Part shown: one piece after another, positions 1 through 64,000 of the stretch
How the letters are laid out: each line of letters begins with the position of its first letter
Numbering within the stretch: the first letter of the stretch is position 1
NCBI GenBank assembly: GCA_039584255.1
Contig: JBDGYE010000007.1
Coordinates: 5,815 to 69,814, forward strand
From: Gemmatimonadota bacterium
Lineage (GTDB): Bacteria > Gemmatimonadota > Gemmatimonadetes > Palauibacterales > Palauibacteraceae
Length of the DNA: 64,000 nt
Direction of reading: 5' to 3'
Position numbers and translations under genes: made by a program
The notes under the pieces: model-generated
Seen by the model: only the letters and a program-made list of their open reading frames with translations
Databases searched by the model: none
What the model was told of the DNA's origin: nothing

Positions 1-1850
1 TCAACTTCGCCGGCGACCTGGACCCTGCGGATCCGACGGGCTCGGCGGACGAGCTTCGGACCCGGGTGGACAACGTGGCCGCCGGACGCGCGAGCGACCT
101 CGAGCGGTGGACGATCGATGCCCGCCTCGACTGGCGGCCTACTGCCGAGACCAGCGTGATCCTGTCCGGCGGACGCGCCACCGCAGTGAGCAGCGTGGAC
201 CTCACCTCGCTCGGAGCGGGTCAAGTCATCGACTGGGCGTACAACTACGTGCAGGGGCGATTTCGGTGGAAGGATCTCTTTGCCCAGGTGTTCCTCAACA
301 AGAGCGACAACGACCAGACGTACCTGCTCCGGTCGGGGCGCACACTGGTTGACCGATCGGAGCTGTGGGTCGCGCAGCTGCAGCACTCTTCGCGGCTCGG
401 TGTGAACAATCGGCTCGTGTACGGCGCCGACCTGCTGTGGACGATCCCGAAGACCGAGGGAACGATCAACGGGAAGAACGAGGACGACGACGAGATCACC
501 GAGGTCGGTGGCTACCTGCAGTGGGAGTCGGCTCTCGCCCGCCCGCTCGACCTCGTGCTGGCCGCCAGGCTGGACAAGAACTCGCGTCTGGCCGAGCCGG
601 TCTTCTCGCCGCGGGCGGCGCTGGTCTACCGGCCAGCGCCGGAGCACAGCCTGCGGCTCACCTTCAACCGAGCCTTCTCCACCCCGAACACGATTTCGCT
701 CTTCCTCGACATCTCGGGGCAGAGCATCCCGATCGCGGGGCCGTTCTTCTACGACGCCAGGGCGCAGGGGAGAAGCGACACCGGCTTCACCTTCCGGCGG
801 GAGGAAGGCATCCCGATGCACCAGTCGCCCTTCAACCCGCTGTTGGGAGGCAGCCCACAGGAGTTCCTGCCCACCACCACGGGCCAGCTGTGGGATGAGG
901 CCGTGGCGGCGGTCGGGGCGGCCGATCCGGGCCTGGGCAACCTGCTAGCGGCTGTTCCGGCGCCCGACGGTTCGGAGGTGGCAGTGGTAGCCGCCACTCT
1001 GAACCTGGACGAGGGCGCTTTCGTCCCCACGCCCGGCGGCGTGGCCGGCATTCGGGACATGCCGCCGCTCGACCCGGGCATCACCAACACGCTCGAAGCG
1101 GGATACAAGGGGCTGCTGGAAGAACGACTGCTCCTTTCGGCAAACCTGTGGTACAGCCGGATTTCGGACCGGATTTCCGATGTCAGGGTGATCTCGCCCA
1201 ACGTCTTCCTGGACGGAGTATCCCTGGACTCGTACCTCACCGAGCAGTTCCTGGGCCTGGTCGGGACCGTCTTCCCCGATGAGGAAACGGCGCGAGCCGC
1301 AGCCGCGGAGCTGGCCGCGACGATGGGCGAGATCCCACTCGGCGTCGTCGCGCCGGAGCAGGCCGGCGGGACGTTCGCCACTATCGTCCTCACGGACCGT
1401 AACCTTCCCGCAACGGAGCTTTTCGGAGCGGACCTGTCGCTCGGCGTGATCCTGGGCAGCCGCTGGAGCCTCGAGGCCACGGCCGCGTGGCTGAGCGATG
1501 ACATCTTGACGGCAGGAGAAGGAGCCGCGGCCGGTGTGATTCCCCTCAACGCGCCTACGCTGAAAGGGTCCGCGACGCTGCGCTATCGGGACCTCGACTC
1601 CGGCCTGAACGGTGCCCTGCGGTTTCGGGCCACGAAGGGATTCCCGGCCAGCTCGGGCGTGTATGCCGGGGACGTCGATGGCCACCAGGTGGTGGACCTC
1701 AATCTGGGGTACCGGTTCCGACGCATGGGCCTGTGGCTACAGCTGGACGTGCAGAACGTGCTCGACACGGGCTACAGCAGCTTCCCCGGTGCGCCCATGC
1801 TCGGGCGGCTCACGATGCTGAGACTGAGGTACGATCTGGCGGCGCTCTAG
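1..1850 (+). CDS. TonB-dependent-receptor-like outer-membrane beta-barrel, C-terminal part (5' end lies left of the window)
   Basis: Frame 3 is open from nt 3 to the TAG at 1848-1850; track ORF 66..1850 is only the Met-delimited part. Amphipathic beta-strand patterns are present (LRLTFNRAFSTPN, LSANLWYSRISDRI, VDLNLGYRFRRMGLWLQLDVQNVLD). No plug domain is visible in the window. Confidence 0.6.
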   Translation, partial: NFAGDLDPADPTGSADELRTRVDNVAAGRASDLERWTIDARLDWRPTAETSVILSGGRATAVSSVDLTSLGAGQVIDWAYNYVQGRFRWKDLFAQVFLNKSDNDQTYLLRSGRTLVDRSELWVAQLQHSSRLGVNNRLVYGADLLWTIPKTEGTINGKNEDDDEITEVGGYLQWESALARPLDLVLAARLDKNSRLAEPVFSPRAALVYRPAPEHSLRLTFNRAFSTPNTISLFLDISGQSIPIAGPFFYDARAQGRSDTGFTFRREEGIPMHQSPFNPLLGGSPQEFLPTTTGQLWDEAVAAVGAADPGLGNLLAAVPAPDGSEVAVVAATLNLDEGAFVPTPGGVAGIRDMPPLDPGITNTLEAGYKGLLEERLLLSANLWYSRISDRISDVRVISPNVFLDGVSLDSYLTEQFLGLVGTVFPDEETARAAAAELAATMGEIPLGVVAPEQAGGTFATIVLTDRNLPATELFGADLSLGVILGSRWSLEATAAWLSDDILTAGEGAAAGVIPLNAPTLKGSATLRYRDLDSGLNGALRFRATKGFPASSGVYAGDVDGHQVVDLNLGYRFRRMGLWLQLDVQNVLDTGYSSFPGAPMLGRLTMLRLRYDLAAL

Positions 1851-1975
1851 AGTGCACCGCCGTCAGTCCCTCTCGACGACCGGCCACGCGCCGTGCCGCC
1901 GCGACAGCTGCAGAAACTCCCGCTCCTGCGCAGGCTCGGGGAATACGGCCGAGCTGGTGACGAGGTTCTGGCCCT

Positions 1976-3208
1976 TTACCTGGAGGACGAGCTGCGCTTG
2001 GCCTGATACAGCGTCTCGTGCCAGAACGGCGTCACAGGGTCGTCCAGCGTGTGCATGGCCACCAGGGGCACTCGTAGGCGGCCCGTCGTCTCGTACAGGG
2101 CCTCGATCGTGGCCAGAGCCAGGGCGGCGGGCGTGAACCTGTCCACGCCCGCGTTGAGAGCCGCATCTTCAGTGGATCCTGAATACTGCCGGTTCTCGTT
2201 GCCATACGGATTCCCGTCCAGGATGTCCGTAGCGTCGTTCGTGCCGAAGAAGCTGTAGCGGAGCACCTCCGTGGCCACGTCGGGCAGGGATCCGGGATCC
2301 GCAGGATCGACGGGCAGACCCGTCACCGCCACCAGCTCCGAAGCCGTGAGGAGCTGGGCTTCCAGGGCAGCCGCTATGGATGCCGTTACCTGCGCCCAGT
2401 TGCCGTCCGTGATCACGGAGTCCTCGTCCGGTACCTGGATGGCGTTTCCTGGCATGATGCCCGGGAAGAAGTAGTCGAAGACCACCCGGAAGTCGCCGAA
2501 CCAGTCGATCTGCGAGCGGAAGTTGCCGATGGGCCCGCACAGAGCCAGGCCGCCGTCGAACGCATCGACCGAGCGGGCGTCCTCGATGGCCAGCACCGTG
2601 GACAGTCCCCCTTCCGAAGCGCCGACCAGGAACGCCCACACCGGGAAGCCGTCGAATCCCTCCTGTGCGGCGAAGGTCTGGAGCTGGCTCTCGGCCCATG
2701 CGGCCAGGTCTTCGAGGTCCGACACCGCCTCCGCCGCCACCAGGCCGTTGCGGCGGTAGCTCGTGCTGGCGTAGCCGTAGAATCCCTCCTGCGCCGTGCC
2801 GAGGCTCCTGACGATGTCCTTCAGGGTCACGCCACTGGCCTCGTCGTCGGGAAGCTCGAGTGGAGTGAACGGCGCCCGGCCCGGACCGGGGTTCACGTAG
2901 CCGTGCGCCCACAGCACCAGCTCGCCGTTCCAGGTCGCGGGCAGGCAGACCTCGAACAGGGCTCCGGCGGCCGAGGAACCAGTGACGCAGGCCTGGAACT
3001 GGGCCGGGGCCTGGACGGGAAGCTCCGGCGCGGGAGGCAGCGGCGGGCCTGTAGCATCATCGTCGTCGCAGGCGGCGAGAGCCAGAGCACAGGCGACGAC
3101 CGGGAGAACGGCACGCGATGACACGCCGCTGCGTGTCGCTCTGGCAGTCGATCGGCGAAGCAAGACTAACATGGCTCGTCGGAGGGGGAAGGTAGAGGAG
3201 GTCCGCAC
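1976..3208 (-). CDS. Secreted/lipoprotein alpha/beta-hydrolase-fold protein
   Basis: N-terminal signal with lipobox-like LALAAC. Nucleophile-elbow-like LVGASEGGL. High-GC third positions. Start could instead be the internal Met at 3172. Confidence 0.55.
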   Translation of the reverse strand: MRTSSTFPLRRAMLVLLRRSTARATRSGVSSRAVLPVVACALALAACDDDDATGPPLPPAPELPVQAPAQFQACVTGSSAAGALFEVCLPATWNGELVLWAHGYVNPGPGRAPFTPLELPDDEASGVTLKDIVRSLGTAQEGFYGYASTSYRRNGLVAAEAVSDLEDLAAWAESQLQTFAAQEGFDGFPVWAFLVGASEGGLSTVLAIEDARSVDAFDGGLALCGPIGNFRSQIDWFGDFRVVFDYFFPGIMPGNAIQVPDEDSVITDGNWAQVTASIAAALEAQLLTASELVAVTGLPVDPADPGSLPDVATEVLRYSFFGTNDATDILDGNPYGNENRQYSGSTEDAALNAGVDRFTPAALALATIEALYETTGRLRVPLVAMHTLDDPVTPFWHETLYQAKRSSSSR

Positions 3209-3333
3209 GCTCGTTCCTGTTCAAGATAGCCCCTCGGGAACGGACGTGCAGGGGCCAGGAGTGCGGCAGACGGAAGAGGGCGGCCCGTTGGAGCCGCCCT
3301 TCCGCTCTGACCGCTACTTTGGGCTAGATGGCT

Positions 3334-3861
3334 TCAGCGTCCTTCCTTCTCCACGGGAATCATGATGTGGGCGTAGGGGGTCCCTGGCCACATGACCCAC
3401 GGTCCGCCGTTGAGGTGATCGGTGGAGATCCCCTTCAGAAGGCTGCGGTCGGGGACGACGATCATCAGGTGGGCGCCCAGGTCGGTCACCCAGTCCTCCG
3501 GACCTGTTTCCTCGGTGGCGTAGGGATCGCTGTTGCTCACCGGCGAGTCGCCCATGAGCATGTAGGCGAAGCCGATCTCGTCGTATGTGGGCTCTGTCTT
3601 GTTCACGTAGGCACCGAGGAAGTTCAACCATGCTTCGGTGACGCACCATGGGTCGTTTCCGGGCGTGTCGGGTCTGTCCGGGAGGCAGGTCCAGTCGTTG
3701 GTGCCCTCCCGCAGAACGTTCATCTCCCAGTCCAGGATCGTGGCGTCGGCTGACACCGACACGGGTCCGGCGCTCATGGCGCTCTCGATTGCGTCCTGCC
3801 CGAGGGCGCCCGCCGGCAACAGCAAGCTCAGGCCGATCACGGCCATCATCGTACGGAACAT
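3334..3861 (-). CDS. Secreted hypothetical protein (175 aa)
   Basis: Internal Met of track ORF 3334..4101 (MFRTMMAVIGLSLLLPAGALGQD, signal peptide), preceded by a GGAGG RBS (revcomp of 3864-3875). The upstream 80 codons are Arg/Gly-rich and non-protein-like. Confidence 0.6.
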   Translation of the reverse strand: MFRTMMAVIGLSLLLPAGALGQDAIESAMSAGPVSVSADATILDWEMNVLREGTNDWTCLPDRPDTPGNDPWCVTEAWLNFLGAYVNKTEPTYDEIGFAYMLMGDSPVSNSDPYATEETGPEDWVTDLGAHLMIVVPDRSLLKGISTDHLNGGPWVMWPGTPYAHIMIPVEKEGR

Positions 3862-3917
3862 CCAAGCCTCCTTCTCTGGGGAAAAAGGGACGATGCCGGT
3901 CCCGCTGGCCCGTCCCG

Positions 3918-4661
3918 CTAGTTCGTCATCGCCGCCACGGCCTCGTCGGTCGTCCACACGGCGTTTGCCATGAACCGGAAGTTGACCAGGGCGGTCTGGT
4001 ATCCATCGCCGTCCGGCACCTTCGCGGCTGCTGTCGCGTCCTTCACGACCGCGACCTCGAAGCCCTGCTCGAGCAGCTCGCGCATGTGTGACTCGGTGCA
4101 CAGGTTCGCCGACATTCCGGCCAGGATGACCTTGTCCACACCCCGCTTCCTGAGCTGCAAGACCAGGTCGTTCGTCTCCGGGCCGTAGACCTTATGCGGA
4201 CTGGATACCACCGTCTTCCCATCCTTGATATAGGGCTTGTACCGCTCGAGCCAGTCCGCGCCGGACCCCTCGAAGCCTTCCAGGCTCAACGGATCCACTC
4301 GGTCGAACATGCCGATGTCGTGCATCAGGACCTCGAGGGCGCCCTCGAACTTCCAGCCGTGGTCGGTAGGGTAGTAGTAATGGGGAGAGACGAACACCTG
4401 CATCCCGATCTTCTTCGCCGTCTTCAGCAGTGTCTCGATGTTGTCGACCGTGTTGTTCTCAGTCACGCTCTCGCCGACTACCCCCCACGTCACACCCTCC
4501 GGACTCAGGAAGTCGTTCTGCGGGTCGGTGATCACGAGAGCGGTGCGCTCCAGTTCTACCGTGACTCCCGGGTCCGGGAGTTGGGCAGCGAGGTCGGACG
4601 GTGCGCTCGCGACTCCGAGCACAGCCGCTGCCACCATAGGAAAGTAGCTTTGCATTCTCAT
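3918..4661 (-). CDS. Isochorismatase-family cysteine hydrolase with signal peptide
   Basis: Start MRMQSYF at 4661, preceded by a GGAGG RBS. Family motifs ALVITDPQNDF and LAGMSANLCTESH (catalytic Cys context). Confidence 0.7.
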   Translation of the reverse strand: MRMQSYFPMVAAAVLGVASAPSDLAAQLPDPGVTVELERTALVITDPQNDFLSPEGVTWGVVGESVTENNTVDNIETLLKTAKKIGMQVFVSPHYYYPTDHGWKFEGALEVLMHDIGMFDRVDPLSLEGFEGSGADWLERYKPYIKDGKTVVSSPHKVYGPETNDLVLQLRKRGVDKVILAGMSANLCTESHMRELLEQGFEVAVVKDATAAAKVPDGDGYQTALVNFRFMANAVWTTDEAVAAMTN

Positions 4662-5032
4662 TACAACCTCCTTGAGGGAAAACGCAGCCTGCCTCTCGCA
4701 CTCCCCCAGTAACGGGAACGCATGCCGTTCCGGTTCCGCGCGGCCCCAGGCAGGGCTTCCCGAGCTTCTGTCTTCGTGCTGTATGAACAAACGGCGGGAG
4801 GATTCTCGACAACGACTTGCTGGAAGCTGTCTCCAACCGCGCGTGCCTCTAAGTCGCAGGAATGCTCGTCCACGATAAGCAGGAATCGGCGGTTCCGGAA
4901 GGCTGGCTGTGAGCGGCACCTTCTCCGGACCCGCGTCATTCTCTATTCATTGTGTATCGTCCGGCTGGGGCTCCGAGCAGCGCGGGTCGCTCGGGAGTCG
5001 GGCGGCTAATAGACCACGGTCAGAGACGGTTG

Positions 5033-5611
5033 ATGCAGGAGGAGAGCGGGTTTCGCGGAGAGGTCACGCAGCTGCTCATGGCAGCGCGACAGGGAGATCG
5101 GCAGGCTGTCGATCGGCTTATGCCCCTGCTGTACGACCAGCTTCGAGGCCTGGCGCAGGCGCAGCTGGCCAGAGAGCGGGCCGGACACACGCTCCATGCC
5201 ACCGGCCTGGTCCACGAGGTTTACCTGAAGCTGGCTGCGGGCGGCGGTGTCGTCGCCGCCGACCGATCGCACTTTCTGGCCATCGCTGCGCGCGCCATGC
5301 GGCAGGTGCTGGTAGATCACGCGCGGCGCAGGCAGGCGGCCAAGAGGGGAGGCGGTTGGAACGTTACGACCCTGACCAACGGAGCCGAGTTTGTGGAGTT
5401 CCGCCCGGAGGAGATGCTGGCGCTCGACCGGGCGCTGGATGAGCTGGACGAAAGACAGCGGCAGGTTGTCGAGTACCGCTTCTTCGGGGGCATGGAGGAG
5501 ACGGAGATCGCGTCTGTCCTCGGAATCTCCGAGCGCACCGTCCGGCGTGACTGGGTGAAGGCGCGGGCGTGGCTCCACCGCTCGCTGTATCCCGAGCGGG
5601 AGGGTGGGTGA
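5033..5611 (+). CDS. ECF-type RNA polymerase sigma factor (TIGR02999-like, kinase-associated group)
   Basis: N-terminus GEVTQLLMAARQGDRQAVDRLMPLLYDQLRGLA, region 2 LHATGLVHEVYLKL, region 4 ISERTVRRDWVKARAWL. Start chosen at MQEESG (5033). Confidence 0.85.
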   Translation: MQEESGFRGEVTQLLMAARQGDRQAVDRLMPLLYDQLRGLAQAQLARERAGHTLHATGLVHEVYLKLAAGGGVVAADRSHFLAIAARAMRQVLVDHARRRQAAKRGGGWNVTTLTNGAEFVEFRPEEMLALDRALDELDERQRQVVEYRFFGGMEETEIASVLGISERTVRRDWVKARAWLHRSLYPEREGG

Positions 5612-5629
5612 GGAGAATGGACCGGGTAG

Positions 5630-5866
5630 ATGACGAACCCTGAGAGGCAGCGGATCGAGGACCTGTTCGAGGAGGCCCTCGAGCACCCCGCCCCGGAACG
5701 GGAGTCGTGGCTGGCATCGGCGTGCCCGGACGAGCCAGGCCTCCGTAAGGAGGTACTGGAGCTGTTGGCCGCGCACGGGCGCGGTAGAGGCATTCTCGAG
5801 ACCGATCCCTCCACGGGTCGACCTGCGGACGCCGGTCGATACCGCTCGCTCAGCGGCGGCGACTGA
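5630..5866 (+). CDS. Stand-alone 78-aa protein resembling the N-terminal module of ECF-associated Ser/Thr kinases
   Basis: RIEDLFEEALEHPAPERESWLASACPDEPGLRKEVLELLAAH matches the N-terminal extension pattern usually fused to kinases encoded after this sigma class. Starts 18 nt after the sigma stop. No kinase domain follows. Confidence 0.6.
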   Translation: MTNPERQRIEDLFEEALEHPAPERESWLASACPDEPGLRKEVLELLAAHGRGRGILETDPSTGRPADAGRYRSLSGGD

Positions 5867-5872
5867 CCCCCA

Positions 5873-6421
5873 CTAGACTGCCGCCGGCGCTGGCGAGACA
5901 TACCCGCAGGCCGGGGTCCTTTTGAGTGCGCAGTAGACGCGACGGAGCGACTCCAGGGAAACGTCCTCCCAGTGGTCCTCGCCCTCGAACACGCCGTTCA
6001 GGACACCGCCCCACAGGCCGGCCGCCACTCCCATGCCGAGTCCAGCCTTCGCTCCCTCCCCGGGCTCGCCGAACAGGGCACCGATAAACAGCCCGCCGGC
6101 GGTCCCAGCGGCGGCGCCGATCGCGGTCTCCTTTGCAGTTCTGCTCAGAACTCCCTCGAACGTGGTCAGCTGGCCGCGATGGAGCTGGACCCTGACGATC
6201 CGGTCCACCGGCACGGTGATGTCCGGCTTCGGCTCGTCCCACACGATCAGCAGCAGGCTGTCCGCGTCCCACTCGACCAGGGCACCCTTGTAGGTCCTGC
6301 CGTCCGAGACCTTCATCTTTACCCACAGCTCGTCCTCTGTTGCCTTGGAGTACTGCTTGACCGACGTGCACCCCGTGAGAACGAGAGCGGCTGTCGCTGT
6401 ATATGCTATGAGGCGTCGCAT
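5873..6421 (-). CDS. Lipoprotein with C-terminal glycine-zipper region
   Basis: MRRLIAYTATAALVLTGC lipobox. GGAGG RBS 5 nt upstream of the ATG at 6421. Gly-rich segment IGAAAGTAGGLFIGALFG...GMGVAAGLWGG. Confidence 0.65.
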   Translation of the reverse strand: MRRLIAYTATAALVLTGCTSVKQYSKATEDELWVKMKVSDGRTYKGALVEWDADSLLLIVWDEPKPDITVPVDRIVRVQLHRGQLTTFEGVLSRTAKETAIGAAAGTAGGLFIGALFGEPGEGAKAGLGMGVAAGLWGGVLNGVFEGEDHWEDVSLESLRRVYCALKRTPACGYVSPAPAAV

Positions 6422-6703
6422 CTTTGCCTCCGTGTCCATGCTCGGAGGGGGGCTTCAGCTCCACGCTGTCCGGGGGCGGTCAAGCAGGGATCAAGAGCGG
6501 GTTAGATGCAGCTCGCTGGTGCGGCTGGACGATGACTCGCCGCCGGGGCGCTCCCGGTCAGGAGGCATCGGAGTGCACGTCCAATGTGTGCAGACCCTAC
6601 AGAGATATCCGTTGGAGAAGTAACGACCGTGGAGGATGCCGGCTCGACTCGGCCGACGGGACGACCCCGGCTGAGAGGTTCGGACCAGCGGGCACAGCCG
6701 GGG

Positions 6704-7573
6704 TCAGGCCAACACGCGGTACACCCTGTCGTGATCGCGAACGCGCTCATCCACCAGGATTCCGACCTCGGCGCCGGCGTCCGCAGAGTCGACCGGTCCG
6801 TGCTCGATCTGGATGGACGTGACCTTCTGATCGAAGCAGGTGGTATGACCCTCGAACCGGAGGGTATCGCCCACGCTCACGCCTTCGCTGAGCTTGACGG
6901 CGGCGACTCCCGGCCGTGCGAAGTAGTGGGTCACCATCCCTACGAGCTGGTCTTCCATTCGTGACCTCCTGTGTCGCTGTTCCCCCTCTTTCCAAACCTC
7001 GGCTTCGAAGCCGTAGAGGACCGCGTCCGGCTCCTTCCAGGCCTCCGGCGGAAGCCCGGCCTTGAGGCAGAGGTTCTCCAGGAACTGCCGGCGGTCCCAC
7101 CCCCAGTCGAGGGGCACTTCGGGTAGGAGCAGACCCGAGAACGGTCCCAGCACGATCATGAGACCGTGTCGTCCGATCTCTACATCTTCCTCGGAGATGG
7201 GCTCCATGGGCCCGAGCGCATTGATCTCGATGCTGATTTCCGGTAGCTCCTCCAGCGTCACACCGGGAAAACGAGGGTCGTCCGTGGCCGCCGCGACGGC
7301 GACTCGCCTGACCGATTCGACCAGCGCAGCCGCAGCCACGACCTCTCCACGGCAACCGCGGAGCTCGCCGGAGTCCCGATTGCGCAGCGTCACGAATGCG
7401 GGCCGAAGCTCGTTGAGGCCTGGCAGAGCTGTCTCGTCCGCGGGTACTTCCCGTCGAGAGAGGTGGGCCTCGAGTGACTCACGCGCAGCACGGAGCAGTT
7501 CCCCGCGCTCCTCTGTCGTCAGGCCAGCCGCGGGATGTGTCGTTTTTGAGGCGGAGCTGCTGTCGTCGGTCAT
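6704..7573 (-). CDS. AMMECR1-domain protein fused in frame to an EF-Tu-domain-2-like small beta-barrel
   Basis: AMMECR1 pattern (AFVTLRNRDSGELRGCRGE, DDPRFPGV, HGLMI). The C-terminal 85 aa (VGMVTHYFARPGVAAVKLSEGVSVGDTLRFEGHTTCFDQKVTSIQIEH) matches free-standing elongation-factor-like proteins. No stop codon separates the two parts. Confidence 0.7.
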   Translation of the reverse strand: MTDDSSSASKTTHPAAGLTTEERGELLRAARESLEAHLSRREVPADETALPGLNELRPAFVTLRNRDSGELRGCRGEVVAAAALVESVRRVAVAAATDDPRFPGVTLEELPEISIEINALGPMEPISEEDVEIGRHGLMIVLGPFSGLLLPEVPLDWGWDRRQFLENLCLKAGLPPEAWKEPDAVLYGFEAEVWKEGEQRHRRSRMEDQLVGMVTHYFARPGVAAVKLSEGVSVGDTLRFEGHTTCFDQKVTSIQIEHGPVDSADAGAEVGILVDERVRDHDRVYRVLA

Positions 7574-7731
7574 GGTTCGAGCACCCGTGCGTGCGATGGT
7601 GCGGTTGAATATATGCAGACGGCGCTCGGGCGGCAGCGGCCATGGGGAGAATGTTGGCCAGCCTGGGCCGCCCCTGTAGGTTCATAGCGGCAGACCTTCC
7701 ACGCCTTCCATCGGTCAGTTCGGAGAGAGCC

Positions 7732-8199
7732 ATGATCACTCTCCTCGTCAACGGCGAGCGGCGCCAGCTGGACGCCGACGCCGCGATGCCTCTCCTGTGG
7801 GCTCTTCGCGATCTCATGAATCTCAAGGGCGCCAAGTTCGGCTGCGGAATGGGGCTGTGCGGCTCGTGCACGGTCCACCTCGATGGCGAGCCCGTGCGCT
7901 CCTGCATCACGCCGATCTCGGCGGCCGAGGGCAAGGCCGTTACGACGATCGAAGGCCTGTCGACCGACGGTACGCACCGGGTCCAGATCGCGTGGGCGGA
8001 GCTCAATGTTCCGCAGTGTGGCTACTGCCAGCCGGGGCAGATCATGAGCGCCGTGGCGCTCCTGGAGCGCACCCCGCATCCGACTGAAGGCCAGATCGAG
8101 GAGGCCATGGCCGGCAACCTGTGCCGGTGCGGAACCTACCTGGGGATCAAGCGGGCGATCCAGCAGGCGTCGCAGGTGGCCATTGGAGGTGGCTCATGA
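7732..8199 (+). CDS. (2Fe-2S)-binding small subunit of a molybdopterin oxidoreductase (IorA / aldehyde oxidoreductase type)
   Basis: Two cluster motifs: [12 protein letters not shown] and [10 protein letters not shown]...CRCGTY. Start is the ATG at 7732 (MITLLVNGE). Confidence 0.85.
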
Positions 8200-10403
8200 A
8201 CGCCGTGCGCAAGATCAGCCGGCGGAGCTTCGTGCGGACCACGGGAGTGGCGGGATCGGCACTCGTCCTCGGCGTCCGCACAGGTTTGGGGAGAACTCTG
8301 TTTGCCCCGGAAGGCAAGGTGACCCCGTTCGAGCCCAACGTTTACGTCAGCATCGGCGAGGATGGGATCATCCAGCTGACGGTGCACCGGCAGGAGATGG
8401 GCCAGGGAGCGAGGACAACTTGCTGCATGCTCCTGGCCGAGGAGCTGGATGTCGACATCGACGCCGTCAGGGTCGTTCAGGCTACGGCCTACGGAAAGTA
8501 CGGGCCCCAGCACACGGCCGGGAGCACCACGGTTCGCATGAACTGGGAGCCGCTCCGCAGAGCCGGAGCCGCCGCCCGCGAGATGCTGGTGGGTGCCGCC
8601 GCGCTCACCTGGGACGTGCCTGCGGAGCAATGCCGGACGGAAGCCGGCGTGGTGATCCACGGCCCGACCGACATACGTCTCGGATACGGCGAGGTGGCGT
8701 CGAAGGCAGCCGAGCTCCCCGTCCCGGAAGAGCCGTCGCTGAAGAGCGCGGCCGAGTTTCGAATCATCGGGAAGCCTCATCCTTTGATCGACGTGGGTGA
8801 CATCATTCAGGGCAAGGCCGTCTTCGGATGGGACGTACAGATACCGGACATGCTCTACGCCAGCCTCGAGCGAAGCCCCATGGTGAAGGGCACCTTGCGG
8901 CGCTACGACGCCGCGGCCGCCCGCGCCGTAAGGGATGTCGTGGACGTACTCGAGCTGGAAGCGAACGAATCCGGGCTCACCAACAACTCCCTGGCGGTTG
9001 TGGCACGGAACACGTGGGCCGCCCTGCAGGGCCGGGCAGCGCTGGATGTAGAATGGGACCAAGGGCCGCTCCCGCCGGAGAACAGCGACGAGTATCGGGC
9101 GCGGCTGGAGGAGATCGGGGGGCGTCCGGGCCAGCCGAAGCGATTGGAAGGCGACTTCGAGGCCGCCGTTGCTGCCGCCGACCGCGTGATCGAGGCAACG
9201 TATCACGGCCCCTACCTGGTGCACGCGCCGATGGAGCCGCCTGCCTGCACGGCCCGGGTGGAGGGCGACGTGTGCGAGGTGTGGTCGCCCACGCAGGCCC
9301 CGCAGTGGACTCGCGGCGAGGTGGCGGGTGCCGTGGGGCTTCCGGAGTCCAACGTGACAGTGAACGTCACGCTGCTCGGCGGCGGGTTCGGCCGGAAGTC
9401 GAAACCAGACTTCGCCGTGGAGGCGGCGCTGCTGGCGCAGAAGCTAGGCCAGCCGGTGAGGGTGATGTGGACGCGCCAGGACGAAGTCCGACACGGCTTC
9501 TACCGGGCGCAGAACTTCCAGCTCCTCAAGGCGACGATCGACGCCGACGGCAATCCCACGGGGTGGATGCACCGGACGGTCTTCCCGGGCATCGGATGGG
9601 GTTTCGACCCGAACAGCGTGGGGCCCAGCGACAACGAGCTCGCCCAGGGCATGACCAACATCCCGTACCGCTTCCCCAACCTACAGCTCGAAGCCGGCGC
9701 CATCGCGTCCAGCGTGCGGGTCGGGTGGATGCGATCGGTCTGCAACACGTTCCACTCGTTCGCCGTCAACGGCTTCATGGACGAGCTGGCGCGCGAGCTT
9801 GGCCGAGACCCGGTGGCGTTCCACCTCGAGATGCTGGGCGAGCCCCGGATCCTGGAGCTCTCGGAGGCCGACCGGCGGAGCCCGCACAAGTTCGACACGG
9901 GCCGCTTGGGGAAGGTGATGCAGGCGGCCGCGGAAATGGCGAATTGGGGACGCTCGCTGCCAGCGCGGCATGGTCTCGGGTTCGCAGCCCAGTACAGCTT
10001 TCTGAGTTACGTGGGTATGGTCGCTCACGTGTCCGTGGACGGCGACGGCGAGCTCACGGTGCACGAGGTGTACTGCGCCCTGGACTGCGGACCGGTGGTG
10101 AACCCGGACGTCCTCGAGGCGCAGATGCAGGGCGCCGTGGCCATGGGGTTGTCGCTGGCGAAGCATGGCCGGGTGACCTTGAAGGACGGCGTGGTGGAGC
10201 AGGGCAACTACGACGACTATCCGATCGTTCGGATGCCCGAGATGCCGCGAGTCGACGTGCGGGTGCTGGCGAGCGACACGCTTCCAACGGGCATCGGCGA
10301 GCCGGGCGTCCCACCCACGGCTCCGGCCGTGGCCAACGCGATCTTCGCCGCGACGGGCAGGCGGATTCGGGACCTCCCGTTTGCGGGACAGGACCTGGGC
10401 TGA
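8196..10403 (+). CDS. Molybdopterin-binding large subunit (IorB type) with Tat signal
   Basis: ATGA overlap with the upstream stop (8196-8199). Twin-arginine signal [20 protein letters not shown]. Aldehyde oxidase / xanthine dehydrogenase a/b-hammerhead-like length and patterns. Confidence 0.8.
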
Positions 10404-10445
10404 GGCGTCGGGGGCAGGGCGCGGAAGCCGCTGCGGCGGGGCTCC

Positions 10446-11024
10446 CTATCCAAAGTAGGGCGGCGCGTTACCCGGCCGCCATTTGATGTTGCAGCCAACG
10501 CTCGGCGCCTGGTTCTCGAGAGCGGGCCTGCCAGCGAGAACGGCGTCGAGCGCCGCCCGAAGGTCCTCACCCGTCACCGGAATCTCGCTTCCGGGCCGAC
10601 TCGCGTCGAGCTGACCGCGGTAGACCAACATTCCCTCCCCATCGAACAGGAAGAAGTCGGGCGTGCAGGCTGCTTCGAAGGCCTTCGCCACCTCCTGGGT
10701 CTCGTCGAACAGGAAGGGAAACTCCCATCCCTCGCGCTCGGCCAGCGCCTTCATCTCGGGCGGCGCGTCCTGTGGGTAGGCGAGGGGGTCGTTCGCGTTG
10801 ATTGCCACGACTGCGACCCCGCGGGGCAAGTAGTCGGCGGCTAGGCGGCTCAGCTCGTCGACGACGTGCTTCACGAACGGGCAGTGGTTGCAGATGAACA
10901 TCACGAGCAGCGGCTTTCCAGCGAAGTCGGCGCTCCGCACGCCTCGCCCGTCAACGGCGCCGGTGAGCGAGAACTCTGGCATCCGTGTGCCGAGCTGCAG
11001 CATGGTCGATGGAGTGACTGCCAT
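10446..11024 (-). CDS. Thioredoxin-fold (redoxin/AhpC-TSA-like) protein
   Basis: LLVMFICNHCPFVKH active-site context; about 190 aa thioredoxin-like length. Confidence 0.7.
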   Translation of the reverse strand: MAVTPSTMLQLGTRMPEFSLTGAVDGRGVRSADFAGKPLLVMFICNHCPFVKHVVDELSRLAADYLPRGVAVVAINANDPLAYPQDAPPEMKALAEREGWEFPFLFDETQEVAKAFEAACTPDFFLFDGEGMLVYRGQLDASRPGSEIPVTGEDLRAALDAVLAGRPALENQAPSVGCNIKWRPGNAPPYFG

Positions 11025-11080
11025 CGGTTCCTCCTCCTCAAGGACGGCCGGCGATCACGGCGGACTTGACCTCGCCCGCT

Positions 11081-12334
11081 TTACCTGTGCCTCTCCAGGT
11101 AGTCCAGCAGCACCGCTGACATGGCCCGGGCCCCGGTCACGATCGATTCCTCGTCAGCCACGAAGCCGGGGCTGTGGGGCATCCCAACAGTTCCCTTCTC
11201 CGAGTTGGACACTCCCAGCCAGTACATGGCGCCGGGAATCCGCTGCTGATAGAAGGCGAAGTCCTCTCCGAAGTAGGGTACGGCAGAGGTGACCACGACG
11301 AGCCCATCCTCGCCCACCGCACGCCGCAGGGCCATCAGCGATCCACGCACCAGCTCGGGATCGTTGATCATGTCCGGTAGCACGCGATCCCGATGGTCGA
11401 GGTGATACTCCGCCCCCGGGGGCGTGGCGGCCTCGATTCCATCGCGGATGCTCTGCTTCGCCGCGGCATAGGCCTCCTCACTCGAGGCCTTTACGAATCC
11501 CTGGACCACCCAGCGGCCGGGATTGCTCCTGTCGTGGCCCGCCGAAGCACGCGACCAGATGAACTCCTCGGGACTCTCCACCCCGTCCGAGCTTCCCGGG
11601 GGCCCGACTGTTCTGACGCCGTTTATGACGGAAACGTATGCCCTCGCGGTGGTCGCCACATCCCCGTCGCCGGTGACGGTGACGGTTACCCGGTCCAGGC
11701 CAGGGAGGGCCAGACCCTCGATCGCTCCAACCTGCCCCACTTCGAACGGGGCACTGTGGACGGCGAAGATCGCCCGAGGCGCTGGATTCTCGAGCACTCC
11801 GTCGTCGATCATGGCGGCGGCGCCCTGGAGGTTTTCCTCGGCCGGCTGGAAGATGAACTTCACCGTGCCGGGCAGATCGTCTCGGATCGACGCCAGCGCC
11901 CGGGCCACTCCGAGCCCGACGGTGGTATGGATGTCATGGCCGCAGATGTGACGCACGCCAGCCGTTTCCGACCGGAACGAAACGGGATCGTGCGAGTCGT
12001 CATAGACGGCGTCCATGTCGGCCCGGTATGAGACGACCAGCCCCGGCCTCCCTCCCCTGAGCACGCCGACGACGCCGTGCCCACCGACACCCGTCGTCAC
12101 CTCGAGATCGAGCCCCTGGAGGTATTCCGCCACGATGCCTGCCGTTCGCTCCTCCTCGCCCGACACCTCTGGGTGGCGATGAATGTCGCGGCGAATCTCG
12201 ATAAGCGTTTCCCGGGCGGTCTCAAGGGTCGCCTCGAGTTGCCCCATGCGCGTCTCCGTCTGCAGCGTGGCGGCACCTGCACTCGCCGCCGAGCCTACCG
12301 ACGCTACCAGCAGGACGAGTACCCGGCGAATCAT
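11081..12334 (-). CDS. M20-family amidohydrolase (N-acyl-amino-acid / hippurate hydrolase type), secreted
   Basis: Signal peptide MIRRVLVLLVASVGSAASAGA. Metal-site pattern HICGHDIHT and FIFQPAEE. Confidence 0.8.
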   Translation of the reverse strand: MIRRVLVLLVASVGSAASAGAATLQTETRMGQLEATLETARETLIEIRRDIHRHPEVSGEEERTAGIVAEYLQGLDLEVTTGVGGHGVVGVLRGGRPGLVVSYRADMDAVYDDSHDPVSFRSETAGVRHICGHDIHTTVGLGVARALASIRDDLPGTVKFIFQPAEENLQGAAAMIDDGVLENPAPRAIFAVHSAPFEVGQVGAIEGLALPGLDRVTVTVTGDGDVATTARAYVSVINGVRTVGPPGSSDGVESPEEFIWSRASAGHDRSNPGRWVVQGFVKASSEEAYAAAKQSIRDGIEAATPPGAEYHLDHRDRVLPDMINDPELVRGSLMALRRAVGEDGLVVVTSAVPYFGEDFAFYQQRIPGAMYWLGVSNSEKGTVGMPHSPGFVADEESIVTGARAMSAVLLDYLERHR

Positions 12335-12377
12335 CTGATCTCCCCCGGAAGAGGGCGAGTCCGGCGGCCGGAGGCGC

Positions 12378-12986
12378 TCACCCTTCCCAGGTCATGCGCC
12401 AGAACTCGCGCTCGTGGCCCATGACCCGGTTGAACTCCTCCTGCTGCCCCGGGTGCGCGTGGCTCTCCGCGGCCTCGCGCAGCTTCTTCACGTACTCGAC
12501 GAAGGCGGGGTTGGTCCAGCGGTCGATGAAATCGGCATACGGCCCTGTCGATTCGAGGCGACTCCAGGCGACCGTGTAGGCCACTTCAACGCCGTAGAAG
12601 ATCGCCAGCAGGACCTCGAAGGACTGCGCGTATCCGGCCTCGATCAGGTAGTCCATGTAGCGCCAGCAGACCGGGTGGGGCTCTGCCGAGAGGTCGAGTC
12701 CCCTCTCGTCCGCCTGCCGCTCGAACCAGGCCAGCTCTTCGTCGAGGGCGGAGAGGCCTCCGATCACGAGGCTCTGCTCCGGCCGCGGAGCCTTGGCCGC
12801 CGTGAGGGCGACGAAGCTGGTGAAGCCGCGCACGAAGATGTAGTCCTGAACCAGCCAACGATCGAACGCCTCCTGAGGAAGCGTCCCGTCGCCGATCGCG
12901 TCCAGGAACGAGGCGCGGGTCGCGGCCTCCCATAGATCACCGGCGCCGAGCGCCAGCCGTGAACTCCCGAACTCTGATATCTGCAT
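12378..12986 (-). CDS. TenA/THI-4/PQQC-family (heme-oxygenase-like fold) protein
   Basis: FLDAIGDGTLPQEAFDRWLVQDYIFV and YGVEVAY patterns. Start at MQISEF (12986). Confidence 0.65.
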   Translation of the reverse strand: MQISEFGSSRLALGAGDLWEAATRASFLDAIGDGTLPQEAFDRWLVQDYIFVRGFTSFVALTAAKAPRPEQSLVIGGLSALDEELAWFERQADERGLDLSAEPHPVCWRYMDYLIEAGYAQSFEVLLAIFYGVEVAYTVAWSRLESTGPYADFIDRWTNPAFVEYVKKLREAAESHAHPGQQEEFNRVMGHEREFWRMTWEG

Positions 12987-13108
12987 GGGGTGCCTCCCGA
13001 GTGCAAACCGTCGACACCACAGAAGATAAGCGCGCCGTCCGCTTCCGCGCAGGGTCACACCGGGGGTCTGTCGATCCTGGCGACCGCCCGGGACCGCGCC
13101 GCCTCGGC

Positions 13109-13975
13109 CTAGCTGGAGATCCTGGTGATGGTGATCTCTACGGACACACTCGCGCCCGAGTCGACGGACACGCTGACGGGTAGCGCGGGGTCGGTCGCGA
13201 TCGTGACGCCGTCCGGGGGCGTCAGGCCGATCAAGAAAGGACTGTCGGAAGGAACCAGGTAGGCGAAGGTCGCCTTGCCTTCATCGTCGAGCCCTAATCC
13301 CTCCGTATCGTCGAGAGTCGCCGCGAAGTCGGTCAGGCTCACCCCGTCCGGAAGCGACACGCCGTCACCCAGCACGACGGCGACGGTGATGCTGGCCGAA
13401 AGGCCGATTTCCGCTGTGTGGATGACAGGGTGCATCACCCACTGGCCCGATCCACCGGCGAGGCGGCCAAAGCTCTCGGACACATCGAAGTCCACGAGCA
13501 GCACCTTCTGCTCGCCCTCTACAGTGAACGGAGCCTTCACCTTGATTCCGGTCTGCGCGAAGCTGGGCAGCTGGAGAACGCCGGCCAACGTTCCCTCGTC
13601 ACAGTGCGACGCGAAGTCGGGACCCGTGGAGAAGACATCGATCTGGGGAGGAGCGGCTCCCTTTACCGCTATGCACGCCTCCGGAATGACGAACCGGAGC
13701 TGGCTGTACGTTCCCTCCTCGACGACCTCGTCCCTGACGAGATCCACGACCTCGTTGGCGAGGGTCAGCAGGTCGCCAGTCCATGGCTCATCGCGGAGCA
13801 CGAGTCCGCCCGACCCCGAAAGCTCGATCCGCTCGATGGTCACCACTGCCTGGGCGAAATCGCCGGGATCGTCCGTGAGCAGAACCGAGAGCCGGGTCGT
13901 GCCCGCAGGATCGGTCGCGTCGCACGAGGCGAGGACGAGAATCGCGGCCGCGACGAGGGTCTTGCTTCCAGACAT
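13109..13975 (-). CDS. DUF4382-like lipoprotein
   Basis: Lipobox ILVLASC. LSVLLTDDPGDF...VTIERIEL pattern typical of DUF4382. Start is the ATG at 13975. Confidence 0.6.
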   Translation of the reverse strand: MSGSKTLVAAAILVLASCDATDPAGTTRLSVLLTDDPGDFAQAVVTIERIELSGSGGLVLRDEPWTGDLLTLANEVVDLVRDEVVEEGTYSQLRFVIPEACIAVKGAAPPQIDVFSTGPDFASHCDEGTLAGVLQLPSFAQTGIKVKAPFTVEGEQKVLLVDFDVSESFGRLAGGSGQWVMHPVIHTAEIGLSASITVAVVLGDGVSLPDGVSLTDFAATLDDTEGLGLDDEGKATFAYLVPSDSPFLIGLTPPDGVTIATDPALPVSVSVDSGASVSVEITITRISS

Positions 13976-14231
13976 GGCGTCACCTAATCCGCTGAAGGGG
14001 CCCATTCAGGAGCCAGTGCCGCAACCTGCATGCCCGGGGGGCCGGAACGGAAGCTTACGGGCCGACGGCGGGGGCAAATGCAGACACTCCAATCAATTGG
14101 GGAATGAGGTCCACGTCGGCCGGCCGACGTGGAGACCGGCGCAGACGTATGGTCTTGGATCCACAACTCGGTCGCAGAGTGTCAAACAGACGCGACACCG
14201 CGCCACGTCGTCCGTCACACTTCAGAGGCCC

Positions 14232-15182
14232 TCAGCCGAGTCGCGAGAAGGCCACCGCTATCCCTGCGGCCACCCGAGCGTTCTCAACCAGCAGCGCCAC
14301 GTTGAGATCCAGTGTCCGGCCTCCGCTGGCGCGCGCGAGGTGCTCGAGCAGATAGGGCGTGACGTCCTTTCCGGTCACTCCGTGCCCCGCAACCTCGCCG
14401 AGGGCACTCTCGATGAGCGACTCCAGATCGGCGCGGTCGAGGGCGCGATCGGCCGGCGGTGGATTGGCGAAGACGATTCCCGCCGGGAGCCCGAGCCTCC
14501 ACTGGGCCGCCATCACGGCAGCTGCCTCGTACGGGGACCCTACCGTGCTCTCCAGAGACAGTCCGCTCTCGCGCGCGTAGAAGGCGGGAAGCTCGTCCGT
14601 GCCGTATCCGATCACGGGAACGCCCAGGGTCTCCAGGCTCTCCAGGGTCCGCTCCAGATCGAGAACCGCCTTCGCCCCCGAGCACACGACGGCGACCTGG
14701 GTCCGGGCAAGCTCCGTCAGGTCAGCCGAGACGTCGAGACTCAGCTCTCCGCCCCGGTGGACACCTCCGATCCCGCCGGTCGCCACGACCGGGATTCCCA
14801 CCCTTCCGGCCGCCCAGATCGTTGCGGCGACCGTCGTGGCTCCCGGCCTGCCGGCGGCGAGCACCGGCGCCAGGTCGCGTATGCTCACCTTCACCGTCTG
14901 CGGATCCTCCGCCAGGGCCTCGATCTCCGGCTCCGTGAGTCCGACGATCACCTGGCCGTCGAAGAGACCGACGGTCGCCGGCACCCCGCTCTCCGCGCGC
15001 ACCGCGGCGGCCATCGCCGCAGCCGACTCCAGGTTGTGCGGGTGTGGCAGGCCGTGGGCGAAGACGGTCGACTCCAGAGCGACAACGGCGGCCCCGGACG
15101 AAATCGCCTCGGCGACTTCGCCCCTCACCTCCAAATGGGGGACGAGGCGGTCGCCCGGGCTCGCGCGAAACGGGTTACCCAC
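14232..15182 (-). CDS. psuG: Pseudouridine-5'-phosphate glycosidase
   Basis: AVVALESTVFAHGLP, GATTVAATI and VATGGIGGVHRG motifs; about 315 aa. GTG start at 15182 overlaps the kinase stop by 8 nt. Confidence 0.85.
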   Translation of the reverse strand: MGNPFRASPGDRLVPHLEVRGEVAEAISSGAAVVALESTVFAHGLPHPHNLESAAAMAAAVRAESGVPATVGLFDGQVIVGLTEPEIEALAEDPQTVKVSIRDLAPVLAAGRPGATTVAATIWAAGRVGIPVVATGGIGGVHRGGELSLDVSADLTELARTQVAVVCSGAKAVLDLERTLESLETLGVPVIGYGTDELPAFYARESGLSLESTVGSPYEAAAVMAAQWRLGLPAGIVFANPPPADRALDRADLESLIESALGEVAGHGVTGKDVTPYLLEHLARASGGRTLDLNVALLVENARVAAGIAVAFSRLG

Positions 15183-16770
15183 CGGGCGAAAGCCTGGAGC
15201 CGCCCGAGCCGGAATCGAGCCCGGAACTGGCGGCGTCCGCCGCTAGTATCGCCAGCCGGTCGGCCAGCTCCGCCAGCTCGGGTGCGCGTCTCCTGGCCGG
15301 CACTTTGACCATCGCGTTGGCCGCGATGATGGCGCCGCCGATGCCAGATACCAGTATGAAGGGCCACGTGTGGTCGGGGGTCAGGCCGAGAAGGAGGGTA
15401 AGCAGGAGAGCGAGGACGATTCCGGCACCGACTCCCCAGCCGGGAGCGAACATCCTCCACCCGGAAAGCTCGAAGCGCTCCTCGACGTGTATCGCCGTTC
15501 GACCTTCCAAAGGTGCAATCGTCACGACCACCTTCCGGTCCTCTACCCCGGGCGCGGCGGGGCTCCAGCTCAGAGTTCCTCCGATCCGGGATACGTGGCC
15601 GGCGATTCCGAGAGAGCTCTGTATCTCATCGACCAGGACGATATGGGTCGATTCCGGCACCTCTCCGTCCACGACTCGGTCCGCCTTGAGCCTGCTCTTC
15701 TGGAAGACCATTGTTCCGAAACGCGTGGCTGTCGGGACAGCCGGCGGTGAAGAGTCGTGCGCGAGGTCACGGGCCGCCTCCCGCACCACGTCCGGCGGTA
15801 TCCCGACCTGCGCGGCGGCCCGCTCGATCCCGCCCATCGAGACGTTCGGCTCGCCGGAGAGCGAGTCGGCCTCGATCGCCGCTGCTCGCTCCAGCACCCC
15901 CCGCACCTCCGTATCGCTGAGCCTCTGGCTCCCCTCCACCGCCGCTGCCAGCGCTTCGACAAACTCCCCGGGAGACGCGTATCGGTCCGTCGGCCTCAGA
16001 GCCAGCGCCCTGACAAGGCACTGCTCCACCCTTCCCGGCAGGGCATCCAGATGTCGCCGGTGGTCCGGCGAGGCCTCTGCGAATCTTCCCATCCTCAGGT
16101 CCTGGTCGGCAGGCCACATGCCCGGCGTGTCGCCGATAAGCATCTCGTATATGACGCTCCCGAGGCCGTAGACGTCTGCCGACTCGTCCACCTGGATGCG
16201 GCCGGCCGCCTGTTCGGGGCTCATGTAGCCTAGGGTCCCGACCGGGAAGCCGCTCCGGGTCAGCGTATCGCGGCCGGCCGAGCTTAGAGCGCGCGCCACG
16301 CCGAAGTCCGAGACGACCGCCAGACCTTCCGAAAAGAGGATGTTCTCCGGCTTCACGTCCCGGTGGATCACCGCGTGACCGTGCGCGTAGTCCAGGGCCG
16401 ATGCGACCTGCCGGGCGATCCGGACGACTTCGCGGCGCTCGATCCGGCCTTCCCTTGCGAGGCGGCTGCGCAGCGAGCCTTCCGGCTGGAAAGGAGTGAC
16501 GAAGAAAACCAGCCCGTCGGCCTCTCCGGAGTCCAGCAGCGGAAGAATGTGAGGGTGGTTCAGGCTGGCCGTGATTCTGATCTCCCGGAGGAAGCGGTCC
16601 GCTCCGACGACGACCGCCAGATCCGGTCGCAGCACCTTGAGCGCCACCTCCCGCCCGTGCTTGAGATCGCGGGCGAGATAGACGGTGGCCATCCCGCCCG
16701 CTCCGATCTCCCGTTCGATCTTGTAGCGGTCGGCGATTGCGGCAGCCAGGCGATCGACGAGCTCGGACAT
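15175..16770 (-). CDS. Hanks-type Ser/Thr protein kinase with C-terminal TM segments
   Basis: IGAGGMATVYLA, VALKVL, HRDVKPENIL, DFG and SPEQ motifs. C-terminal hydrophobic stretches GWGVGAGIVLALLLTLLLGL and FILVSGIGGAIIAANAMV. Confidence 0.9.
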   Translation of the reverse strand: MSELVDRLAAAIADRYKIEREIGAGGMATVYLARDLKHGREVALKVLRPDLAVVVGADRFLREIRITASLNHPHILPLLDSGEADGLVFFVTPFQPEGSLRSRLAREGRIERREVVRIARQVASALDYAHGHAVIHRDVKPENILFSEGLAVVSDFGVARALSSAGRDTLTRSGFPVGTLGYMSPEQAAGRIQVDESADVYGLGSVIYEMLIGDTPGMWPADQDLRMGRFAEASPDHRRHLDALPGRVEQCLVRALALRPTDRYASPGEFVEALAAAVEGSQRLSDTEVRGVLERAAAIEADSLSGEPNVSMGGIERAAAQVGIPPDVVREAARDLAHDSSPPAVPTATRFGTMVFQKSRLKADRVVDGEVPESTHIVLVDEIQSSLGIAGHVSRIGGTLSWSPAAPGVEDRKVVVTIAPLEGRTAIHVEERFELSGWRMFAPGWGVGAGIVLALLLTLLLGLTPDHTWPFILVSGIGGAIIAANAMVKVPARRRAPELAELADRLAILAADAASSGLDSGSGGSRLSPGG

Positions 16771-16771
16771 G

Positions 16772-18409
16772 CTACTCCTGCCCGAGGACCCCGGCGTCGT
16801 GCACGACCTCGCCGCTCACGAAGGTCAGTATACTCCGCGTTGTGGGAAGCTCCCCGAGGGGCACCTCGAAGATGTCCTGCGACAGCACCGCCAGGTCGGC
16901 CAGCTTCCCCACTTCGATCGTGCCCTTCTCGTCATCCGCAAACTCCGCGTAGGCCGAGCCGCTTGTGTACGCCCGTACGGCCTGCTCGCGCGACAGGGCC
17001 TCATTCGGGTTGGCCGGGTGCATCACCGCGAACATGATATTGAGGTAGGGGTTGAGCGGCCCGTCGGAGCCGAGCGCGAGAGGAACGCCCGCGTCGAGTA
17101 GCGACTTGAGCGGAAAGGCTCCGGATTCAAGCCCATACCGCTGCAGCACGATATCGGTGAACGTGAAGTGCGACGGATTCTGGACGACCACCACGCCCAG
17201 CGAGGCGGCACGGAGGATCAGGTCCCCCACCACTCCGTCGCCGTGCTCGATGCGGACTCGGCTGGCCTTCCAGGTGCTATCCGAACCCAGGCTCTCCATG
17301 GCGTCGAATAGCGCCGCCGCGGGTCTGTCACCAGCGGCGTGAACCAGAAGCTGGTCGTCGCGCTCCAGCGACTCGCTGACCATCGCAGCGATCTCTTCCT
17401 CGGGGAAGTTGAGCCGGCCATACCAATCGGGACGGTCTCTGTAGGGGGTCCTCCACGCGGCAAGTCTCTCCAGCGGAGTCCCATCCAGAATCCACTTGGT
17501 ACCACTCACGCGCACCCGCAGTGATCCCGGAGGACTGGCTGACAGGGCGCGGCCCTCGTCGAGTCTGCTTTCCGGCGTCGTCGGAGGGAAGCGGATTGCC
17601 CTGATTCGGATCGGAAGACGCGCCTTCTCGAGCAGCCGCACGTACCGCTCGACAGGCAGGAACGACATGTTCTGAATCGAGGTGATTCCGAACCGAATCG
17701 CGTCGTCGGCCAGGGCGCGCATGCTCTCGACGATCTCCTCGTCGGAGGCACTTTCGGCGAACATCCGGCTCGGACCGTACTGGGCGTACTCGAAGAACTT
17801 GCCGTTCACGCGATCCGACCCGGATGCCCGCTCGAAGAAGCCGCCGATCGGATCGGGCTCGTCGTCGGCAACTCCGAGCACTTCCATTCCCCGGGTATTG
17901 AGGATGTAGCCGTGGCCGTAGAACGCTCTCAGGAAGACGGGGTGGTCAGGCGCCACGCGATCGAGCTCGAAGCGCGTGGCCTCGGAGTCGGAGACCACCG
18001 ACAGGCCCACGGTGCCGAGTATCCACTCGCCCTCGGGAAGATCGGTTGCCGCTCCCGCCACCGCGTCCCGCGTCCGGCTCCACGTGGGGTCCATGCTCTG
18101 GAAGGCGAGACGGTGTCCCCGTGGATCGGGAGTGTGATGGTAGTGGGCGTCGTTGATACCAGGGATGATCACGTGACCGTGAAGGTCGATCGTGCGGGTG
18201 CCTGTCCCGGTCAGCCTCTCGATCTGCCAGCTCGAACCCACGGCGACGATGCCGTCGTCCGTGATCGCGATCGCCTCAGCCCACGGCTCCGCTTCATTCC
18301 CGGTGAACACCTTCCCGTTCGTCAGGATGAGATCGGCGGGCTGTCGGTCGCACCCCTGCAACGTGGTCAGGCCGATGGCGATCAGCGCGAGGACCAGGCT
18401 TTTCTTCAT
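16772..18409 (-). CDS. Amidohydrolase-family (Amidohydro_3-like) lipoprotein
   Basis: Start MKKSLVLALIAIGLTTLQGC (lipobox) at 18409. Metal motif PGINDAHYHH. C-terminal GKLADLAVLSQDIFEV. The stop TAG lies 1 nt before the kinase ATG. Confidence 0.8.
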   Translation of the reverse strand: MKKSLVLALIAIGLTTLQGCDRQPADLILTNGKVFTGNEAEPWAEAIAITDDGIVAVGSSWQIERLTGTGTRTIDLHGHVIIPGINDAHYHHTPDPRGHRLAFQSMDPTWSRTRDAVAGAATDLPEGEWILGTVGLSVVSDSEATRFELDRVAPDHPVFLRAFYGHGYILNTRGMEVLGVADDEPDPIGGFFERASGSDRVNGKFFEYAQYGPSRMFAESASDEEIVESMRALADDAIRFGITSIQNMSFLPVERYVRLLEKARLPIRIRAIRFPPTTPESRLDEGRALSASPPGSLRVRVSGTKWILDGTPLERLAAWRTPYRDRPDWYGRLNFPEEEIAAMVSESLERDDQLLVHAAGDRPAAALFDAMESLGSDSTWKASRVRIEHGDGVVGDLILRAASLGVVVVQNPSHFTFTDIVLQRYGLESGAFPLKSLLDAGVPLALGSDGPLNPYLNIMFAVMHPANPNEALSREQAVRAYTSGSAYAEFADDEKGTIEVGKLADLAVLSQDIFEVPLGELPTTRSILTFVSGEVVHDAGVLGQE

Positions 18410-18621
18410 AGTCCGGGCTCCGGAGAAGAACGGTCGGGACTCAAACAGAAGAATAGCAGGCGGCCCTGAAAACGGAACCGTCCGCGCGGTGCCGCAATCC
18501 GTAACGCCGTTTCGGCGAAGCCCGTGGTTTGCGTAGATTAGAGGCTCTCCAGAGCAGGATGAAGAGAGTGCGGCAGCGGACCCCGTGCTGACACGCCCAC
18601 CATCCATCGAGCAGACTGAGC

Positions 18622-20037
18622 ATGTCCGACCATCTCAGCTTCCTCCAGAAGGTCAACCGCAGTTTCGATCGGGCGGCAGCCTTAACGGATCACGACCACC
18701 GCCTGCTGGGCCAGATCCGGGAATGCAACAGTGTGTACCGGCTCACGTTTCCGGTTAAGCGCGACGATGGGTCGATCGAGGTCTTCGAGGCGTGGCGGGC
18801 CGAGCACAGCCACCACAAGCTGCCTACGAAGGGCGGGATCCGCTTCAGCATGGTGGTGGAAGAGGACGAGGTGATGGCTCTCGCGGCGCTCATGACGTAC
18901 AAGTGCGCCATCGTCGACGTCCCGTTCGGCGGAGCGAAGGGAGGCATTCGGATCGCCCGGCATCTGTACTCGCCCGGCGAGCTCGAGAGGGTCACCCGGC
19001 GCTACACCTACGAGCTCTCGAAGAAGAACTTCATCGGGCCCGGGATCGACGTCCCCGCGCCCGACTACGGTACCGGCCCGAGCGAGATGGCGTGGATCGT
19101 CGATACGTACAAGTCGCTGTCCAAGGGCGAGCAGAACGCAGATGCCTGCGTCACCGGAAAGCCGATCGCACAGGGCGGGATCCGGGGGCGCCTGGAAGCC
19201 ACCGGCCGGGGTACCTACTACGGTGTGCGCGAGGCCTGTAGAATCGCCGAGGACATGGAGGCGTTGGGGCTCTCGACGGGCCTCGAGGGGAAGACGGTCG
19301 TGATCCAGGGACTCGGCAACGTCGGATACCACGCGGCCAAGTTCCTGGCGGAGGACGGAGCCGTACTGGTCGGACTTGCGGAACACGAGGGTGCGATCGC
19401 CAGCCCGAAGGGTCTGGACCTCGAGAAGGTGATCGCGCACCGGCGCCAGACCGGCTCGATCCTGGACTACCCGGGCGCCACCAACATCCCGAACTCGGTC
19501 GACGCGCTGGAGCTCGAGTGCGATATCCTAGTGCCGGCGGCGCTCGAGAGCCAGATCACCGACGAGAACGCGGCAGGCGTCAAGGCGAAGATCATCGCCG
19601 AGGGCGCCAACGGCCCGACGACTGCCGAGGCCGATGACATCCTGCGGGGGAGGAAGGTCCTCATCCTTCCGGATCTCTATCTGAATGCCGGAGGCGTCAC
19701 CGTCTCCTACTTCGAATGGCTCAAGAACCTGGCTCACGTCCGCTTCGGACGTCTGGAGAAGCGTCACGACGAAGCGGCGCAGCGGCGGCTGCTGGCAGCC
19801 GTCGAAAGCGCCACGGGAAAGCCGTTCGAGGAAATGGAGGTCAGTCGCCTGGCCGGCGGCGGCAGTGAGGAAGACCTGGTGAACTCGGGCCTCGAGGAGA
19901 CGATGGTCCTCGCCTACGGCCAGATCCGCGAGATCCAGAGGCGGCTCGGCGACGATTGCGACCTGCGGACCGCGGCGTTCGTCAGCGCGATAGACAAGAT
20001 CGTCGTCTGCTACGAGGAGCTGGGGATCTTCCCGTAA
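18622..20037 (+). CDS. gdh: Glutamate dehydrogenase (Glu/Leu/Phe/Val dehydrogenase family)
   Basis: Catalytic-Lys motif PFGGAKGGIR. Rossmann motif QGLGNVGYHAA. 471 aa. Confidence 0.9.
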   Translation: MSDHLSFLQKVNRSFDRAAALTDHDHRLLGQIRECNSVYRLTFPVKRDDGSIEVFEAWRAEHSHHKLPTKGGIRFSMVVEEDEVMALAALMTYKCAIVDVPFGGAKGGIRIARHLYSPGELERVTRRYTYELSKKNFIGPGIDVPAPDYGTGPSEMAWIVDTYKSLSKGEQNADACVTGKPIAQGGIRGRLEATGRGTYYGVREACRIAEDMEALGLSTGLEGKTVVIQGLGNVGYHAAKFLAEDGAVLVGLAEHEGAIASPKGLDLEKVIAHRRQTGSILDYPGATNIPNSVDALELECDILVPAALESQITDENAAGVKAKIIAEGANGPTTAEADDILRGRKVLILPDLYLNAGGVTVSYFEWLKNLAHVRFGRLEKRHDEAAQRRLLAAVESATGKPFEEMEVSRLAGGGSEEDLVNSGLEETMVLAYGQIREIQRRLGDDCDLRTAAFVSAIDKIVVCYEELGIFP

Positions 20038-20066
20038 GAGATCCGCAGCCAAGGACGCGCTGGCCG

Positions 20067-21101
20067 TCAGCGCGCCAGAAGCACCTTCCCGAGGTTGCGT
20101 CGCTCGTGCAGGTAGCTGTGCGCCTCGGCGGCGCCCTCGCGGTCGAAGGGATAGACGCGATCGACGACGGGCCGGAGCTCGCCGGCCGCGACACCCCGGT
20201 AGATTTCCTCCAGCGCCGGCGCCAACAGACCTTCTCTTTCCTGCAGGTGGAGAAGGTGGACGCCCAACACGCCTATGTTGGGCTGCACCAGGTCGAACGG
20301 GTGGAAGCGCCGGGTGCGCAGCCACGCCAGCGCCGCTTTCGGCCAGTTGCGCTTCCCCCCCGACATGGCCGCGCTCATCCCGTAGAAGACGAGGCGACCG
20401 AGCGGAGCCAGGAGTCGGCGGCAGGCGTCGGTGGCACGCCCGCCGACGGCGTCGAGGGCCACATCGATCCCCCGCTCGCCGACGAAGCGCGCGACCTCGC
20501 GCTCCCACTCGCCGCGAGAGTCGAAGCAGGCCTCCGCAGCCAGCTCCCCTGTGACGAAATCCCGCTTGGCCCGGGTGCCGGCGGTGCCGATCACCCGCAT
20601 TCCGTGGCGCACGGCCAGCTGAACGGCGGCTGATCCCACTCCGCCGCCCGCCGCAAGGACGAGCGCCGTCTCGTCGGCCCTCGCCCGAGCGGCCTCGAAC
20701 AGGCAGACCCACGCGGTAAGAAAGACCACGGGCACCGCGGCCGCCTCGACGGCCGTGAGCGAATCCGGGTAGGAGAACACGTGCCGAACGGGGACCACAA
20801 CGTCGCGTGCGTAGCCGCCGTACCTGAGGAGCGCGACAACGGTGTCCCCCTCCCGCCAATCATCGACGTCGGGGCCAACACCCGCCACCACACCCGAGAC
20901 TTCGAATCCCGGGCTGTACGGGCGCGACGGTACGGTATCGTAGAGCCCCAGCCGCATGAACAGATCGGCGTAGTTGATGCCCGCCGCTTCGATCCGGACG
21001 TGTACCTCGCCCAGGCCGGTCTCGGGAAGCGGAACCTCCCTTTCGACAAACACTTCCGGGGGTCCGTGGCGCTCGATCAGGATCGCGCGGGTGACGCTCA
21101 C
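20067..21101 (-). CDS. Zinc-type (MDR) alcohol dehydrogenase / quinone oxidoreductase family protein
   Basis: GINYADL, GFEVSGVV and AAGGGVGSAAVQLA nucleotide-binding patterns. Convergent with gdh. Confidence 0.8.
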   Translation of the reverse strand: MSVTRAILIERHGPPEVFVEREVPLPETGLGEVHVRIEAAGINYADLFMRLGLYDTVPSRPYSPGFEVSGVVAGVGPDVDDWREGDTVVALLRYGGYARDVVVPVRHVFSYPDSLTAVEAAAVPVVFLTAWVCLFEAARARADETALVLAAGGGVGSAAVQLAVRHGMRVIGTAGTRAKRDFVTGELAAEACFDSRGEWEREVARFVGERGIDVALDAVGGRATDACRRLLAPLGRLVFYGMSAAMSGGKRNWPKAALAWLRTRRFHPFDLVQPNIGVLGVHLLHLQEREGLLAPALEEIYRGVAAGELRPVVDRVYPFDREGAAEAHSYLHERRNLGKVLLAR

Positions 21102-21446
21102 GTTACTCGATCTGTTTCATGCTGCGATGACGCCGCCTCGGAGATCTGCTCAGAGGACTCACGGGAGCGGTCTTCGAAGGCCCAAAGTTGAGGATCGGCA
21201 GCGATCCGGGCAACGGGCGGACAGTCGTGTGGTCGAGTCGTGACAGCGATGGGCGAATCCGGGCTTTTGCAACGAATTCACCCTCTTCGCCAAAGTCGGC
21301 CGGTCTACGGAGCGGCTCCGTACCTCGGCGGTCTCCGCCAATCGGCAGTCAGCACGGGCGCTCCCGTGCTGGCGGCGAGCCCGCGTCCGCGGATGGGTTG
21401 CTTCTTGCACCGTCTCCTGGTGACCCACCTCCGCTGAGAGGGAGCG

Positions 21447-21743
21447 ATGAAGCCGACGATCTACGATTGGACGCTGTACTGGGACACCGCTCTGGAGAAG
21501 GGGCAGGGCTGTCTTCCGACGAGCGTGCTGCGCTTGATCGAGGCGGCGCGTGACTACGACTCCGATGGCTTCGCCGCAGAGGCGGAGGACCTTCCGCAGC
21601 TCGAGCTCGCAGTCGCGCACATGGTATTCCACCGGGTAGAGGAGCTACACCGCAAGGAGCGCGCGTTGTCTTGCTACGCTGACGCGATCGGTGCCCTGGT
21701 TCAGCTCCTGGCCAACGAGGAGGCCCGGCGGAACGCGGCCTGA
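21447..21743 (+). CDS. Hypothetical protein (98 aa)
   Basis: The ORF has plausible composition and a hairpin 30 nt downstream. No recognisable family. Confidence 0.4.
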   Translation: MKPTIYDWTLYWDTALEKGQGCLPTSVLRLIEAARDYDSDGFAAEAEDLPQLELAVAHMVFHRVEELHRKERALSCYADAIGALVQLLANEEARRNAA

Positions 21744-21774
21744 TCCTCGGATTCACCCAGAAGAGATGTGAAAG

Positions 21775-21794
21775 GCCCCGCCACCCGGCGGGGC
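21775..21794 (+). terminator. GC hairpin downstream of the 98-aa ORF
   Basis: GCCCCGCC-ACCC-GGCGGGGC, a perfect 8-bp stem, followed by only a weak T tract (TCGTCGC). Confidence 0.4.
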
Positions 21795-22008
21795 TCGTCG
21801 CAGGGGGCTCGCATCACGCATCTACCTTGAGGTGCCCGGCCGGGCGTAGCTTGTGCTCATCGGTCGTCCGTCTTCCCGATCCACGGTCCTGGAGGAAATG
21901 AGCGGCTCAGACGCCAAAGCACCCACTACCGAGACGCGGGGCCCAGATCCGCGCGTCAGGTGGGAAGGGCCCGAGTTCAAAGCATTCCCCGGCCCGTCCG
22001 AGGGCACG

Positions 22009-22728
22009 ATGTGCCTGGGCGAAGACGAGATCCACCTCTGGGCCGCTTCTCTCTGCCTGTCCGCGGGCGTGGCGGAGGAGTTGCTCGGCGTCCTTTCGGC
22101 GGACGAGAGGGACCGCATCCGTCGCCTGCGCGTGGACCGTCAGCGTAGACGGGCGGCGGCAAGCCGGGGGCTGCTGCGATACCTTCTGGCCTCCTATACG
22201 GACACGACACCGGACCATCTTCGCTTCGAATACGGCGCAAAGGGCAAACCGGCTCTGGCCGGTCCGACACCGAACGGGTCTCTTCACTTCAGCCTCGCGC
22301 ATTCGGCGGATCTCCTCCTCGTCGGAATCGCCCGGGGACATGGCATCGGGGTCGACATCGAGCTCATGCGCCCGCTCTCGAACGTCGATCGCCTGGCGGC
22401 ACGATGCCTCTCTTCGACAGAGCGGGCCCTGTTCCGGCGAGTCCCGAGCGCGCAGAGGAGCCAGGCTTTCCTGGTCTGCTGGACGAGGAAGGAGGCATTC
22501 GCCAAGGCCATCGGCCAGGGGCTCGCCCTGCGCCCACGGCGTATAGAAGTGACGCCTCCACCCGAGCTTCCGGCCCGACTGCTGGCCGTGGACGGCGACC
22601 GGGGCAAGGCAGCGGGGTGGGAGCTATTCCACCTGGAGCCGGAGCCCGCTCACGTGGGGGCGCTCGCCGCCAGAAAGAGCGAACGGCGGATCGGGGCCTG
22701 GAACCTGGACCCGGAGATGCTCCTGTGA
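22009..22728 (+). CDS. Sfp-type 4'-phosphopantetheinyl transferase
   Basis: GAKGKPAL, FSLAHSADLLLVG, GIGVDIE and CWTRKEAFAKAIG motifs. Start uncertain (ATG at 22009, or 21898/21853). Confidence 0.8.
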   Translation: MCLGEDEIHLWAASLCLSAGVAEELLGVLSADERDRIRRLRVDRQRRRAAASRGLLRYLLASYTDTTPDHLRFEYGAKGKPALAGPTPNGSLHFSLAHSADLLLVGIARGHGIGVDIELMRPLSNVDRLAARCLSSTERALFRRVPSAQRSQAFLVCWTRKEAFAKAIGQGLALRPRRIEVTPPPELPARLLAVDGDRGKAAGWELFHLEPEPAHVGALAARKSERRIGAWNLDPEMLL

Positions 22729-24413
22729 CGGTCGTCCGAAGCGAGGTCCGGCCGGGAGTCTACCACGATTCGATCGTGCTCATGCAGCTCCAGGTCTCCC
22801 TGATGGATCTTCCCGGCGTGCTGGACGCCGGGGCCGTGATGGGGAGCCCGGAGAACCTGCAGATCCTGGAGGCGAACGAGCTCCTGCCCGAAACGCTCTC
22901 GGGAGTCCGGGCGGGTGACCTGGTGGTGGCGGTCAAGGCCGAGAGCGAAGACGACGCCGCGAGAGCGCTGCGAAGCGTGGAAGCGCTGCTCGTGCGGGGC
23001 GGTTCGGAGGTGAACGAGGACTTTCGCCCGCGCAGCCTGTCGTCTGCGGCCCGCTTGTCGCCCGGGGCCGGGTGGGTGCTGGTCTCCGTGCCAGGGCGAT
23101 ATGCCGCGGGAGTGGCGAGAGAGGCCCTCGAGCTCGGACGCCACGTCTTCCTCTACAGCGACAACGTCCCCATAGCGCAGGAGGTAGTCCTCAAGGCAGA
23201 GGCCCGTTCTCGCGGCCTGCTGGTAATGGGGCCCGACTGCGGCACCGCGATCATCAACGGCGTCGGCTTCGGCTTCGCGAACCGTGTGAGGAGAGGCGCC
23301 GTCGGACTGGTCGGGGCGGCCGGCACCGGGCTGCAGGCCGTCACGGCGGGCATCCACGCCAGGGGAGCGGGCGTCTCGCAGGCGATCGGAACCGGTGGTC
23401 GTGACCTGCAGGCCGAGGTCGGCGGCGTGACCGCGCTCCAGGGCCTCGACCTGTTGGCACGGGATCCGGAAACCCGAGTGATCGTGCTCGTCTCCAAGCC
23501 GCCGGAGCCCGCCGTCGTCGGACGCCTGCTGGCAGCGGCACAGCGAACGGGAAAGCCGGTGGTCGTGAACCTGCTCGGTTATGCGCCGCCAGCGCCCAGA
23601 TTGGGGTCCCTTCACTTTGCCGCCAGCCTCGGCGAGGCGGCCCGGCTGGCGGCAGAACTTCTTCGCGAGGAGCCGGAGAGCCGGTCTCCCGCGTCGGGAC
23701 ACCGTGCAGAGGCACGGGACTTCGGCTATCTGCGGGGACTGTTCTCCGGCGGTACGCTTGCCCTGGAGGTGCTTCAGGGGCTCCGGGCCTTTCTCGAGCC
23801 TTTGCACTCCAACATGTCGATCGACGACGTTCTGCTGCTCGCGGACCCGAGCCAGAGCGAGGCGCACTCGATTCTCGACCTGGGGGCAGACGAGTTCACG
23901 GTAGGGCGGCCGCATCCCATGATCGACAACGACCTTCGTCTGCGACGCATTCGTCAGGAGGCCGCCGACCCGGAGGTCGGGCTCATCCTGCTCGACGTGG
24001 TGCTGGGCGACGGCGCCCATCCCGATCCTGCGAGCGAGCTGGCACCGGCCATCGAGGCGGCTCGTGCGGTACGGGACGTCGAGTTCGCCGCGATCGTCGT
24101 CGGCACGGAGGAGGACCCGCAGGACCTCGGCGAGCAGGTGGAAAGCCTGGCGCGCGCGGGCGCGCGGGTCTTCCGTGACACGGCAGAGGCGCTGGAGGAC
24201 CTCGCGCGCCGCCGGCCGCGGCAGCCGGGCGTGGAGCCTCCCCCGGTTCCGCTGGATGCCTTCCAGTCTCCGGTCTCGGCGATCAACGTCGGAGTGGAGT
24301 CCTTCTTCGACAGCATCGTCGACCAGGGAGCGGACGCGCTGCATGTGGACTGGCGCCCGCCGGCCGGAGGCAACGAGAGGCTGATGGAGATCCTGAGCAA
24401 GATGGGGAGGTAG
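22725..24413 (+). CDS. fdrA: FdrA-family protein (succinyl-CoA-synthetase-alpha-like, acyl-CoA synthetase FdrA)
   Basis: N-terminus VRPGVYHDSIVLMQLQ...VMGSPENL, then the CoA-ligase-like GPDCGTAIINGVGFGFAN and GTGGRD. GTG start overlaps the PPTase TGA (GTGA at 22725-22728). Confidence 0.75.
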   Translation: MTVVRSEVRPGVYHDSIVLMQLQVSLMDLPGVLDAGAVMGSPENLQILEANELLPETLSGVRAGDLVVAVKAESEDDAARALRSVEALLVRGGSEVNEDFRPRSLSSAARLSPGAGWVLVSVPGRYAAGVAREALELGRHVFLYSDNVPIAQEVVLKAEARSRGLLVMGPDCGTAIINGVGFGFANRVRRGAVGLVGAAGTGLQAVTAGIHARGAGVSQAIGTGGRDLQAEVGGVTALQGLDLLARDPETRVIVLVSKPPEPAVVGRLLAAAQRTGKPVVVNLLGYAPPAPRLGSLHFAASLGEAARLAAELLREEPESRSPASGHRAEARDFGYLRGLFSGGTLALEVLQGLRAFLEPLHSNMSIDDVLLLADPSQSEAHSILDLGADEFTVGRPHPMIDNDLRLRRIRQEAADPEVGLILLDVVLGDGAHPDPASELAPAIEAARAVRDVEFAAIVVGTEEDPQDLGEQVESLARAGARVFRDTAEALEDLARRRPRQPGVEPPPVPLDAFQSPVSAINVGVESFFDSIVDQGADALHVDWRPPAGGNERLMEILSKMGR

Positions 24414-24417
24414 TCAG

Positions 24418-25659
24418 GTGGATATAGCGCACGCCAATCGGACGGCCGTCGAGAGGATGGCCTCGGCACGGCCGATCCTCAAGACGGTCTCCACAGCCCG
24501 CGAAGTCATACCGGGCATGAGGGACAACCTTCTCCTGCACGCCGGGCCTCCGATCGAGTGGGATCGCATGTCGGGGCCTCTCCGTGGGGCCGCGGTCGGA
24601 GCGCTCCTGTTCGAGGGCCTGGCCGCGGACGAGGCCGAGGCGACGGCACTGTCCGAGAGCGGCTCTGTGGAGTTCGCGCCCTGCCACCACCATCAGGCGG
24701 TCGGCCCCATGGCCGGTGTCATCTCCGCGTCGATGGCCGTGTACGTGCTCGAGGACGCCACTCACGGCACCAGCTCGTACTCGAACCTCAACGAGGGGTA
24801 CGGGAAGGTCCTGCGATACGGGGCCTACAGTACGGACGTCCTGGACAAGCTGCGATGGATGAACGAGGTAATGGCCCCCCTGCTCGCCGACGCGCTGGCC
24901 GGGAGTGAAGGGATCGACCTCAGGGCGCTGCTAGCGGAGGCCCTGCACATGGGCGACGAGGGACACAACCGTAACAAGGCGGGCTCGCTCCTGTACCTGA
25001 AGGCGCTGTCGCCGTTGATCGCCGGGGTGGCCGCCGACTCGTCGGTCGAGGCAGAGGTGCTGGCGTTCCTCGGCGACAATGCCCTCAGCGTCCTTAATCC
25101 GGTGATGGCCGCTTGTAAGGCGATGGCGGACGCCGCCCACGGCGTCGAAGGCAGCACGCTGGTGACCGCCATGGCTCGCAACGGTACTGACTTCGGGATC
25201 CGGGTGAGCGGGCTGGGCGACGACTGGTTCACCGCTCCGGCCGAGGTGCCCGACGGGCTCTACTTCACCGGCTTCACCAGCGCCGACGCCAACGCGGACA
25301 TCGGCGACAGCACGATCACGGAGACGGCCGGAATCGGCGGCTTTGCCATGGCCGCGGCGCCCGCCATCGTCACCTTCGTCAGCGGCACCCCGAGAGACGC
25401 GCTGAACGCCAGCCTCGAGATGTACGAGATCACGACGACCGAGCATCCGCACTTCACCATTCCGGCCTTCGACTTCCGCGGAACCCCCACCGGTGTAGAC
25501 ATCCGGAAGGTGGTCGAGCTGGGAATCACTCCGCGGATCAACACGGGCATTGCGCACCGCGAAGCCGGCGTCGGGCAGGTGGGGGCCGGACTGGTTCGCC
25601 CTCCGATGGAGATCTTCGAGAAGGCATTGCTCGCGTACGCGGACCGGTACGGGCTGTAG
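24418..25659 (+). CDS. DUF1116 (YlbE-like) protein
   Basis: LLHAGPPIEWDRMSGPLRGA...APCHHHQAVGPMAGV pattern of the YlbE/DUF1116 family that normally follows fdrA. GTG start 7 nt after a GGGGAGG RBS. Confidence 0.7.
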   Translation: MDIAHANRTAVERMASARPILKTVSTAREVIPGMRDNLLLHAGPPIEWDRMSGPLRGAAVGALLFEGLAADEAEATALSESGSVEFAPCHHHQAVGPMAGVISASMAVYVLEDATHGTSSYSNLNEGYGKVLRYGAYSTDVLDKLRWMNEVMAPLLADALAGSEGIDLRALLAEALHMGDEGHNRNKAGSLLYLKALSPLIAGVAADSSVEAEVLAFLGDNALSVLNPVMAACKAMADAAHGVEGSTLVTAMARNGTDFGIRVSGLGDDWFTAPAEVPDGLYFTGFTSADANADIGDSTITETAGIGGFAMAAAPAIVTFVSGTPRDALNASLEMYEITTTEHPHFTIPAFDFRGTPTGVDIRKVVELGITPRINTGIAHREAGVGQVGAGLVRPPMEIFEKALLAYADRYGL

Positions 25660-25819
25660 GGGCGGTTCTTCCAGGGGTCCGGACCGGGGCGATCGCGGTA
25701 TGCCAAAATGGTGCACCAATCGCTCCGCTGGCGGTAAACGGCGCAGACCAGGCAGCCGGCTGGATCTCGCAATCGAGAGCCGGATCGAAGGAAGCGACGC
25801 AAAGGGAGGCAAGGACGGG

Positions 25820-26959
25820 ATGACCGACGGGATGCGGCCGGTTCGAGAGCGGCGGATGCGTCGTCCTCCGTTGACTCACCTACGCTCCGTGCTCGCCGCG
25901 CTCGCCATCTGCTCGACCGTCACGCCGGGCCGGGCTCAAGCGCCGGCGCCACCCGCGGACTGGACCTGCGTGCCCCCGGATTCGGTCGGAGTCGAAATCG
26001 AGCGGATCGCCCGGCGCGTAGGCGGAGACATCGGGCTATCGGCGATTCACGTCGAGACGGGTGCGCGCATCTCCCTGAACGGAGACCGCCGCTTCCCGAT
26101 GGCCAGCGTATCGAAGGTCCCCATGGCTCTCGAGTTCCTCAGACGCGTCGACGCCGGTGAGATCGATCTCAAGGACAGGCTGGTTCTCCCAATAACCGAC
26201 TTCCGGGCCGGCCACAGTCCGCTCGCGAGCTGGTCGGGGGGCCGCCCCGTCACCGCCACGCTGGACAGCCTGCTGTGGCTGACGATAGGGATCTCAGACA
26301 ACACGGCCACTGACGTGATCCTGCAGTTGGCGGGGGGGCCGGAGTCGGTGACGCGCCGCCTTCGCGAGCTCGGGATCGAGGCGATCGACGTGGACAGGTC
26401 CGAGGCGCGAACCTTCGCCGACCTTTCGGGGATTCCCAACACCGTACCGGAAAGCGACCTCTACAGGTACTCCTACTTCCGCATACGCGATGCCCTTCCG
26501 CCCGAGCACAGGCGGGAGGCGCGGCTTCGGTTCGGGAACGACCCCCGAGACACAGCAACGCCGGACGCCATGGCCCAGTTGCTGGCTGAGCTTCACCTGA
26601 GGGGAGCTGGCCTCACGCCCGAATCGAGGGAGCGCCTGCTGGACTACATGACCAGAAGCAGGTCGGGTCCGCGGCGGCTCAAGGGGCTGCTCCCTCGCGG
26701 GACGCCGGTCGCCCACAAGACGGGCACCCTGGCCGGGGCGATCAACGACGTTGGAATCATCACGCTGCCGAGCGGCGCCGGCCATCTGGCCGTCGCCGTC
26801 TTCGTCAACACCCTGCAACGGACGACCTGGCGACGCGAGAGGACCATCGCCCAGGTCTCGCGCCTTCTCCACAACTCCTTCACGTCGGCAGCGGACCCCG
26901 GGGCGGTTGAGCTCCTGGCCGGGACCTGCGCGCAACAGGGAGACTCGGCCTCCGACTGA
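25820..26959 (+). CDS. Class-A beta-lactamase-like serine hydrolase with insertion and C-terminal extension
   Basis: SVSK (SxxK), SDN and KTG motifs in the correct order. Signal peptide. GGGAGG RBS 10 nt before the ATG at 25820. About 40 extra residues between the RSE (Glu166-like) position and KTG. Confidence 0.7.
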   Translation: MTDGMRPVRERRMRRPPLTHLRSVLAALAICSTVTPGRAQAPAPPADWTCVPPDSVGVEIERIARRVGGDIGLSAIHVETGARISLNGDRRFPMASVSKVPMALEFLRRVDAGEIDLKDRLVLPITDFRAGHSPLASWSGGRPVTATLDSLLWLTIGISDNTATDVILQLAGGPESVTRRLRELGIEAIDVDRSEARTFADLSGIPNTVPESDLYRYSYFRIRDALPPEHRREARLRFGNDPRDTATPDAMAQLLAELHLRGAGLTPESRERLLDYMTRSRSGPRRLKGLLPRGTPVAHKTGTLAGAINDVGIITLPSGAGHLAVAVFVNTLQRTTWRRERTIAQVSRLLHNSFTSAADPGAVELLAGTCAQQGDSASD

Positions 26960-26994
26960 GGCACGCCTGGCGGAAAGTCCCGGGATTCGGGCCT

Positions 26995-27018
26995 GCAGAG
27001 GTGTTCTGCCGTTTTTTT
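26995..27018 (+). terminator. Putative Rho-independent terminator after the beta-lactamase-like gene
   Basis: GCAGA-GGTGT-TCTGC stem followed by CG plus a T7 run. The stem is short. Confidence 0.45.
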
Positions 27019-27318
27019 CCTCGCCGTGACGCCTCGTGCACGATCGGCAGATAAGTTCACCGTTCAGGGCAACTTTCCGCTACAGGTACCGCGAAAGGAA
27101 GAGCCCCGAATCCGGCCGCTGCCGCTGGAGCGCCGCGTTGGACGCCGGACTAACATTCTTCCCTCGAATCTGCTGGATTCATGGGGCCTCCCGCTGTATC
27201 GAGTCGGCTTCCGGGACCGCCTGATCGCCGGGTACGCCGAACATGGCGGGAGTGCACTGCCCGAAAGGGCTGTCTGTGGAACGCCACTTGCTGCTGTTGG
27301 GCGTCGTTCAGGCCGTAC

Positions 27319-27340
27319 GAAGTGGCGGATCCGCCACTTC
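27319..27340. promoter_or_regulatory. Perfect 22-bp palindrome upstream of the giant gene
   Basis: GAAGTGGCGGATCCGCCACTTC. It ends 33 nt before the ATG at 27374. Confidence 0.4.
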
Positions 27341-27373
27341 CGAAGACGTGAAACCTGCTGGCCGCGACGCGAG

Positions 27374-30300
27374 ATGGCAGACGAAGCAGGACTGAGACAG
27401 CTCAGCCTGGAAGGGGCTCAGGCTTCTGACGGGGTGGCCGAGCGCTTCCACATGAGAGCGCCTCGGCCCCTGGTCGGCAGCATCCTCTGGACACCCGTCT
27501 CGCCCGACGCACCCGCCGAGGTGGAGGGCGCGTACGATGTCTTCATCACGCAGAGGGCCCTGGGCGACCTGCTCGATCACCTCGCGACGGCTCCTTCCGG
27601 CGAACGGCCATTCGGTCTTCTGTCCGGGGACCTTTGTGAGGACCTCGATGTCGGAGCCCGCTACGTGATCATCAGCGGCGTTTGCCGCTCTTCCGTCCCC
27701 CTCTCGGACGATCCTGGCGATCAGATACTGCCGAAAGCCTGGGAGGCGCTTCGGCGCCTTGCGGCAGGGATGCAGGGTAACCTGGTCGGGTGGTACCTGC
27801 GCAGCACGAAAGGTCAGCTGGAGCTCTCCGGAGACGAGCTGCTCTCGCACGAGAAGTACTTCAGCGAGCCGTGGCACAGTGCCATCATCGTCTCGGCCGA
27901 CCGGGATGAGCCTGGAGGCGGATTCCTGCGGCGAACCTCGCGCGGGTTCTCACCATCCGAGGCGCTGCCCTTCTACGAGGTCGTGACGTCTCGGGCGCTC
28001 AGCAAGGGAGAAAAGCGGACCCTGCTCGACTGGAGGAACGTCCAGACCGCGGACTCGGTCGTCCCCGGTCAGCTCGCTCCCGAGACCAGCAAGCGCGTCA
28101 TGCGGGCGGCGGAGCGCTCACAGATCGGGAGCGGAGCGGAGGTCGCGGATGCGACCGCCGATGGTCCTACCGATGGGTCCGCGCTGAGTGTTCCCTCCGT
28201 GACAGGTGCGCCTGGCGTCTTCGCCGAGGAGGTCGCTAGACGCTCTATCCTGGCCGCTGCCGCGAAGACAGCGGCAGAGATGGCAGAGAGGCGCGAACGG
28301 GCCGAGGCGGCGGCACGCGAGGCGGAAGAAGAAGCGGCCCGGCGAGCCGAAGAGCTGCAAGCGGCCCGAACCGCAGCGGAGGAAGCGGCCCGCAAGGCAG
28401 CCGAAGAGGCGGCCGAGAGAGAAGAAGCCGAGGCCGCCGTCGAGCGACGCCAGGCGGAAGACCTCGCCCGGCAGGCGGAAGAGGCCGCTCGAGTCGCCGA
28501 CGAGGAAGCTGCGCGTAGAGCCGTGGCCCTGACCTCTGCCCAGGAGGCTGCCGATAACGCAGAGAGCAGGGCGAACGAGCTTGAAACCGCCCTGAGGGCG
28601 ACGGAAGCAGATGCGGCCCGGCGTGTGGCAGAGGAGAACGCGGCGCGTGTGGCGGCCGAACAGGAGGCCGCCCGTCGCGCGGAGGAGGTGGCACTGGCAA
28701 AGGCGGCCGAGGAGGAAGCGGAGAGGAGGGCCGCCGAGCTGGAGGCGACATTGAAGGCCGCCGAAGAGGCGAGGAAGGAGGCCGAAGAGGAGGCCATGCG
28801 GCGGGCCGCCCAAGCCGAGGCGGCACGGAGGGCGGCCGAGGAGGAGGCGGCGCGACAAGCGGCCGAGCTCGAAGCCACCCTCGAGGCAGCCGAAGCGGCA
28901 CGGAAGGAGGCCGAGGAGGAGGCGAATCGGAAGGCCGCGGAGGCTCAGGCGGCGCGGAAGGCGGCGGAAGAGGAAGCCGCCCAGCGAGCGGCTGAGCTGG
29001 AAGCCACCCTCGAGGCTGCCGAGGCCGCCAGGAAATCCGCCGAGGAGGAGGCTGCTCAGCGAGCCGCGGAAGCCCAGGCCGCCCGGAAGGCGGCGGAAGA
29101 AAAAGCTGCCCAGCGAGCGGCTGAGCTGGAAGCCACCCTGGAGGCGACCGATGCCGGTAGAAAGGCCGCCGAGGAGGAGGCAGCTCGGAGGGCCACCGAG
29201 CTCGAGGCCGCCCGGAAGGCCGCCGAGGCGGAAGCCGAGCGGCAAGCCGCGGAGCTGAAGGCCACCCTCGAGGCTGCCGACGCCGCTCGCCGGGCCGCCG
29301 AGAAGAAGGCCGAGCGGCAGGCCGCGGAGCTCGAGGCCGCTCGGAAGGCCGCCGAGGCGGAAGCCGAGCGGCAGGCCGCGGAGCTTCAGGCCACCCTGGA
29401 GGCTGCCGATGCCGCCCGCCGGGCCGCCGAGGAGAAGGCAACCCGCAGGTCCGAGGAGCTCGAGGCCGCCCGGAAGGCCGCCGAGGAGGAGGCCGAGCGG
29501 CAGGCCGCGGAGCTCCAGTCCACTCTCGAGGCAGCGGAGTCCGCTAGACGAGAGGCAGAGGCGGAGGCGGCCCGCCGGACCGAGGAGCTCGAGGCCGCCC
29601 GGAAGGCCGCCGAGGAGGAGGCCGAGCGGCGAGCCGCGGAGGCGGAAGCGGCGATCCAGGCGGTAGAACAGGAGGCCGCGCGACAGTCAGCGGAAGCCGA
29701 GGCCGCTCGCACCGCCGCCGAGGAGGAAGCCGCGCGCCGCCGCGAGGAGGCGGAAGCACACAAGGCCGCCAAGGAAGAAGCCGTTCGTCGAATGGCGGAG
29801 CTCGAGTCCGCTCGAAAGAAAGCCGAAGAAGAAGCGTTGCGGTGGGCCGCGGAAGCCGAGGCCGCCCGGAGCGCCGCCGAGGAGGAAACGGCCCGCATGG
29901 CGGCCGAGCTCGAGGAGACGCGAGAGGCGGCTGCCACAGCTCGGCAGGTGGCGGAACAGGAGGCCGCCCGGCGTTCCGCAGAGGTGGAAGCGGCCAAAAG
30001 GGTGGCGGAGGAATCCGAACGGCGGGCACGGGATGCGGAAACCGCTCGTCGATCCGCCGAGGCCGAGGCCGAGACACGCAGGTCGGAGGAAGCCGCCCGC
30101 AGAGCGGCCGAGGCAGCCGCTCTCGAGAAGGCGGCCGAGCTGGAGGCCGCCCGCGAAGCAGCCCAAGATGAGGCCGAACGGCGAGCTGCCGAGGCCGAAT
30201 CAGCGCGCAGGGAGGCCGAAGAGGAGGCCAAGCAGCGAAAAGCAGAGGCCGCCGCGCGAAAGGCCGCCGAGAAGGAGGCCGCGCGTAGAGCCGATGAGCT

Positions 30301-31864
30301 GACGGAGGCCCGAAAGCTAGTGGAAAAGGAGGCCACGCGGCGGACGGAGGAGGCGGAGGTCGCCCTGAAGGCGGCGAAGCGGGAGGCGGGACGGCGGAAG
30401 AAGGAGGAGGAAGCCCGCAAGGCTGCAGAGAAGGAGGCCGCCCGGAGGGCCTCGGAGCTCGAGAAGGCCAGAGCGGCAGCGGAGGAAGAGGCTGCCCGCA
30501 AGGCGGACGAGGCCGAGGCTGCCCTCGAGGCCGCGCGAATGGAGGCCGAGCGGCGTGAAGCCGCCGAGCGCGAAGCTGCGGACCGGAGCTCCGAACTGGA
30601 GGAAGCTCAGAAGGCGGCCGAGGAAGCCGTTCGGCAGGCAACCGAGAAGCGGGCTGCGCAGCAGGCGATCCAGCAGGAGGCCGACCGGCGGACGGCCGAG
30701 GAGGAAGCAACCCTCAACGCGGCCGAGCAGAAGGTCTCTCACAAGGCTGCCGAGCTGGAGGCTGCACGGGAGGCTGCTGAGGAAAAGGTCGCCCAGATGG
30801 CGGCGGAGGCGGAAGCGGCCAGGGAGTCGGCCCGCCTCGAGGCGGAGCGCCGCGAGCAGGCGGAGGCGGCGGCCGCGGCGAGGGTCGACGAGCTGGAGCG
30901 CGCCCGGCAGGCCGCCGAGCAGGAGGCCGCGCGCATGGCCGCGCGCGCCCAGAAGGTGGCGGAGGTGGCGCGCCAGGAGCTGACCCGTCTCAGAGTGGAG
31001 CGAAAGGCGCTGGAGGAGGGCGCGGCACGCAGGATCGCGGCGATCGATGCCGAGCGCCGTGCAGCCGAGCGAGAGGCTGTGCGGCGGAGGGACGAGGAGG
31101 TGACCCGCGAAGCGTCGTCTGACGCGGCCCGGCAGGCGGAGGAGGAGGCGGAGCGAAGGGCTGCCCGAGAAGCAGCCTTCCGCCGGGCGGAGGAAGCGGT
31201 CACGAGAAGGGCGGAGCAGGACTCCCTACGTCTGGCAGCCGAGGCCGCTGCGCCCAGGGATCAGGAGCGAGAGGCGGAACGGGATGCCGCCCCGGCAGCC
31301 GCAGAACAGCCACCGCACAGGAAGTGGAGAAAGAGGCTGAGCCAGGCCGGTAACATCGCGGCCAGCATCGGGATCATCTCGATCGCCGCTGTCGGCGCCG
31401 AGAGGATCGTAGGCTCATCCGACCCGCGCATCGAAGAGGCTGTGCAGACTCTTCCGCCGGCAGTCACCGGAGACGACGAGGCGATTCCGCAGGCGCCCGG
31501 GGCAATCGAGCTGCCACCCCTAGCGGGAATCCAGCAAGTGCCGGGCTCCGGAGAGCTGTCGGTCGTACCTCCGAGCACCGACCCAGACGTGAAGGCGCTG
31601 GACTCCTGGGCGGGTTCGCTCGCCAGCGTAATTCAGGCGTTCCAGGAGGCCGCGGCGAGGCATGGCGCCGGCACCACGGCCTGTTCCGACCTCCAGGCGG
31701 CGTTCATCCTCGTGGATGAGACCTGGCTCGACTACAACGTCGACGGGATCTCAAAGGTCGTTGAAGACCTCGACCCCGAGCGGATGGACCGTCACGAGAG
31801 CCTGTCCAAAGACGTCCGCCAGGTCGAGCTCTCGCTGACTGCGTCGGGCTGCGAGAGACCCTGA
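27374..31864 (+). CDS. Giant (about 1496 aa) protein: degenerate MPN/JAB-like domain + about 1000-aa Ala/Glu/Arg/Lys helical repeat + TM helix + C-terminal domain
   Basis: MPN-like pattern FITQRAL...ERPFGLLSG...YVIISGV...LVGWYLRSTKGQLELSGDELLSHEKYF...AIIVS, where the expected HxH reads LRS. Uninterrupted AEEEAARRAAELEA-type sequence from about 28250 to 31300. TM AGNIAASIGIISIAAVGA (about 31348-31405). Start chosen at MADEAG; the upstream part of track ORF 27026.. is lower-GC and non-protein-like. Confidence 0.75.
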   Translation: MADEAGLRQLSLEGAQASDGVAERFHMRAPRPLVGSILWTPVSPDAPAEVEGAYDVFITQRALGDLLDHLATAPSGERPFGLLSGDLCEDLDVGARYVIISGVCRSSVPLSDDPGDQILPKAWEALRRLAAGMQGNLVGWYLRSTKGQLELSGDELLSHEKYFSEPWHSAIIVSADRDEPGGGFLRRTSRGFSPSEALPFYEVVTSRALSKGEKRTLLDWRNVQTADSVVPGQLAPETSKRVMRAAERSQIGSGAEVADATADGPTDGSALSVPSVTGAPGVFAEEVARRSILAAAAKTAAEMAERRERAEAAAREAEEEAARRAEELQAARTAAEEAARKAAEEAAEREEAEAAVERRQAEDLARQAEEAARVADEEAARRAVALTSAQEAADNAESRANELETALRATEADAARRVAEENAARVAAEQEAARRAEEVALAKAAEEEAERRAAELEATLKAAEEARKEAEEEAMRRAAQAEAARRAAEEEAARQAAELEATLEAAEAARKEAEEEANRKAAEAQAARKAAEEEAAQRAAELEATLEAAEAARKSAEEEAAQRAAEAQAARKAAEEKAAQRAAELEATLEATDAGRKAAEEEAARRATELEAARKAAEAEAERQAAELKATLEAADAARRAAEKKAERQAAELEAARKAAEAEAERQAAELQATLEAADAARRAAEEKATRRSEELEAARKAAEEEAERQAAELQSTLEAAESARREAEAEAARRTEELEAARKAAEEEAERRAAEAEAAIQAVEQEAARQSAEAEAARTAAEEEAARRREEAEAHKAAKEEAVRRMAELESARKKAEEEALRWAAEAEAARSAAEEETARMAAELEETREAAATARQVAEQEAARRSAEVEAAKRVAEESERRARDAETARRSAEAEAETRRSEEAARRAAEAAALEKAAELEAAREAAQDEAERRAAEAESARREAEEEAKQRKAEAAARKAAEKEAARRADELTEARKLVEKEATRRTEEAEVALKAAKREAGRRKKEEEARKAAEKEAARRASELEKARAAAEEEAARKADEAEAALEAARMEAERREAAEREAADRSSELEEAQKAAEEAVRQATEKRAAQQAIQQEADRRTAEEEATLNAAEQKVSHKAAELEAAREAAEEKVAQMAAEAEAARESARLEAERREQAEAAAAARVDELERARQAAEQEAARMAARAQKVAEVARQELTRLRVERKALEEGAARRIAAIDAERRAAEREAVRRRDEEVTREASSDAARQAEEEAERRAAREAAFRRAEEAVTRRAEQDSLRLAAEAAAPRDQEREAERDAAPAAAEQPPHRKWRKRLSQAGNIAASIGIISIAAVGAERIVGSSDPRIEEAVQTLPPAVTGDDEAIPQAPGAIELPPLAGIQQVPGSGELSVVPPSTDPDVKALDSWAGSLASVIQAFQEAAARHGAGTTACSDLQAAFILVDETWLDYNVDGISKVVEDLDPERMDRHESLSKDVRQVELSLTASGCERP
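28730..29633 (+). repeat. Seven tandem 129-bp (43-codon) coding repeats inside the giant gene
   Basis: Unit starts at about 28730, 28859, 28988, 29117, 29246, 29375 and 29504 (AAELEATLEAAEAARKEAEEEA..RKAAEAQAARKAAEEEAAQR and derived 25+18-aa subunits). Confidence 0.85.
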
Positions 31865-31878
31865 GGTCGCAGCGCCTC

Positions 31879-32406
31879 TCAAGGCGCGGGCGAGTGCTCG
31901 GAAGCCCGCCACTCGGTGGCCGGCTTGCTGTCGTAGATCACTTCCTCGTAGCCGTCGGCGACCGACCTCGCGGCGGCCAGGCAGTCTCGATCGCCGGCCA
32001 GCTCCACCGCGAAGCCCATCTCCGCCATCGTCCTCGAGTACTTGAAGCTACCGGTCTTCCCGCGGACGGCGTTGTGCGTACTGTCGACCGCCGCTGCCAA
32101 CTCCTCGGGGGTCTCGGCGCCGCACCGAGCGGACAGGCTCTCGAACAGGACGCGGTATTGCTCGACATCGGCGTTCGCTACCACTGACCTGCCGGCATCC
32201 TCAGCCGCCATGCGCGCGGCGAATGGCGCGTCCGAAGCCACGTAGAACCTGTCCTCCGGCCTCGGCAGCCCAGGCTCGCGAGGCTCGGGCCATGCTCGCA
32301 CGAGAACCCAGCCAAAGACGGCGGCCAGCGCCAGCCCGGCCGCTAGACGAGACAGTTCGGCGCGTCGCCACGCCGGGTCGTCGGGCATCGAAGTCCAGGT
32401 CATCAC
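31879..32406 (-). CDS. Hypothetical membrane-anchored protein (175 aa)
   Basis: One N-terminal hydrophobic helix (LAAGLALAAVFGWVLV). Convergent with the giant gene. No family recognised. Confidence 0.5.
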   Translation of the reverse strand: MMTWTSMPDDPAWRRAELSRLAAGLALAAVFGWVLVRAWPEPREPGLPRPEDRFYVASDAPFAARMAAEDAGRSVVANADVEQYRVLFESLSARCGAETPEELAAAVDSTHNAVRGKTGSFKYSRTMAEMGFAVELAGDRDCLAAARSVADGYEEVIYDSKPATEWRASEHSPAP

Positions 32407-32543
32407 AACCGAAGTATACGTTGGGCCAGCGGAGGCGCCGCAGGCTCCTGGCGTACCTACGGTCGGCTATTCAGCCAGTCCGGGATCTTCCCGCTGCGGT
32501 CTGCAGGCAGACGAAGGGAACGGGGGTCGTTTCGGAGTGAGGC

Positions 32544-33062
32544 TTACCTCGTTCCGTCGAAGGCCAGCCGCTCGAAACCCTCGGGTATGGCCGAGAGAAG
32601 GCGCAGCGGAACCGATCCCAGCTGGAGCCGCTCGTCCCCCCAGGAACCAGCCATGCCTACCAACAAGCCGGAGGCTCGAAACTCGAGGAACGACTCTACG
32701 GAACCACTCGCTCCGACGCTGCCGGCGAAGACGATGGCGGACGGATCGATCAACCAGTGTTCCGCAATGCGAGATCCGCCCGCTGCTATTCCCGTTATGC
32801 AGGCCCGATCGGCCGAGATCGTGCCATCCACCCTGGAACCGTTCTGAACGAGGATCTCGATCTGACCCGCGCAGACTGCGGCAGAATCCACTGTAGCGCC
32901 GTCGGCGGCCAGGAGCTCCAGCCTCCACCTACCGAGATACGTGCCTTGGACGTCCGGCGGAGGTGGCGGAGACAGCGGTCCCGATGCCTCCTGACGACCG
33001 CCTTCGCCTCCGCACGCCACCGAAGCCGCCGACAGCAGAACCGCGAACAACTTCCGAACCAT
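32544..33062 (-). CDS. Hypothetical lipoprotein (172 aa)
   Basis: MVRKLFAVLLSAASVAC lipobox. Start is the ATG at 33062 with a GGAGA upstream. Confidence 0.55.
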   Translation of the reverse strand: MVRKLFAVLLSAASVACGGEGGRQEASGPLSPPPPPDVQGTYLGRWRLELLAADGATVDSAAVCAGQIEILVQNGSRVDGTISADRACITGIAAGGSRIAEHWLIDPSAIVFAGSVGASGSVESFLEFRASGLLVGMAGSWGDERLQLGSVPLRLLSAIPEGFERLAFDGTR

Positions 33063-33149
33063 CTCGTCTCCGCGTGGCGGAGTCACGCCTGACGCCAGGC
33101 CCCAGCCGGCGACAGGAAACGCTGGCCGCCAGGTCTAGTCAATACAGAG

Positions 33150-34901
33150 CTATCCGCTCGGCCAGCGCCTCCGCTTCATCGCCTTCCGCTTGGCCTCGTT
33201 CTCGCGCCACGGCTTCCGGGCAAAGTAACTGCGGGTCTCCTCCACGACCTTCGGGGAGAGAAGCACCAGGGCGATCAGGTTCGGAACGATGACGACGGCC
33301 AGGAAGATGTCCCCCAGGTTCCAGATCACCGTCAGCGGGAGAACCGCGCCCACGAAGTGCATGGTGACGAACGCCATCTTGTAGGGCAGCACCGCCGGCG
33401 CCCCGAACAAGTAGTTGGCGCACCGGTCCCCGTAGTAGCTCCACGAGATGGCGGTCGAGATGGCGAACAGCAGCACGGCGAGGACGACGATCAGGCCTCC
33501 CCAGTCGCCCAGCGGTGAGAGCCCGAGCCGGAACCCCTGTTGGGTTAGCGGGGCTCCGCTCTCGATCGCCATTCCGTACAGCGACGTGTAGCTCTGACCG
33601 TCGTCGCCGACTGCGGTGACATCGGCGGGACGAATCGTGCCGGAGAACGGACGCGTCATATCTGCATCCGTGAAGAGCTCCTCGACGGCCACGTCGTGCC
33701 AGGCCACGAGCGGCGCCTCCACGGTCCGGGGGTAGCGTCCGTCCTCGATCACCAGCTCCTCCGGAGCGTCGGCGTCGGCGCGGCGACCTGCCGCATCCAC
33801 GGTGACGTAGCTGAGATCACCGCCCGTGAGCGAGATTTCGGTCGGGATTCGCGCGTTCCACACGCCGGTAATGATGATCACGAGACCTGTCATCGTGCAG
33901 ATGACGATCGTATCGATGAAGGGCTCGAGGAGCGCGACCACGCCCTCCGACACCGGCTCGTCCGTCTTGGCTGCCGCGTGCGCGATCGGAGCCGATCCCT
34001 GACCCGCCTCGTTCGAGAAAAGGCCGCGCCGTACACCCCACATCATAGTCACCAGGAAGGCTCCCACTCCGGTTCCCGCCACGCCGGCGGTCGGGTTGAG
34101 CGCCTCACGGACTATCAGTCGGAAGGCCGGAATCACATCACCCATGTTGAGGAAGATGATGATCAGGGCGCCGAGCACGTACATCGCGGCCATCGCCGGC
34201 GCCAGCACGGCCGTCACTCTGCCAATTCGCGTGATCCCGCCCAGGATTACCGCTGCCACGATGCCCGAGGTCGCCAGTCCCGTGACCCATGCCGGCAGCC
34301 CGAAGGTGGTCCGCATGGTGTCGGCCACCGTATTCGCCTGGATCGCGTTCCCGGTGAGAAACGCGGTGACGCCCAGGAGGAGGGCGAAGAGCACGGCCAT
34401 CCACTTCCAGTGCTGACCCAAGCCCTTTTCGATGTAGTACATGGGCCCGCCGGAGACCGTCCCCTCCCAGGCGTGGCCGTGGGTGGCCTCGATGTTGCGA
34501 TACTTCTGGGCCAGAGTGACCTCGGTGTACTTGGTGGCCATCCCCAGCGCGGCCGTGACCCACATCCAGAACAGCGCGCCGGGCCCGCCCCAGTGGATAG
34601 CGATGGCGACGCCGGCGATGTTACCGATTCCCACCGTAGCCGAGAGGGCCGTGGTCAGGGCCTGAAAATGGGATACGTCTCCGGGCTCTTCCGGATCGTC
34701 GTACGCCCCCGAGGTCACCTTGAAGCCGTGACCCAGGCGACGGAGCTGGATGAAACCCAGCCGGAGCGTCAGGAAGACGCCGGTACCCAGCAGGAGCAGG
34801 ACCATGTAGGGAACTGTCTCGCCCCCCACCGTGATGCCCAGCTCGACGACGTACCGGTTACCGAAGTCAGACAGCCGCTGGAAGAAGTCCATCCGCCCCA
34901 C
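33150..34901 (-). CDS. Alanine/glycine:cation symporter (AGCS family)
   Basis: ALSATVGIGNIAGVAIAIHWGGPGALFWMWVTAALGMATKY and other AGCS patterns. About 100-aa hydrophilic insertion (ARIPTEISL...APLTQQGF). Start at 34901 or 34892. Confidence 0.85.
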   Translation of the reverse strand: MGRMDFFQRLSDFGNRYVVELGITVGGETVPYMVLLLLGTGVFLTLRLGFIQLRRLGHGFKVTSGAYDDPEEPGDVSHFQALTTALSATVGIGNIAGVAIAIHWGGPGALFWMWVTAALGMATKYTEVTLAQKYRNIEATHGHAWEGTVSGGPMYYIEKGLGQHWKWMAVLFALLLGVTAFLTGNAIQANTVADTMRTTFGLPAWVTGLATSGIVAAVILGGITRIGRVTAVLAPAMAAMYVLGALIIIFLNMGDVIPAFRLIVREALNPTAGVAGTGVGAFLVTMMWGVRRGLFSNEAGQGSAPIAHAAAKTDEPVSEGVVALLEPFIDTIVICTMTGLVIIITGVWNARIPTEISLTGGDLSYVTVDAAGRRADADAPEELVIEDGRYPRTVEAPLVAWHDVAVEELFTDADMTRPFSGTIRPADVTAVGDDGQSYTSLYGMAIESGAPLTQQGFRLGLSPLGDWGGLIVVLAVLLFAISTAISWSYYGDRCANYLFGAPAVLPYKMAFVTMHFVGAVLPLTVIWNLGDIFLAVVIVPNLIALVLLSPKVVEETRSYFARKPWRENEAKRKAMKRRRWPSG

Positions 34902-35203
34902 GTCCGGGTTCAGGTTCGATCACTCTGCCTCTGGTCCTGCGCAAGATCGAGGAAGATAGGCGGGGGCAGGCGCATCGTGCGAGTCGGCCTCGCAGAGCGC
35001 CGTTCCCGAGGCGCGTTATTGCGAGCTCGGAATCGGTATCGTCGACCTCGTCGGTCCACGACTTGCTCGTTATGCATGGTGCTGGGGATCTCGCGGCGTG
35101 GATGCCCCTTACCGCTATGGAGACCGCAAGTCACTATTTAGAAGCATGTTATGTGGCTGCACACGTAACACGTACGGCGGATTCGACTGTTGGAGGACGG
35201 CAA

Positions 35204-35956
35204 ATGAGTACCACCAGGAGCAAAGACTGCAGAGTCGGAGTCAGGCTCAAGCCGTGGGATCTCCAGCGACTGGTCCAGATTCTGGGTGGCGACGAGATGG
35301 TGACCGGCCTTTCGGTAGAGCTGTCGGACGGCTGTACGGTGACGCTGGAGGATGCGTCCGAGTTTGGGGATCTGGATAACGTAAAGGGACGATCCATCAA
35401 CGCGTTAACTGTCGAGAGCGCGCCTGCCAACTTCCAGTTCAGCGAACAGTCCCGGTCGAGGCTGGCGGTCGTGACCGTACGGCCCAGTCCCAGCGCCACG
35501 GTTAGGTATCACGTCTCGGGGGACGAGCGGGCGGTGATATCGCTGTCCGCCGAGCTCGACGAATGGGTGAACGCCATCAGTCCCTGGTACGGAAGACTCG
35601 CGGCGGCCGACTCCGCGGTCTTTGCCTTTGCCTCGATCGTGCTGCTGGGGGCCATGATCGCCGGCACCGCTGGCCTATACCTGTGGCTTGGCGGGCAGCC
35701 GGGTGTCGCCGCCGATGGAGGCACGGGCTGGGTCGCTCGCTATGCGGTCTCAGGAGCTTTGCTCGGGCTGCTTGCGCTGGGCACCCTTCTGAACATCCGG
35801 CGCCGGCACCTGCTGCCGCTCGTCATGTTCCTCGTAGGTAAAGGAGCCGATCGCTCCCGCCGCTGCGACCAGCACCGAAAGGTGCTCCTGCAGTCGGGCG
35901 CTCTGATGATCGGGCTGGCTCTCTGCGGTTCCGTCCTCGGCGCGCTGGTCAGTTAG
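35204..35956 (+). CDS. Hypothetical membrane protein (250 aa, soluble N-domain + 3-4 TM)
   Basis: GGAGG RBS 7 nt before the ATG at 35204. C-terminal hydrophobic segments. No family recognised. Confidence 0.5.
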   Translation: MSTTRSKDCRVGVRLKPWDLQRLVQILGGDEMVTGLSVELSDGCTVTLEDASEFGDLDNVKGRSINALTVESAPANFQFSEQSRSRLAVVTVRPSPSATVRYHVSGDERAVISLSAELDEWVNAISPWYGRLAAADSAVFAFASIVLLGAMIAGTAGLYLWLGGQPGVAADGGTGWVARYAVSGALLGLLALGTLLNIRRRHLLPLVMFLVGKGADRSRRCDQHRKVLLQSGALMIGLALCGSVLGALVS

Positions 35957-36223
35957 AAGCGCGACTCATCCACGTAGCTCGACGGTGCCCCAGAACACCT
36001 CGGGGCAGCACCGGCGGCACTGATGGGTTCACCGACATCTTCGGGACTTGTCCACCCGGCTTCCCCAACCTCGCCGAGGCGGAGGCCGAGGCGGCGCAGC
36101 ACTACATCCGCAGCCACGTGCCGCCGACCGAGCAGAAGAAGCCACCCTGGCCAAGCGCAGTCGGGCTGCGGACGCCACCTGTCCGTCACACCAATTCACG
36201 ACCGCGCGCCTGGTGCCTGGCCT

Positions 36224-37873
36224 TCATCCAGTCGAGCCGTCGTGCTCCGCAACCGGGGGCGATTGGATCATCTGCGGAATCGTCTCGGGAAGATGCGTCT
36301 GCCACCATTCCGCAGCGCGCTCCCTCGTCCAGGGCTCGTCCAGGCGGATTCCATCCAGAGCACGGGCGAGATCCTCGGCCGATCCCGGACGACTCGCAGG
36401 GTCCTTGGAGAGGCACGCCAGAACGAGGCCGTCGAGCTCGACCGGAATCGGCATCTCCGCGACGGCGCTGGGAGGCTCCGGGGGAGTGTTCACGTGTGCG
36501 ACGATCGTGGCGACAACAGTGTCCTCCTGGAAGACACAGCGCCCGCTGAGCAGCTTGTAAGCCACACACGCCAGGGCGTAGATGTCGGCCCGCCCGTCGA
36601 TCTCCTGCCCGCCCATGGCCATCTCGGGCGCCATATAGCTGGGCGTCCCCGCCAGCAAGCCCTGTTTCGTCACCGGAGGCTCACGTCGCGACTCGAGCGT
36701 CGATTGCCTGACCAGCCCAAAGTCGAGGACCTTCACGAAGTCGGGCTCGAAGGCGCGCTGGCACAGGTAGAGATTGGCCGGCTTCAGGTCTCGGTGAATG
36801 AGGCCCCGCCGGTGAGCCTCGCCGAGGGAAAGGCACGCCTGCCGCAGAATGTGCACGACGCGCTCGGCCGGGAGTGGGCCGAAGCGCTCGACAAGGGACT
36901 CCATATCGAGCCCGTCGAGGAGCTCCATCACATAGAAGAAGGCTCCGTCGTCGCTGACCCCGAAGTCGTACAGCTCGACCGTGTGCGGTGACTGAAGGGA
37001 GGCGGTGACCTGCGCTTCCCGCTCGAAGCGGGTCAGCGCCGTATCCACGCCGCCAGGCTCCATGTCCAGCACATCGGCTCGAATCAGCTTGATCGCCGCC
37101 GGGCGCGCGAGCATGTTGTGACTCGCCTTCCAAACCTCGCCCATTCCCCCCCGCCCGATGAGCTCCAGCAGATGGTAGCTGCCCATCTCCTGGGCCCGGA
37201 GAATGTCCTTGCCCAGCCCGTAGATGATCCGGGCTGCGATGTAGGACACGACGACGACGACCGCGTAGGGAACAACGAAAACCGAGACGAAGTGCCCCGT
37301 TGCCAGGGTCGGCGCGTCACCGAACCGGGCCAGTAGCGCGATCGTAATGGGTACCGCGGAGCCCGAGAGCGTGAGGGCGATCAGCGCGTTTCTGGGCCTG
37401 GCCGGCACGAGGACCGCGAAGAAGAGCATCCAGGTCGCGACTCCGGAGAAGCCCACCAGGTCCGACGTCAGGAACTCGACCCCTACACCACGAAAGGTGC
37501 CCCAGTACTCCGAGATCGGGATACAGAAACTGACGATCACCTGGTAGACGAGGCCGACCGTGATCACCGCCGGCGGGGACAGCCGGGAGCTCCGGACGAG
37601 GAAGAGGACCACGAGCGACGCCACGATCATCGCCACACCGGGGCCGAACTGAAGCGGATCCGCGAACTCTGCCGCGAGTTCGCCTTCGACCCAGTTGCCC
37701 CCGAGCCAGCCGAACGCGAGCAGAACGACGAGCACAACGCAGACTACCTGAAGGCGCTCCGAGGCCTGGCGCAGGAGGGAAGGAGGGAGTCCCGTGGTGG
37801 AGCGCCCGGGTGTCTGGGACGGAATCTGCCGCCCGTCACCCTTCGTCAACAGGAGGTCATCCCGGCCGCTCAT
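36224..37873 (-). CDS. Ser/Thr protein kinase with N-terminal polytopic membrane domain
   Basis: About 6 predicted TM helices in the first 220 aa, then IGRGGMGEVWKA, AIKLI, HRDLKPANLYL, DFG and APE motifs. Confidence 0.85.
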   Translation of the reverse strand: MSGRDDLLLTKGDGRQIPSQTPGRSTTGLPPSLLRQASERLQVVCVVLVVLLAFGWLGGNWVEGELAAEFADPLQFGPGVAMIVASLVVLFLVRSSRLSPPAVITVGLVYQVIVSFCIPISEYWGTFRGVGVEFLTSDLVGFSGVATWMLFFAVLVPARPRNALIALTLSGSAVPITIALLARFGDAPTLATGHFVSVFVVPYAVVVVVSYIAARIIYGLGKDILRAQEMGSYHLLELIGRGGMGEVWKASHNMLARPAAIKLIRADVLDMEPGGVDTALTRFEREAQVTASLQSPHTVELYDFGVSDDGAFFYVMELLDGLDMESLVERFGPLPAERVVHILRQACLSLGEAHRRGLIHRDLKPANLYLCQRAFEPDFVKVLDFGLVRQSTLESRREPPVTKQGLLAGTPSYMAPEMAMGGQEIDGRADIYALACVAYKLLSGRCVFQEDTVVATIVAHVNTPPEPPSAVAEMPIPVELDGLVLACLSKDPASRPGSAEDLARALDGIRLDEPWTRERAAEWWQTHLPETIPQMIQSPPVAEHDGSTG

Positions 37874-37885
37874 GGGGTTCGAGAC

Positions 37886-38314
37886 TCAGTCCACGAAGTT
37901 CATGCAGCGAAGCAGATCGGCGAAGCGCGGATCCGAGCGAATCGAATCGAACCAGGGTCCGACCTGCATGTAGAAGAGATGATTCCGGTGGAGAACGAAC
38001 ATCCGCCTGGTCTCGTCGTCCACGGCCTGCTGCAGCAGCTCGAAGGCCCGGTCATGGTCTCCGAGCAAGGCGTTCAGGACACCCAGCCAGGTCGGATCAG
38101 TCCACCGGGCGCTGACTCGATCCACGACCTCCTGCACCCGGTCGTCCTTTCCCTGGTGGGCGTACGCGTAGGCCAGACACAGATCGCCGACCGGGAAATC
38201 CTGCCTCAACGCGACGCACTTCTGGCCGGCCTGGATCGCTTCCTCGAACCTGCCGACCTGGCTGTAGAGGGCCTCGATTTCGTGGCGTGGGGTCTCCATT
38301 ACGGATTCCCGCAC
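37886..38314 (-). CDS. Stand-alone TPR-like protein resembling the C-terminal end of kinase-TPR proteins
   Basis: The C-terminus ...FDSIRSDPRFADLLRCMNF parallels ...LDNLRGDPRFEALLNSVGF of the kinase-TPR protein at 49029..51284. Ends 12 nt before the kinase ATG at 37873. Start may be 38296. Confidence 0.55.
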   Translation of the reverse strand: MRESVMETPRHEIEALYSQVGRFEEAIQAGQKCVALRQDFPVGDLCLAYAYAHQGKDDRVQEVVDRVSARWTDPTWLGVLNALLGDHDRAFELLQQAVDDETRRMFVLHRNHLFYMQVGPWFDSIRSDPRFADLLRCMNFVD

Positions 38315-38685
38315 TGCGGCGACGCCGCCGCGGTTCGCTGAGATTGCCGGCCGTCGCCGTGGCCGATCTCACGGCCAACGGAATGCCGGACGACGAGGTC
38401 TGTCTTCGGGCGCTCGAGTAACACGCACACGGTCTCCGCCAACGGCTCTGATTGTCAGGAAGGGCCTCTACACAATATAGAATCCTGCCCCCCCGATGTT
38501 GAAGTGGTCCCTCCCGACCTCGGAACGCGCGATAGGCATCCGCCGGATCGTTCGGAGGTGAGCGCCGGCCGGGGCCCTGCGGTACATTCAACGCTAGCCC
38601 TCGCGAAGCCACTGGCTCGACCTTGACTTAGGGTGGACAATCTGGGGCCTGGAGTCCAGGAAACCCGTATTCGGCGCCGGGTGAG

Positions 38686-39417
38686 ATGATCCGACTGCGG
38701 AAGGCGATCGCAATAGGTGCCCTGCTCGCGCTGGGTGGTCTGATCGTGACGCTGGAGAGGGGCTCGTACGGCGTCAACCCGCGACTGGTAGGTGCCACGC
38801 GGATGCTGCTCATCCCACTCGGCGCGACCATCTTCGGGCTGGCCCTGGACAAGTACTGGGCACGGTGGCTGGCCCTCGCGTCCGCCGTGGCCGTGCTTCC
38901 ATGGGCGGTTTACCTGACCTTCGGGCTGCCCCCGGGGGTCCCGCTGGCGCAGCAGTCCATAGCCCTGGTTTCGTCGGCTCTACTGCTCGTCACCCTATCG
39001 GGTCGGGCCATGTTCGAGCGCTACGAGGGCCGTGCAGCGACGGACTGGAGCGGACCCCGCATGGGGCTCGTGCGTTGGACGCTGATCCTCAACCTCGCCT
39101 CCACTGTCGGACTCTTCCTGTTCGTTGCCATGTACCGCTACCGCGTCGGGTGGCACGTCGCGCTCCCGGCAGCGCTGCTCGTCGGTCTGGTGGCGGGCGT
39201 CCTGCTGCTGGCCAGGCAGAAGACCATGGGCCTCCTGTTGGTCGCGCTCAGCTGCATTCTCTTCGTTCCCGCCGGGGCCTTCTTCGTGTGGAAGGAATCA
39301 AGCTACGCCGGAGGGGCCCGCATCTTCGCCGCCGGCTTCCTGCCAGGCATTCTGGCCGGCTGGGCCTGCCTGTTCGCGTTCGGAAAGCCCGTCTGGCGGG
39401 CGCTGCGTGCGGGCTGA
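38686..39417 (+). CDS. Hypothetical polytopic membrane protein (243 aa)
   Basis: Six to seven hydrophobic segments. No family recognised. Confidence 0.5.
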   Translation: MIRLRKAIAIGALLALGGLIVTLERGSYGVNPRLVGATRMLLIPLGATIFGLALDKYWARWLALASAVAVLPWAVYLTFGLPPGVPLAQQSIALVSSALLLVTLSGRAMFERYEGRAATDWSGPRMGLVRWTLILNLASTVGLFLFVAMYRYRVGWHVALPAALLVGLVAGVLLLARQKTMGLLLVALSCILFVPAGAFFVWKESSYAGGARIFAAGFLPGILAGWACLFAFGKPVWRALRAG

Positions 39418-39505
39418 ACGAGACATTCGAGTAGCAGGCCGTCGCCGAGCGTAGCTCTTGCTCGGGTCGAGAGGAATGGCTCCATAAGCTGGCTCGGGGA
39501 GTCGG

Positions 39506-40084
39506 CTACCGGCAGATCCAGATCGCTGCTCTCCCCGTGACGATCCCGAGCACGGCCCCCGCGACCGCCGGCGCCAGGAGTATCTCCAGGACTGGATACA
39601 AGGAGATTGCAGAGGCAACCGCCAATCCGGTGACGCTCAGGCCCCAACCCGCTGCGCTGGCCGGTATCCACCAGACCGATCGCCCCGTGTGCCGCCGCAG
39701 CATCAGATGCTGCAGGGTCCCGATCAAGCCCCCGCCTACGAGCAGGGTGACTGCCCACAGAATGGCGACCGGCCAGCTCCACTCGAATGGACGCTCAATG
39801 TTGAGGATGGCGGAGGCTACCAGACCCGAGAGGGTGAATGAGGCGGCCAGGCCCACCATGCTGGCCAGCACCCAGCCGGCCCACATCAATTCACCTGACT
39901 GCGGAACCAGACGGCGCAGGACGGGCCGTTGCATGAGACCCACGCCTGCGCCTACGCCGACCGGCAACATCAGAAAACCCAGGAGGAAATGGCCGAGTGT
40001 GACGGCCACGTAAGCGCCCATGAAGTAGCCCACCGTCGTCATCGCCGCCCACTGGAGCCAGAGAACGGTGTGCCTTCTTCTCAT
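39506..40084 (-). CDS. Hypothetical polytopic membrane protein (192 aa) with internal duplication
   Basis: Two similar halves, each ending in ...LMQRPVLRRL / ...LQHLMLRRH followed by W-rich TM helices. Confidence 0.5.
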   Translation of the reverse strand: MRRRHTVLWLQWAAMTTVGYFMGAYVAVTLGHFLLGFLMLPVGVGAGVGLMQRPVLRRLVPQSGELMWAGWVLASMVGLAASFTLSGLVASAILNIERPFEWSWPVAILWAVTLLVGGGLIGTLQHLMLRRHTGRSVWWIPASAAGWGLSVTGLAVASAISLYPVLEILLAPAVAGAVLGIVTGRAAIWICR

Positions 40085-40272
40085 CTCCGCCTGCTTTCGT
40101 CCGGAAGGGCAGAGCTGAACGCGGGGAGTCGCGGCGGGAGAGGGGCACGGCCGGGCTCGCCGAAGAGTCGAGCATAATATAGCGAATCGGCGCGGGTCCT
40201 CGAATGCCCCTGCTCCGGATGAATCCGAGGTGGCCCGGGATTCGTAAGTAAGAAGGAACAGGAGGGCGAGAC

Positions 40273-40509
40273 GTGGACAGATGCCATGGAAAGACGAAGT
40301 CCGGAACTCGCTGCAAGCGGTCGGTCCGCGAGGGCTTGCACTTCTGCACGGCGCACGCGGATCAGGCCGAAGCGAGGCCGAGAGACGAAGACTCTCCGGG
40401 TGAGACTTCCAGGGAGCGAGATCCGCTGGAGACCCTAGTCGTATTGGCGGCTGCAGGCGCCGTCGTCTACGCGGTCCTGACCCTCAGGCGTTTCTTCCGG
40501 TTCTTCTAG
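40273..40509 (+). CDS. Small Cys/His zinc-ribbon-like protein with C-terminal TM anchor (78 aa)
   Basis: CHGKTKSGTRCKRSVREGLHFCTAH (C-x10-C-x11-C-x2-H), an acidic linker, then TM LVVLAAAGAVVYAVLTL. Confidence 0.45.
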   Translation: MDRCHGKTKSGTRCKRSVREGLHFCTAHADQAEARPRDEDSPGETSRERDPLETLVVLAAAGAVVYAVLTLRRFFRFF

Positions 40510-40549
40510 CCGACCGGTCTCCGCAGCGCGTTACCTGAGAAACCTGAGA

Positions 40550-40590
40550 AGCACCGGGTGAGCAAGCGAAAGCACCCCGTGCGCGGTGGG
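40550..40590. repeat. Post-ORF hairpin repeat family, divergent copy
   Basis: CACCGGGTG-AGCAAGCGAAAG-CACCCCGTG: same loop as the other copies, but a different stem that still pairs. Lies directly 3' of the minus-strand ORF ending at 40599. Confidence 0.55.
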
Positions 40591-40598
40591 TCAGTGGC

Positions 40599-40778
40599 CT
40601 ATCCCATCCAGAAGCCCTTGCGATGCGAAATGCCCAAGACCTTGCGACAGCCCCCGCAGAAGTACACGAAGCGTCTCCCCATCATGCCGGCAAGCTGCTG
40701 ATACCACACGGTACGCAGCTCAGTTGAGCAATGGGGGCAGATAGGCTGAACATTCTCGCTCCTGGCGCACTCGATCAT
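40599..40778 (-). CDS. Small zinc-ribbon protein (59 aa)
   Basis: The internal Met (MIECARSEN) gives CPHC...x19...CGGC. The upstream part of the track ORF looks non-coding. Confidence 0.4.
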   Translation of the reverse strand: MIECARSENVQPICPHCSTELRTVWYQQLAGMMGRRFVYFCGGCRKVLGISHRKGFWMG

Positions 40779-41159
40779 GGCAATCCGTCCCAAGGCCTGT
40801 GTTTCGATGTGGGCGTCCTCCGCAGGAGACCGCACTGTGAGGACGCGCTCGTGGTCCCATAAGGCGCCTCCAGGTGGGCATACCGCAGCCAGAAGAGGCT
40901 TCTGGCAAGGATACTCGGCGGGACCGTGCCCGCACGATGCTCCCTGGCCCAAGTGCAGTCAACTGTTGCGGGGACGCACCATGTTCCCCATCGCGGTGAC
41001 GACTACCGGTGCGTGGAAGCGGCTTTCGAACGCGGCGGGGCACCCGGGACACGGGAACCTCACCGATCAGAAGGACTGCGGGCACTCAGGCAGGCGCGGC
41101 AGCGGTCGGCGGCTTTTCGGTTTCGGCGAGGAACCAGTTGGAGCAATCGTGCTAGAGGG

Positions 41160-41465
41160 CTAGCCGATCCACTGCCGTTCCATCACAGCGCGCTCTGCCT
41201 GCTCGGCCTCGAGCTTGGCCCTGGCCCGATCGAGCTCGGCCTTGAGATCCGCGCATAGTCTCAGGATCTCCCGCGGGTCGTCCTGTTCCCGCAGGGCGAG
41301 GCGGAGACCCAGCCCGTGTACGGCGTACAGAGCCAGCAGCAACGCCGCCATGCCGTAAATCGGGTTGGGGGTAATGAATCCAAGGACGCCCGTCGCCGCG
41401 GCGATGGCACCGATGATCAGCAGGAACGAAAGGCTCACCGTAGGCATCGTCTTCGCTTCAATCAA
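41160..41465 (-). CDS. Small membrane protein with C-terminal coiled-coil (about 95-101 aa)
   Basis: Two TM helices, then LKAELDRARAKLEAEQAERA. Start at 41465 or 41447. Confidence 0.45.
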   Translation of the reverse strand: MIEAKTMPTVSLSFLLIIGAIAAATGVLGFITPNPIYGMAALLLALYAVHGLGLRLALREQDDPREILRLCADLKAELDRARAKLEAEQAERAVMERQWIG

Positions 41466-41723
41466 GAGACACTGTATGCCGAGATTTCCGCGGCGAGTAC
41501 CGTGCCGCGAGGCGATTGCGAGGGGTTGTCCTGTAAGCGTTTGAAATTCAGGAAGATAGAGTATAGCGCCGGGTCATAGATCTTCCATGGAATCTGTGGC
41601 GTCGGCTCATCACCTGTTGCACGACACCAACAATCAGGTCCGGTTCAGCTCCCGGCCAGGCGGGGTCCGGCCTGCCGCCGTGACGGTATACTGGCGCCCG
41701 GCGATAAGATACGGGCAAGCGGA

Positions 41724-41753
41724 AACGGGGAAGCCGTTCAAGGCTTCCCCGTT
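41724..41753 (-). terminator. Strong hairpin about 155 nt downstream of the disulfide-reductase gene
   Basis: AACGGGGAAGCC-N6-GGCTTCCCCGTT, a perfect 12-bp stem. On the minus strand it is followed by TTCCGCTT (weak U tract). Confidence 0.4.
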
Positions 41754-41911
41754 CTCGTGGGTCGTAGTCGCCAGACTGGACGTCCGCGTCCGGTCTTCAG
41801 GGTTTGCGAATCGCCCACACCCGCTACGATGCGTGAAAAAGAAGGCGCGTCAAGCGCTCTCGGCAGAGCGGAAGTCGATTAGGTTGCTCTGGACAGGTAT
41901 CTGAACGCTTG

Positions 41912-43318
41912 TCAGTGGTCCAGCGTCATGAAGAGGTTGTTGAGAGACTCGGCCAGAGTCGGATGGGCGATCACCGAGTCACGGAGCACGGAGTACGCCA
42001 GGTCTCCCAGCATCGCCATCTGAAGGACGGAAACGACTTCTCCCCCCTCAGTGCCCAGAATCGCCGCTCCCAGGATGCGCCCCGTGGAATTGTCTACGAC
42101 GGCCTTCATGAAGCCTCGGGTCTCGTTTACCTCGATAGCCCTCGCGACTCGAGACATGGGGAGCTTTGCAACTCGGATGTCTAGGCCCTTGTCCCGGGCC
42201 TCGCGTTCTGTGAGACCCACACGTCCAAGCTGCGGATCGGTGAACAGGGCGTAGGGAAGCAGTCGATCCGTCGTCGTCCGTCGTTTGCCTTCGAGCAGAT
42301 TCACCCGGATCACCCTGTAGTCGTCGTACGCGGTGTGCGTGAACGGCGGCGCCCCCGTTACGTCGCCCAGCGCCCAGATACCTTCCACCTTGGTCTCGCA
42401 GCGCTCGTTGACCGGTATCCATCCGCGCTCGTCCACCGCCAACCCGGTTGACTCGAGCCGGAGAAGATCAGCATTCGAGGTTCGGCCGGCGGACACGAGA
42501 AGGTGGCTGCCCGACAGCACGCTCTCCTTGTCCCCGGTCCGGACATGAAGATCGATGCCGCTCCCCGTCGACTGCACAGAGACAGCCTCGGTCTCGGTCC
42601 GTACCTTCACTCCCTCTTGCTCGAGGATTTCGCGCATCGCCTTGGTAACGTCAGCATCCTCGCGCGGTATGAGGCTCGGGCCCTTTTGGACGATCGTCAC
42701 CTCCGCCCCGAAACGGCAGAACATCTGGCCGAACTCCAGGCCGATGAAGCCGCCCCCGAGGACGAGCAGGTGATCCGGAACCTCCTCCAGCTCCATTATC
42801 GAGGTAGAAGTCAGGTATGCCACTGTGTCGAGCCCGGCGATCGCCGGGATGCGGGGTCTCCCGCCCACGTTGAGGAAGATGTGGTCGGATTTGAGGCGTC
42901 GCGTCCCGCCGTCCGTGAGCGCCACTTCCACCTCCCGGATACCTACAAACCACGCCTCGCCGAGGATGAGTTCGAGGTTCGCGTGGCGCTGCAGGCCCTT
43001 CTGGCTGCCCTCGCTCCATTCGTCGACGATGCGGCGCTTGCGTTGCCGCACGACTTCGAGGTCTACAGAGACCGAGCCGGTCCTCACGCCGTACTCCACG
43101 GCGCGGCGTGCCAGGTACGCGACTCTCGCGCTGGCCAACATCGTCTTGGTCGGGGTGCAACCGGCGACGACGCAGGTTCCTCCCACGCGTCCCTTTTCAA
43201 CGATGGCCGTACGCCAGCCGGCACGGGCGAGGTCGGCAGCGAGAGGCTTTCCGCCCTGACCCGTTCCGATAACGATCGCGTCCAGGCGCTCCGCTTGAGA
43301 CTGGGTGGATGCTTCCAA
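41912..43318 (-). CDS. Pyridine-nucleotide-disulfide oxidoreductase (mercuric-reductase / dihydrolipoamide-dehydrogenase-like, class I)
   Basis: DAIVIGTGQGG FAD motif. Redox-active GGTCVVAGCTPTK. Second Rossmann motif LLVLGGGFIGLE. C-terminal AHPTLAESL. No in-frame ATG at the N-terminus; TTG at 43318 lies 4 nt after AAAGGAGG. Confidence 0.8.
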   Translation of the reverse strand: MEASTQSQAERLDAIVIGTGQGGKPLAADLARAGWRTAIVEKGRVGGTCVVAGCTPTKTMLASARVAYLARRAVEYGVRTGSVSVDLEVVRQRKRRIVDEWSEGSQKGLQRHANLELILGEAWFVGIREVEVALTDGGTRRLKSDHIFLNVGGRPRIPAIAGLDTVAYLTSTSIMELEEVPDHLLVLGGGFIGLEFGQMFCRFGAEVTIVQKGPSLIPREDADVTKAMREILEQEGVKVRTETEAVSVQSTGSGIDLHVRTGDKESVLSGSHLLVSAGRTSNADLLRLESTGLAVDERGWIPVNERCETKVEGIWALGDVTGAPPFTHTAYDDYRVIRVNLLEGKRRTTTDRLLPYALFTDPQLGRVGLTEREARDKGLDIRVAKLPMSRVARAIEVNETRGFMKAVVDNSTGRILGAAILGTEGGEVVSVLQMAMLGDLAYSVLRDSVIAHPTLAESLNNLFMTLDH

Positions 43319-43398
43319 AGGGCCTCCTTTGACTCTTCGCAGGTTGACGTCATGGTCCGGTATGGCCCACCCGGGATCCGCTATCGGAACCCGGCAGC

Positions 43399-43860
43399 TC
43401 AAGTGTCCGCCGCTGCGGCGGCCTCGGCCATGGCCGCCAGCGCGCCGCTGATCTTCTCGAGTACGGCCATGCAGGCCTCCAGGTGGTGACGCTCGGCCAG
43501 GTGGGACGGCGGATCGTAGCCGATCCAGACCTTCCCGACCTTGTCCTCGAACACGAGGTACTTGAGCGGCAGATCGATTCCGACCGTCGCGTCGCACTTC
43601 ATCAACTGCGTGCCGATCGCCGGGTTGCCGAAGATCAGGAGCTCCATCGGCGGCACCTCCTCGCCGACCGCCCGGGCGCCGGCGGCATGGTCGATCCGAC
43701 TGAATCTCTGCAGGTTCCGCTCTTCGAGGATGGCCTCCAGGCGATCGACCGTCTGGCCTACGGTATGATTGCTCTCGACCGTTTGAAGCGCCGATGTGTG
43801 CTCCTGCGAACTCAGCGCGAGCGCCGTGAGCAGCAGTGACAGGTATAGCATTCCACCCAC
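43399..43860 (-). CDS. DUF302-domain protein with signal peptide
   Basis: Pattern ...RIDHAAGA...ELLIFGNPAIGTQLM...IDLPLKYLVFED. Confidence 0.7.
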   Translation of the reverse strand: MGGMLYLSLLLTALALSSQEHTSALQTVESNHTVGQTVDRLEAILEERNLQRFSRIDHAAGARAVGEEVPPMELLIFGNPAIGTQLMKCDATVGIDLPLKYLVFEDKVGKVWIGYDPPSHLAERHHLEACMAVLEKISGALAAMAEAAAAADT

Positions 43861-44271
43861 CTATGTGTTCGAGGTCGTCCCGATGGCTCCGCCAGCCGAT
43901 CATCTACTCCGGCGGGGAAAGAGCCACTTCGATTCGCGGTGTATCTCAGGGTGCCCCAAGAAGGACGAGCCGACACGATGCGTCAACCTTGGCGCGGTGT
44001 CGGTACCGCGCCCGCCGCCGGGGCGGCCCGAAGCGAAGCGCCGTACGTGGCACAGCCGCAGACTCGCTTTGTCACGGCGCGTCTCGACTCGTTGAGACTG
44101 GCGGTTCCCAGGTGCCCGAAAGCCACACCTTGACAGGGCTGGCTGCCGGCGCCGGCCGGGTTCCAGCGAGATTGGCACGAGGCGCAAGATAGGCCTATTC
44201 TCAACGCCGGCACCCTAGAGACACCCGGTTCTCAAACCGGAATCTGACAGGAATCGACAAATGGAGGTGAC

Positions 44272-44856
44272 ATGAGAAGTCGAACAGGCCTGATCGCATG
44301 TGCGGTGCTGCTTCCCCTGTTCTTTCCCGTCGCGACCCTGGCCCAGGAGCCGGAACAGGACGAAGCCATGGCGGCGTACATCGCCGCGGCCGCCCCCGGC
44401 GAAGAGCACGAGTGGCTCGCCAGCATGGCCGGTGAGTACGAAGTGACAACGAAGATGTGGATGGATCCGTCGGTGGAGCCTGCGGTTTCCACCGGTTCGC
44501 AGAAGTCGAAGATGGCGCTCGGTGGCCGCTATCTAATGGACCACTACGAGGGCTCGTTCGGAGGCATGCCCTTCGAGGGCGTGGGAATGACCGGCTACGA
44601 CAACACGCTCGGCAAGTTCGTCAGCTCCTGGATCGACAGCATGGGTAGCGGCATTCTCTCCAGCGTGGGCGAGCGCGACGAGGAGGGACGGCTGGTGATG
44701 GTGGGCTCGTTCGAGGACCCGGCGTCGGGGATGATGATGAAGCTCAAATCGGTGACCTGGGTGACCGACGACGGCTATATGAGCGAGATGTACAACATCC
44801 TCCCGGACGGGTCAGAGTTCAAGTCGATGGAGCTCACGGCCAAACGTCACGAATAG
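44272..44856 (+). CDS. DUF1579-like secreted protein
   Basis: Signal peptide. Pattern G.YEVTTKMWMDP...LGGRYL...FEGVGMTGYDN....W.DSMG. Confidence 0.65.
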   Translation: MRSRTGLIACAVLLPLFFPVATLAQEPEQDEAMAAYIAAAAPGEEHEWLASMAGEYEVTTKMWMDPSVEPAVSTGSQKSKMALGGRYLMDHYEGSFGGMPFEGVGMTGYDNTLGKFVSSWIDSMGSGILSSVGERDEEGRLVMVGSFEDPASGMMMKLKSVTWVTDDGYMSEMYNILPDGSEFKSMELTAKRHE

Positions 44857-44877
44857 GCATGGTATGCGGCCTTATCG

Positions 44878-45108
44878 ATGGAGCGGGAGGGCACAACCAT
44901 GCTTGACGAGCAGGTATTCAATCTGGAGATCCGAAAGCTCCTCAAACGCTTCGGCGTATCCGCGCAGCGTGAGGTAGAGCGAGCCGTTTGGTCGGGGATC
45001 GAATCGGGTGAACTGTCTGGCGGTGAAGCGCTAGAGGCGTCGGTCACTCTGGCAATCGACAGCCTCAGCTTGCGCTTCCGCATAGAGGACACGATCCGAC
45101 TCTCGTAG
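44878..45108 (+). CDS. Small conserved-looking hypothetical protein (69-76 aa)
   Basis: FNLEIRKLLKRFGVSAQREVERAV pattern seen in small uncharacterised proteins. Start at 44878 or 44899. Confidence 0.5.
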   Translation: MEREGTTMLDEQVFNLEIRKLLKRFGVSAQREVERAVWSGIESGELSGGEALEASVTLAIDSLSLRFRIEDTIRLS

Positions 45109-45143
45109 CGCGTCCGCGACGGCAGACCATGTCACAGTAGGCA

Positions 45144-47267
45144 TCATACCAGGCTCCTGTATTCCCGCCGGATCTGACGGATACCCGGCGGGTCGCCGAC
45201 GATGCTGAGACGGTCTCCGTCGCGGAGCACGGTGTCGCCGCCGGGTACGAGGATCTCCTGGCCACGGCGGATCAGGGCGACCAGAGTACCCTCCGGCCAC
45301 TGCACCTCCTTCAGTGTCCGCCCGATGAGCGGCGCCGACGCCGCCTCCCTCGTTACCCATAGCGAGAGGAAGCGCTCGTCCTGGAGAATCGCCCCTTTCA
45401 GGTGGTGGGCGTGCGAGACCGACAGCCAGGTGTCCATGAAGTCCTCGTCGTCCACCCGCCCGGCGATGCCTGCCAGGAGCCGCAGGTGTTGCCCCGGGTT
45501 CTGCTCCGGGCTCACAAGAAAGAACACGGCGCGGATGAGCTCGCCGTGGGGGCGGTCGTCGGCAAACTGGTCGCCCACAGACACCTTGATCCCGCTCTTC
45601 GATCGGACCAGTACGAGCTCCGGCGCACGGGCTTCGGTAAGCCTGAGATGGGGCAGAGCCGCGCCATGAGAGACTGGGGTGGCGCCGGTCAGCGTCCCGC
45701 GCATGAAGCCTTCCGCGAGCTGGTCGGCGCTCGCCGGGAGCCGGTGCGCCAACAGCGCCGCGGCGCGCTGGGTCGCCTCCTCGAAGCTGACGTCCGCCTC
45801 CAGGTCTACCACATATGCCCGCGCCACGACTTCGTCGAAGGGGTCCTGCGCCCGCAGTCCTTTCTCCTTTAGGATGCCCCGGAGCTCCGGGTCCAGGCCC
45901 TCGAACCGCCGTTCTCCGAGGCGCTCGAACCAGTGGAAGACCGCACCGTCCCGAACCACCCGATCCCGGGCCCAGTAGAAGTACCAGCCAAGGCAGGCCG
46001 CCACGAGGCCGATGGAGAAGAAGATCGGCATGAGGCCCATTACAGCGATGAGGAGGAAGGGGGCCAGGAGGCCGAAGATCTGGATCCAAGGGTAGAGCGG
46101 CGCCCGGAAGCCCGGGTCGTAGGCCTCGATCTGGCTCTCTCGCATCACGATCACCGCCAGGTTCACAAGGGCGAAGATCAGGAGCTGAAAGGTGCTGGCC
46201 AGCTTGGCCACGTTCACCACGTCCAAGGTCCAGATGGCAAGGGCCATCAGGGCGCCGGTGGCGAGCAGGGCGAGAGTCGGCGTCCTGAAGCGGCCCAGGT
46301 AACCCAAGCGCCGGGATACGAGGTTGTCGCGGGCCATGGCCAGCGGGTACCGCGAGGCGGCCATGATCCCAGCGTTCCCGGCCGCCGCCAGCCCGGCGAT
46401 GGCGGGCACGACTACGAGTCCCAAGGCCGCCCCCGCGGGCAGCCAGTCGAAGATCCGAACCCCCGCCGTGGCCACCGGCGTCAGGTCGCCGTGGAGGGTC
46501 GCTGGCTCGATCACCGAAACCATGATGAAGATGCCCACCACGTACACCGCCGAGGCCGTGATCAGGGCCAGCAGCATCCCGAGGGGTAGGTTCCGGTCAG
46601 GGTCGCGGACCTCCTCGGAGACGCTCGCCACCTTGGTGAGTCCGGCGTACGAGATGAAGACCAGCCCGATGGTGGCAGCCAGTCCCTCACCACCGTGGGT
46701 GAGGAACGGCGAGAACCGGCTGCGCGTGGCCTCCGTCGTTTCGTGACCCAGAACGCTGAGCAGGCCCGCCAGGACAAAAGCTCCGAGCAGGCCGAGGACG
46801 AGGATCACGAGGAAGCGCTGGAGGCCGCTCGTCTCCTTTGCGCCCAGCACATTGGTCGCGATGAATACGAGCGTCAGCCCTATGGCCACCGCCTTCACAG
46901 GGTAGTTGAGGAACAGGGCCAGGTAGGCGCCCATGCCGATGAGGGCAAAGGCACTCTTCAGGATCAGCACCAACCACGTTCCCAGGCCGCCCACCGTGCC
47001 GACCATGGGCCCGAGACTCCGGTCCAGGAAGTAGTAGGTGCCCCCGGCCCGGGGCATGGCCGTGGCCAGCTCCGCCTTGCTGAGCATTGCGGGGAGGACC
47101 AGAAAGCCGGCCAGAAAGTAGGCCAGCACGACCGACGGGCCGGTCTTCGCGGCGGCCAACCCCGGAAGAAGGAAGAAGCCGGAGCTCAGCATCGGGCCCA
47201 ACGCGATGACGTACACGTCGAGCAGGCTCAGCTCTTTCTTGAGACGGGCGGCGCCGTCGAATGCCAA
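45144..47267 (-). CDS. APC-family amino-acid permease fused to PTS-EIIA(Fru/Ntr)-like and TrkA-C domains
   Basis: N-terminal 12-TM permease (ALGPMLSSGFFLLPG, AELATAMPRAGGTYYF). EIIA-like region with ...VSHGAALPHLRL. C-terminal TrkA-C pattern LIGRTLKEVQWPEGTLVALIRRG...VLRDGDRLSIVG. Confidence 0.8.
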   Translation of the reverse strand: MAFDGAARLKKELSLLDVYVIALGPMLSSGFFLLPGLAAAKTGPSVVLAYFLAGFLVLPAMLSKAELATAMPRAGGTYYFLDRSLGPMVGTVGGLGTWLVLILKSAFALIGMGAYLALFLNYPVKAVAIGLTLVFIATNVLGAKETSGLQRFLVILVLGLLGAFVLAGLLSVLGHETTEATRSRFSPFLTHGGEGLAATIGLVFISYAGLTKVASVSEEVRDPDRNLPLGMLLALITASAVYVVGIFIMVSVIEPATLHGDLTPVATAGVRIFDWLPAGAALGLVVVPAIAGLAAAGNAGIMAASRYPLAMARDNLVSRRLGYLGRFRTPTLALLATGALMALAIWTLDVVNVAKLASTFQLLIFALVNLAVIVMRESQIEAYDPGFRAPLYPWIQIFGLLAPFLLIAVMGLMPIFFSIGLVAACLGWYFYWARDRVVRDGAVFHWFERLGERRFEGLDPELRGILKEKGLRAQDPFDEVVARAYVVDLEADVSFEEATQRAAALLAHRLPASADQLAEGFMRGTLTGATPVSHGAALPHLRLTEARAPELVLVRSKSGIKVSVGDQFADDRPHGELIRAVFFLVSPEQNPGQHLRLLAGIAGRVDDEDFMDTWLSVSHAHHLKGAILQDERFLSLWVTREAASAPLIGRTLKEVQWPEGTLVALIRRGQEILVPGGDTVLRDGDRLSIVGDPPGIRQIRREYRSLV

Positions 47268-47583
47268 GTGTGTCGCTCCTGGTTCGAGACCCGAGAGCGA
47301 ATGTAGGGGGGTTCGGGGCGCCGCGCGCGGCTGGCTGCGCGCGAAGCTCAGAAGTGCGTGCGGCGCAGGCGCCCTTGAGCAGTGTACCTGGAAGCCTGTG
47401 CGGGCCGGCTCGCAGCCGTGGCAAGCGGTCCGGGCGTCGCGCTCCTACTCCAGCCCCAGCTTCTGGAGCAGCTCACCGAAGCGTGGATTCGCTCGCAGCG
47501 CGTCGGCGGACGGGTCGGTATTCAGAGGAAACGGGAACGAGCCTAGACTTCACGAACCCTCTATTCTGTGCCGCGCGCGGGAG

Positions 47584-48870
47584 TCAGGCAACGTCGGGCG
47601 CCGCATTCCACACCCCTCCCTTACCGTCACCGGCTCTGTCACTGCGGGCCCACCGGAGAGCCAGTGTGTCGCCCGGCCCGGCCTCCACCCAGGTTTCGTA
47701 GCGCTGGCCTTCCCGATTCAGGGTCTCCCGGATCCAGTCCACCTCCGCTCTGGAAGGTCGCTGCAGTCGGAATTGGCGTATCCGCATGGGCGACAGCCAG
47801 AAACGTACGAGCCGTCCTGTCGAGAGATGGATGACCGGGAAGTACAACAGCACCAGGTCGGCACGGAACTGCTCGTGACCAGAGATCCCCTCGTAGTCAT
47901 TGAGTAAGTCGCCGCAGCCATAGAGGATCGGGCGATCGTGGTGAATCTCGATTCCCCTGAAGTGATGAGACGAGTGCCCGTGCACAACGTCGACGCCGGC
48001 TTCGTCTATGAGCCGGTGGGCAAACTCGCGCTGGGCGGCCGGGACCTGGTAGCCCCAGTTGGAGCCCCAGTGGATCGAGGCAACCACGACGTCGCTTTCG
48101 ACCCTTGACGCGCCTATCCGCTCGGCGATGTGCCGCATGGTGGCGTGGGAGAGGTCGTCCAGGAGGTTCACACCCGGTAGGTCGTCTTGTGCGGCCCAGT
48201 CTCCGGGGATCCCACTCGTCTTCGTTCCGAACCCGAAGACGAGCACCCTGCGCTTCGCGCCGACCTCCATCACTGCCGGCGCGGCGGCGTCCTCGGCATC
48301 GAGCCCGACTCCTGCCGTCTCGATCCCGGCGGCTTCCAGCGTGTCCAGTGTTTCACGCAGTCCGGTGAATCCCCAATCGGCGACGTGGTTGTTCGCCAGC
48401 ACGCAGCAGTCGATGCCGGCCGTGGCGATACAGGGGACGTTCTCCGGGTGCATCCGGTAGTGGACGCCCTTCCCCCGCCAGTGCCGGTCGCTCGTCGTGA
48501 CGCTGGTCTCCAGGTTGATGATCCTCACATCGGGCGCCATTCGGTCGAGCTCTGCGAGGGCGTCCCCCCAGACATAGGAGTACTCTATCGGTGCCCGGAT
48601 CGGGCCGTTCTTTGCCTCTGCAAGCTCCACGTACCGGGTGGCCGATTGCACGTAGGGTTCGAAGAGACGCGGGTCGCTGGGATGGGGCAGGACCTGGTCG
48701 ATCCCCCTGCCGGTCATCACGTCGCCGCCGAGGAACAGGGTGAAGTGGTCGAGATTCGTGGGGTTCTTCTTGGGCTTCCGTGGACTCGACGGCCTGGGGA
48801 GTGTGCGCGGCGAGCCGGCCAAGGCAAAGGGCAGCGCTGCTGCCCAGGTGAGAAACCTCCTGCGGTCCAT
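47584..48870 (-). CDS. CapA-family (PGA_cap metallophosphatase-like) protein with Tat-like signal
   Basis: MDRRRFLTWAAALPFALAG, LGGDVMTGRG and LANNHVADWG motifs. Start is the ATG at 48870. Confidence 0.8.
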   Translation of the reverse strand: MDRRRFLTWAAALPFALAGSPRTLPRPSSPRKPKKNPTNLDHFTLFLGGDVMTGRGIDQVLPHPSDPRLFEPYVQSATRYVELAEAKNGPIRAPIEYSYVWGDALAELDRMAPDVRIINLETSVTTSDRHWRGKGVHYRMHPENVPCIATAGIDCCVLANNHVADWGFTGLRETLDTLEAAGIETAGVGLDAEDAAAPAVMEVGAKRRVLVFGFGTKTSGIPGDWAAQDDLPGVNLLDDLSHATMRHIAERIGASRVESDVVVASIHWGSNWGYQVPAAQREFAHRLIDEAGVDVVHGHSSHHFRGIEIHHDRPILYGCGDLLNDYEGISGHEQFRADLVLLYFPVIHLSTGRLVRFWLSPMRIRQFRLQRPSRAEVDWIRETLNREGQRYETWVEAGPGDTLALRWARSDRAGDGKGGVWNAAPDVA

Positions 48871-49028
48871 GTCGATGGCTGCGGCCGGTTCATCGCTGGG
48901 AGGGAGACGCTCATGGCCAACGTACCATCCCGCCCACAGCCGTGCGAGCAAGAAAACGGCCGGGCCTGGTACGGCCGTGGGCGCCACTGCAAGTCAGAGC
49001 CGCCCCCTGAATCGGAGGGACCGTCTGC

Positions 49029-51284
49029 TTAGGGGATCAGAGAGTCGGACGACGTCCCAAACCCGACGCTGTTCAACAAAGCCTCGAACCGCGGATCTCC
49101 GCGAAGGTTGTCCAGGAACGGATCCACGTTCAGGTAAATGAGGTCGCTCACGCCCTCATCACAGGCACGCTTCAGGCAGGAAAACGCCTTGTCTCTTTCT
49201 CCCAGGGACGCGTAGATGAGGGTGAAGGCATAAGGCGTGACGTACCGCTCCTTGGAGAGCTCCTTCAACTCCTCGACAACTTCGAGTACCTCGGCCCTCA
49301 TCCCGGCCAGGCCATACGCCCGTCCAAGCGCAGCCAGCTTCGCCCGATCTCCGGACAACTCCATGGCCTTCCGGGTCGCTTCGATGGCATCGGCGTGCAT
49401 CCCCTTCTGAGCGTAGGCCGAGCCCAGGGTCACATGAGCCCGAGTGAAGCCGGGGTCCATCTCGAGCACTCTCTCGTACTGGGCTATGGCCCGGTCGTAG
49501 TCTCGGGCCAGGTAGGAAAGCACGCCCAGATCCGTCATGGTTCCTAGCGAGACGGGGTCGAGATCGAGGGCCCGCTTGAGAGTAGCGATGGCTTCCTCCG
49601 ACCGCCCTCTCCCGGCAAAGAAGAACGCGTAGAACCGGTAGGCGGACGGGTTGTTGGGATTCAGCCCGATGGCTCGTTTGAACGCCCGTTCCGCCTCCTC
49701 CCAGGCAAACTCGTGCATCTTCAGGTGCCCTAATGAAGCGTGCGCCTCGCTCAACCCATCATCGAGCTCGAGTGCCTTCCGGACGGCCGCCCCTGCGGTG
49801 GAGAAGGCCTCCCTTGGCGAAATGGCAGAGTGCCCGGCATCTCCGAGACTGGCGTATGAATCGGCCAATCCGACGTAGGCGCGGGCGTAGGTCGGGTCCT
49901 CCTCGATCGCTGCCTGGAAGTGCTCGGTTGCCCTCCAGTAGGCCTCCGTGTTGCTCTTGTTCCAGTAGTACCGACCCTTCAAGTACAGGTGGTAGGCGTC
50001 GAGGTCATCCGTGCGCCGCTGGCTGAAAGCGACCCTGTCACCCTCGATCAGCTTGACCTTCAGCACGTCGACGATTGCCCGTGTGATCTCGTCTTGAACG
50101 GCAAAGACGTCGGCCATGTCGCGGTCATACTGTTCAGACCAGATGTGGTACCCGTCTTCGGCGTTGATCAATTCGGCAGTTATGCGTAGCCGATTGCCTG
50201 CCTTCTGCACGGAACCCTCGAGCACCGCGCCGACGTTCAACTCTCGTCCGATGACACGGGCGTCGGCGGGGCGGCCTTTGAAGGAGAAAGCCGAGGTGCG
50301 GGCGGCCACTCGGAAATCCTTGATGTGCGTCAAGGCGTTGATGAGGTCCTCGGAAAGGCCATCGCTGAAGTACTCGTTTTCAGGGTCAAGGCTGAGACTG
50401 GTGAACGGAAGCACAACGATCGACCTCGCTGGCGACGGTCCCTCTCCCCGAACCGGCATCCTCAGCGCGGCCGCAAACTCACTGGCAGCAGCGAACCGGT
50501 CGATATGCGTTTTGGCGAGAGCCTGGCGCACAGTCCGATCCACTGTGTCGGGAATCGACGAGCGCGCCGCCTTCAGCGAAGGAACCGGGTCCATGAGGTG
50601 ACGCGCCAGAATCTCCTGGCGATTCGAGCCCATGAAGGGTGGATGCCCTGCCAACATCTCGTACAACACACACCCGAGGCTATAGATGTCGCTGCGCCCA
50701 TCCAGACTACTGGTGCCGGTCGCCTGCTCGGGGCTCATGTAGGCTGGCGTGCCCACGGCGAGGCCTGTGACGGTGAGCCGGCCTGTGCCCGCCACCCCGA
50801 CCGCCCGCGCCACCCCGAAGTCGGCGATCATAGCGTGGCCGCGCGACAGCAGGATGTTCGCCGGCTTGATGTCCCTGTGCACCACGCCTTGCTCATGGGC
50901 GTAGTCGAGCCCATCGGCTACCTCGACCGCGATGCGCACGGACTCGTCTACTCCGAGCTGTTTCTCACGGCCCAAACACTCCCTGAGGGACTCCCCTTCT
51001 ACATAGGGCATGACGTAATAGAGCAGGCCGTCTGCCTCACCCGAGTCATGGAGCGGTAGGATGTGGGGGTGGTTGAGGCAGGCGACCGTTCGAATCTCCT
51101 TGAGGAAACGGTCAGGGCCCACCGTAGACGCGAGCTCAGGGCTCAGAACCTTGACCGCAACCTGGCGGCTGTGCTTGACGTCTTCGGCCAAGAAGACAGT
51201 TGCCATGCCGCCACGACCGATTTCCTGATCGACGGCGTACCTGTCCGCAAGGGCGGCTTGTAGGCGCTCCAGGAGGTGAGTCAT
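49029..51284 (-). CDS. Ser/Thr protein kinase with central domain and C-terminal TPR repeats
   Basis: IGRGGMATVFLA, VAVKVL, HRDIKPANILL, DFG and SPEQ motifs, then several TPR-like units. GGGAGGAG RBS before the ATG at 51284. Confidence 0.9.
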   Translation of the reverse strand: MTHLLERLQAALADRYAVDQEIGRGGMATVFLAEDVKHSRQVAVKVLSPELASTVGPDRFLKEIRTVACLNHPHILPLHDSGEADGLLYYVMPYVEGESLRECLGREKQLGVDESVRIAVEVADGLDYAHEQGVVHRDIKPANILLSRGHAMIADFGVARAVGVAGTGRLTVTGLAVGTPAYMSPEQATGTSSLDGRSDIYSLGCVLYEMLAGHPPFMGSNRQEILARHLMDPVPSLKAARSSIPDTVDRTVRQALAKTHIDRFAAASEFAAALRMPVRGEGPSPARSIVVLPFTSLSLDPENEYFSDGLSEDLINALTHIKDFRVAARTSAFSFKGRPADARVIGRELNVGAVLEGSVQKAGNRLRITAELINAEDGYHIWSEQYDRDMADVFAVQDEITRAIVDVLKVKLIEGDRVAFSQRRTDDLDAYHLYLKGRYYWNKSNTEAYWRATEHFQAAIEEDPTYARAYVGLADSYASLGDAGHSAISPREAFSTAGAAVRKALELDDGLSEAHASLGHLKMHEFAWEEAERAFKRAIGLNPNNPSAYRFYAFFFAGRGRSEEAIATLKRALDLDPVSLGTMTDLGVLSYLARDYDRAIAQYERVLEMDPGFTRAHVTLGSAYAQKGMHADAIEATRKAMELSGDRAKLAALGRAYGLAGMRAEVLEVVEELKELSKERYVTPYAFTLIYASLGERDKAFSCLKRACDEGVSDLIYLNVDPFLDNLRGDPRFEALLNSVGFGTSSDSLIP

Positions 51285-51406
51285 CGGCTCCTCCCGAGGA
51301 GCGAAGGGGGTGGGGCTGATCAATATAGGACGTCTAGGCTTAGGGCGCTCCTGAGGCGTGCGCCGGTGCGGGAACCTAGCAAGCCCGGGCACGTGTTGGA
51401 CAGCAC

Positions 51407-51874
51407 TCAGCCCGGAATGCGGCCTCGGCGTCGGAGCCACCACCTCAAGCAGCGATGACCGATGTCAACCGGCTCACAGTACATCAAGGGGCATCCGCCG
51501 ACGATGCACTGGATGTTACCCAGCTCGCACTCGCGAATGGCTGCGTCCGAGACACTGCCTGAACCGAACGAACGGTGAAACCACACCCGCTCGACGCCAC
51601 AATCGGCAGACTGGCGCACCAACTCAACCGAAGTATTGGGGTGCGTTGCGACGACCACCCCGTGGATGGACCCAGGGATGGCGTCCAGGCTGGGGTAAGC
51701 CTTGGCTCCCTCGACTTCAGAAGCGTTTGGGTTGACGGGAAACGTCTCGTACCCAGCATCTCGCAGCTTCCGGTAAACGGCGTTGGCGGCCTGGCTAGCG
51801 TTACGCGATACACCCGCGACAGCGATTCGGTTTCCGCTCAGGAACTCGGCGACAGGCTTTGGCAGGTCGTTCAT
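51407..51874 (-). CDS. CoA-binding-domain protein
   Basis: IAVAGVSRNASQAANAVYRKLRDAGYETFPVNP pattern (CoA_binding_2-like). Start at MNDLPK (51874). Confidence 0.7.
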   Translation of the reverse strand: MNDLPKPVAEFLSGNRIAVAGVSRNASQAANAVYRKLRDAGYETFPVNPNASEVEGAKAYPSLDAIPGSIHGVVVATHPNTSVELVRQSADCGVERVWFHRSFGSGSVSDAAIRECELGNIQCIVGGCPLMYCEPVDIGHRCLRWWLRRRGRIPG

Positions 51875-51990
51875 GCGACGCTCCCACGTGTTCTTGCGGC
51901 CAGCCTTGAGGCGTTGGAAGAGGCCCGGCATGTCATGGCTCGACCAAGCGGCGAGGAAGTCCCTTCCAGTTTACCATTCTGAGTAGGCTT

Positions 51991-52039
51991 CCGCCCGCCG
52001 CCGTGCAAGCGAGCGAAGCGCCCGGCGTGAAGCCCGGCG
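51991..52039. repeat. Post-ORF hairpin repeat family copy
   Basis: CCGCCCGCCGCCGTGCAAGCGAGCGAAGCGCCCGGCGTGAAGCCCGGCG. Confidence 0.65.
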
Positions 52040-52080
52040 TTTGATGGACACCTACAGGCAGTCCCCCGGTCGTCGTGGGG

Positions 52081-52311
52081 TCACGTTTTGTGCTCTGGAA
52101 TGCTGTACGCGTTAAGGATTGTCGGCTTTGTGGTGATCGTCCCTTCATTGTACAGCGGCATCAATTCGTCTCTGCGATCTCTCCTCTGGTAGTAGTTCAG
52201 CGCAGCTGCGCCGATTACATAGAGGCTTCCCACGACTACGGCACACCCCCCGCCTATGATTAAGGCAAGCTTACCGAGTATGAGCAATGCTTCTACGGTC
52301 TCTGGATCCAT
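52081..52311 (-). CDS. Small membrane protein (76 aa)
   Basis: One TM (LLILGKLALIIGGGCAVVVGSLYVIGAAAL). Lower-GC stretch. The hairpin repeat lies 40 nt downstream. Confidence 0.35.
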   Translation of the reverse strand: MDPETVEALLILGKLALIIGGGCAVVVGSLYVIGAAALNYYQRRDRRDELMPLYNEGTITTKPTILNAYSIPEHKT

Positions 52312-52377
52312 GTTACGACCCTCTTCCTCTGGCGCCCGGCGTGAACCGGGACGGGGATTCCTCCAAGAGGATGCCGT

Positions 52378-52551
52378 TCAGCGCCACTTCGCGCGGCGAC
52401 GCCAAAGCCAGATAAGTGAGAGGACGCCCAAGACTAGGACCAGCGTGCGCACGGGCAGCCCACCGATGGCTGACGCACTCAGGCCGAAGAACTCGAGCTC
52501 GACAGCCAGCCAGATGAACAGCAACCCCGCAATCAACAGCAGGAACGCCAT
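52378..52551 (-). CDS. Small two-TM membrane protein (57 aa, below the track cutoff)
   Basis: My own translation: MAFLLLIAGLLFIWLAVELEFFGLSASAIGGLPVRTLVLVLGVLSLIWLWRRRAKWR. Confidence 0.3.
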   Translation of the reverse strand: MAFLLLIAGLLFIWLAVELEFFGLSASAIGGLPVRTLVLVLGVLSLIWLWRRRAKWR

Positions 52552-52574
52552 GAGGTTAACAACTTAGCAGCTGA

Positions 52575-52616
52575 ACCCCCCGCCGTGCGAGCGAAAGCGC
52601 CCGACGTGAAACGGGG
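52575..52616. repeat. Post-ORF hairpin repeat family copy
   Basis: CCCCCGCCGTGCGAGCGAAAGCGCCCGACGTGAAACGGGG. Confidence 0.6.
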
Positions 52617-52709
52617 TGCTGGTGAACCGAACTCTTGAGCCGCTTTGCGCCCTCTTAAACCACCGCCCGGTCTACAAACGCTCCATCGCCGGCCTCGAAT
52701 CTGGCCGGG

Positions 52710-52862
52710 CTAATGCATTGCGTGATCGCAGCCAAACAAGAAATGACAGATCGGTATGACGTCGTGGAAGAGGCAGGAGGCCAGGAAGAACAGGATGATA
52801 AGGGCCAGCCCGGCGATTATCAGGCGATGATGTCGTTCCATGGTCGCGGACATGGCTGTCAT
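52710..52862 (-). CDS. Small Cys/His-tailed membrane protein (50 aa, below the track cutoff)
   Basis: My own translation: MTAMSATMERHHRLIIAGLALIILFFLASCLFHDVIPICHFLFGCDHAMH. GAGGTGG RBS 5 nt upstream. Lies 78 nt downstream of the CMD gene. Confidence 0.35.
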   Translation of the reverse strand: MTAMSATMERHHRLIIAGLALIILFFLASCLFHDVIPICHFLFGCDHAMH

Positions 52863-52940
52863 GATTACCACCTCGTCGTAAGAAGAGTGCTTGTTGCATC
52901 AGGCGTCTCGAAAGAATGCGCACGGCATTCGGGCCTAACC

Positions 52941-53342
52941 TCACCCATGCCATGGCTTTTCGTCCGGCTCCACCTGCAGGCCATCCAGGAGCTTGTTGAA
53001 TCCTGCGAACAGGTCGACGACGGACATCAGCTCGACGATACCTTCGTCGTCCAATCCCAACTTCCGCACCGCGGAAGTATGCACCTCAATTCAGTAGCGA
53101 CACCCGGACACGGCCGAAACGGCGACTGCGATGATCTCCCTGGTCAGGCGGTCGAGCTGGCCCGGCGCTGTCATGACCGCCTTCACCTTGTTCCAGTTCG
53201 CCTCGAGAAAACCGGGCCTCGGGGCCATGGCCCGGTACATGTTCGGGACGAAGTCGATTCCCAGAGTGTCTTTGATGTCCTCGTAGATTTCCTTGACCTG
53301 ACCAGTAGCGTCTTCTTCGGCAATCATCTCGATCGAGGCCAT
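52941..53342 (-). CDS. Carboxymuconolactone-decarboxylase/AhpD-like protein with in-frame TGA at the second active-site Cys (candidate selenoprotein, 133 aa if read through)
   Basis: Track ORF 53091..53435 ends ...AVSAVSGCRY-TGA. The same frame continues IEVHTSAVRKLGLDDEGIVELMSVVDLFAGFNKLLDGLQVEPDEKPWHG to the TGA at 52941-52943, reconstituting the family motif C-x-x-[C/U]-x-x-x-H. Start is the ATG at 53342 with a GGAGAGAG upstream. Confidence 0.6.
53060..53078 (-). promoter_or_regulatory. SECIS-like hairpin 12 nt downstream of the in-frame UGA
   Basis: mRNA sense ACUUCCGC-GGU-GCGGAAGU, a perfect 8-bp stem with the GGU apical loop 21-23 nt after the UGA. Confidence 0.5.
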
Positions 53343-53409
53343 CTTCTCTCTCCGGCCAGAACTTGCGGTTTCATCAACCTGGGTTGGTCCCGATCGCGCT
53401 ACGGTGAGG

Positions 53410-54060
53410 TCAACGTGTGCGCGCCGCAGGCGCACGGGCCTGCGCCTCTGCTCGGCTCTTGATGCCGAGAAGGCACTTCCGCATCATGATGAGTTCGAGA
53501 GCATCGACCAACAGCATCTGCACGATGGATGGCCGCGTCCATTTGTAGCGGACTCGCAGACGGCTCACCAAGCGTGTGTGCCCAGTGTCTACCTCGTACA
53601 GGCCCCACGCCCACGTAGCATTCGACCACTGACCCTCCACCCGGAAGACCCACAACATCGACTCTTCCCGGTTCATCTCCAGCACTTCGACATAGGAATC
53701 GGGCGCAACCGGAATCATGTCCCCGATCTTCAGGTCTTGATACTCGGGGATGATGCGCTCCGCGCTCGGGATTCCGCCGTTGTCGAGCCGATCGTAGCTG
53801 TAGAAGCCAGCTCGCTTGTAGCCCATCTGCAGAAGCCAGGGCCAGATGTCCTCCGGACGCGCTGCGACGGTGACTGCCCTTGTACCGTTGAACGACGGGC
53901 GTGCATTGAGCTCGTCCCCGAGCATTGTGCGACTGACCTCCTCGTCCGTTGCGCCCCATGTCAAATGCCAAGGACGGATCACGAGGAGGTACGCGACGAT
54001 CAATACAGCGAAGACAGCAACTGCGCCGAGCAGCAGCGTCTTGAGTTTTCTGCGCTTCAT
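53410..54060 (-). CDS. SRPBCC-superfamily (polyketide-cyclase/START-like) protein with N-terminal TM anchor
   Basis: MKRRKLKTLLLGAVAVFAVLIVAYLL anchor. RPEDIWPWLLQMG...GFYSYD pattern typical of SRPBCC family members. Confidence 0.6.
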   Translation of the reverse strand: MKRRKLKTLLLGAVAVFAVLIVAYLLVIRPWHLTWGATDEEVSRTMLGDELNARPSFNGTRAVTVAARPEDIWPWLLQMGYKRAGFYSYDRLDNGGIPSAERIIPEYQDLKIGDMIPVAPDSYVEVLEMNREESMLWVFRVEGQWSNATWAWGLYEVDTGHTRLVSRLRVRYKWTRPSIVQMLLVDALELIMMRKCLLGIKSRAEAQARAPAARTR

Positions 54061-54118
54061 CGCTGACCTCATTCACGAGGCCAAAGTCAGCAGAGCATGA
54101 CGGCCAATCCGCCGACGG

Positions 54119-54814
54119 TCAGTCGCTGTGCTCGAGGCGCCTCTCGCGGCGGTCGCGTGGCCGCTGGGTCGCGGACGTGGGCTCGATCCCGCTGATCCGG
54201 TTCTGGCGAGCGGAATTGCCGAACGGTTGCGCCACTAGCTCGATCGTCTCTGGGGGCAGGTTGGGCCGGCCGGCCGCGGCGGGACTCTCCGCCCTCGGCA
54301 GCGGGTTGCTCAGGGATTCTCCTTTGATCTTCTCCTGTATCATCATGATTCCGTAGATCAGGTTCTCCGGGCGTGGAGGGCAGCCCGGCACGTACACGTC
54401 CACCGGGATGATGGCGTCTACGCCCTGGACTATAGTGTAGTTGTCGAACATTCCGCCCGAGCTGGCGCAGGCGCCCATCGCGATCGCCCACTTGGGCTGC
54501 GGCATCTGGTCCCAGATGCGTCGTAACACCGGTGCCAGTTTGTAGGTGACTCGCCCACCTACGATCATGAGATCCGCGTGCCGTGGACTGTATTGCAGCC
54601 ACTCCATGCCGAAGCGGCCGATATCGAACCTCGCCGCGGAGGCAGCCATGCACTCGTTCACGCAGCACGCCGTGTAGAAGGGCATGACCCAGAGGGAGTT
54701 GCGGCGGGACCAGTTGACGACGCGGTCCAGCCTGCTAATCAGCCAGGGATAAGAGTCTATACGCCTCAGCGCGGCGTCGGATTCCAACTCGCCCGGGGCA
54801 GGGACGGTAAGCAT
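54119..54814 (-). CDS. Orphan NuoB-family (NADH-quinone oxidoreductase subunit B / hydrogenase small-subunit-like) protein with Arg-rich tail
   Basis: [26 protein letters not shown] and VPGCPPRPE supply all four N2-cluster Cys. No nuoA, nuoC or nuoD neighbours. About 70-aa disordered C-terminal extension. Confidence 0.75.
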
Positions 54815-54817
54815 TCC

Positions 54818-54913
54818 CTAGAACCGCGCGCCCACACTCGCCACGAACTGCTCACCACTCTCGACCTCGATCTTTCCCTCGACGAACGGCTTTGCGATAC
54901 CGTGGCCGAACAT
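54818..54913 (-). CDS. Possible 31-codon micro-ORF immediately upstream of the NuoB-like gene
   Basis: MFGHGIAKPFVEGKIEVESGEQFVASVGARF. GGAGGA lies 8 nt before the ATG. The stop is 3 nt before the nuoB-like ATG. Confidence 0.25.
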   Translation of the reverse strand: MFGHGIAKPFVEGKIEVESGEQFVASVGARF

Positions 54914-55246
54914 CAGCCCTTCCTCCGCTTTACGTCTTCCCTGCGCCTTCGGGACCCGGACCAGTGGCGCCTGCTGAACGTGGTAACTCCAACACCGCGG
55001 CACAAGTTAGGCTGAGCTGCAATCGGGATGGGACAGCGCGCAGAAAGCGCAACTGCTCTCGCCCGACAGTGGCCGCTCACTCCTCCTCTCAAGCCCGCGA
55101 AAACCGGAAACGTACGTAACTCAGGAAAGCCTCGGCTGAAGGCTAGGGTTGTCGGGGGAGCCTCCAGGACAGTATAGAACCGTTGCCCGGGTAGGATGAA
55201 GTGGGCGGGCTTATCTGCCGGAGAGAGCTCCAGCGCGGTTGGGCTT

Positions 55247-55337
55247 GTCACCCCTTTGTCACCGACCGTTCTCAACCTGTTGAGACGACCACGTCCCAGA
55301 TGCACGAAAGCCCCGTCGCAAGAATCTACGGGAGCTT
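55247..55337. repeat. att-flank repeat, copy 1 (GGTGACA doublet + inverted repeat + hairpin)
   Basis: TGTCACCCCTTTGTCACC...TCTCAACCTGTTGAGA...CCCAGATGCACGAAAGCCCC. About 80% identical to 61021-61106. Confidence 0.7.
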
Positions 55338-55581
55338 CCAAGGGGAAGTCGGTCTGCGTGTTCTCGGAGAGGTCCCTCGGGTTGCCCCTGATCGTCCAGC
55401 TGTGCCGCTGGTTAGGTGGGTGTTTGTTCTGCTGGTGCTTCCGACCCTGGGCCAGGCGGACCAGGAAGGGCGGGACGCGGCGCTGCCGATTCACACAGCG
55501 GGAGCTTTGACTGCGGCTCCGGAACAGGTAACCTGGAGGCACCGGATTGCAGCGTGCAACGCACCGGCGCAGCAACGGCCC

Positions 55582-56076
55582 TTACTGCCCCTTACGCCTT
55601 TCCTTCCCAGATCGGCGTTCGCCTCTTCTGCGATCTACTCCTTTCCGCCTATCTGGAATGTCGATAGGTACCTGCTTCTTGCGCCGGTCCGTGCCCGAAC
55701 GGCGATCTCGCCCTCTGCGTCGGTCGCTACCCGACCGGGCTTGTACCTCAACACGCGCGTACGTCGTTTCGAACGCACCAATCCCCTGATAGCCGGGCCT
55801 AAGACCCGAGGCAACCTGATTCGTGATAATCAGGCCCTCCATCCTGGACACTTCAAACAGGTTCCAGCCGGGCGGAGTGGTTGGCGTGGAGTAGCCGCCT
55901 ATCTGGTAAGCAATCAGGAGCTCCTTTCCGGAAGCCGCAGCCCCATACGCATAGGGCTCTACCTGCCGGATTCCACCTTCGTAATGAAATCGAACGATAC
56001 GTCTTTCCTGGATTGCCTTGCAGACGCGTGAACGGAACTCGTCGCGACTCATCGTTGCACTCCCTTCGTACAGCAA
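55582..56076 (-). CDS. WYL-like small beta-barrel protein with C-terminal DRR-repeat Arg-rich tail
   Basis: RIVRFHYEGGIRQVEPYAYGAAASGKELLIAYQIGGYS....GWNLFEVSRMEGL pattern. Tail SDRRRGRDRRSGTDRR...PDRRKGVDRRRGERRSGKERR. Start at 56076 or 56052. Confidence 0.55.
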   Translation of the reverse strand: MLYEGSATMSRDEFRSRVCKAIQERRIVRFHYEGGIRQVEPYAYGAAASGKELLIAYQIGGYSTPTTPPGWNLFEVSRMEGLIITNQVASGLRPGYQGIGAFETTYARVEVQARSGSDRRRGRDRRSGTDRRKKQVPIDIPDRRKGVDRRRGERRSGKERRKGQ

Positions 56077-56221
56077 ACGTATCCGAGCCGGTCGCGCGGG
56101 CCATCTCTCAGGTGTGCTGCAAATGCGTGTGTAGCTTGCACTTCTGCGCCTCAGAAACGGGGAGAGGGTCCCTGCTTCTCTGAGTATGAATCATAACCAC
56201 ATCGATCGCTGAGCCAAATAG

Positions 56222-56422
56222 CTAATCGCGCACGCACGGGCAAAGGTCGCAACGTGATGAGCTCTCTGCGTGTTTACAACGACCAATCCCGCGGGGAGAA
56301 AGAGGGCCCTCGCGGTGTGTCACCATGCCGTTCATCATGGTGAACGGGACCTCCGTCTCGGAGATCTCGTGGGAGTCGACCTCGAAGAGGTTGCGCCCCA
56401 ACACCACGAGGTCGTACGGCAC
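56222..56422 (-). pseudogene. 3'-terminal remnant of an amidohydrolase gene
   Basis: YDLVVLGRNLFEVDSHEISETEVPFTMMNGMVTH parallels the C-terminus of the amidohydrolase at 16772..18409 (DLAVLSQDIFEVPLGELPTTRSILTFVSGEVVH). No upstream catalytic domain. Confidence 0.5.
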
Positions 56423-56493
56423 AGTTCAATCTGTGACGAGAGGCTCTCCGGTCCCAAGTCCCTCACAACTCCGGAGCTGGAGACTCGCAGGTG

Positions 56494-57024
56494 CTACGGT
56501 GCGTTCGTTCTCAGATCCCAGCTTCCGACGACCTCTCCCTGCTTCCTGCCATCGGCGCCGTAGGCAGTGTACGTCCACTCGGCGCGGCCAAAGGCCAGGG
56601 AGAGTGCCTCCATCGGGTGTTGGCTGCCGTGGGCTGCCGAGACCGAGTTAGCGCTCACGAGCACATCTGTGAGCTCAAGGCGGTAGAACTCCCGGCCTTC
56701 TGAGACAACACGGAGAGTCGCCTGCGCGAATCGCTTGCCCGTGGCGCAAGCCTGCAGCAGCACGGGGCTTGCCTTATCGACAGGCTTGAGGATGCTCAGG
56801 TCCGAGAAATCTGCCCTGCCCGCAGTCCTCGCACTGAGATCGGCCGCGTTGGCCGCTCCCCACTCGAAGGATTCGACGACAATGCACCCCCTGCAGTCCC
56901 TTTCCATGGACTCCCCTTCGACGCCCTCGATCTGGAGGAATACCTCAGCCTGCGCCTGGGCCGCATCGGGCAGCGTCAGGAGACCCATCGCGACAGAAAG
57001 CGCCAGTACGAGCATCCTTCTCAT
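56494..57024 (-). CDS. Hcp-family (type VI secretion tube protein-like) protein carrying a Sec signal peptide
   Basis: VFLQIEGVEGES...VESFEWGAAN...FSDLSILKPVDKASPVLLQACATGKRF..ATLRV...LELTDVLVSA...EALSLAFGRAEWTY matches Hcp1 throughout. N-terminus MRRMLVLALSVAMGLLTLPDAAQA. AAGGAGAGG RBS before the ATG at 57024. Confidence 0.8.
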   Translation of the reverse strand: MRRMLVLALSVAMGLLTLPDAAQAQAEVFLQIEGVEGESMERDCRGCIVVESFEWGAANAADLSARTAGRADFSDLSILKPVDKASPVLLQACATGKRFAQATLRVVSEGREFYRLELTDVLVSANSVSAAHGSQHPMEALSLAFGRAEWTYTAYGADGRKQGEVVGSWDLRTNAP

Positions 57025-57533
57025 AGGACCTCTCCTTTCCAAAGAGGCACAGTGCTGCCGGACTGCCGACGCGCGCCTGCTGCTGTGTCCTCCTATCTGG
57101 CCCGTTTCGCGATCACCGGGAGGTAAGCACAGCGTCACGCAGTCGCAGACAGCCCAGCAAGGGGACGGCGAGCCTTCCCAGATTCAGGTGTGAGGGGGAG
57201 CACGACCACCTTGAAGCTACCGACCCGCTCGCCGGCTTGCTAGCAAGCAAAGGCGCCCAGCGTGCAAAGGGGCGGCCCTCGATCGAACCGCCCTTTATCG
57301 GTGTCAACCAGCCTTGGCCACTGCTCTGGAAGCTGATCGGTGAGGGGAGAAATGTGAACATGGGCTTCCATCCACCGCCCGTCGCGTCTTTTGACCGAGG
57401 CGACTACGCCGCCATCCAGGCCCGTAAGCTCTGACTCCATCGCCGCGACCACTTGACTTCGCCGTGACAGACCTCTGCCGGTCAGGAACATGGAGAGTGG
57501 TGCGATTCGAACGCGACGAGACGGCGACGGTCC

Positions 57534-58866
57534 TCAAATACCCGTATGCCGGTGAGTGAACGCCAGGCCGAATCCCTCCAGCTCCGCTAGCACGGGCTCG
57601 TAGATCTCGCGCAAGGTGGGCATCAGGACGCCCGTGGTCTCGATCACTCCCTCGAGGATGAGTCGTGCGGCGATCGCCGCCGGCAGCGAGACGGCACGGG
57701 ACATCGCCGAGTCACCGTGGGGAACTCCCTCCACCACCATGCTGGTCGACCGTGTCTCGCGGCGCGCCGGGCGGTTCTCAGCGCCGGCACCAGGGAACTC
57801 AGCGCTGATCTCGTCGTGCACGATGATCATGTCCCGTTCACCGGGTGCGTAGGACATGCGTCGCAACATGAGGCAACAGGCCGAGCCACTCGAAGCGCTG
57901 TATCACATCGGCGATCTCCTCCACACCGAGGAACTCGGCCGTTTCCTCCCGGACCCGTGCCGTGGATACGCTTCCCTCGCCCTCCCGGGCCGCCTCTACT
58001 CCCCTGGCCCGAGAGATGAGCCCAGCCGTGTAGTCCGCGTAGGTCCGCCCCGTCCACTCGATCGCCTCGGAGTCATCGAGCGCTCCCAGCGAGATGAGGG
58101 CCCGCATCGTGTTGCACCAGCCGGTGAAGCGAAGTAAACCGCGATAGAGGGAGACGCTGTCGTCGAGGTCGTACCACGGCAGGTAGCGGGTGGAGTCACG
58201 GTTCGGATACGTCTCGAACACGCCGATCCCCTCTATTTCGACGATCCAGTGATGCTCGAACAGACGGTCGCCCGGAACCTCTACCCGGCGGCCCTGCCGT
58301 AGGTACGCAGCGGGGGCCTGCGCGGCCAGCATCACCCCCTTCGGGCTCCATGAGAACTTGTAGCCGAGGGGGTTTCGGTTGTGCTCGAAGGCGGGAAGGC
58401 CAGCTCCGTATGAAGTCACGCTTAAGGCGCGACCGCCCTCGTCCCGGATCGCATCGAGGGTCTGCATCACGCCCATGTGGTCGAGACCCGGATCCTCGCC
58501 GATCTCGTTCAGGATCGGTATGCCAGCCGCCTTCGCCTCTTCGTCGAGGGCCGCCATGGCCGGGCTGATGAACGAGGTGGTGATCATCGGTGTGCGGTGC
58601 CGCAGGCACGCCCGGGCCACCGGGATGTGCATCGTCGGTGGGATCATGCTCACGACGAGGTCCGCGCCTTCGGCCAACTCGTCGAGCCGGTCCTCCTCGT
58701 CGGTCGTCCACGCGAGCGTCTCGCCGGCGGCGCGGCCTGCCAGAATGCGCTCCGCCTTCGAGACGGTCCGGGTGGCCATCACGACCCGGTAACCGCAGCG
58801 GTCGAGGAAGTAGTCGACCATCGGCTTGGTGACCATCCCCGCGCCGAGAACGACGACCGTGCTCAT
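57534..58866 (-). pseudogene. Saccharopine dehydrogenase-like gene split by a frameshift
   Basis: ORF A (58866 down to the stop at 57838) carries VVVLGAGMVTKP and NEIGEDPGLDHM. ORF B (57869..57534) carries the family C-terminus SYAPGERDMIIVHDE...SAMSRAVSLPAAIAARLIL. The two overlap by 32 nt in different frames. Confidence 0.65.
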
Positions 58867-58929
58867 GTAGGCTCCTTCGTTGAACGCTGCTCCCTTCGGT
58901 AGCCTACATGAAGCTGCCACGTATAGCCA

Positions 58930-58985
58930 CCGCTTATCAGGCTCGAAACGAGCGCTGGTAGGCGCTGTCACCGCCTTTGTCACCG
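58930..58985. repeat. Second att-flank repeat type, degenerate copy
   Basis: GCTCGAAACGAGCGCTGGTAGGCGCTGTCACCGCCTTTGTCACC, homologous to 61154-61207. Preceded by a decayed trace of the T arm (CCACCG...CTTA). Confidence 0.6.
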
Positions 58986-59222
58986 TGCGGCCAGGCGCTT
59001 CTCTGGTCGAGCCTCCATTGGCACGACACAATGCCGTGCAGGATTGGGCGGGTGACCTACATTGATCGAGCCGGCCTGGGGCACCGCTCCGGCAAGCCAG
59101 TGCCTTAGCAGCTGGACCGGGCAAAGATTACTCATGAGAATCCGCGGAAGGAGTGCGGCAAGCGCGGCGACCGCCGGGCCGAAAGCGGTCGGCAAGTCAA
59201 GGGATTGGCCCTCCGATATCCG

Positions 59223-60503
59223 CTACCTGCTCGACGGTATTGGCAAGTCCATGAGCTTGCGCGCCACTTCAAGCGGGCCATCCCGCGTGGCTTGCCAGCC
59301 CTTCAACTGCGCCATCGCCGTCTTGTACGCCGGATCTCCCAGCACCGTGTCGATCGCGTCCCGCAGGCGCCCGCGCGCCAGGCTGCGCAGCGAGCGGCAC
59401 AGCCCCGCCCCATGCCGCTCGACCAGACGCAGGTTGAAGTTCTGCTCCGGCTGAAGGGGGAAGCCGATCACGGGGACGCCCGCCGCGATGGCGGTCTGCA
59501 CGCTTCCTTGCCCGCCGTGGATGATGGCCAGGTCGCAGCGGGGCATCACGAGATGCGAGGGCAGGAAGTCCCGCACGAGGATGTTGGCTCCGGCGCCCGG
59601 GTCCGCTCGGTGCACGGTGGTCACGATGACGGCCCGGACGTCCAGGCCCTCCAGCGCCTCGCGCACCCGCCGCACGTACTCCGGCCGGCTCGATGCCAGG
59701 GCGACGTAGACCTTGGGTCGATCGGTCTCTAGGAACTCAGCCGCGTCGTCGGGGAACTCGCCGAACAGCTCGGCGAACATCGCACCGGCATAGGCGAGGC
59801 GTGCGTTGGGACGGAACCGGTGCGTGTCCGTGGGACGCCATGCCTCGAGCTCATCCCCGGGGATCCCCAGGATCTCCGGCACGTCGGTGACCAGGGTGAG
59901 ATCCCCCATGAGGAGGTCGAACGTGCTGCGGATCATCTCCCTGATCCCCAGCCGGCGCGCCACGGCGTTGAAGGTTCTGGTCTGGAACCGGGCCCGGGTG
60001 AAGACCCGCCCCGCGACCCAATCCACCCACGGCCCGGGGAGAAGGGCCGTGACGGGATTGTCGAATGCCTCGCGAGACGCAAACCCCGCGGCCTCCAGCG
60101 CCGGAGGCACGAACGACCCCAGGTGCGTCACCACCAACGGGATGCGGGCGCCCCGCGCCGACAGCGCTGCCGACAGCGTGAACCCGATGACCACGGCCCG
60201 TGCACCGTGCCGCTCGAAGAACGCCATCTCCGACCGCACATGCGCCTGGAGCGCGGCCGGCTCGTAGAGCGGCTGCCACGGTCGGTACGTCAGCACCTCC
60301 AGCTGGCGCCGGGCCTCGTCGGCGGTGAGCCGCGGCTCGATCAGCTCGTAGGGCACGCCCTCCTGCCGCAGCACGAACTCGTAGGGCCCGCCGTGGGTAG
60401 CCAGCACCGAGTCCGCGCCCAGCTCCCGCAGCTTTCGGTACACGGCCACCATGCGGGAGGTCTCTGAGAGGAAAGCGCAGTTGGGCAGGCAGACGACGGT
60501 CAT
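59223..60503 (-). CDS. GT1-family (MGT/UDP-glycosyltransferase-like) glycosyltransferase
   Basis: C-terminal donor-binding pattern LAIIHGGQGSVQTAIAAGVPVIGFPLQPEQNFN. 426 aa. Confidence 0.8.
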   Translation of the reverse strand: MTVVCLPNCAFLSETSRMVAVYRKLRELGADSVLATHGGPYEFVLRQEGVPYELIEPRLTADEARRQLEVLTYRPWQPLYEPAALQAHVRSEMAFFERHGARAVVIGFTLSAALSARGARIPLVVTHLGSFVPPALEAAGFASREAFDNPVTALLPGPWVDWVAGRVFTRARFQTRTFNAVARRLGIREMIRSTFDLLMGDLTLVTDVPEILGIPGDELEAWRPTDTHRFRPNARLAYAGAMFAELFGEFPDDAAEFLETDRPKVYVALASSRPEYVRRVREALEGLDVRAVIVTTVHRADPGAGANILVRDFLPSHLVMPRCDLAIIHGGQGSVQTAIAAGVPVIGFPLQPEQNFNLRLVERHGAGLCRSLRSLARGRLRDAIDTVLGDPAYKTAMAQLKGWQATRDGPLEVARKLMDLPIPSSR

Positions 60504-60640
60504 GGGCTACGGTACACCTCCCCACCCTTCATCACGAACACCACGTGGCGGAGTGCCGAGGTGTGCTCCAGGGGATTGCCATCGACTGCGATTATGTCCG
60601 CCAGCAGACCAGCGCAGTTCACCTCGGTCAGGCCACCGGG
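60500..60640 (-). pseudogene. 3'-terminal remnant of an amidohydrolase gene, stop overlapping the GT start (ATGA)
   Basis: ...LLADIIAVDGNPLEHTSALRHVVFVMKGGEVYRSP is a typical amidohydrolase C-terminus. The upstream sequence in frame is not protein-like. Confidence 0.5.
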
Positions 60641-60940
60641 ATCGCCGTCAGGGACAGCGTTCTGACGAGTGCGGCTCACTACGTCGAGGATGCGCCCCAC
60701 CTCCCCGTTCTCCTCGATATCTTCGAACACTACACCGGTCAGCCCGATCCCCAACCGGTCTCGCTCGGGGGCGGAACCCATGCGCGGCTCGTTCCGAACG
60801 GTGTCAACTTCGGCCCGTCGATGCCCGGAGACGTTTACACCGGCCACAGTGAGCACGAGTTCATGACGCGCGAGACGTTCCTCCTCACGCTGGAGATGTA
60901 TACCGCCATGCTCGTGGAACTGGCCACATCGAAACGCTGA
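60640..60940 (+). pseudogene. 3'-terminal remnant of an M20 dipeptidase (PepV/Sapep-like) gene
   Basis: ...LLDIFEHYTGQPDPQPVSLGGGTHARLVPNGVNFGPSMPGDVYTGHSEHEFMTRETFLLTLEMYTAMLVELA matches only the C-terminal roughly 90 aa of that family. Confidence 0.5.
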
Positions 60941-61020
60941 GATTCGAGGTGTTTGGGCCAGGCCTGCCGGACTCTCGAAGTCCGCGGGCGCGGTGGGAGC
61001 AGACCAAGGGTGCTCCCTCT

Positions 61021-61106
61021 TGTCACCGCCTTTGTCACCGGCCTGCCTCAATCTGTTGAGACTGCCCACCCCCAGATGCACGAAAGCCCCATCGTGACGG
61101 GGCTTT
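61021..61106. repeat. att-flank repeat, copy 2 (adjacent to the tRNA-Lys half)
   Basis: TGTCACCGCCTTTGTCACCGGCCTGCCTCAATCTGTTGAGACTGCCCACCCCCAGATGCACGAAAGCCCC... Confidence 0.7.
61083..61106 (-). terminator. Hairpin plus U tract directly after the tRNA-like remnant
   Basis: Minus strand AAAGCCCC-GTCACGAT-GGGGCTTTCG. Confidence 0.45.
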
Positions 61107-61111
61107 GCGCG

Positions 61112-61153
61112 GAGGCCCGGGCGGATTTGAACCACCGACCTCACGCTTAAGAG
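61112..61153 (-). other. tRNA-Lys(CUU)-like 3' half (anticodon loop to discriminator); probable integrase att-core remnant
   Basis: Minus strand CTCTTAA|GCGTG|AGGTC|GGTGG|TTCAAAT|CCGCC|CGGGCCT|C reads as anticodon loop, 3' anticodon stem, variable loop, T arm and 3' acceptor. No complementary 5' acceptor strand, D arm or 5' anticodon stem upstream. Confidence 0.6.
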
Positions 61154-61207
61154 CTCGAAACGAGCGCTGGTTGAGCGCTGATATGCTCTGTCACCGCCTC
61201 TGTCACC
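61154..61207. repeat. Second att-flank repeat type, copy adjacent to the tRNA-Lys half
   Basis: GCTCGAAACGAGCGCTGGTTGAGCGCTGATATGCTCTGTCACCGCCTCTGTCACC. Confidence 0.6.
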
Positions 61208-61308
61208 CCGCCCTCCGCCGGGCGAGCAAAGCGAAAGCGCCCGGCGTGCCGTCGAGGCACGCAGTGTCGAGACATCGAGCACGCGCTGCGTGCGAACAAC
61301 GGGGCGCC
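61208..61308. repeat. Post-ORF hairpin repeat family, long (about 100 nt) copy
   Basis: GCCGGGCG-AGCAAAGCGAAAG-CGCCCGGC, followed by GTGCC-GTCGA-GGCAC and GCACGC-GCT-GCGTGC hairpins. About 95% identical to 61998-62098. Confidence 0.75.
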
Positions 61309-61331
61309 TGCGTCCCAGTGGCATCTGAGTC

Positions 61332-61880
61332 TCAGTGCCACATGGCGTTGATGGTCAGCAGCAGCAAGCTGGCGCTGTTATCGCTGATTCCCTGATAGAC
61401 GAAGTCGACGGTAGGCGTCAGAAAGAAATTGCTGGCGACCTGAATATCGTAGCCCAAGGCGGCCCCGAACCCAAACCCGCCATCCGGCTCCACGTCGCCC
61501 GGGACAAACTGTAGATCAGCCGTGCTGCCTGCGAATCCTATTCCCCCTTTTAGGAACAGTCCCCCTCGCGGGCTGGGGTAGTACATGACTATCAGGTGAG
61601 CGTTTCCTCTGGCGAGGTCAGTACCTACCTCGGTCGTCGTCCAGCCAATGGCTTCCCCACCGACAAGGACCTGCTGGCTCGGAGTACCACCCATACGGAG
61701 CTGCGACGCGAATCCCGTTTGCGTGTCTCCGAATACATCGTCATCTAGACTCCAGCCGCCACCGAACCCAAAGCTGATCCAGAATCCTTCGTGGTTCGCG
61801 GTCCTCTGGCCCAGCGCGGAGGACGGTAGCAGCAAGGCGAAGGAAAGGGCGAGGACAAGGCCAGTCATTCGACGCAGCAT
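61332..61880 (-). CDS. Small outer-membrane beta-barrel protein (OmpW/OprG-like porin-family size, 182 aa)
   Basis: Signal peptide MLRRMTGLVLALSFALLLPSSALG. Alternating-strand patterns. Aromatic C-terminus ...LLLLTINAMWH. GGGAGGTG RBS before the ATG at 61880. Confidence 0.7.
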   Translation of the reverse strand: MLRRMTGLVLALSFALLLPSSALGQRTANHEGFWISFGFGGGWSLDDDVFGDTQTGFASQLRMGGTPSQQVLVGGEAIGWTTTEVGTDLARGNAHLIVMYYPSPRGGLFLKGGIGFAGSTADLQFVPGDVEPDGGFGFGAALGYDIQVASNFFLTPTVDFVYQGISDNSASLLLLTINAMWH

Positions 61881-61997
61881 GATGCACCTCCCAATCTGCG
61901 TAACAGGCCGTGCCAGGAGGGGGATCGGCAAAGACTGCTTGGCCGTGGTTCGACCTGGCAAATACGCATGCGGGGCTAGGTGCTGTGAGTCTACGAT

Positions 61998-62098
61998 CCC
62001 GCCCGCCGCCCCGCGAGCAAGCGAAAGCGCCCGGCGTGCCGTCGAGGCACGCAGCGTCGAGACATTGAGCACGCGCTGCGTGCGAACAACCGGGCGCC
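61998..62098. repeat. Post-ORF hairpin repeat family, long copy
   Basis: Direct repeat of 61208-61308, 790 bp away. The two copies bracket the OMP gene. Confidence 0.75.
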
Positions 62099-62130
62099 GG
62101 AACGTGCGATAGAGCCTGCAGATGGCGCTC

Positions 62131-62517
62131 TCACTCGAGGTCTGCGCCGCGGTCGGCCAGGAGTTCACGGAGCAGGGACCTGTGACATCGAGACTCTCCC
62201 GCGCAGTAGCAGCCCACGGAGAAGTGGGCACCGTGCGATAGGACCGCAAGGAGATCAAGAAGCCGACTCTTGTCCGGAACGGCCATCTCGGCTCGGTACT
62301 TCTTCGCGAAGACGCCCCAGTCCTCGTCGCTGCTCACCGCTTGACCCAGCTTCATGAGCTCCGGGCTCGGTGCCAAGTTGGGGAGCCAGACGTCGTAGTA
62401 GTCTCGCGACGCGTACTCCGTCTTCGGGACACCGCGGGGCGGACGTCTCACGGTGCCAACTCGCACTCCCTCTTCACGATTCCTCGGAGTCCCCAGGCGC
62501 ACTATTCGGATTGTCAT
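62131..62517 (-). CDS. DUF488-family protein
   Basis: IRIVRLGTPR...VWLPNLAPS..L...........W..F...Y..E......LLDLL......FSVGCYCAGESRCHRSLL pattern. Start is the ATG at 62517. Confidence 0.7.
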   Translation of the reverse strand: MTIRIVRLGTPRNREEGVRVGTVRRPPRGVPKTEYASRDYYDVWLPNLAPSPELMKLGQAVSSDEDWGVFAKKYRAEMAVPDKSRLLDLLAVLSHGAHFSVGCYCAGESRCHRSLLRELLADRGADLE

Positions 62518-62612
62518 CTGTGCTTGGATCCTGTCTTTGTCTAGCCACATGCTGGCGGGGCGCGATCGCAACGCCGACCGCGATCCACAATGGCCTCTCC
62601 AGCCGCTTCATG

Positions 62613-63005
62613 CTAGGTCGCGGCAGATGGCTCCGAACCCTTTGGCGCCAGAATCAGCAGCACGATCCCGACAATCGCCAGGGCCGGCACATCACCGAAT
62701 AGGTGTCCCCGCTCGGCGGTATCGCGGAGCGCTTGTACACCCATGATTCCGGCATGCACGAGGCTGGACCAGGCCGTGAACAAGATCAGGCTCCGGTGCT
62801 TGTGAGGCTCGCGCGCGGCCAGTATGAGGAAGACGCCCAACGTAGCGTACACACCAATGAACATCTGCTCATACTCGGGCTGATTCGGCTGCCACTGCCA
62901 CCCCGCCGGCCAGATGCGCATGAACAGCCACACTCCGAAGATGAAGACCAGCCCGACAGCGATGAGCACCGGGCGCAGTGCCTGCGAGTGTTGTCCTCCA
63001 TTCAT
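62613..63005 (-). CDS. Hypothetical four-TM membrane protein (130 aa)
   Basis: Four hydrophobic segments. No family confidently recognised. Confidence 0.5.
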   Translation of the reverse strand: MNGGQHSQALRPVLIAVGLVFIFGVWLFMRIWPAGWQWQPNQPEYEQMFIGVYATLGVFLILAAREPHKHRSLILFTAWSSLVHAGIMGVQALRDTAERGHLFGDVPALAIVGIVLLILAPKGSEPSAAT

Positions 63006-63193
63006 TAGTGATCCCCCAGATGGCTCTTTGCCTCACCACCACTCAACGCGTCTATGCTGCACAGGAGGGCACGCTCCACGTGGAGGCCCCAGCCTGGCAG
63101 CTCGGAATGCAGTGTCCGAGAGAATGAACCTCAGGGAGAATCCGCTTCGTCTGCAATCACTATACGCGCTCTCCTACGAATGCCGGTTACGGC

Positions 63194-63236
63194 TCCCCGC
63201 CGCCGGCGAGCAAGCAAGAGCGCCCGGCGTGACTCA
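63194..63236. repeat. Post-ORF hairpin repeat family copy
   Basis: CCCCGCCGCCGGCGAGCAAGCAAGAGCGCCCGGCGTGAC, abutting the stop of the ICMT-like gene. Confidence 0.6.
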
Positions 63237-63794
63237 GAACAGGAAAGGAATGAACATCTTCGTGCGCCGCATGTACGCGCGGTAGTCGGGGCCGAAATAC
63301 CGGAGATTCTCAGTCTCCTCGACCCTGGCCGTCGCCACCAGGAAGGCCGTCGCGCCCAGCGCCAGGCAAATCCCGGCCCAGGATGGATTCTTAAAGAACA
63401 CACCCCATCCGAGAAGGAGCAGCGAGCTGTAGAGGGGATGTCTGATGTACCTGAAGGCACCCGTCGTCACCAGCCGGGTTGTCTTCTCGATCCCGAGCAG
63501 GTGTCCTTCCGCACGTCCATCCGCCTCCGGTTTGCCCTGAGTGCGCAGCAGATGTACCCCAGGAACCGCCGGGACCAGCGAGGCCACAAGCAAGAACCAC
63601 GAGACGAGCTGACGAAGGGAGAACGGGTCGTGGAACCACTGCTCGAAGTTCTCGAAGTTGAGCAGGAAGAGGACGAGGATGCATTCCCACGCGAAGAACC
63701 GGTAGAAGCCATGAGAACGCGCGTCCTTCAGGGAGGCCCTGGAGACGTACGCGAATCCGGCGGACAGGGCGATGAAGACTACGAGTCTGGGCAT
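63234..63794 (-). CDS. Isoprenylcysteine carboxyl methyltransferase (ICMT/PEMT-like) family membrane protein
   Basis: LVTTGAFRYIRHPLYSSLLLLGWG...EETENLRYFGPDYRAYMRRTKMFIPF is the C-terminal family signature. Confidence 0.75.
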   Translation of the reverse strand: MPRLVVFIALSAGFAYVSRASLKDARSHGFYRFFAWECILVLFLLNFENFEQWFHDPFSLRQLVSWFLLVASLVPAVPGVHLLRTQGKPEADGRAEGHLLGIEKTTRLVTTGAFRYIRHPLYSSLLLLGWGVFFKNPSWAGICLALGATAFLVATARVEETENLRYFGPDYRAYMRRTKMFIPFLF

Positions 63795-63840
63795 GGTCTC
63801 ACTCCGACGCCGTCGTGAGACAGAGCCTCCCTCCTAGCTT

Positions 63841-63890
63841 CCCGCCCGCCGCCGTGCGAGCAAGCGAAAGCGCCCGGCGTGAACCAGGCG
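63841..63890. repeat. Post-ORF hairpin repeat family copy
   Basis: CCCGCCCGCCGCCGTGCGAGCAAGCGAAAGCGCCCGGCGTGAACCAGGCG. Confidence 0.65.
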
Positions 63891-64000
63891 CTGGGTCGCT
63901 TAGGTGTAACCCGCCCCGTTTAGCATCGCAGTGCACTCAGATCCTCTGAGAGCGACAGGAGATCGTGGCAGTTTACCCTTTCCACAACCGCATACCACTC

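Follow-up and report, generated by a model that had tools for sequence, protein, structure and literature searches.

A membrane-anchored bacterial MPN-fold protein with a degenerate zinc site and a predicted thousand-residue single-helix rod

The stretch of Gemmatimonadota DNA analyzed here (64,000 nucleotides, hereafter the window) carries a giant gene on its forward strand at 27374–31864, which encodes 1,496 amino acids plus a stop codon and was delimited using the open reading frame listing, the N-termini of orthologues, and the divergence at the three codon positions. The open frame runs uninterrupted from 27026 to 31864 (+ strand). Translation probably begins at the ATG at 27374, because the orthologue N-termini (MADEN, MATE, or MSDET) fall at the position aligned with it, and because a terminator-like hairpin (26995–27009) is located upstream. 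This hairpin and its T-run (26995–27018, + strand), identified by consensus match only, lie 3′ of the upstream β-lactamase gene, and imply that the window gene would be transcribed separately. A promoter scan at the gene found none, and Rfam gave no match across 26500–32600. Exact look-ups of the protein, with three alternative starts, revealed that it is absent from the public collections searched, and an exact 40-mer from the head had no match among metagenome contigs.

The N-terminal head (27446–28048, + strand; residues 25–225, including family-specific N- and C-terminal extensions) was assigned to the MPN/JAB fold from alignments, Pfam, profile comparison, and AlphaFold/Foldseek. Pfam and NCBIfam searches at E ≤ 1 with the window protein (whole, head, and tail) and its convergent neighbor returned nothing useful. 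Among the homologues, the Pfam JAB model (PF01398) matches 24 of 28 close homologues and 60 of 80 wider relatives, with a best E-value of 5e-20, and its gathering threshold is exceeded by two family members. A family profile compared with PDB sequences matched Rpn11 (7e-7), BRCC36, AMSH-LP, and CSN5. The head core (residues 52–190) was modeled by AlphaFold with pLDDT values of 70–89, and a Foldseek comparison of the predicted head with the PDB gave MPN proteins for all of the top 50 matches (best E 8e-8). The best matches were the MPN-minus KIAA0157 chains of the BRCC36 complex, MPN proteins that pair via their C-terminal helices. Structure and profile comparison thus place the head in the MPN/JAB superfamily at the level of the fold, as the original prediction had proposed from a sequence pattern.

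The metal-binding site of the head is degenerate. The string LVGWYLRSTKGQLELSGDE, at residues 137–155, includes a JAMM motif of the form GWY-LRS-TKGQLEL-SGDE (27788–27838, + strand), and the profile alignment places L-R-S on H-S-H and S-G-D-E on S-x-x-D. Measured against the metalloprotease motif of JAMM/MPN+ enzymes (E-x(n)-H-x-H-x7-S-x2-D), both histidines are missing and the aspartate has become glutamate; the full zinc motif is absent from all 17 complete long-rod proteins. Because L-R-S replaces H-x-H and glutamate replaces the zinc-binding aspartate, the head is a predicted pseudo-enzyme that has lost its zinc ligands, and it fits the MPN-minus class (an MPN fold without metal ligands). 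The pseudo-enzyme assignment had initially been made from the L-R-S substitution, and was strengthened by the replacement of the aspartate ligand. Other conserved surface motifs of the family are kept in the window head, namely PFGLLxGDLCED, THxKYFxEPW, and LPFYEVV...DW.

A poorly conserved linker (28049–28213, + strand; residues 226–280), with an orthologue identity of ~0.10, many gaps, and pLDDT values below 50, joins the head to a long charged rod (28214–31252, + strand; residues 281–1293). Composition, periodicity, and conservation of the rod led to its prediction as a single alpha-helix of the ER/K type. It is made up of 35% Ala, 25% Glu, 15% Arg, and 5% Lys, with a net charge of about −71, and non-Ala hydrophobic residues account for only 8% of it (8–12% across the 17 long-rod proteins). 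A stretch of about 1,015 residues without Pro or Gly breaks had been described; the rod is indeed Pro-free over 1,013 residues, but contains four Gly, at positions 281 (the rod start), 595, 1006, and 1216. In the 17 proteins, the normalized Fourier power at 3.5, 3.6, and 3.67 residues was ~0–4, which is the noise level, and rose to 9–19 at a non-helical period of ~4.3, the dominant period in 16 of them (3.54 in L012). In every one of these proteins, opposite-charge pairs occur at 1.8–2.0 times the expected frequency at i±4 and at ~1.6 times at i±3, whereas at i±1, 2, and 7 they are scarcer than expected. The lack of heptad periodicity, together with the i±4 enrichment, makes the rod look like an ER/K-like single alpha-helix rather than a coiled coil, in agreement with the helix type originally suggested.

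The rod most likely forms one continuous, salt-bridge-stabilized single alpha-helix, which would measure about 150 nm along its contour. It shows the attributes by which ER/K helices are recognized (a charged, Pro/Gly-poor sequence with i/i+4 pairs and no heptad seam), with an atypical Ala content and net charge; a rod with 35% Ala is no textbook ER/K motif, which speaks against the single-helix reading. Designed (EAAAK/R)n helices are closer to this composition than are natural ER/K domains. Proteins such as myosins, INCENP, caldesmon, and CAF-1 contain ER/K single alpha-helix (SAH) domains that are likewise highly charged and Pro/Gly-free, have opposite charges at i±3/4 and no hydrophobic seam, and serve as inter-domain spacers (PMC5378345, PMC5347031). 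The window rod differs from these domains in its ~1,000 residues, its Ala content and net charge, its bacterial origin, and its membrane tether, and monomeric helicity across such a length is without precedent, since SAH domains average ~75 residues and the longest myosin examples reach ~200 (PMC5378345).

The rod is conserved beyond its composition. Its length is kept at 825–1,148 residues across species whose heads share only 53–61% identity, residues 726–1275 align almost without gaps among orthologues, and rod alignment scores are 2–2.7 times those of shuffled or reversed controls; no PDB sequence matched a 300-residue query from the rod. Such conservation would also suit a surface for specific assembly or binding, as opposed to a passive spacer. 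It is compatible with a dimeric or higher-order coiled coil or filament, in which case the product would be a membrane-anchored cytoskeletal or scaffold protein and the MPN head a terminal domain through which it assembles or binds partners. The 43-residue repeat described below comes close to 12 turns of helix (3.58 residues per turn) and could accommodate mixed heptad/hendecad repeats, and pairing by C-terminal helices is what the best structural matches of the head do. However, none of the 17 proteins shows a 3.5, 3.6, or 3.67 periodicity of hydrophobic or Ala-plus-hydrophobic residues, the non-Ala hydrophobics are few, and the net charge would counter parallel self-association. A canonical coiled coil, with its 3.5 heptad or 3.67 hendecad periodicity, was therefore rejected on the noise-level periodicity and scarcity of non-Ala hydrophobics, and self-assembly of the rod in any such form is considered unlikely.

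Inside the rod, seven in-register tandem units of 129 bp (43 aa) are located at 28700–29602 (+ strand), as defined by TRF, unit identity matrices, and the gap profile, and are accompanied by a degenerate eighth unit. The original prediction described the units as near-identical; their number and size were reproduced, but they have diverged, being 65–86% identical in protein and 67–87% in DNA (79% matches in TRF). The expectation that the locus varies in length was supported by comparison between species, in which the gap profile shows that the differences in orthologue length are concentrated in the repeat region.

The rod is followed by a basic flank, HRKWRKRL (31316–31339, + strand; residues 1315–1322), on the predicted cytoplasmic side of a single transmembrane (TM) helix (31346–31414, + strand; residues ~1325–1347). 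Similar flanks occur in all orthologues, and the TM helix, located by a hydropathy scan, was found in every complete family member. Beyond it lie a Pro-rich, predicted periplasmic linker (31415–31585, + strand; residues ~1348–1404), recognized by its composition and low conservation, and a C-terminal three-helix bundle ending in SGCERP (31586–31861, + strand), defined by alignments and an AlphaFold model (pLDDT 91), in which Cys1437 and Cys1493 are invariant. The basic stretch, the one TM helix, and the tail of ~150 residues with two cysteines had all been noted, and were confirmed at these positions. The window protein has no signal peptide and no N-terminal hydrophobic segment. An N-in/C-out topology fits, because the flank obeys the positive-inside rule, a signal peptide is absent, and the two invariant cysteines are confined to the tail; the protein would accordingly span the inner membrane once, as a bitopic protein, and a Cys1437–Cys1493 disulfide would probably staple the tail bundle. 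Foldseek comparison of the predicted tail with the PDB gave just generic three-helix bundles (best E 0.56), and the bundle is without a recognized relative in that comparison and without a Pfam model. A homology search with a tail query that included ~80 rod residues returned nothing, probably since low-complexity candidates swamped the search; tail homologues were recovered with a tail-only alignment as the query.

The window gene is assigned by this layout to a large, unannotated family of proteins with a JAB head, a linker, a TM helix, and a bundle ending in "...SGCPRP". The membrane-anchored JAB family is new, and its identifiable members are Gemmatimonadota. Searches yielded 2,783, 526, and 109 representative clusters at E ≤ 1e-3, 1e-10, and 1e-30, respectively, and the layout was tabulated over 90 representatives and 32 locus-derived proteins. 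Most of the top matches are 400–700 aa long and combine GWYHSHP...S..D with a single TM helix and a C-terminus reading ...SGCPRP; the linker is typically ~140 residues (median 138 aa), and the zinc site is mostly intact. The window protein shares the features that define the family: a P-x-P..RSI.W.P N-terminal extension, TH..F.EPW, the linker, the TM helix, and a two-Cys bundle ending in G-C-x-R-P. Its clade is an extreme offshoot that has lost the zinc ligands and whose linker has grown to 825–1,148 residues. The closest relative of its head, L001/P0006, still reads HRH. The domain combination had been noted as unfamiliar; it indeed corresponds to no described family, but is not unique to the window gene, which stands at the extreme end of a large one. 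Family members in the sources are always labeled "hypothetical protein", with the exception of one "TonB" label, and a literature search on membrane-anchored bacterial JAMM or Gemmatimonadota MPN proteins found nothing relevant.

Long and short paralogues occur together in 11 genomes. The short paralogues all read HRH...[ST]xxD; the canonical general-base glutamate is shifted or variable in the family, even in members with an "intact" motif, and catalysis by the short paralogue is therefore itself only putative. No short copy was found in 15 of the 26 genomes with a long copy, a count limited by the incompleteness of the metagenome-assembled genomes (MAGs) and by the pattern-based search.

We infer that the window protein is a non-catalytic, long-reach tether in the inner membrane, whose N-terminus lies on the cytoplasmic and whose C-terminus lies on the periplasmic side, a reading to which we give a probability of roughly 0.45. 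An MPN pseudo-enzyme head at the cytoplasmic end would be joined to the membrane via the A/E/R/K helix of ~1,000 residues, and the Pro-rich linker and small three-helix bundle would follow in the periplasm. The protein is a derived paralogue in a membrane-anchored JAB family whose typical members keep H-x-H...S-x-x-D and a ~140-residue linker. Its head may bind, without cleaving, the ligand or partner of the family, far from the membrane, and the long-rod protein may act with the short, putatively catalytic paralogue of the same genomes, in the manner of eukaryotic MPN-minus/MPN-plus pairs. A more specific proposal, that the rod is a cytoplasmic ruler selected for its length, which places the MPN pseudo-enzyme up to ~150 nm from the inner membrane, where it would catch substrates or partners on behalf of the short, zinc-keeping paralogue or pair with it, is speculative and considered rather improbable. 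Were it true, bacteria would have a membrane-bound version of the eukaryotic split between MPN+ and MPN− subunits.

The closest parallels are KIAA0157/Abraxas–BRCC36, Rpn8–Rpn11, and CSN6–CSN5, in which, as in the window protein, an MPN fold without zinc ligands is followed by a helix. Eukaryotic MPN-minus proteins are the best structural matches to the window head, and, as in the eukaryotic pairs, the genomes also encode a paralogue that retains H-x-H...S/T-x-x-D. Unlike them, the window protein is bacterial and membrane-anchored, with a predicted periplasmic domain, and its post-head helix has ~1,000 residues and no heptads. Genes for ubiquitin-like, E1, or E2 proteins were not observed in the neighborhood. 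The head domain is also homologous to that of JAMM/MPN+ metalloproteases (PF01398 and Prok-JAB PF14464; Rpn11, AMSH, and archaeal and bacterial JAMMs), from which it differs at the substituted ligands, and HvJAMM1, DRJAMM, and operon-encoded JAB proteins, unlike the window family, are described without membrane anchors. Eukaryotic golgins are tail-anchored long rod tethers, whose rod, as that of the window protein would, sets how far away a binding domain is kept. The variable-length stalks of bacterial surface "Periscope proteins" (PMC8201768) similarly hold off a binding domain by a repetitive rod, and in the window family, too, rod length differs between species with the number of tandem units. 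The window rod, however, is a predicted intracellular helix with diverged repeats, whereas those stalks are arrays of folded domains outside the cell.

The organization of MPN-plus isopeptidases by MPN-minus pseudo-enzymes is viewed as characteristic of eukaryotes (proteasome lid, COP9 signalosome, and BRISC). If the tether reading is correct, a bacterial lineage would possess a zinc-less and zinc-keeping paralogue pair, both membrane-anchored, offering a simple system in which to study the origins of such pairs. At about five times the length of the longest myosin single alpha-helix cited (PMC5378345), the rod would test both the natural limit of single alpha-helix length and the use of such helices as cellular rulers. 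The analysis also brings out a family of hundreds of unannotated 50%-identity clusters in a phylum with few experimental handles.

Transmembrane signaling or sequestration, in which the periplasmic bundle would sense and the MPN head would hold or release a regulator in an anti-sigma-like or BlaR1-like manner, is considered unlikely. The sensor-like layout of a periplasmic domain, one TM helix, and a cytoplasmic effector domain is kept throughout the family, and a class A β-lactamase gene lies just upstream in the window and at four other loci. That adjacency is limited to a minority of the loci, however, no sigma factor or repressor gene is among the conserved neighbors, the window head is predicted to be catalytically dead, and it is implausible that a conformational signal would pass through one TM helix and then a single helix of 1,000 residues.

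Two other candidates were rejected. The spacer had been likened to TolA domain II, and TolA and TonB do share with the window protein one TM helix, a small terminal domain, and a long extended spacer, which is an A/E/K helix in TolA and rich in Pro in TonB. This likeness is an analogy only: no TolA/TonB model matched in Pfam or NCBIfam at E ≤ 1, the order is reversed, with the TM helix near the C-terminus and the basic flank on the rod side, the prediction places the long helix in the cytoplasm, and no ExbBD or TolQR neighbors are present. An anti-phage defense JAB protein (e.g., CBASS Cap3-like) was dismissed, as PADLOC gave no match for the window head, the tail, a group B head, or P0067, and the neighbors are housekeeping genes.

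The single giant open reading frame originally proposed, with its head, rod, TM helix, and tail, was confirmed in frame and is conserved. Sixteen of the 17 complete orthologues, from independent MAGs, are uninterrupted reading frames with the identical layout. Codon-position divergence of the rod against 16 orthologues was about 0.26, 0.25, and 0.57, with the same pattern in the head; because the third position has diverged twice as much as the first two, the + frame is coding and under purifying selection. The sole split orthologue (L013/L045; 415 + 1,017 aa) shifts frame no fewer than two times over a span of ~250 bp, has an intact downstream part, and its source looks like a long-read assembly, in which clustered frame changes are typical errors. 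An artefactual origin of the window frame (misassembly of GC-rich repeats, a fused or pseudogenized frame, or a chance frame in low-complexity DNA) is suggested by the several other frames and the opposite strand that are also open across 28069–31203, by this one split orthologue, and by the lack of a public record of the exact protein, but is very improbable and largely refuted by the 16 intact orthologues, the codon-position pattern, and the 13–33% DNA difference between repeat units, which short reads can resolve.

Neighbor analysis of the loci found no conserved operon partner for the long-rod clade, and the convergent gene at 31879–32406, suggested at the outset as a possible conserved neighbor, is not conserved across the orthologue loci. 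The class A β-lactamase gene recurs at four loci, and a Na:Ala symporter gene is near the long-rod gene at three; both adjacencies look like local synteny rather than operon partnership.

The head of the window protein (gene 27374-31864, + strand; 1,496 aa) is an MPN domain that lacks a zinc site. Pfam and NCBIfam searches gave no match for the protein or its pieces, even at E <= 1, and the assignment draws on its relatives and on structural modeling. Pfam JAB (PF01398) matched 24 of 28 aligned heads of relatives (Prok-JAB, 5 of 28), with two family members exceeding the JAB gathering score, and a search of PDB sequences with a profile built from these 28 heads matched Rpn11 (7e-7), PSMD14, BRCC36, a Caldiarchaeum Rpn11-like protein, AMSH-LP, and CSN5. 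In the Rpn11 alignment, GWY-x-x-x of the family falls on GWY-H-S-H, and S/T-x-x-D on S-S-V-D; at these zinc-motif positions the window protein reads L-R-S and S-G-D-E, respectively. The AlphaFold model of the head, built from 14 sequences, was confident over a core of residues 52-190 (pLDDT 70-89), and the top 50 Foldseek matches in the PDB were all MPN proteins, led by the MPN-minus KIAA0157 chains of the BRCC36 complex (E 8e-8), and followed by BRCC36, CSN5, Rpn11, and a Caldiarchaeum Rpn11 homologue. These findings support the original prediction of an MPN/JAB-type head, as well as its reading as a pseudo-enzyme with a degenerate zinc motif.

The domain combination had not been recognised as belonging to a described family; judged by sequence, the window gene is a member of a large family of membrane-anchored JAB proteins. 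The related loci sort into three groups: a long clade, whose heads share 49-59% identity with the window head and whose complete copies are 1,216-1,549 aa long; a short paralogue clade (38-43% identity, or 51% for the intermediate L025; about 600-680 aa), in which GWYHRH-x7-[ST]-x-x-D is present throughout and the linker is usually acidic and Pro-containing; and two more distant Gemmatimonadaceae genes (466-507 aa). Long and short copies occur together in 11 genomes. Against 1.84 billion representative proteins, the head-only profile matched 2,783 clusters at E <= 1e-3, 526 at <= 1e-10, and 109 at <= 1e-30, the weakest of which probably include unrelated JAB proteins. Most of the best 150 matches are 400-700 aa long, with GWYH[ST]HP...S..D, one TM helix, and a C-terminus of ...SGCPRP or a near variant; among the 80 of these that were scanned, Pfam JAB was found in 60 (best E 5e-20), and no other Pfam domain recurred. 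Among 90 complete representatives, head and TM helix are separated by a median of 138 residues (interquartile range 86-210, maximum 524); this linker contains much P, A, and E, and 59 of the 90 keep the full H-x-H-x7-S/T-x2-D motif. In the window's clade, the linker spans 825-1,148 residues of mainly A, E, and R, and none has the full zinc motif. Those family members that could be traced to an origin are Gemmatimonadota, and a protein encoded near a canonical member falls into a 90%-identity cluster with Gemmatimonadetes/Gemmatimonadales proteins.

Intermediates between these forms combine A/E-rich helical linkers of about 100 to more than 300 residues with an intact HRH...S-x-x-D. The homologue P0031 has a 244-residue A/E-rich linker, L025 (3404-5203) an AEK helix of roughly 100 residues, and L001 (8968-10699)/P0006, whose head is nearest to that of the window, a long rod cut at the contig end. 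Expansion of the rod thus came before loss of the zinc site or took place independently of it. About half of the long clade retain the second His and the rest have lost it, a pattern that looks like decay following loss of the first ligand. In the head alignment of 80 family representatives, the JAMM H, H, and D are kept in 70, 67, and 79 sequences, respectively. The canonical general-base Glu, located three positions ahead of the G of G-x-L-x-G, occurs in just 20 of the 80, so that catalysis by members with an intact motif is putative; a Glu eight residues past the first Gly (L-C-E-C/D-P) is commoner (50 of 80), and this family may use an atypical catalytic mechanism.

Composition in 100-residue blocks is that of an ordinary globular protein at the start, and then, over about residues 300-1300, becomes 26-42% A, 21-29% E, and 9-23% R. 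The spacer had been described as about 1015 residues without Pro or Gly; the longest Pro-free run is indeed 1,013 aa (residues 281-1293), but four Gly occur within it, including one at its first position. Tandem Repeats Finder reported 7.4 copies of a 129-bp period at 28700-29649 (79% matches). The seven 43-aa units are real and in register (28700-29602), but at 65-86% protein and 67-87% DNA identity they are less alike than the near-identical units originally described. In the window rod and those of all 16 complete orthologues, non-Ala hydrophobics make up 8-12% of residues, and hydrophobic or Ala-plus-hydrophobic positions show no Fourier power above noise at periods of 3.5, 3.6, and 3.67 residues (normalised, 0-4). 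The strongest period for Ala is about 4.3 in 16 of the 17 rods (3.54 in that of locus L012), and charge in the window rod has a period of 8.5 residues. Opposite-charge pairs occur at 1.8-2.0 times expectation at i±4 and about 1.6 times at i±3, and at 0.5-0.7 times at i±1, 2, and 7. Low hydrophobic content, the missing coiled-coil period, and the charge spacing together form the signature of an ER/K-type single alpha-helix, in agreement with the composition-based prediction, and the rod is expected to behave as one. A coiled-coil reading was rejected on the same periodicity and charge statistics, which leaves a coiled-coil scaffold an unlikely account of the protein.

The high Ala content of the rod recalls designed (EAAAK)n helices. 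If helical throughout, the single alpha-helix would be about 150 nm long (1,013 residues at 0.15 nm per residue). In published surveys, by contrast, single alpha-helix domains have a mean length of about 75 residues, with about 200 for the longest in myosins (PMC5378345). Orthologue rods align nearly gap-free over residues 726-1275 with 53-62% identity and scores of 1,175-1,526, whereas shuffled or reversed controls score about 480-790 and, owing to composition, still reach 36-46% identity; the rod is thus not a free-running low-complexity spacer. Gaps cluster at residues about 450-650, the 43-aa repeat zone, where the count of recently similar units varies across species. The helix is extreme in length, length-conserved, charged, and heptad-free.

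The rod is followed, as predicted, by a basic stretch (HRKWRKRL), one TM helix (a hydrophobic segment at about residues 1325-1347), and a 150-aa C-terminal tail with two Cys (Cys1437 and Cys1493). The window protein has no hydrophobic segment at its N-terminus, and in all orthologues the basic residues flank the TM helix on the side facing the rod; the predicted topology is therefore one with a cytoplasmic head and rod and an external tail. The Pro-rich stretch after the TM helix is poorly conserved, and the last ~92 residues are kept family-wide, with the two Cys, one Arg, and the terminal Pro invariant in a 19-sequence alignment. AlphaFold modeled the tail as a three-helix bundle (residues 1404-1431, 1437-1465, and 1468-1491; mean pLDDT 91), with one Cys opening helix 2 and the other directly past helix 3, where a Cys1437-Cys1493 disulfide is plausible. 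Foldseek returned generic helical bundles alone for the tail (best E 0.56), and a tail profile search solely Gemmatimonadota fragments without a Pfam domain; the three-helix bundle, predicted to be periplasmic, is novel.

We propose that duplication of the gene for a membrane-anchored JAB enzyme gave rise to the window gene, and that its product would be a non-catalytic long-reach tether, possibly acting together with the short paralogue in the manner of MPN-minus subunits in eukaryotic complexes. A transmembrane signalling or sequestering device is unlikely, and slightly less probable than a coiled-coil scaffold. Gene context gave no pointer to a ligand, and no defence-system signal was detected at the neighbourhood or protein level. 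The structural oddity of the protein is striking and conserved, and a literature search found nothing on such proteins.

That the gene is an artefact is very improbable, since its + frame is supported as coding by codon-position divergence, by a shared single-ORF layout, and by the error-like nature of the sole split copy. The open frame runs uninterrupted from 27026 to 31864, and ATG 27374 is the credible start, since the 13 database homologues and the genome-derived orthologues compared begin at the aligned position with MADEN/MATE/MSDET, and since the upstream class A beta-lactamase gene has a terminator-like hairpin (GCAGAGGTGTTCTGC) at 26995-27009. The hairpin and its T-run (26995-27018) precede GTG 27026 and speak against the 1,612-aa long version. 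Over the rod region (28069-31203), the other + frames and the - strand are also open, with many Ala/Ser-rich or Pro/Arg-rich ORFs of 250-400 aa, as expected from runs of GCN/GAG/CGN codons. Divergence from 16 orthologues at codon positions 1/2/3 is about 0.26/0.25/0.57 in the rod, the same pattern as in the head (0.31/0.22/0.55), which supports only the main frame. Every complete long copy is a single ORF in the order head-rod-TM-tail, except L013/L045 (the same place; 11100-11400 on L045), called as 415 + 1,017 aa. Three-frame reading of this copy, from an apparently long-read assembly (MAG MFD03551.bin.2.55), showed at least two frame changes in about 250 bp and an intact downstream part ending in ...TGCPVP, so that the split is probably a sequencing error. 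The gene is thus real and not normally split, and neither a missing MPN relationship, a repeat artefact, nor split orthologues overturned the original prediction; its observation was confirmed and its interpretation supported, apart from the repeat similarity, the absence of Gly, and the unrecognised family. The scan, with one genome per species, gave 44 related loci, labelled Gemmatimonadota or uncultured bacterium in all but two. The two (L040 and L043) carry an Akkermansiaceae bin label, and are probably mis-binned, since their neighbours cluster with those of Gemmatimonadota loci.

The beta-lactamase gene lies upstream in 4 loci, and the Na:Ala symporter gene, also a neighbour in the window, lies downstream in 3. 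The convergent gene 31879-32406 (- strand; 175 aa, one hydrophobic segment), suggested as a conserved neighbour, was absent beside all orthologues, and the gene at 32544-33086 (- strand; 180 aa, lipoprotein-like N-terminus) had no match in the related loci; neither protein has a family match. Farther upstream (22404-25659), an AllG gene (oxamate carbamoyltransferase subunit) comes after the gene for an FdrA-like protein that has a CoA-ligase domain and a long N-terminal extension rich in Arg, Gly, and Pro; the two form a purine/allantoin catabolism pair unrelated to the window gene. The setting of the short paralogue is more constant than that of the long clade, with ZnuA/ABC transporter genes and a divergent outer-membrane beta-barrel gene upstream. 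In at least 9 loci, a Peptidase_S58 gene (DmpA-like, "D-aminopeptidase") lies directly 3′ of the short paralogue, abutting or overlapping its stop codon (L047:5828-6937, L048:8389-9498, and directly downstream of the match in L025-L037), and may form an operon with the catalytic members of the family. Two canonical members have a common setting, different from that of the short paralogue.

Follow-up and report, generated by a model that had tools for sequence, protein, structure and literature searches.

AhpD-like and CMD-like selenoproteins with a CxxU motif were described by Zhang, Fomenko & Gladyshev in 2005 (PMC1088965), an 'AhpD-like 2, pfam02627' group was reported by Zhang & Gladyshev in 2008 (PMC2398784), and the family is included in a 2026 review (PMC13188914), which cites TIGR01926 for 'AhpD-like protein, CxxU'. 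The gene described here resembles these proteins in its PF02627 fold, in having a predicted selenocysteine (Sec) in place of the second Cys, in a SECIS located directly after the UGA, and in its widespread Cys homologs; because the CxxU forms have been known since 2005, our core finding joins a known family and is mostly an annotation correction. However, the catalogues give a single Sec for such proteins, whereas the family represented in our window (the whole 64-kb stretch of DNA that was analysed) adds a predicted penultimate Sec with a SECIS of its own in the 3' UTR. This penultimate Sec may be a new variant, as it is missing from the table of the 2026 review (PMC13188914) and from every NCBIfam model checked. 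Literature searches on AhpD proteins with two Sec residues and on selenoproteins of Gemmatimonadota returned nothing specific; an earlier description in Haft & Tolstoy 2025 or in BSepDB is possible.

The closest solved structure to the window protein is 2OUW, an AhpD-core protein to which residues 8–128 align (E = 6.7e-25), with a shared CxxCxxxH motif and, as predicted for the window protein, an all-helical CMD architecture; the sequence homology to solved AhpD-core structures is strong. AhpD of M. tuberculosis is a protein of 177 residues whose partners are AhpC and lipoamide; both it and 2OUW use Cys, unlike the window protein, and there is no G-U-G tail within the aligned part of 2OUW. A C-terminal Sec is familiar from mammalian thioredoxin reductase, which has a Gly-Cys-Sec-Gly redox centre and has reportedly been made in E. 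coli by Arner and colleagues from a gene whose stop codon is followed by a bacterial SECIS. In common with that system, our locus would have Sec as its next-to-last residue, then Gly and the stop; its bacterial-type SECIS likewise lies wholly past the stop, and its tail is presumed to be a mobile selenol. However, thioredoxin reductase is a flavoprotein whereas the window protein is a small, predicted helical AhpD, the G-U-G found here has no adjacent Cys, the arrangement is natural and not engineered, and the shuttle is a predicted one. Other C-terminal-Sec selenoproteins, those of the NCBIfam 'star' models, likewise carry Sec a few residues from the end, several of them double or triple, and their SECIS must therefore lie beyond the stop. 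They include a fusion of an AhpD domain with ArsM, which parallels the ArsM neighbours found at 20 of 157 loci related to ours, whereas the window protein is stand-alone at 135 residues; none of the 'star' models matched it at E up to 0.01.

The features of the locus are listed in Table 1. The coding sequence comprises 135 codons plus a stop, from ATG 53342–53340 through two in-frame UGA codons to TAG. The gene is a real one and encodes a small redox protein of the AhpD type; its two apparent stops are most likely read as selenocysteine. The ATG start matches the N-termini of homologs (MASIKMI...), which are 133–136 residues long and 70–96% identical to the window protein; the GTG at 53435 given as the start by the ORF tool is merely the first start codon past the preceding stop.

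Table 1. Features of the two-UGA AhpD/CMD-fold gene, with their positions in the window and the evidence for each.
Feature	Positions	Strand	Description	Evidence
AhpD/CMD-fold selenoprotein CDS	52935..53342	(-)		sequence reading, Pfam/TIGR scores, homologs, codon-position entropy
Possible ribosome-binding site	53348..53353	(-)	GGAGAG, 5 nt upstream of ATG	sequence reading, inference
UGA-1	53091..53093	(-)	predicted Sec U84, motif C81-R-Y-U84-I-E-V-H88	TGA conservation, alignment to second Cys
SECIS-1 core hairpin, intragenic	53060..53078	(-)	8-bp stem ACUUCCGC/GCGGAAGU, loop GGU	MFE, covariation, frozen third positions
UGA-2	52941..52943	(-)	predicted Sec U134, penultimate (...P-W-H-G-U134-G135-stop)	TGA conservation, homolog C-termini
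Gly135 and true stop	52935..52940	(-)	GGT 52940-52938, TAG 52937-52935	codon conservation, entropy
SECIS-2 hairpin, 3' UTR	52914..52930	(-)	6-bp stem GAAUGC/GCAUUC, loop CGUGC	covariation, loop and spacing conservation

The Pfam CMD domain is split precisely at UGA-1, with profile positions 4–40 matched upstream and 43–81 downstream, and the joined protein scored 62.9 bits against PF02627 (cutoff 23) and 53.8 against TIGR00778 (cutoff 27.8). The CxxCxxxH signature is present as C81-R-Y-[UGA]-I-E-V-H88, aligned to SCSYCAHSH of 2OUW. The TIGR01926 'peroxidase-related enzyme' model scored 78.1 bits against its cutoff of 81.8, with profile positions 3–92 of 178 matched; the window protein is a shorter relative, and the PF02627-defined 'CMD-like / AhpD-like 2' group suits it better. 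Scores against the selenoprotein-specific NCBIfam models were below their cutoffs (NF041238, 29.5 against 175; NF041047, 21.8 against 110; NF053654, 21.5 against 310; NF041537, 24.1 against 510). An AlphaFold2 model of the Cys/Cys homolog P0008 was all-helical with six helices, at a mean pLDDT of just 55.5 (low confidence).

The initial annotation had noted that the open reading frame ending in ...AVSAVSGCRY stops at the TGA at 53091–53093 and that the frame runs on for 49 codons, which we confirmed; these codons (IEVHTSAVRKLGLDDEGIVELMSVVDLFAGFNKLLDGLQVEPDEKPWHG) extend to the TGA at 52943–52941. Our comparative set comprised 158 scorable loci, i.e., 157 related loci and the window, from at least 10 phyla (Gemmatimonadota, Zixibacteria, Chloroflexota, Actinomycetota, Desulfobacterota, Acidobacteriota, Nitrospirota, Planctomycetota, KSB1 and others). 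An alignment of homologs had been proposed as a check, and in it the site 1 codon was TGA in 150 of the 158 loci and TGC in the other 8; in 2OUW and the Cys homologs the second Cys of CxxCxxxH stands in the column of UGA-1, and homologs further away have Cys there throughout. In the stretch from one TGA to the other the entropies (codon positions 1/2/3) were 0.41/0.19/1.21, a pattern that holds over 139 distinct genes, and those after UGA-2 were 0.06/0.29/1.94 for the next codon; from these patterns it follows that both the stretch between the TGAs and the codon after UGA-2 are translated under purifying selection. The proposal of an AhpD/CMD selenoprotein whose UGA takes the place of the second Cys in CxxC is thus supported by the TGA counts, by this signature of translation and by covariation in the adjacent hairpin.

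This hairpin (SECIS-1), also noted in the initial annotation, has the perfect 8-bp stem described there (ACTTCCGC at 53078–53071 and GCGGAAGT at 53067–53060, with the loop GGT at 53070–53068), begins 12 nt past UGA-1 and has a 20 nt gap between UGA and loop, placing the loop 21–23 nt after the UGA; a weak outer helix could extend it to about 53087–53051. Its MFE of -14.4 kcal/mol (z = -2.8) was better than that of 200 of 200 dinucleotide shuffles, and compensatory changes counted over 76 genome sequences supported pair 21-29 (CG 49, UA 18, UG 5) as well as pairs 19-31 and 17-33; four pairs had changes on both sides and 0 of 500 shuffles matched the covariation score. With the CMD domain split at the UGA, these values indicate that the feature as a whole exceeds what chance would give. 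SECIS-1 overlaps codons 89–95, and synonymous sites are frozen within its stem, where third-position entropy is 0.53 compared with 1.3 outside. No locus with TGA at site 1 keeps fewer than 6 of the 7 inner stem pairs, and the Cys forms keep from 2 to 7.

The frame had been taken to end at the stop at 52941; this codon is in fact a second UGA, followed by GGT TAG and a second conserved hairpin (SECIS-2), so the feature reaches 52914, past the coordinates first assigned to it. The site 2 codon is TGA in 153 of the 158 loci and TGC or TGT in five, and the C-termini of database homologs read ...YGCG, or ...YGWG with W being a mistranslated TGA. SECIS-2 lies wholly 3' of the TAG stop, with a 16 nt gap from UGA-2 to the loop, and nucleotide similarity to close relatives stops at 52914 in many matches. 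Taken alone the window hairpin is thermodynamically ordinary (MFE -9.2 kcal/mol; z = +0.34), and its support comes from comparison of homologous sequences: all eight tested pairs changed on both sides with 0 of 500 shuffles equalling the observed values, 83% of cells were paired as against 21–47% with slid partners, the loop was CGUG[A/C/U] in 98 of 140 sequences, and the spacing was 16–21 nt in 123 of 140. The first part of the earlier selenoprotein reading, the Sec at UGA-1 and its SECIS, stands, while the second Sec codon with its own SECIS had been overlooked.

Bacterial SECIS elements have a loop of 3–9 nt with a G in the first two loop positions, a stem of 4–16 bp, a spacing of 16–37 nt and an MFE of -7.5 kcal/mol or less (the consensus of Zhang & Gladyshev as summarised in PMC13188914). 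Both window hairpins fall within these limits (site 1, GGU, 8 bp, 20 nt; site 2, CGUGC, 6 bp, 16 nt), in agreement with the bacterial SECIS geometry proposed for the first of them. They share with the E. coli fdhF-type SECIS a small loop with G then G/U, an upper stem of 6–8 bp, a spacing of 16–20 nt and an MFE below -7.5 kcal/mol, but their primary sequences differ, SECIS-2 is non-coding, and no Rfam model matches either hairpin. Rfam searches gave no SECIS match in the window at the gathering threshold or in 52850–53150 at E up to 10; the sole Rfam match was a chance one to cow-rumen-1 on the opposite strand. Because both hairpins conform to the published consensus and both TGAs have the comparative record given above, we deduce a product of 135 residues of the form C81-x-x-U84 ... 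G-U134-G, and we are confident, although short of certain, that it is an AhpD/carboxymuconolactone-decarboxylase-fold protein with two Sec (U84 and U134) and a bacterial SECIS of its own for each UGA. ARAGORN identified no tRNA-Sec in the 64-kb window or in 60 related loci (L001–L060), and Pfam and NCBIfam searches of about 45 ORFs identified no selA, selB or selD in the 64-kb window. As the search for this machinery spanned the 64-kb window, we infer the probable ability of the host to decode Sec from the gene itself.

The codons at the two sites were paired as TGA/TGA in 149 loci, TGC/TGA in four, TGC/TGC in four and TGA/TGT in one (n = 158, site 1/site 2). Site 2 is Cys in five loci, each of which retains a hairpin-2-like element; three of the five (L078–L080) lack UGA at both Sec positions and no longer have hairpin 1. 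A perfect hairpin 1 is kept by three loci with Cys at site 1 (L081–L083). Since Cys-form loci retain hairpins, the link between these elements and UGA is not a strict one; recent conversions may have left them as relics, or they may serve some other purpose, and hairpin 2 in particular might have an additional Sec-independent role given its persistence in Cys-only relatives.

This persistence, which includes the three loci without any UGA at a Sec position, is an argument for a protein with UGA-1 as its only Sec, in which the TGA at 52943–52941 would be a real stop giving 133 residues and hairpin 2 an element for mRNA stability, termination or regulation; the unexceptional z score of hairpin 2 in the window and the one Sec each that the 2026 review table gives for AhpD-like, CMD-like and related families also point this way. 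However, a codon past a real stop would be unconstrained, yet GGN comes next after UGA-2 in 132 of 140 distinct sequences (GGC 45, GGT 40, GGA 25, GGG 22), its third-position entropy being close to the maximum, and a single Gly followed immediately by an in-frame stop occurs in 116 of 140, compared with roughly 5% by chance. The TGC or TGT codons at site 2 in five loci, the ...YGCG ends of database homologs, and the conservation of the CGUG loop and its 16–21 nt spacing across phyla likewise argue for a translated second UGA. We also considered hairpin 2 as an intrinsic (Rho-independent) terminator, for which a G+C-rich stem with a T-run behind it would be expected, and rejected this, there being no terminator-like site in 52600–53600 and no T-run after the stem (at most three T in the next 8 nt in 121 of 127 homologs). 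A single-Sec protein is on this evidence improbable, and two Sec residues remain our preferred reading.

We give each of the other explanations hardly any weight. The initial annotation had offered as its alternative a pseudogene, in which a recent TGC-to-TGA nonsense mutation disabled what had been a normal CxxC gene of the AhpD family and the hairpin would be a coincidence; Cys-form homologs do exist and no Sec machinery was seen in the window, but the comparative data lead us to reject this, because TGA is conserved at site 1 across at least 10 phyla, the 49 downstream codons are under purifying selection, and hairpin 1 is retained, covaries and has frozen synonymous sites. Equally remote is a reassignment of TGA to tryptophan or glycine (genetic code 4 or 25), as might be suggested by the W that public protein collections show at both positions (e.g., CDYWLAVH ... 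YGWG). The host phyla use the standard genetic code, and TGA terminates 21 of 42 heuristic window genes as an ordinary stop, so there is no genome-wide reassignment; moreover the aligned homolog residue is Cys and never Trp, and TGG occurs in no locus. The database W is best explained by gene callers picking a TGA=Trp model on short contigs. Nothing positive points to an error of sequencing or assembly at either or both of the window's TGA codons; the two TGAs are found again in MAGs and metagenome contigs that many studies assembled independently, 96%-identical relatives among them, which makes such an error vanishingly improbable.

In the double-Sec protein that we favour, by analogy to the established bacterial mechanism, the elongation factor SelB, bearing Sec-tRNA(Sec) together with GTP, would bind the loop of each hairpin and deliver selenocysteine once the UGA enters the ribosomal A site. 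The predicted protein is most likely an AhpD-type thiol/selenol oxidoreductase, with U84 predicted to occupy the second Cys position in the redox motif C-x-x-C-x-x-x-H; its C-terminal tail is probably flexible, and the U134 selenol would probably exchange a selenenylsulfide or diselenide with the C81/U84 centre, in analogy to the GCUG tail of mammalian thioredoxin reductase.

The gene neighbourhood gives some indication of function. In about one fifth of relatives the gene is near arsenic-resistance genes (for arsenic methylation or efflux), a hint that it may act in metalloid or redox stress, and the recurrent arsenite methyltransferase and ACR3 neighbourhood is a testable functional lead; the window copy has no arsenic-gene neighbours. 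We identified no conserved operon, as no neighbour family occurred in more than 27 of 161 loci and none was common to the window. The nearest AhpC/TSA gene is 42 kb off, and no AhpC partner adjoins the gene. Scanning for further genes in the window that are broken by an in-frame TGA gave 53 candidates and was noisy at 66% GC; the two junctions that lie between real genes, at 10401 (+) and 37888 (-), proved to be ordinary adjacent genes.

Standard gene callers would give an 83- or 114-residue fragment at this locus, or a 133-residue protein in forms with Cys at site 1, and public protein collections have Trp at the Sec positions or a shortened protein, such that selenoprotein annotation could be improved. 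The added value of this family is the second, penultimate Sec, which is predicted in 153 of the 158 scorable loci, from at least 10 phyla, and would be decoded by a covarying 3'-UTR SECIS. If confirmed, the gene would be a compact natural system (135 residues, two short hairpins) for the use of a non-coding SECIS by SelB, and a two-selenol redox relay would be open to study in a tiny protein. We tentatively speculate that there is a widespread, uncatalogued double-Sec form of AhpD (C-x-x-U ... G-U-G-COOH) with a 3'-UTR SECIS, in which the Sec of a flexible tail shuttles electrons to or from the C/U site by way of a selenenylsulfide or diselenide, hairpin 2 possibly has an extra role, and, in lineages where ArsM and ACR3 are neighbours, arsenic or metalloid redox chemistry is possibly involved. 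If this is true, the double-Sec AhpD would be a natural bacterial counterpart of the C-terminal redox centre of thioredoxin reductase.

The in-frame TGA at which the initial annotation had proposed selenocysteine (Sec), the frame beyond it and the hairpin that follows were all found at the positions claimed for them. The window ORF reads MASIEMIAEEDATGQ...AVSAVSGCRY from its ATG to this TGA (UGA-1) and then continues as IEVHTSAVRKLGLDDEGIVELMSVVDLFAGFNKLLDGLQVEPDEKPWHG up to another TGA (UGA-2), and the carboxymuconolactone decarboxylase (CMD) domain PF02627 is broken precisely at UGA-1 (positions 4-40 of the profile precede it and 43-81 follow it); when joined, the protein scores 62.9 bits (cutoff 23). 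A protein search identified 1793 homologs, the closest of which (70-76% identity, 133-136 aa) were of two types, one with Cys (C-x-Y-C-x-x-V-H), some members ending ...KPWYGCG, and one with 'W' in the second-Cys column and the C-terminus ...KPWYGWG. As the window gene ends ...KPWHG TGA GGT TAG, these endings suggest that UGA-2, which had been taken for the next stop, is recoded as well.

Coordinates of the redefined AhpD-like gene, its elements and other genes of the window
Feature	Position	Strand	Remarks
AhpD-like selenoprotein gene	53342 to 52935	-	redefined limits; two predicted Sec codons, two SECIS hairpins
Sec codon 1 (UGA-1, predicted U84)	53093-53091	-	in-frame TGA
Sec codon 2 (UGA-2, predicted)	52943-52941	-	in-frame TGA
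SECIS-1 hairpin	53078-53060	-	ACTTCCGC-GGT-GCGGAAGT
SECIS-2 hairpin	52930-52914	-	GAATGC-CGTGC-GCATTC
NuoB-like gene	54119-54814	-	Oxidored_q6, NADH:ubiquinone oxidoreductase 20-kDa subunit
PEMT-type membrane methyltransferase	63234-63794	-
AhpC/TSA peroxiredoxin	10446-11024	-
Pyridine-nucleotide disulfide oxidoreductase	41912-43903	-	implausibly long N-terminal extension; true start probably later
Ser/Thr protein kinase genes	15175-16770, 36224-37873, 49029-51443	-	one with TPR repeats
Type VI secretion Hcp gene	56494-57138	-
1612-aa ORF	27026-31864	+	mostly a long Ala/Glu/Arg-rich repeat run (...AAEEEAARRAAELEA...); candidate coiled-coil protein; no Pfam match (E up to 1e-5); passed over by the GC3-based gene heuristic

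We collected related DNA loci from species-representative genomes (80) and, with a Cys-type query, from metagenomes (80). The nearest relatives of the window protein were in Gemmatimonadota MAGs (96% amino-acid identity), and the remaining loci came from Zixibacteria, Chloroflexota, Actinomycetota, Desulfobacterota, Acidobacteriota, Nitrospirota, Nitrospinota, Planctomycetota, KSB1, Krumholzibacteria and Gammaproteobacteria. Among 158 scorable loci (157 related and the window), the codons at UGA-1 and UGA-2 (sites 1 and 2) were TGA/TGA in 149, TGC/TGA in 4, TGC/TGC in 4 and TGA/TGT in 1, and TGG was found at neither site; in this alignment of CMD homologs, which the initial annotation had proposed, the UGA-1 column is thus TGA in 150 loci and TGC in 8. 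Public protein collections show both Sec codons as Trp, e.g., CDYWLAVH ... YGWG (P0003, P0005-P0007, P0009-P0013 and others); since TGG occurs in none of the loci checked (L001-L160) and TGA in 150, this 'W' is TGA rendered as Trp, presumably because gene callers faced with short contigs settled on a TGA=Trp model. One such protein, P0012, has W at site 1 yet terminates at site 2, which indicates that pipelines differ in their handling of the two TGAs.

Across 139 distinct TGA/TGA genes, mean entropy at codon positions 1/2/3 was 0.60/0.52/1.43 upstream of UGA-1, 0.41/0.19/1.21 between the two UGAs and 0.06/0.29/1.94 at the single codon after UGA-2. At this last position, 132 of 140 distinct sequences have GGN (GGC 45, GGT 40, GGA 25, GGG 22), and a true stop comes right behind a single Gly in 116 of the 140, where roughly 5% is expected by chance. 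Protein-level purifying selection acts both on the stretch after UGA-1 and on the Gly codon that follows UGA-2, which excludes the alternative originally raised, a pseudogene arising by recent TGC-to-TGA mutation, and in the case of the Gly codon argues strongly that UGA-2 is decoded and does not act as a stop. Codon reassignment is likewise excluded, as TGA terminates 21 of 42 heuristically predicted window genes and the aligned homolog residue is Cys.

The first hairpin, SECIS-1, is perfect in the window, starts 12 nt after UGA-1 and folds at -14.4 kcal/mol, beating 200 of 200 dinucleotide shuffles (z = -2.8). Its inner stem (alignment columns 17-23 and 27-33, loop GGU) retains 6 or more of its 7 pairs wherever site 1 is TGA (150 loci), and 2 to 7 pairs in the eight forms with Cys there; the co-occurrence of hairpin and TGA asked about in the initial annotation therefore holds throughout the TGA loci, but a perfect hairpin 1 is also present in three Cys forms (L081-L083). 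At pair 21-29, 49 sequences have C-G, 18 have U-A (a form that entails an Arg-to-Gln change in the protein) and 5 have U-G, both sides of pairs 19-31 and 17-33 vary too, and the observed covariation was reached by 0 of 500 shuffles. Synonymous sites are frozen, third-position entropy being 0.53 for codons 89-95 versus 1.3 beyond (0.0 at Val92 and Arg93; 1.72 at Val87 and Gly96). Both window hairpins agree with the published bacterial SECIS consensus (PMC13188914), which calls for a loop of 3-9 nt with G in its first two positions, a 4-16 bp stem, a spacing of 16-37 nt and an MFE <= -7.5 kcal/mol.

SECIS-2 lies beyond the true stop, and its support is comparative, the window copy alone being thermodynamically ordinary (z = +0.34). 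Both-sided changes occur at 8 of 8 tested pairs, 83% of cells are paired versus 21-47% with slid partners (observed values attained by 0 of 500 shuffles), the loop is CGUG[A/C/U] in 98 of 140 sequences, and the UGA-to-loop distance is 16-21 nt in 123 of 140. A terminator was considered and rejected, the stem not being terminator-like in the window or its homologs. When window 52900-53365 is compared with the closest relatives (L001-L005, L107), nucleotide similarity of ~88-91% covers the gene and hairpin 2 only, ending exactly at 52914 in many hits, with no synteny in the flanks; the gene with its 3' hairpin thus behaves as a self-contained unit in differing contexts. The true TGA stop of L055 and of L080 sits within the 5' arm of the hairpin-2-like element, and L078-L080 keep GAATGCCGTGAGCATTC downstream despite having no UGA at either Sec position.

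The main surviving rival, which we consider improbable, places Sec at U84 only and has UGA-2 terminate translation. It is favored by the hairpin-2-like element kept in every one of the five loci that have a site-2 Cys (L055, L078-L081), three of which (L078-L080) lack UGA at both Sec positions and have lost hairpin 1 (2-4 of 7 pairs). Hairpin 1 is perfect in L081-L083, where site 1 is Cys. The retained hairpins could be relics of recent Sec-to-Cys conversion or have a second role. More weight falls on the Gly-plus-stop constraint after UGA-2 and on the replacement of UGA by Cys codons at site 2 than on this retention. Neither tRNA-Sec nor selA, selB or selD was found within the 64-kb window, nor tRNA-Sec in the 60 related loci scanned (L001-L060), which is unsurprising because such genes are usually located elsewhere in the genome. 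Based on TGA at 150 of 158 loci, the selected codons beyond it and the covarying hairpin, the selenoprotein interpretation is supported: we regard Sec at U84 as very highly probable and, given Sec machinery in the genome, the full model with two Sec residues as likely.

The Sargasso Sea yielded reports of AhpD-like (COG2128) and CMD-domain CxxU selenoproteins in 2005 (PMC1088965), the 2008 GOS data held 299 'AhpD-like 1' and 70 'AhpD-like 2, pfam02627' sequences (PMC2398784), and these families are catalogued in a 2026 review (PMC13188914) and BSepDB, so the candidate adds a member to a known selenoprotein family. The review's table lists one Sec per AhpD-like/CMD family, whereas two are predicted here, and we found no description of a C-x-x-U ... 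G-U-G double-Sec form in this table, the NCBIfam models or the literature searched. Bacterial SECIS elements are located in coding regions according to the same review; its table includes Haft's 'star' families with Sec near the C-terminus (PMC13188914), and a SECIS past the stop is therefore not unprecedented in bacteria.

No conserved operon surrounds the gene in the related loci or the window. An arsenic gene lies <=3 kb away in 33 of 157 loci, encoding ArsM in 20 (NF008823, 350 bits vs cutoff 263), ACR3 efflux in 9 (TIGR00832, 463 bits vs 283) and an ArsC-like LMW phosphatase in 10 (coordinates include L001 838-1669, L002 3092-3923, L022 11561-12488, L108 1390-1888 and L153 1818-2964); in the closest relatives, L001 and L002, ArsM is 227 bp downstream on the same strand. 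NF041537 is a curated family of ArsM/AhpD-domain fusion selenoproteins. Other common neighbors are an ECF sigma factor and a second CMD+DUF1059 protein (27 loci each); none of these, nor an arsenic gene, adjoins the window copy. Upstream are a 220-aa protein with no assigned function and then the NuoB-like gene, near which there are no other recognizable nuo genes (ORFs 54913-55575 and 53410-54072 have no family match), and downstream are three small ORFs and a Ser/Thr kinase. The PEMT-type methyltransferase gene has 72% DNA identity to a gene of L137 (1138-1720) and L143 (1106-1688), lying ~1 kb from the AhpD-like gene there and 10 kb in the window. The peroxiredoxin and disulfide oxidoreductase genes are 42 kb and 9 kb away, respectively, and as neither is adjacent an AhpC-AhpD-type operon is absent here.

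The window protein passed the generic AhpD core-domain model TIGR00778 (53.8 bits, cutoff 27.8), fell just under the cutoff of TIGR01926 (78.1 versus 81.8 bits, matching the profile's N-terminal half only) and scored far under each cutoff of the curated selenoprotein-specific models. Among solved structures the nearest is 2OUW (E = 6.7e-25), a 138-aa AhpD-core protein that carries CxxCxxxH; our structure model (pLDDT 55.5) was too poor for judging the tail. We infer that the protein is a thiol/selenol oxidoreductase in which the C-terminal G-U-G tail and the C81/U84 center would probably undergo selenenylsulfide or diselenide exchange. This tail is reminiscent of the GCUG tail of thioredoxin reductase.

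Follow-up and report, generated by a model that had tools for sequence, protein, structure and literature searches.

Genomic islands reportedly sit in tRNA genes with the crossover in the anticodon loop (Reiter 1989; Williams 2002), and an anticodon-loop crossover is classic for tyrosine integrases. CIMEs, and their accretion in tandem, have reportedly been described as well (Pavlovic 2004; Bellanger 2011). The recognized crossover subsites in tRNA genes are the anticodon loop and the T-loop/T-acceptor junction, and the anticodon loop is the subsite in 2083 of 3919 Islander islands (PMC4383910). In streptococci, CIMEs without an integrase arise by decay and then accrete (PMC5704250). The islands of Prochlorococcus that are built by tycheposons grow by successive integrations that push the older elements inward, and partial tRNAs remain (Hackl et al., bioRxiv 10.1101/2020.12.28.424599).

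Here we describe a structure of this known kind from a Gemmatimonadota genome (G000), which is unusual only in that the inserting enzyme is missing from every one of the stacked islands. The window, by which we mean the whole 64,000-nt stretch that was analyzed, is part of contig C103, which runs 5.8 kb and 3.8 kb past the window's ends. On the minus strand, 61207-61021 contains, in order, GGTGACAGAGGCGGTGACA, a 35-nt leader, a 42-nt tRNA-like piece, a GC hairpin with UUU, a TCTCAAC..TTGAG inverted repeat, and GGTGACAAAGGCGGTGACA, which is the layout given in an earlier note on this DNA. Since its copies share a breakpoint at the anticodon loop (see below), we believe that this 187-nt unit, made up of P arm, core, and P' arm, is probably a hybrid, attP-like site where two elements meet in tandem at tRNA-Ile(GAT). 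Its parts, with the repeat next to it, are:

61208..61308, minus strand: hpA-long hairpin repeat (family D1), directly upstream of the P arm; a second copy lies at 61998-62098 (96% over 80 nt)
61189..61207, minus strand: P-arm doublet GGTGACA-GAGGC-GGTGACA, putative arm-type integrase sites (from sequence and scan)
61154..61188, minus strand: P-arm leader adjoining the core, with two CAGCGCT repeats 11 nt apart, putative accessory or directionality-factor sites
61112..61153, minus strand: core and displaced tRNA-Ile(GAT) 3' half, spanning the anticodon loop through the acceptor 3' strand, with the loop changed from CTGATAA to C-TCTTAA
61083..61106, minus strand: terminator-like hairpin AAAGCCCCGTC-ACGA-TGGGGCTTT from the tRNA-Ile 3' flank, at the start of the P' arm (10-bp stem, -14.4 kcal/mol)
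61045..61062, minus strand: palindrome GTCTCAAC-AG-ATTGAGGC, a degenerate version of GTCTCAAT-CG-ATTGAGAC
61021..61039, minus strand: P'-arm doublet GGTGACA-AAGGC-GGTGACA

The 42-nt piece (61153-61112, minus strand) is the 3' half of tRNA-Ile(GAT), displaced from its gene. The genome has a single tRNA-Ile(GAT) gene, whose intact copy is on another contig (C46:9946-10020), and the piece matches it at 35 of 36 nt (C46:9983-10018). A second fragment (C56:1651-1686) matches the piece at 36 of 36 nt, and the same 36 nt also match tRNA-Ile genes of Azospirillum replicons. With its 3' flank, the piece is 86% identical to the tRNA-Ile(GAT) region over 132 nt. The earlier note had taken the piece for tRNA-Lys(CUU), and we rejected that identity: the genome's tRNA-Lys(CTT), at C80:21709-21782, differs from 61112-61153 along the whole T arm and acceptor strand. 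The earlier note had named such a mismatch as a refutation of its reading, but it alters the name of the tRNA and leaves the mechanism unaffected. Sister copies carry CCTGATAAGCG at the position where the window copy reads C-TCTTAAGCG, so the apparent CUU anticodon is a decayed GAU loop that was originally CUGAUAA. ARAGORN detects no tRNA in the window, so there is no 5' half to go with the piece, as the earlier note had also concluded.

Similarity among the modules extends about 95 nt beyond the tRNA end, through the terminator-like hairpin, the palindrome GTCTCAAT-CG-ATTGAGAC, and a GGTGACA doublet. Across 12 module copies, mean pairwise identity is 0.98 for the heptamers, 0.94 for the terminator hairpin, 0.89 for the palindrome, and 0.62-0.66 for the adjacent spacers. 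(A simple terminator scan did not flag the hairpin at 61083..61106, because its T run is short.) The exact doublet GGTGACAnnGGCGGTGACA occurs three times in the window, always on the minus strand (58966-84, 61021-39, and 61189-207), and a scan that allowed up to 3 mismatches gave 5 matches in the window as compared to 0.21 expected from shuffles. Upstream of the core, the same doublet is also present in C56, G001:C24, G013:C34, and G008:C113. (G001 is a relative from the same genus; G013 and G027 are congeners, as are G008, G023, and G034.) The CAGCGCT leader has a short form with 2 repeats (the window and C56) and a long form with 5-6 repeats (G001:C24, G013:C34, and G008:C113), and the order of hpA and then the doublet also holds in C56 and G001:C24.

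To compare breakpoints, we aligned 17 distinct copies, anchored on the T arm, from 5 Gemmatimonadota MAGs and six metagenome contigs. In all 17 of them, the left edge of similarity is one and the same nucleotide, immediately 5' to C(C)TGATAAGCG. This is the 5' edge of the anticodon loop, and it is preceded by the tRNA 5' half or by any of at least five unrelated left arms. Three other arm types have direct-repeat doublets of their own: TACATGTTTG, AATTGTCGG, and CGGCAAGATGCCGT. A second class of breakpoint lies at the T/acceptor junction (CACCCGGGCCCA) and is seen at C103:70960 and near 101.1 kb of G001:C6; it corresponds to the second of the recognized crossover subsites.

The doublets are not dispersed across the genome; the earlier note had considered that dispersal independent of tRNA fragments would speak against its reading. 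All 7 exact doublets in G000 are confined to C103, C46, and C56, and each lies beside a tRNA-Ile core or 3' flank. The exact doublets of the relatives (9 in G001, 4 in G013, and 3 in G008) are likewise found only beside these cores, as compared to 0 for a reversed-pattern control; G001 has 4 more doublets with one mismatch, 3 of which are on the same array contigs. The restricted distribution, the common breakpoint, and the conservation of the heptamers support the earlier note's proposal of an att core in the tRNA half and of heptamer doublets that, as judged from sequence, behave like arm-type sites. The layout is similar to that of phage lambda attP (arm-type sites P1/P2 and P'1-3, and Xis sites X1/X2), with about 190-240 bp, a central core, one short direct repeat on both arms, and a second kind of direct repeat beside the core on the P arm (here, CAGCGCT). 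As in lambda, the GGTGACA doublets are on both the P and P' arms and are distinct from the core, and this is so in 5 genomes. However, the likeness is in the layout only, and we found neither an integrase nor an Xis that would be cognate to the window site.

The window contains two further, partial copies of the module, and together with the joint they delimit several units:

61332..63895, minus strand: distal part of unit E1, with a PEMT/ICMT-like methyltransferase, DUF6632, DUF488, a 182-aa secreted protein, and hpA repeats between the genes
58986..61020, minus strand: the 2.0-kb unit E2, which contains a GT1 glycosyltransferase gene (59223-60503) and two 3' gene remnants but no integrase
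58931..58985, minus strand: P arm and core alone (doublet, CAGCGCT leader, and CCTGATAAGCG, then unrelated DNA); the breakpoint is where homology to G001:C44 starts
55323..58930, minus strand: 3.6-kb segment in place of a tRNA 3' half, with a frameshifted saccharopine dehydrogenase (57534-58866)
55246..55322, minus strand: truncated P' arm, with the 3' half of the terminator hairpin, the palindrome GTCTCAACAGGTTGAGA, and the doublet minus one base (GGTGACAAAGGGGTGACA)

The earlier note viewed 55247-55337 as a diverged copy of 61021-61106, and the two are indeed 82% identical (55253-55318 versus 61029-61094); in contig coordinates, this truncated P' arm (C103:61060-61132) is 85% identical to positions 114-187 of the unit. 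The homology that it had seen between 58930-58985 and 61154-61207 is also real (58950-58984 is 89% identical to 61173-61207, and 58941-58959 is identical to 61153-61171), but the trace of a T arm that it reported at 58985-58930 is absent. Instead, similarity ends directly after CCTGATAAGC, and past that point comes the flank that lies upstream of the dehydrogenase gene; this flank is present in G001 too. The interval of 55.2-61.2 kb is not a single island between copies, as had been proposed, but rather the 2.0-kb GT1 unit and the 3.6-kb segment. The 3.6-kb segment, with its dehydrogenase, Hcp-like gene (56494-57138), 164-aa WYL-like ORF (55582-56076), and weak hpA copy (57218-57265), occupies the place at which a further joint would be expected to have its tRNA 3' half. 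From the genes listed in the earlier note, Pfam matches confirm the Hcp homolog (a T6SS_HCP domain), the saccharopine dehydrogenase (split over two frames), and the GT1 glycosyltransferase; the Pfam search gave no match for the WYL-like protein or for two 3' gene remnants.

Unit E2 is bounded by a P' arm on its left (in the sense of the tRNA) and by a P arm and core on its right, so that attL- and attR-type sites are kept at both ends. The left end of E1 is outside the window, at C103:70960-70859, and consists of a decayed tRNA 3' end and a P' arm. The window's copies are old and partly decayed: the core is mutated at 61.1 kb, the P arm and core abut foreign DNA at 58.9 kb, and the P' arm is truncated at 55.3 kb. 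Decay appears to follow distance, as the core is intact on C56, which is linked upstream of C103 by a split single-copy UPF0182 gene. The intact tRNA-Ile is on C46 and the window's array is on C103, and because the assembly's contigs end at the repeats, any linkage of C103 to C46 is putative.

Presence and cargo vary among the relatives. The module is present in G013 but not in its congener G027, and in G008 but not in G023 or G034. Between 44 and 64 kb, the window has no synteny with G001 and only scattered single-gene matches (87-91% identity), which lie on separate G001 contigs; the earlier note had reasoned that conservation in all relatives would argue against mobility, and the interval is not conserved in this same-genus relative. 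Unit sizes range from 0.9 to 11 kb, and cargo is reshuffled among the relatives. In G000, G001, and two metagenome contigs, the module follows the intact tRNA-Ile gene.

We think it likely that the array formed by serial integration at tRNA-Ile followed by decay, that is, by CIME-like accretion. We infer the following order of events. A tyrosine integrase would swap strands in the 7-nt anticodon loop (CTGATAA). The incoming element would bring its own tRNA 3' half along with the terminator, the palindrome, and the GGTGACA doublet (P'), which would restore the tRNA gene. The earlier 3' half would be displaced downstream, behind the element's other arm (P), with its hpA hairpin, GGTGACA doublet, and CAGCGCT repeats. 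Repeated rounds would yield tRNA, P', cargo, P-core-P', cargo, P-core, and so on. The GGTGACA heptamers, 12 bp apart on both arms, may be arm-type sites for the integrase, and the CAGCGCT repeats and the palindrome may be bound by accessory factors. The earlier note had already suggested repeated integration or tandem islands, and a pile of tandem integrations is what the layout amounts to; its reading largely holds, except for the identity of the tRNA and the single 6-kb island.

As in Islander-type islands, a displaced tRNA 3' fragment marks the end of an island, a block of identity covers the tRNA from its anticodon loop onward, the element's DNA regenerates an intact gene, and presence varies among relatives. 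Unlike those islands, for which Islander demands one integrase each, the window-type units have none; also, the module's conserved block continues about 95 nt past the tRNA, and the intact tRNA-Ile is on a separate contig. The units have lost the integrase or never had it, so they correspond to CIME-like islets. Like CIMEs, they have attL- and attR-type sites without integration genes, and stacking by integration into a resident att gives attP-like hybrid joints. E2 fits this description, as it contains just the GT1 gene and two gene remnants and there is no recombinase on the contig. However, the described examples come from Firmicutes and are ICEs or IMEs that have decayed, of which a site usually carries one or two with a helper alongside, whereas this array has at least five consecutive small units, in another phylum, with no visible helper. 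Islands built by tycheposons are similar in their tRNA-adjacent growth and in the partial tRNAs and degenerate remnants that are scattered through them, but tycheposons have their own tyrosine recombinase and a replication module, and neither is seen in the window-type units.

The earlier note saw no integrase, excisionase, or transposase, and PF00589 has no match anywhere on C103, including just outside the window. Neither PF00589 nor PF00239 has a match on C103, C46, C56, C81, or the relatives' array contigs. An integrase is absent from all of the contigs with GGTGACA modules (C103, C46, C56, and C81 of G000; C6, C24, and C53 of G001; C113 and C63 of G008; the L065 contig; and the metagenome contigs), so the cognate enzyme is hypothetical. 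We found no free form (phage, plasmid, or viral contig) with this attP. In support of integration, the relatives G027 and G029 show the same architecture together with an integrase: the tRNA-Ile is followed by a terminator, a hairpin, a different doublet (ACTACTGTCGATT, twice), and finally a tyrosine integrase in convergent orientation (PF00589, 8e-19). A remnant of this type of integrase lies beside the tRNA-Ile half of G013:C34, which has no other integrase. In G008, which has modules with intact cores, the recombinases are two probable Xer-type proteins and one integron integrase. IntI is found only in G008, away from any array; the best TIGR02249 hit in G000 has 89 bits (the cut-off is 265 bits), and there are none above the cut-off in G000 or G001.

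Another explanation is that these arrays are an active, integron-like platform for cassettes: units (P', cargo, hpA, P, and core) would circularize to P-core-P', and a tyrosine recombinase acting in trans would capture, stack, and exchange them at tRNA-Ile or at resident sites. The units are small, and among about 20 of them in 5 MAGs, none contains an integrase. Both arm doublets are exact even in copies that are otherwise decayed, and joints with an intact core are present on C56, G001:C24, G008:C113, and G013:C34. Furthermore, two genomes share the exact nucleotide at which the dehydrogenase segment begins after the core, behind different upstream arms; G014 has a sister array that is built on a different tRNA-like 3' end and also lacks an integrase; and integrase-bearing tandems of at least three are rare (4 of 3919 Islander islands; PMC4383910). 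However, we identified no candidate enzyme and no unit with the same arms in two contexts, and homologs of the GT1 protein elsewhere (75-78% identity) have different gene neighbors and no modules. The overlap is mutated in the window's joint and two neighboring joints are truncated, which resembles decay and not upkeep, and the arrays would look no different if recombination among the many direct repeats had deleted the integrase genes. Integron arrays (attC, attI, and IntI) also have co-oriented small gene units between repeated structured sites, and an enzyme in trans is conceivable, but the window's sites are tRNA-derived and have arms instead of being attC hairpins with R/L boxes; by eye, we saw no attC-type R''/R' boxes (RYYYAAC / GTTRRRY) in the module or the hpA repeat. 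We consider active cassette exchange to be unlikely. It also seems quite doubtful that some Gemmatimonadota run a tRNA-anchored gene-cassette platform, with integrase-less units that have a full 190-240-bp attP-like site, a recombinase encoded elsewhere, and hpA punctuating the genes within units. In that case, the site may comprise the GGTGACA arm doublets, the CAGCGCT repeats, the anticodon-loop core, the tRNA 3' half, the terminator, and the palindrome.

The module might also be the native 3' flank of tRNA-Ile (a terminator, an operator-like palindrome, and a transcription-factor doublet) that was spread by segmental duplication or homologous recombination, with the doublets regulating their neighbors. 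Direct repeats one helical turn apart also suit response-regulator-type binding sites, and the module is indeed 3' of the intact tRNA-Ile genes mentioned above. But the doublet also occurs in the P arm, ahead of the core and outside the tRNA flank; the copies start exactly at the anticodon loop, not at the random ends of duplications; the module is missing 3' of tRNA-Ile in G027, G023, G034, and most of the family; and the copies are followed by genes that show no relation to one another. This makes a native flank very improbable. Still less plausible, to the point that we give it hardly any weight, is a tRNA-derived small RNA gene that expresses the half tRNA and its terminator as a functional RNA. 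The T arm, the acceptor 3' strand, and a strong hairpin with UUU are present, but the acceptor strand has no 5' partner, no Rfam family matched at any threshold tried, and no promoter-like site was found upstream. Also, the anticodon loop varies among copies without compensation, and conservation reaches DNA-type motifs (the palindrome and direct repeats) past the terminator. Several of the observations above count against our preferred reading, serial integration followed by decay: the lack of an integrase on the array contigs and of a free form, the recombinases found in G008, and the contig breaks between the array and the intact tRNA-Ile. Two more do so as well. P' is common to joints with unrelated P arms, which needs many tandem residents of the GGTGACA type or else capture of P'. 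And in G001, 79 kb separate one array from the tRNA-Ile gene, and the two are in opposite orientations.

For annotation, the whole distal third of the window is to be treated as a mosaic array of accessory genes and not as core genome, so its orphan Hcp, NuoB-like, dehydrogenase, and glycosyltransferase genes are cargo. The modules also define a family of att sites at the level of motifs (a core, two arm doublets, and accessory repeats) for a phylum that is almost unstudied. The many consecutive islets with well-kept arms and no integrase may reflect trans-acting recombinases that maintain cassette arrays, or ordinary decay. If decay is the cause, then the finding is ordinary. If the arrays are maintained in trans, then these bacteria would be capturing genes by a new route, with an integron-like function built from tRNA att sites.

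The repeated sites in and around the window are probably attachment-site scars of serial integration at the anticodon loop of tRNA-Ile, and what we see now would be a decaying stack of integrase-less islets. The earlier note had proposed attachment sites and tandem integration, and in its essentials that mechanism was right. The layout that it described at 61207-61021 is indeed present: in minus-strand order, there is GGTGACAGAGGCGGTGACA, a 35-nt leader, a 42-nt piece with the T arm and the 3' strand of the acceptor, a GC hairpin of 10 bp followed by UUU (-14.4 kcal/mol in a computed fold), an inverted repeat, and GGTGACAAAGGCGGTGACA. There is also no 5' half of a tRNA, as it had said: ARAGORN finds no tRNA and no permuted or partial tmRNA in the window, and Rfam gives no family for the window, whether with the gathering threshold or with an E-value limit as loose as 5. 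(A permuted or partial tmRNA is also ruled out by the genome's own tmRNA, which has a different 3' end.) The two diverged copies of the site are real. At the first, 55253-55318 is 82% identical to 61029-61094; at the second (58941-58984), 58941-58959 is identical to 61153-61171 and 58950-58984 is 89% identical to 61173-61207.

The doublet, which is two GGTGACA heptamers 5 nt apart, has exactly three copies in the window, each on the minus strand. If up to 3 mismatches are allowed, there are five matches, versus 0.21 expected by chance; the near-doublets at 34353 and 47625 (3 mismatches) have unrelated contexts and are chance matches. The two sides carry their doublets as direct, not inverted, repeats, which led us to reject transposon ends as an explanation.

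The tRNA in question is tRNA-Ile. The piece had been labelled as tRNA-Lys(CUU), but direct comparison with the tRNA-Lys(CTT) gene of this genome (contig C80:21709-21782) shows that they do not match. The source assembly (3.1 Mb, 140 contigs, 66% GC) has a single tRNA-Ile(GAT) gene (C46:9946-10020), whose 3' half agrees with the window piece in 35/36 nt; for a second fragment, on contig C56, the agreement is 36/36 nt. The tRNA-Ile genes of Azospirillum replicons match the same 36 nt. The loop region reads CCTGATAAGCG in the sister copies versus C-TCTTAAGCG in the window copy. Given the loop of the sister copies and the match to tRNA-Ile, the apparent "CUU anticodon" is, on sequence grounds, a decayed GAU loop.

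Similarity to the intact tRNA-Ile locus extends about 95 nt past the end of the tRNA (86% over 132 nt) and spans a terminator-like hairpin, CGTGCATCT, a G-rich spacer, a palindrome (GTCTCAAT-CG-ATTGAGAC) and a doublet. Upstream of the core, the left arm of this GGTGACA type has a hairpin repeat (hpA), the same doublet, and CAGCGCT repeats at 11-nt spacing (2 in the short form, 5-6 in the long form). From doublet to doublet, the short form is 187 nt and the long form is about 240 nt. Conservation across this unit, or module, is a mosaic. The arrangement may be likened to lambda attP, in layout only, as there are arm repeats on both sides and a second type of repeat beside the core.

Conservation of the parts of the module (mean pairwise identity over 12 full copies)
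tRNA part: 0.96
Terminator hairpin: 0.94
Palindrome: 0.89
Each heptamer: 0.98
Post-tRNA spacer: 0.66
G-rich spacer: 0.62

The breakpoints point to a specific crossover. With the T arm as the anchor of an alignment of all copies, we sorted the left-hand sequences into classes. One class is a tRNA 5' half (C46, C6 of the same-genus relative G001, and loci L072 and L077), and the others are the GGTGACA-type arm and at least four further unrelated arms. Three of the unrelated arms bear direct-repeat doublets of their own (TACATGTTTG; AATTGTCGG; CGGCAAGATGCCGT), and contig C2 of another relative, G013, has a fifth type of left arm. In all of these classes, similarity begins at one nucleotide, directly 5' of C(C)TGATAAGCG; this point is the anticodon loop's 5' edge. 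Two copies keep only CACCCGGGCCCA, the junction of the T arm and the acceptor. Both the anticodon loop and the T/acceptor junction are recognised crossover subsites of tyrosine integrases that target tRNAs: in an Islander-type survey of 3919 islands, 2083 had anticodon-centred crossover sites and 1836 had sites at the T stem or junction (PMC4383910). In two relatives (G027 and G029), a layout of this kind comes with an enzyme: tRNA-Ile is followed by a terminator, a hairpin, a ACTACTGTCGATT doublet and a convergent 394-aa integrase (PF00589, 8e-19). On G013:C34, a remnant of this type of integrase adjoins a tRNA-Ile half.

If an element with arms P and P' around a core O (the anticodon loop) integrated into the host site B-O-B' at tRNA-Ile, the product would be B-O-P' ... 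P-O-B', and another integration, this time into the rebuilt tRNA, would leave an internal P-O-P' joint. The order of features fits this scheme.

The array in tRNA sense, which is the order of falling window coordinates (C103 is the contig of the window, which spans C103:5815-69814; O* is a mutated core; E1 and E2 are units between joints)
C56: long form of hpA, then P-O-P' with intact core
C56:1353-1 and C103:73662-73207: single-copy UPF0182 gene, split over two contigs
C103:72926-72863: hpA and degenerate P arm
Next: gene for a 578-aa TPR protein
C103:70960-70859: decayed tRNA 3' end and P'; just beyond the window
Next, 3.8 kb: unit E1, with hpA repeats between genes
61207-61021, minus strand: P-O*-P', core mutated
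Next, 2.0 kb: unit E2, which carries the GT1 gene
58985-58931, minus strand: P-O
Next, 3.6 kb: dehydrogenase, Hcp and WYL-like ORF
55322-55246, minus strand: truncated P'
Down to about 52 kb: NuoB-like gene and more genes punctuated by hpA

Since the single-copy UPF0182 gene is split between C56 and C103, these contigs are linked, with C56 upstream, and decay grows along the array with distance from C56. Unit E2 has proper ends on both sides. The 3.6-kb segment sits between P-O and P', in place of the tRNA 3' half, and its left end is, to the nucleotide, where homology to G001:C44 begins; the upstream arm differs in G001:C44. Given this order of P-O-P', E2, P-O, segment and truncated P', the interval 55247-61207 is not the single 6-kb island that had been supposed, but E2 with its own ends plus the 3.6-kb segment. 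Nor did the supposed trace of a T arm at 58.9 kb hold up, as P-O gives way there to the G001:C44 homology. As for the genes described in this interval, Pfam confirms an Hcp domain, a split saccharopine dehydrogenase and a GT1 enzyme (a glycosyltransferase), but neither the WYL-like ORF nor any of the gene remnants has a match there.

The doublets are not dispersed across the genome. All seven exact doublets are on C103, C46 or C56, and each adjoins a tRNA-Ile core or 3' flank (the reversed pattern, as a control, had zero matches). There is also a degenerate copy at C81:20789-20851. C46 and C81 end in the same 114 nt, with no change of orientation (C46:10312-10425 and C81:23656-23769). At this assembly fork, two loci with the module, one of them that of tRNA-Ile, enter the same unassembled sequence, which suggests a repeat or strain heterogeneity. 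Among 60 relatives, only G001, G013, G008 and G007 have long matches to the module; a few others have diverged, weak matches (most numerous in G014), and most of the remaining matching genomes match the tRNA part alone. Congeners of G013 and of G008 lack the module. A scan of species-representative genomes found it in four Gemmatimonadota MAGs only, and a metagenome scan found six more contigs. Five MAGs and, independently, six metagenome contigs have this architecture, so it is not an assembly artefact. The copies form co-oriented arrays with a spacing of 0.9-11 kb. The interval is not conserved in all relatives: 44-64 kb of the window has no synteny with G001, where single genes (87-91% identity) lie on separate contigs. 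A doublet scan of IMG/VR for a viral form of the site gave only chance matches in coding sequence (GDMGGDM-type), phage records do not match the site, and plasmid records match only the 36-nt tRNA-Ile part.

The earlier note saw no integrase, and we found none on any contig with GGTGACA-type modules except for the remnant of another type on G013:C34. A custom integrase HMM, run on all array loci, found only the known remnants on G013:C34 and C13. Low-stringency tblastn for a remnant beside the P' arm on C46 gave only noise, and there are no serine recombinases in seven genomes. At C80:21951-23213, the source genome does have a 421-aa integrase, one of the non-Xer tyrosine recombinases of these MAGs. 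Clustering 206 ORFs from the arrays, in search of a new recombinase as a conserved unknown gene, gave cargo families only (Ser/Thr kinase/TPR, UPF0182, DinB and similar). We rejected an integron: IntI is present in G008 alone (L087, G008:C32:897-1922; TIGR02249, 444 bits), where it adjoins groEL on an 18-kb contig without a cassette array or a repeated site, and no attC-like boxes were seen. The GT1 unit is not a mobile unit elsewhere, as GT1 homologues have ordinary neighbours and zero modules.

The many small units without an integrase, the several joints with intact cores, and the near-invariant arm motifs could instead reflect an active cassette platform, with a recombinase acting in trans. 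We consider this unlikely, as the window copies are decayed and we found neither an enzyme nor a unit that had moved. It is considerably more doubtful that the module is the native flank of the tRNA, duplicated around as a regulatory module: the P arms have doublets, the breakpoint is fixed, and the distribution is patchy. Under this reading, the native neighbour of tRNA-Ile could have been UPF0182, a 910-aa membrane protein that is found in such arrays of four genomes (G000, the source genome, and loci L016, L022 and L071). We rejected this: three complete relatives of the family lack its gene, and in two others the gene is a long way from tRNA-Ile, which makes it cargo. We give almost no credence to a small RNA gene derived from a tRNA, which would have no promoter, no Rfam match, and an acceptor without a 5' partner.

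Serial integration thus remains our preferred explanation, and the integrase genes could have been lost by recombination among the many direct repeats. The sites share most features of the att sites of islands at tRNA genes, but there is not an integrase for each island, so we place the units with CIMEs. Tycheposon islands have a similar pattern of growth and are likewise strewn with partial tRNAs and degenerate remnants (bioRxiv 10.1101/2020.12.28.424599).

The hpA family (GCGCCCGG-TTCACG-CCGGGCGC-TTTCGCTT, then GCTCGCACGGCGGCGGGCGGGA) directly flanks both arms of the GGTGACA-type module. About 37 co-oriented copies lie at the 3' ends of genes in the source genome (elsewhere, on contigs C47, C139, C13, C99, C80, C81 and C56), and downstream of tRNA genes they form dense arrays, in units of 0.5-3 kb. 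G001:C42 has an integrase and tRNA-Arg(CCT), and after them at least 15 copies. The repeats are not attC-like; they may be a shared terminator only, or a second recombination site.

hpA repeats in the window (51984-63895)
63895-63835, minus strand: hpA
63232-63199, minus strand: hpA
62044-61992, minus strand: hpA
61255-61201, minus strand: hpA
57265-57218, minus strand: hpA
52614-52576, minus strand: hpA
52042-51984, minus strand: hpA

Inserts of about 45-50 nt lie within hairpin loops: in the hpA loop (the long form; window 61229-61308 and 62019-62098), in the T loop of a tRNA-Ile remnant of G001 (L016, G001:C24, near 3700), and in the variable region of tRNA-like remnants of G014 (L020/L021, G014:C17). 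The hpA-long and G014 inserts have GTCTCG..CTGCG.GCCTCGACGGCA in common. A tiny insertion that targets loops is one possibility.

G014:C17:30000-62000 (L020/L021) is a sister array, with six co-oriented units in 26 kb and no integrase on the contig. In each of them, a TTGAAGTGT doublet comes with the 3' end of a tRNA-like gene (a different one from unit to unit) and with the same GGGCTTTCGTGCATCTGGGG hairpin region, after which there are 2-3 CTGTCAC repeats. As CTGTCAC is the reverse complement of GTGACAG, these repeats have the heptamer core of the GGTGACA-type module, but inverted. At L013:1524-1829 (G001:C6, near 84.6 kb), a short candidate ORF resembles by eye OrfA of the IS3 family (...LRRENRQLRIEREILSKV); it lies a little upstream of the arm of TACATGTTTG type in one of the arrays.

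Scars with 3' fragments of other tRNAs occur elsewhere in the source genome (C47:5538-5581, C13:14520-16136, C69:575-619 and 1481-1519, C22:95-137, and C36:42176-42205). They are of the types tRNA-Lys(TTT), tRNA-Ser(CGA), tRNA-Arg(CCT) and tRNA-Leu(TAA). The tRNA-Lys(TTT) scar is inside the largest hpA array, and the intact gene is flanked on either side by integrase remnants; for tRNA-Ser(CGA), there are two fragments and a duplicated gene. Several tRNA genes of this bacterium are integration hot spots.
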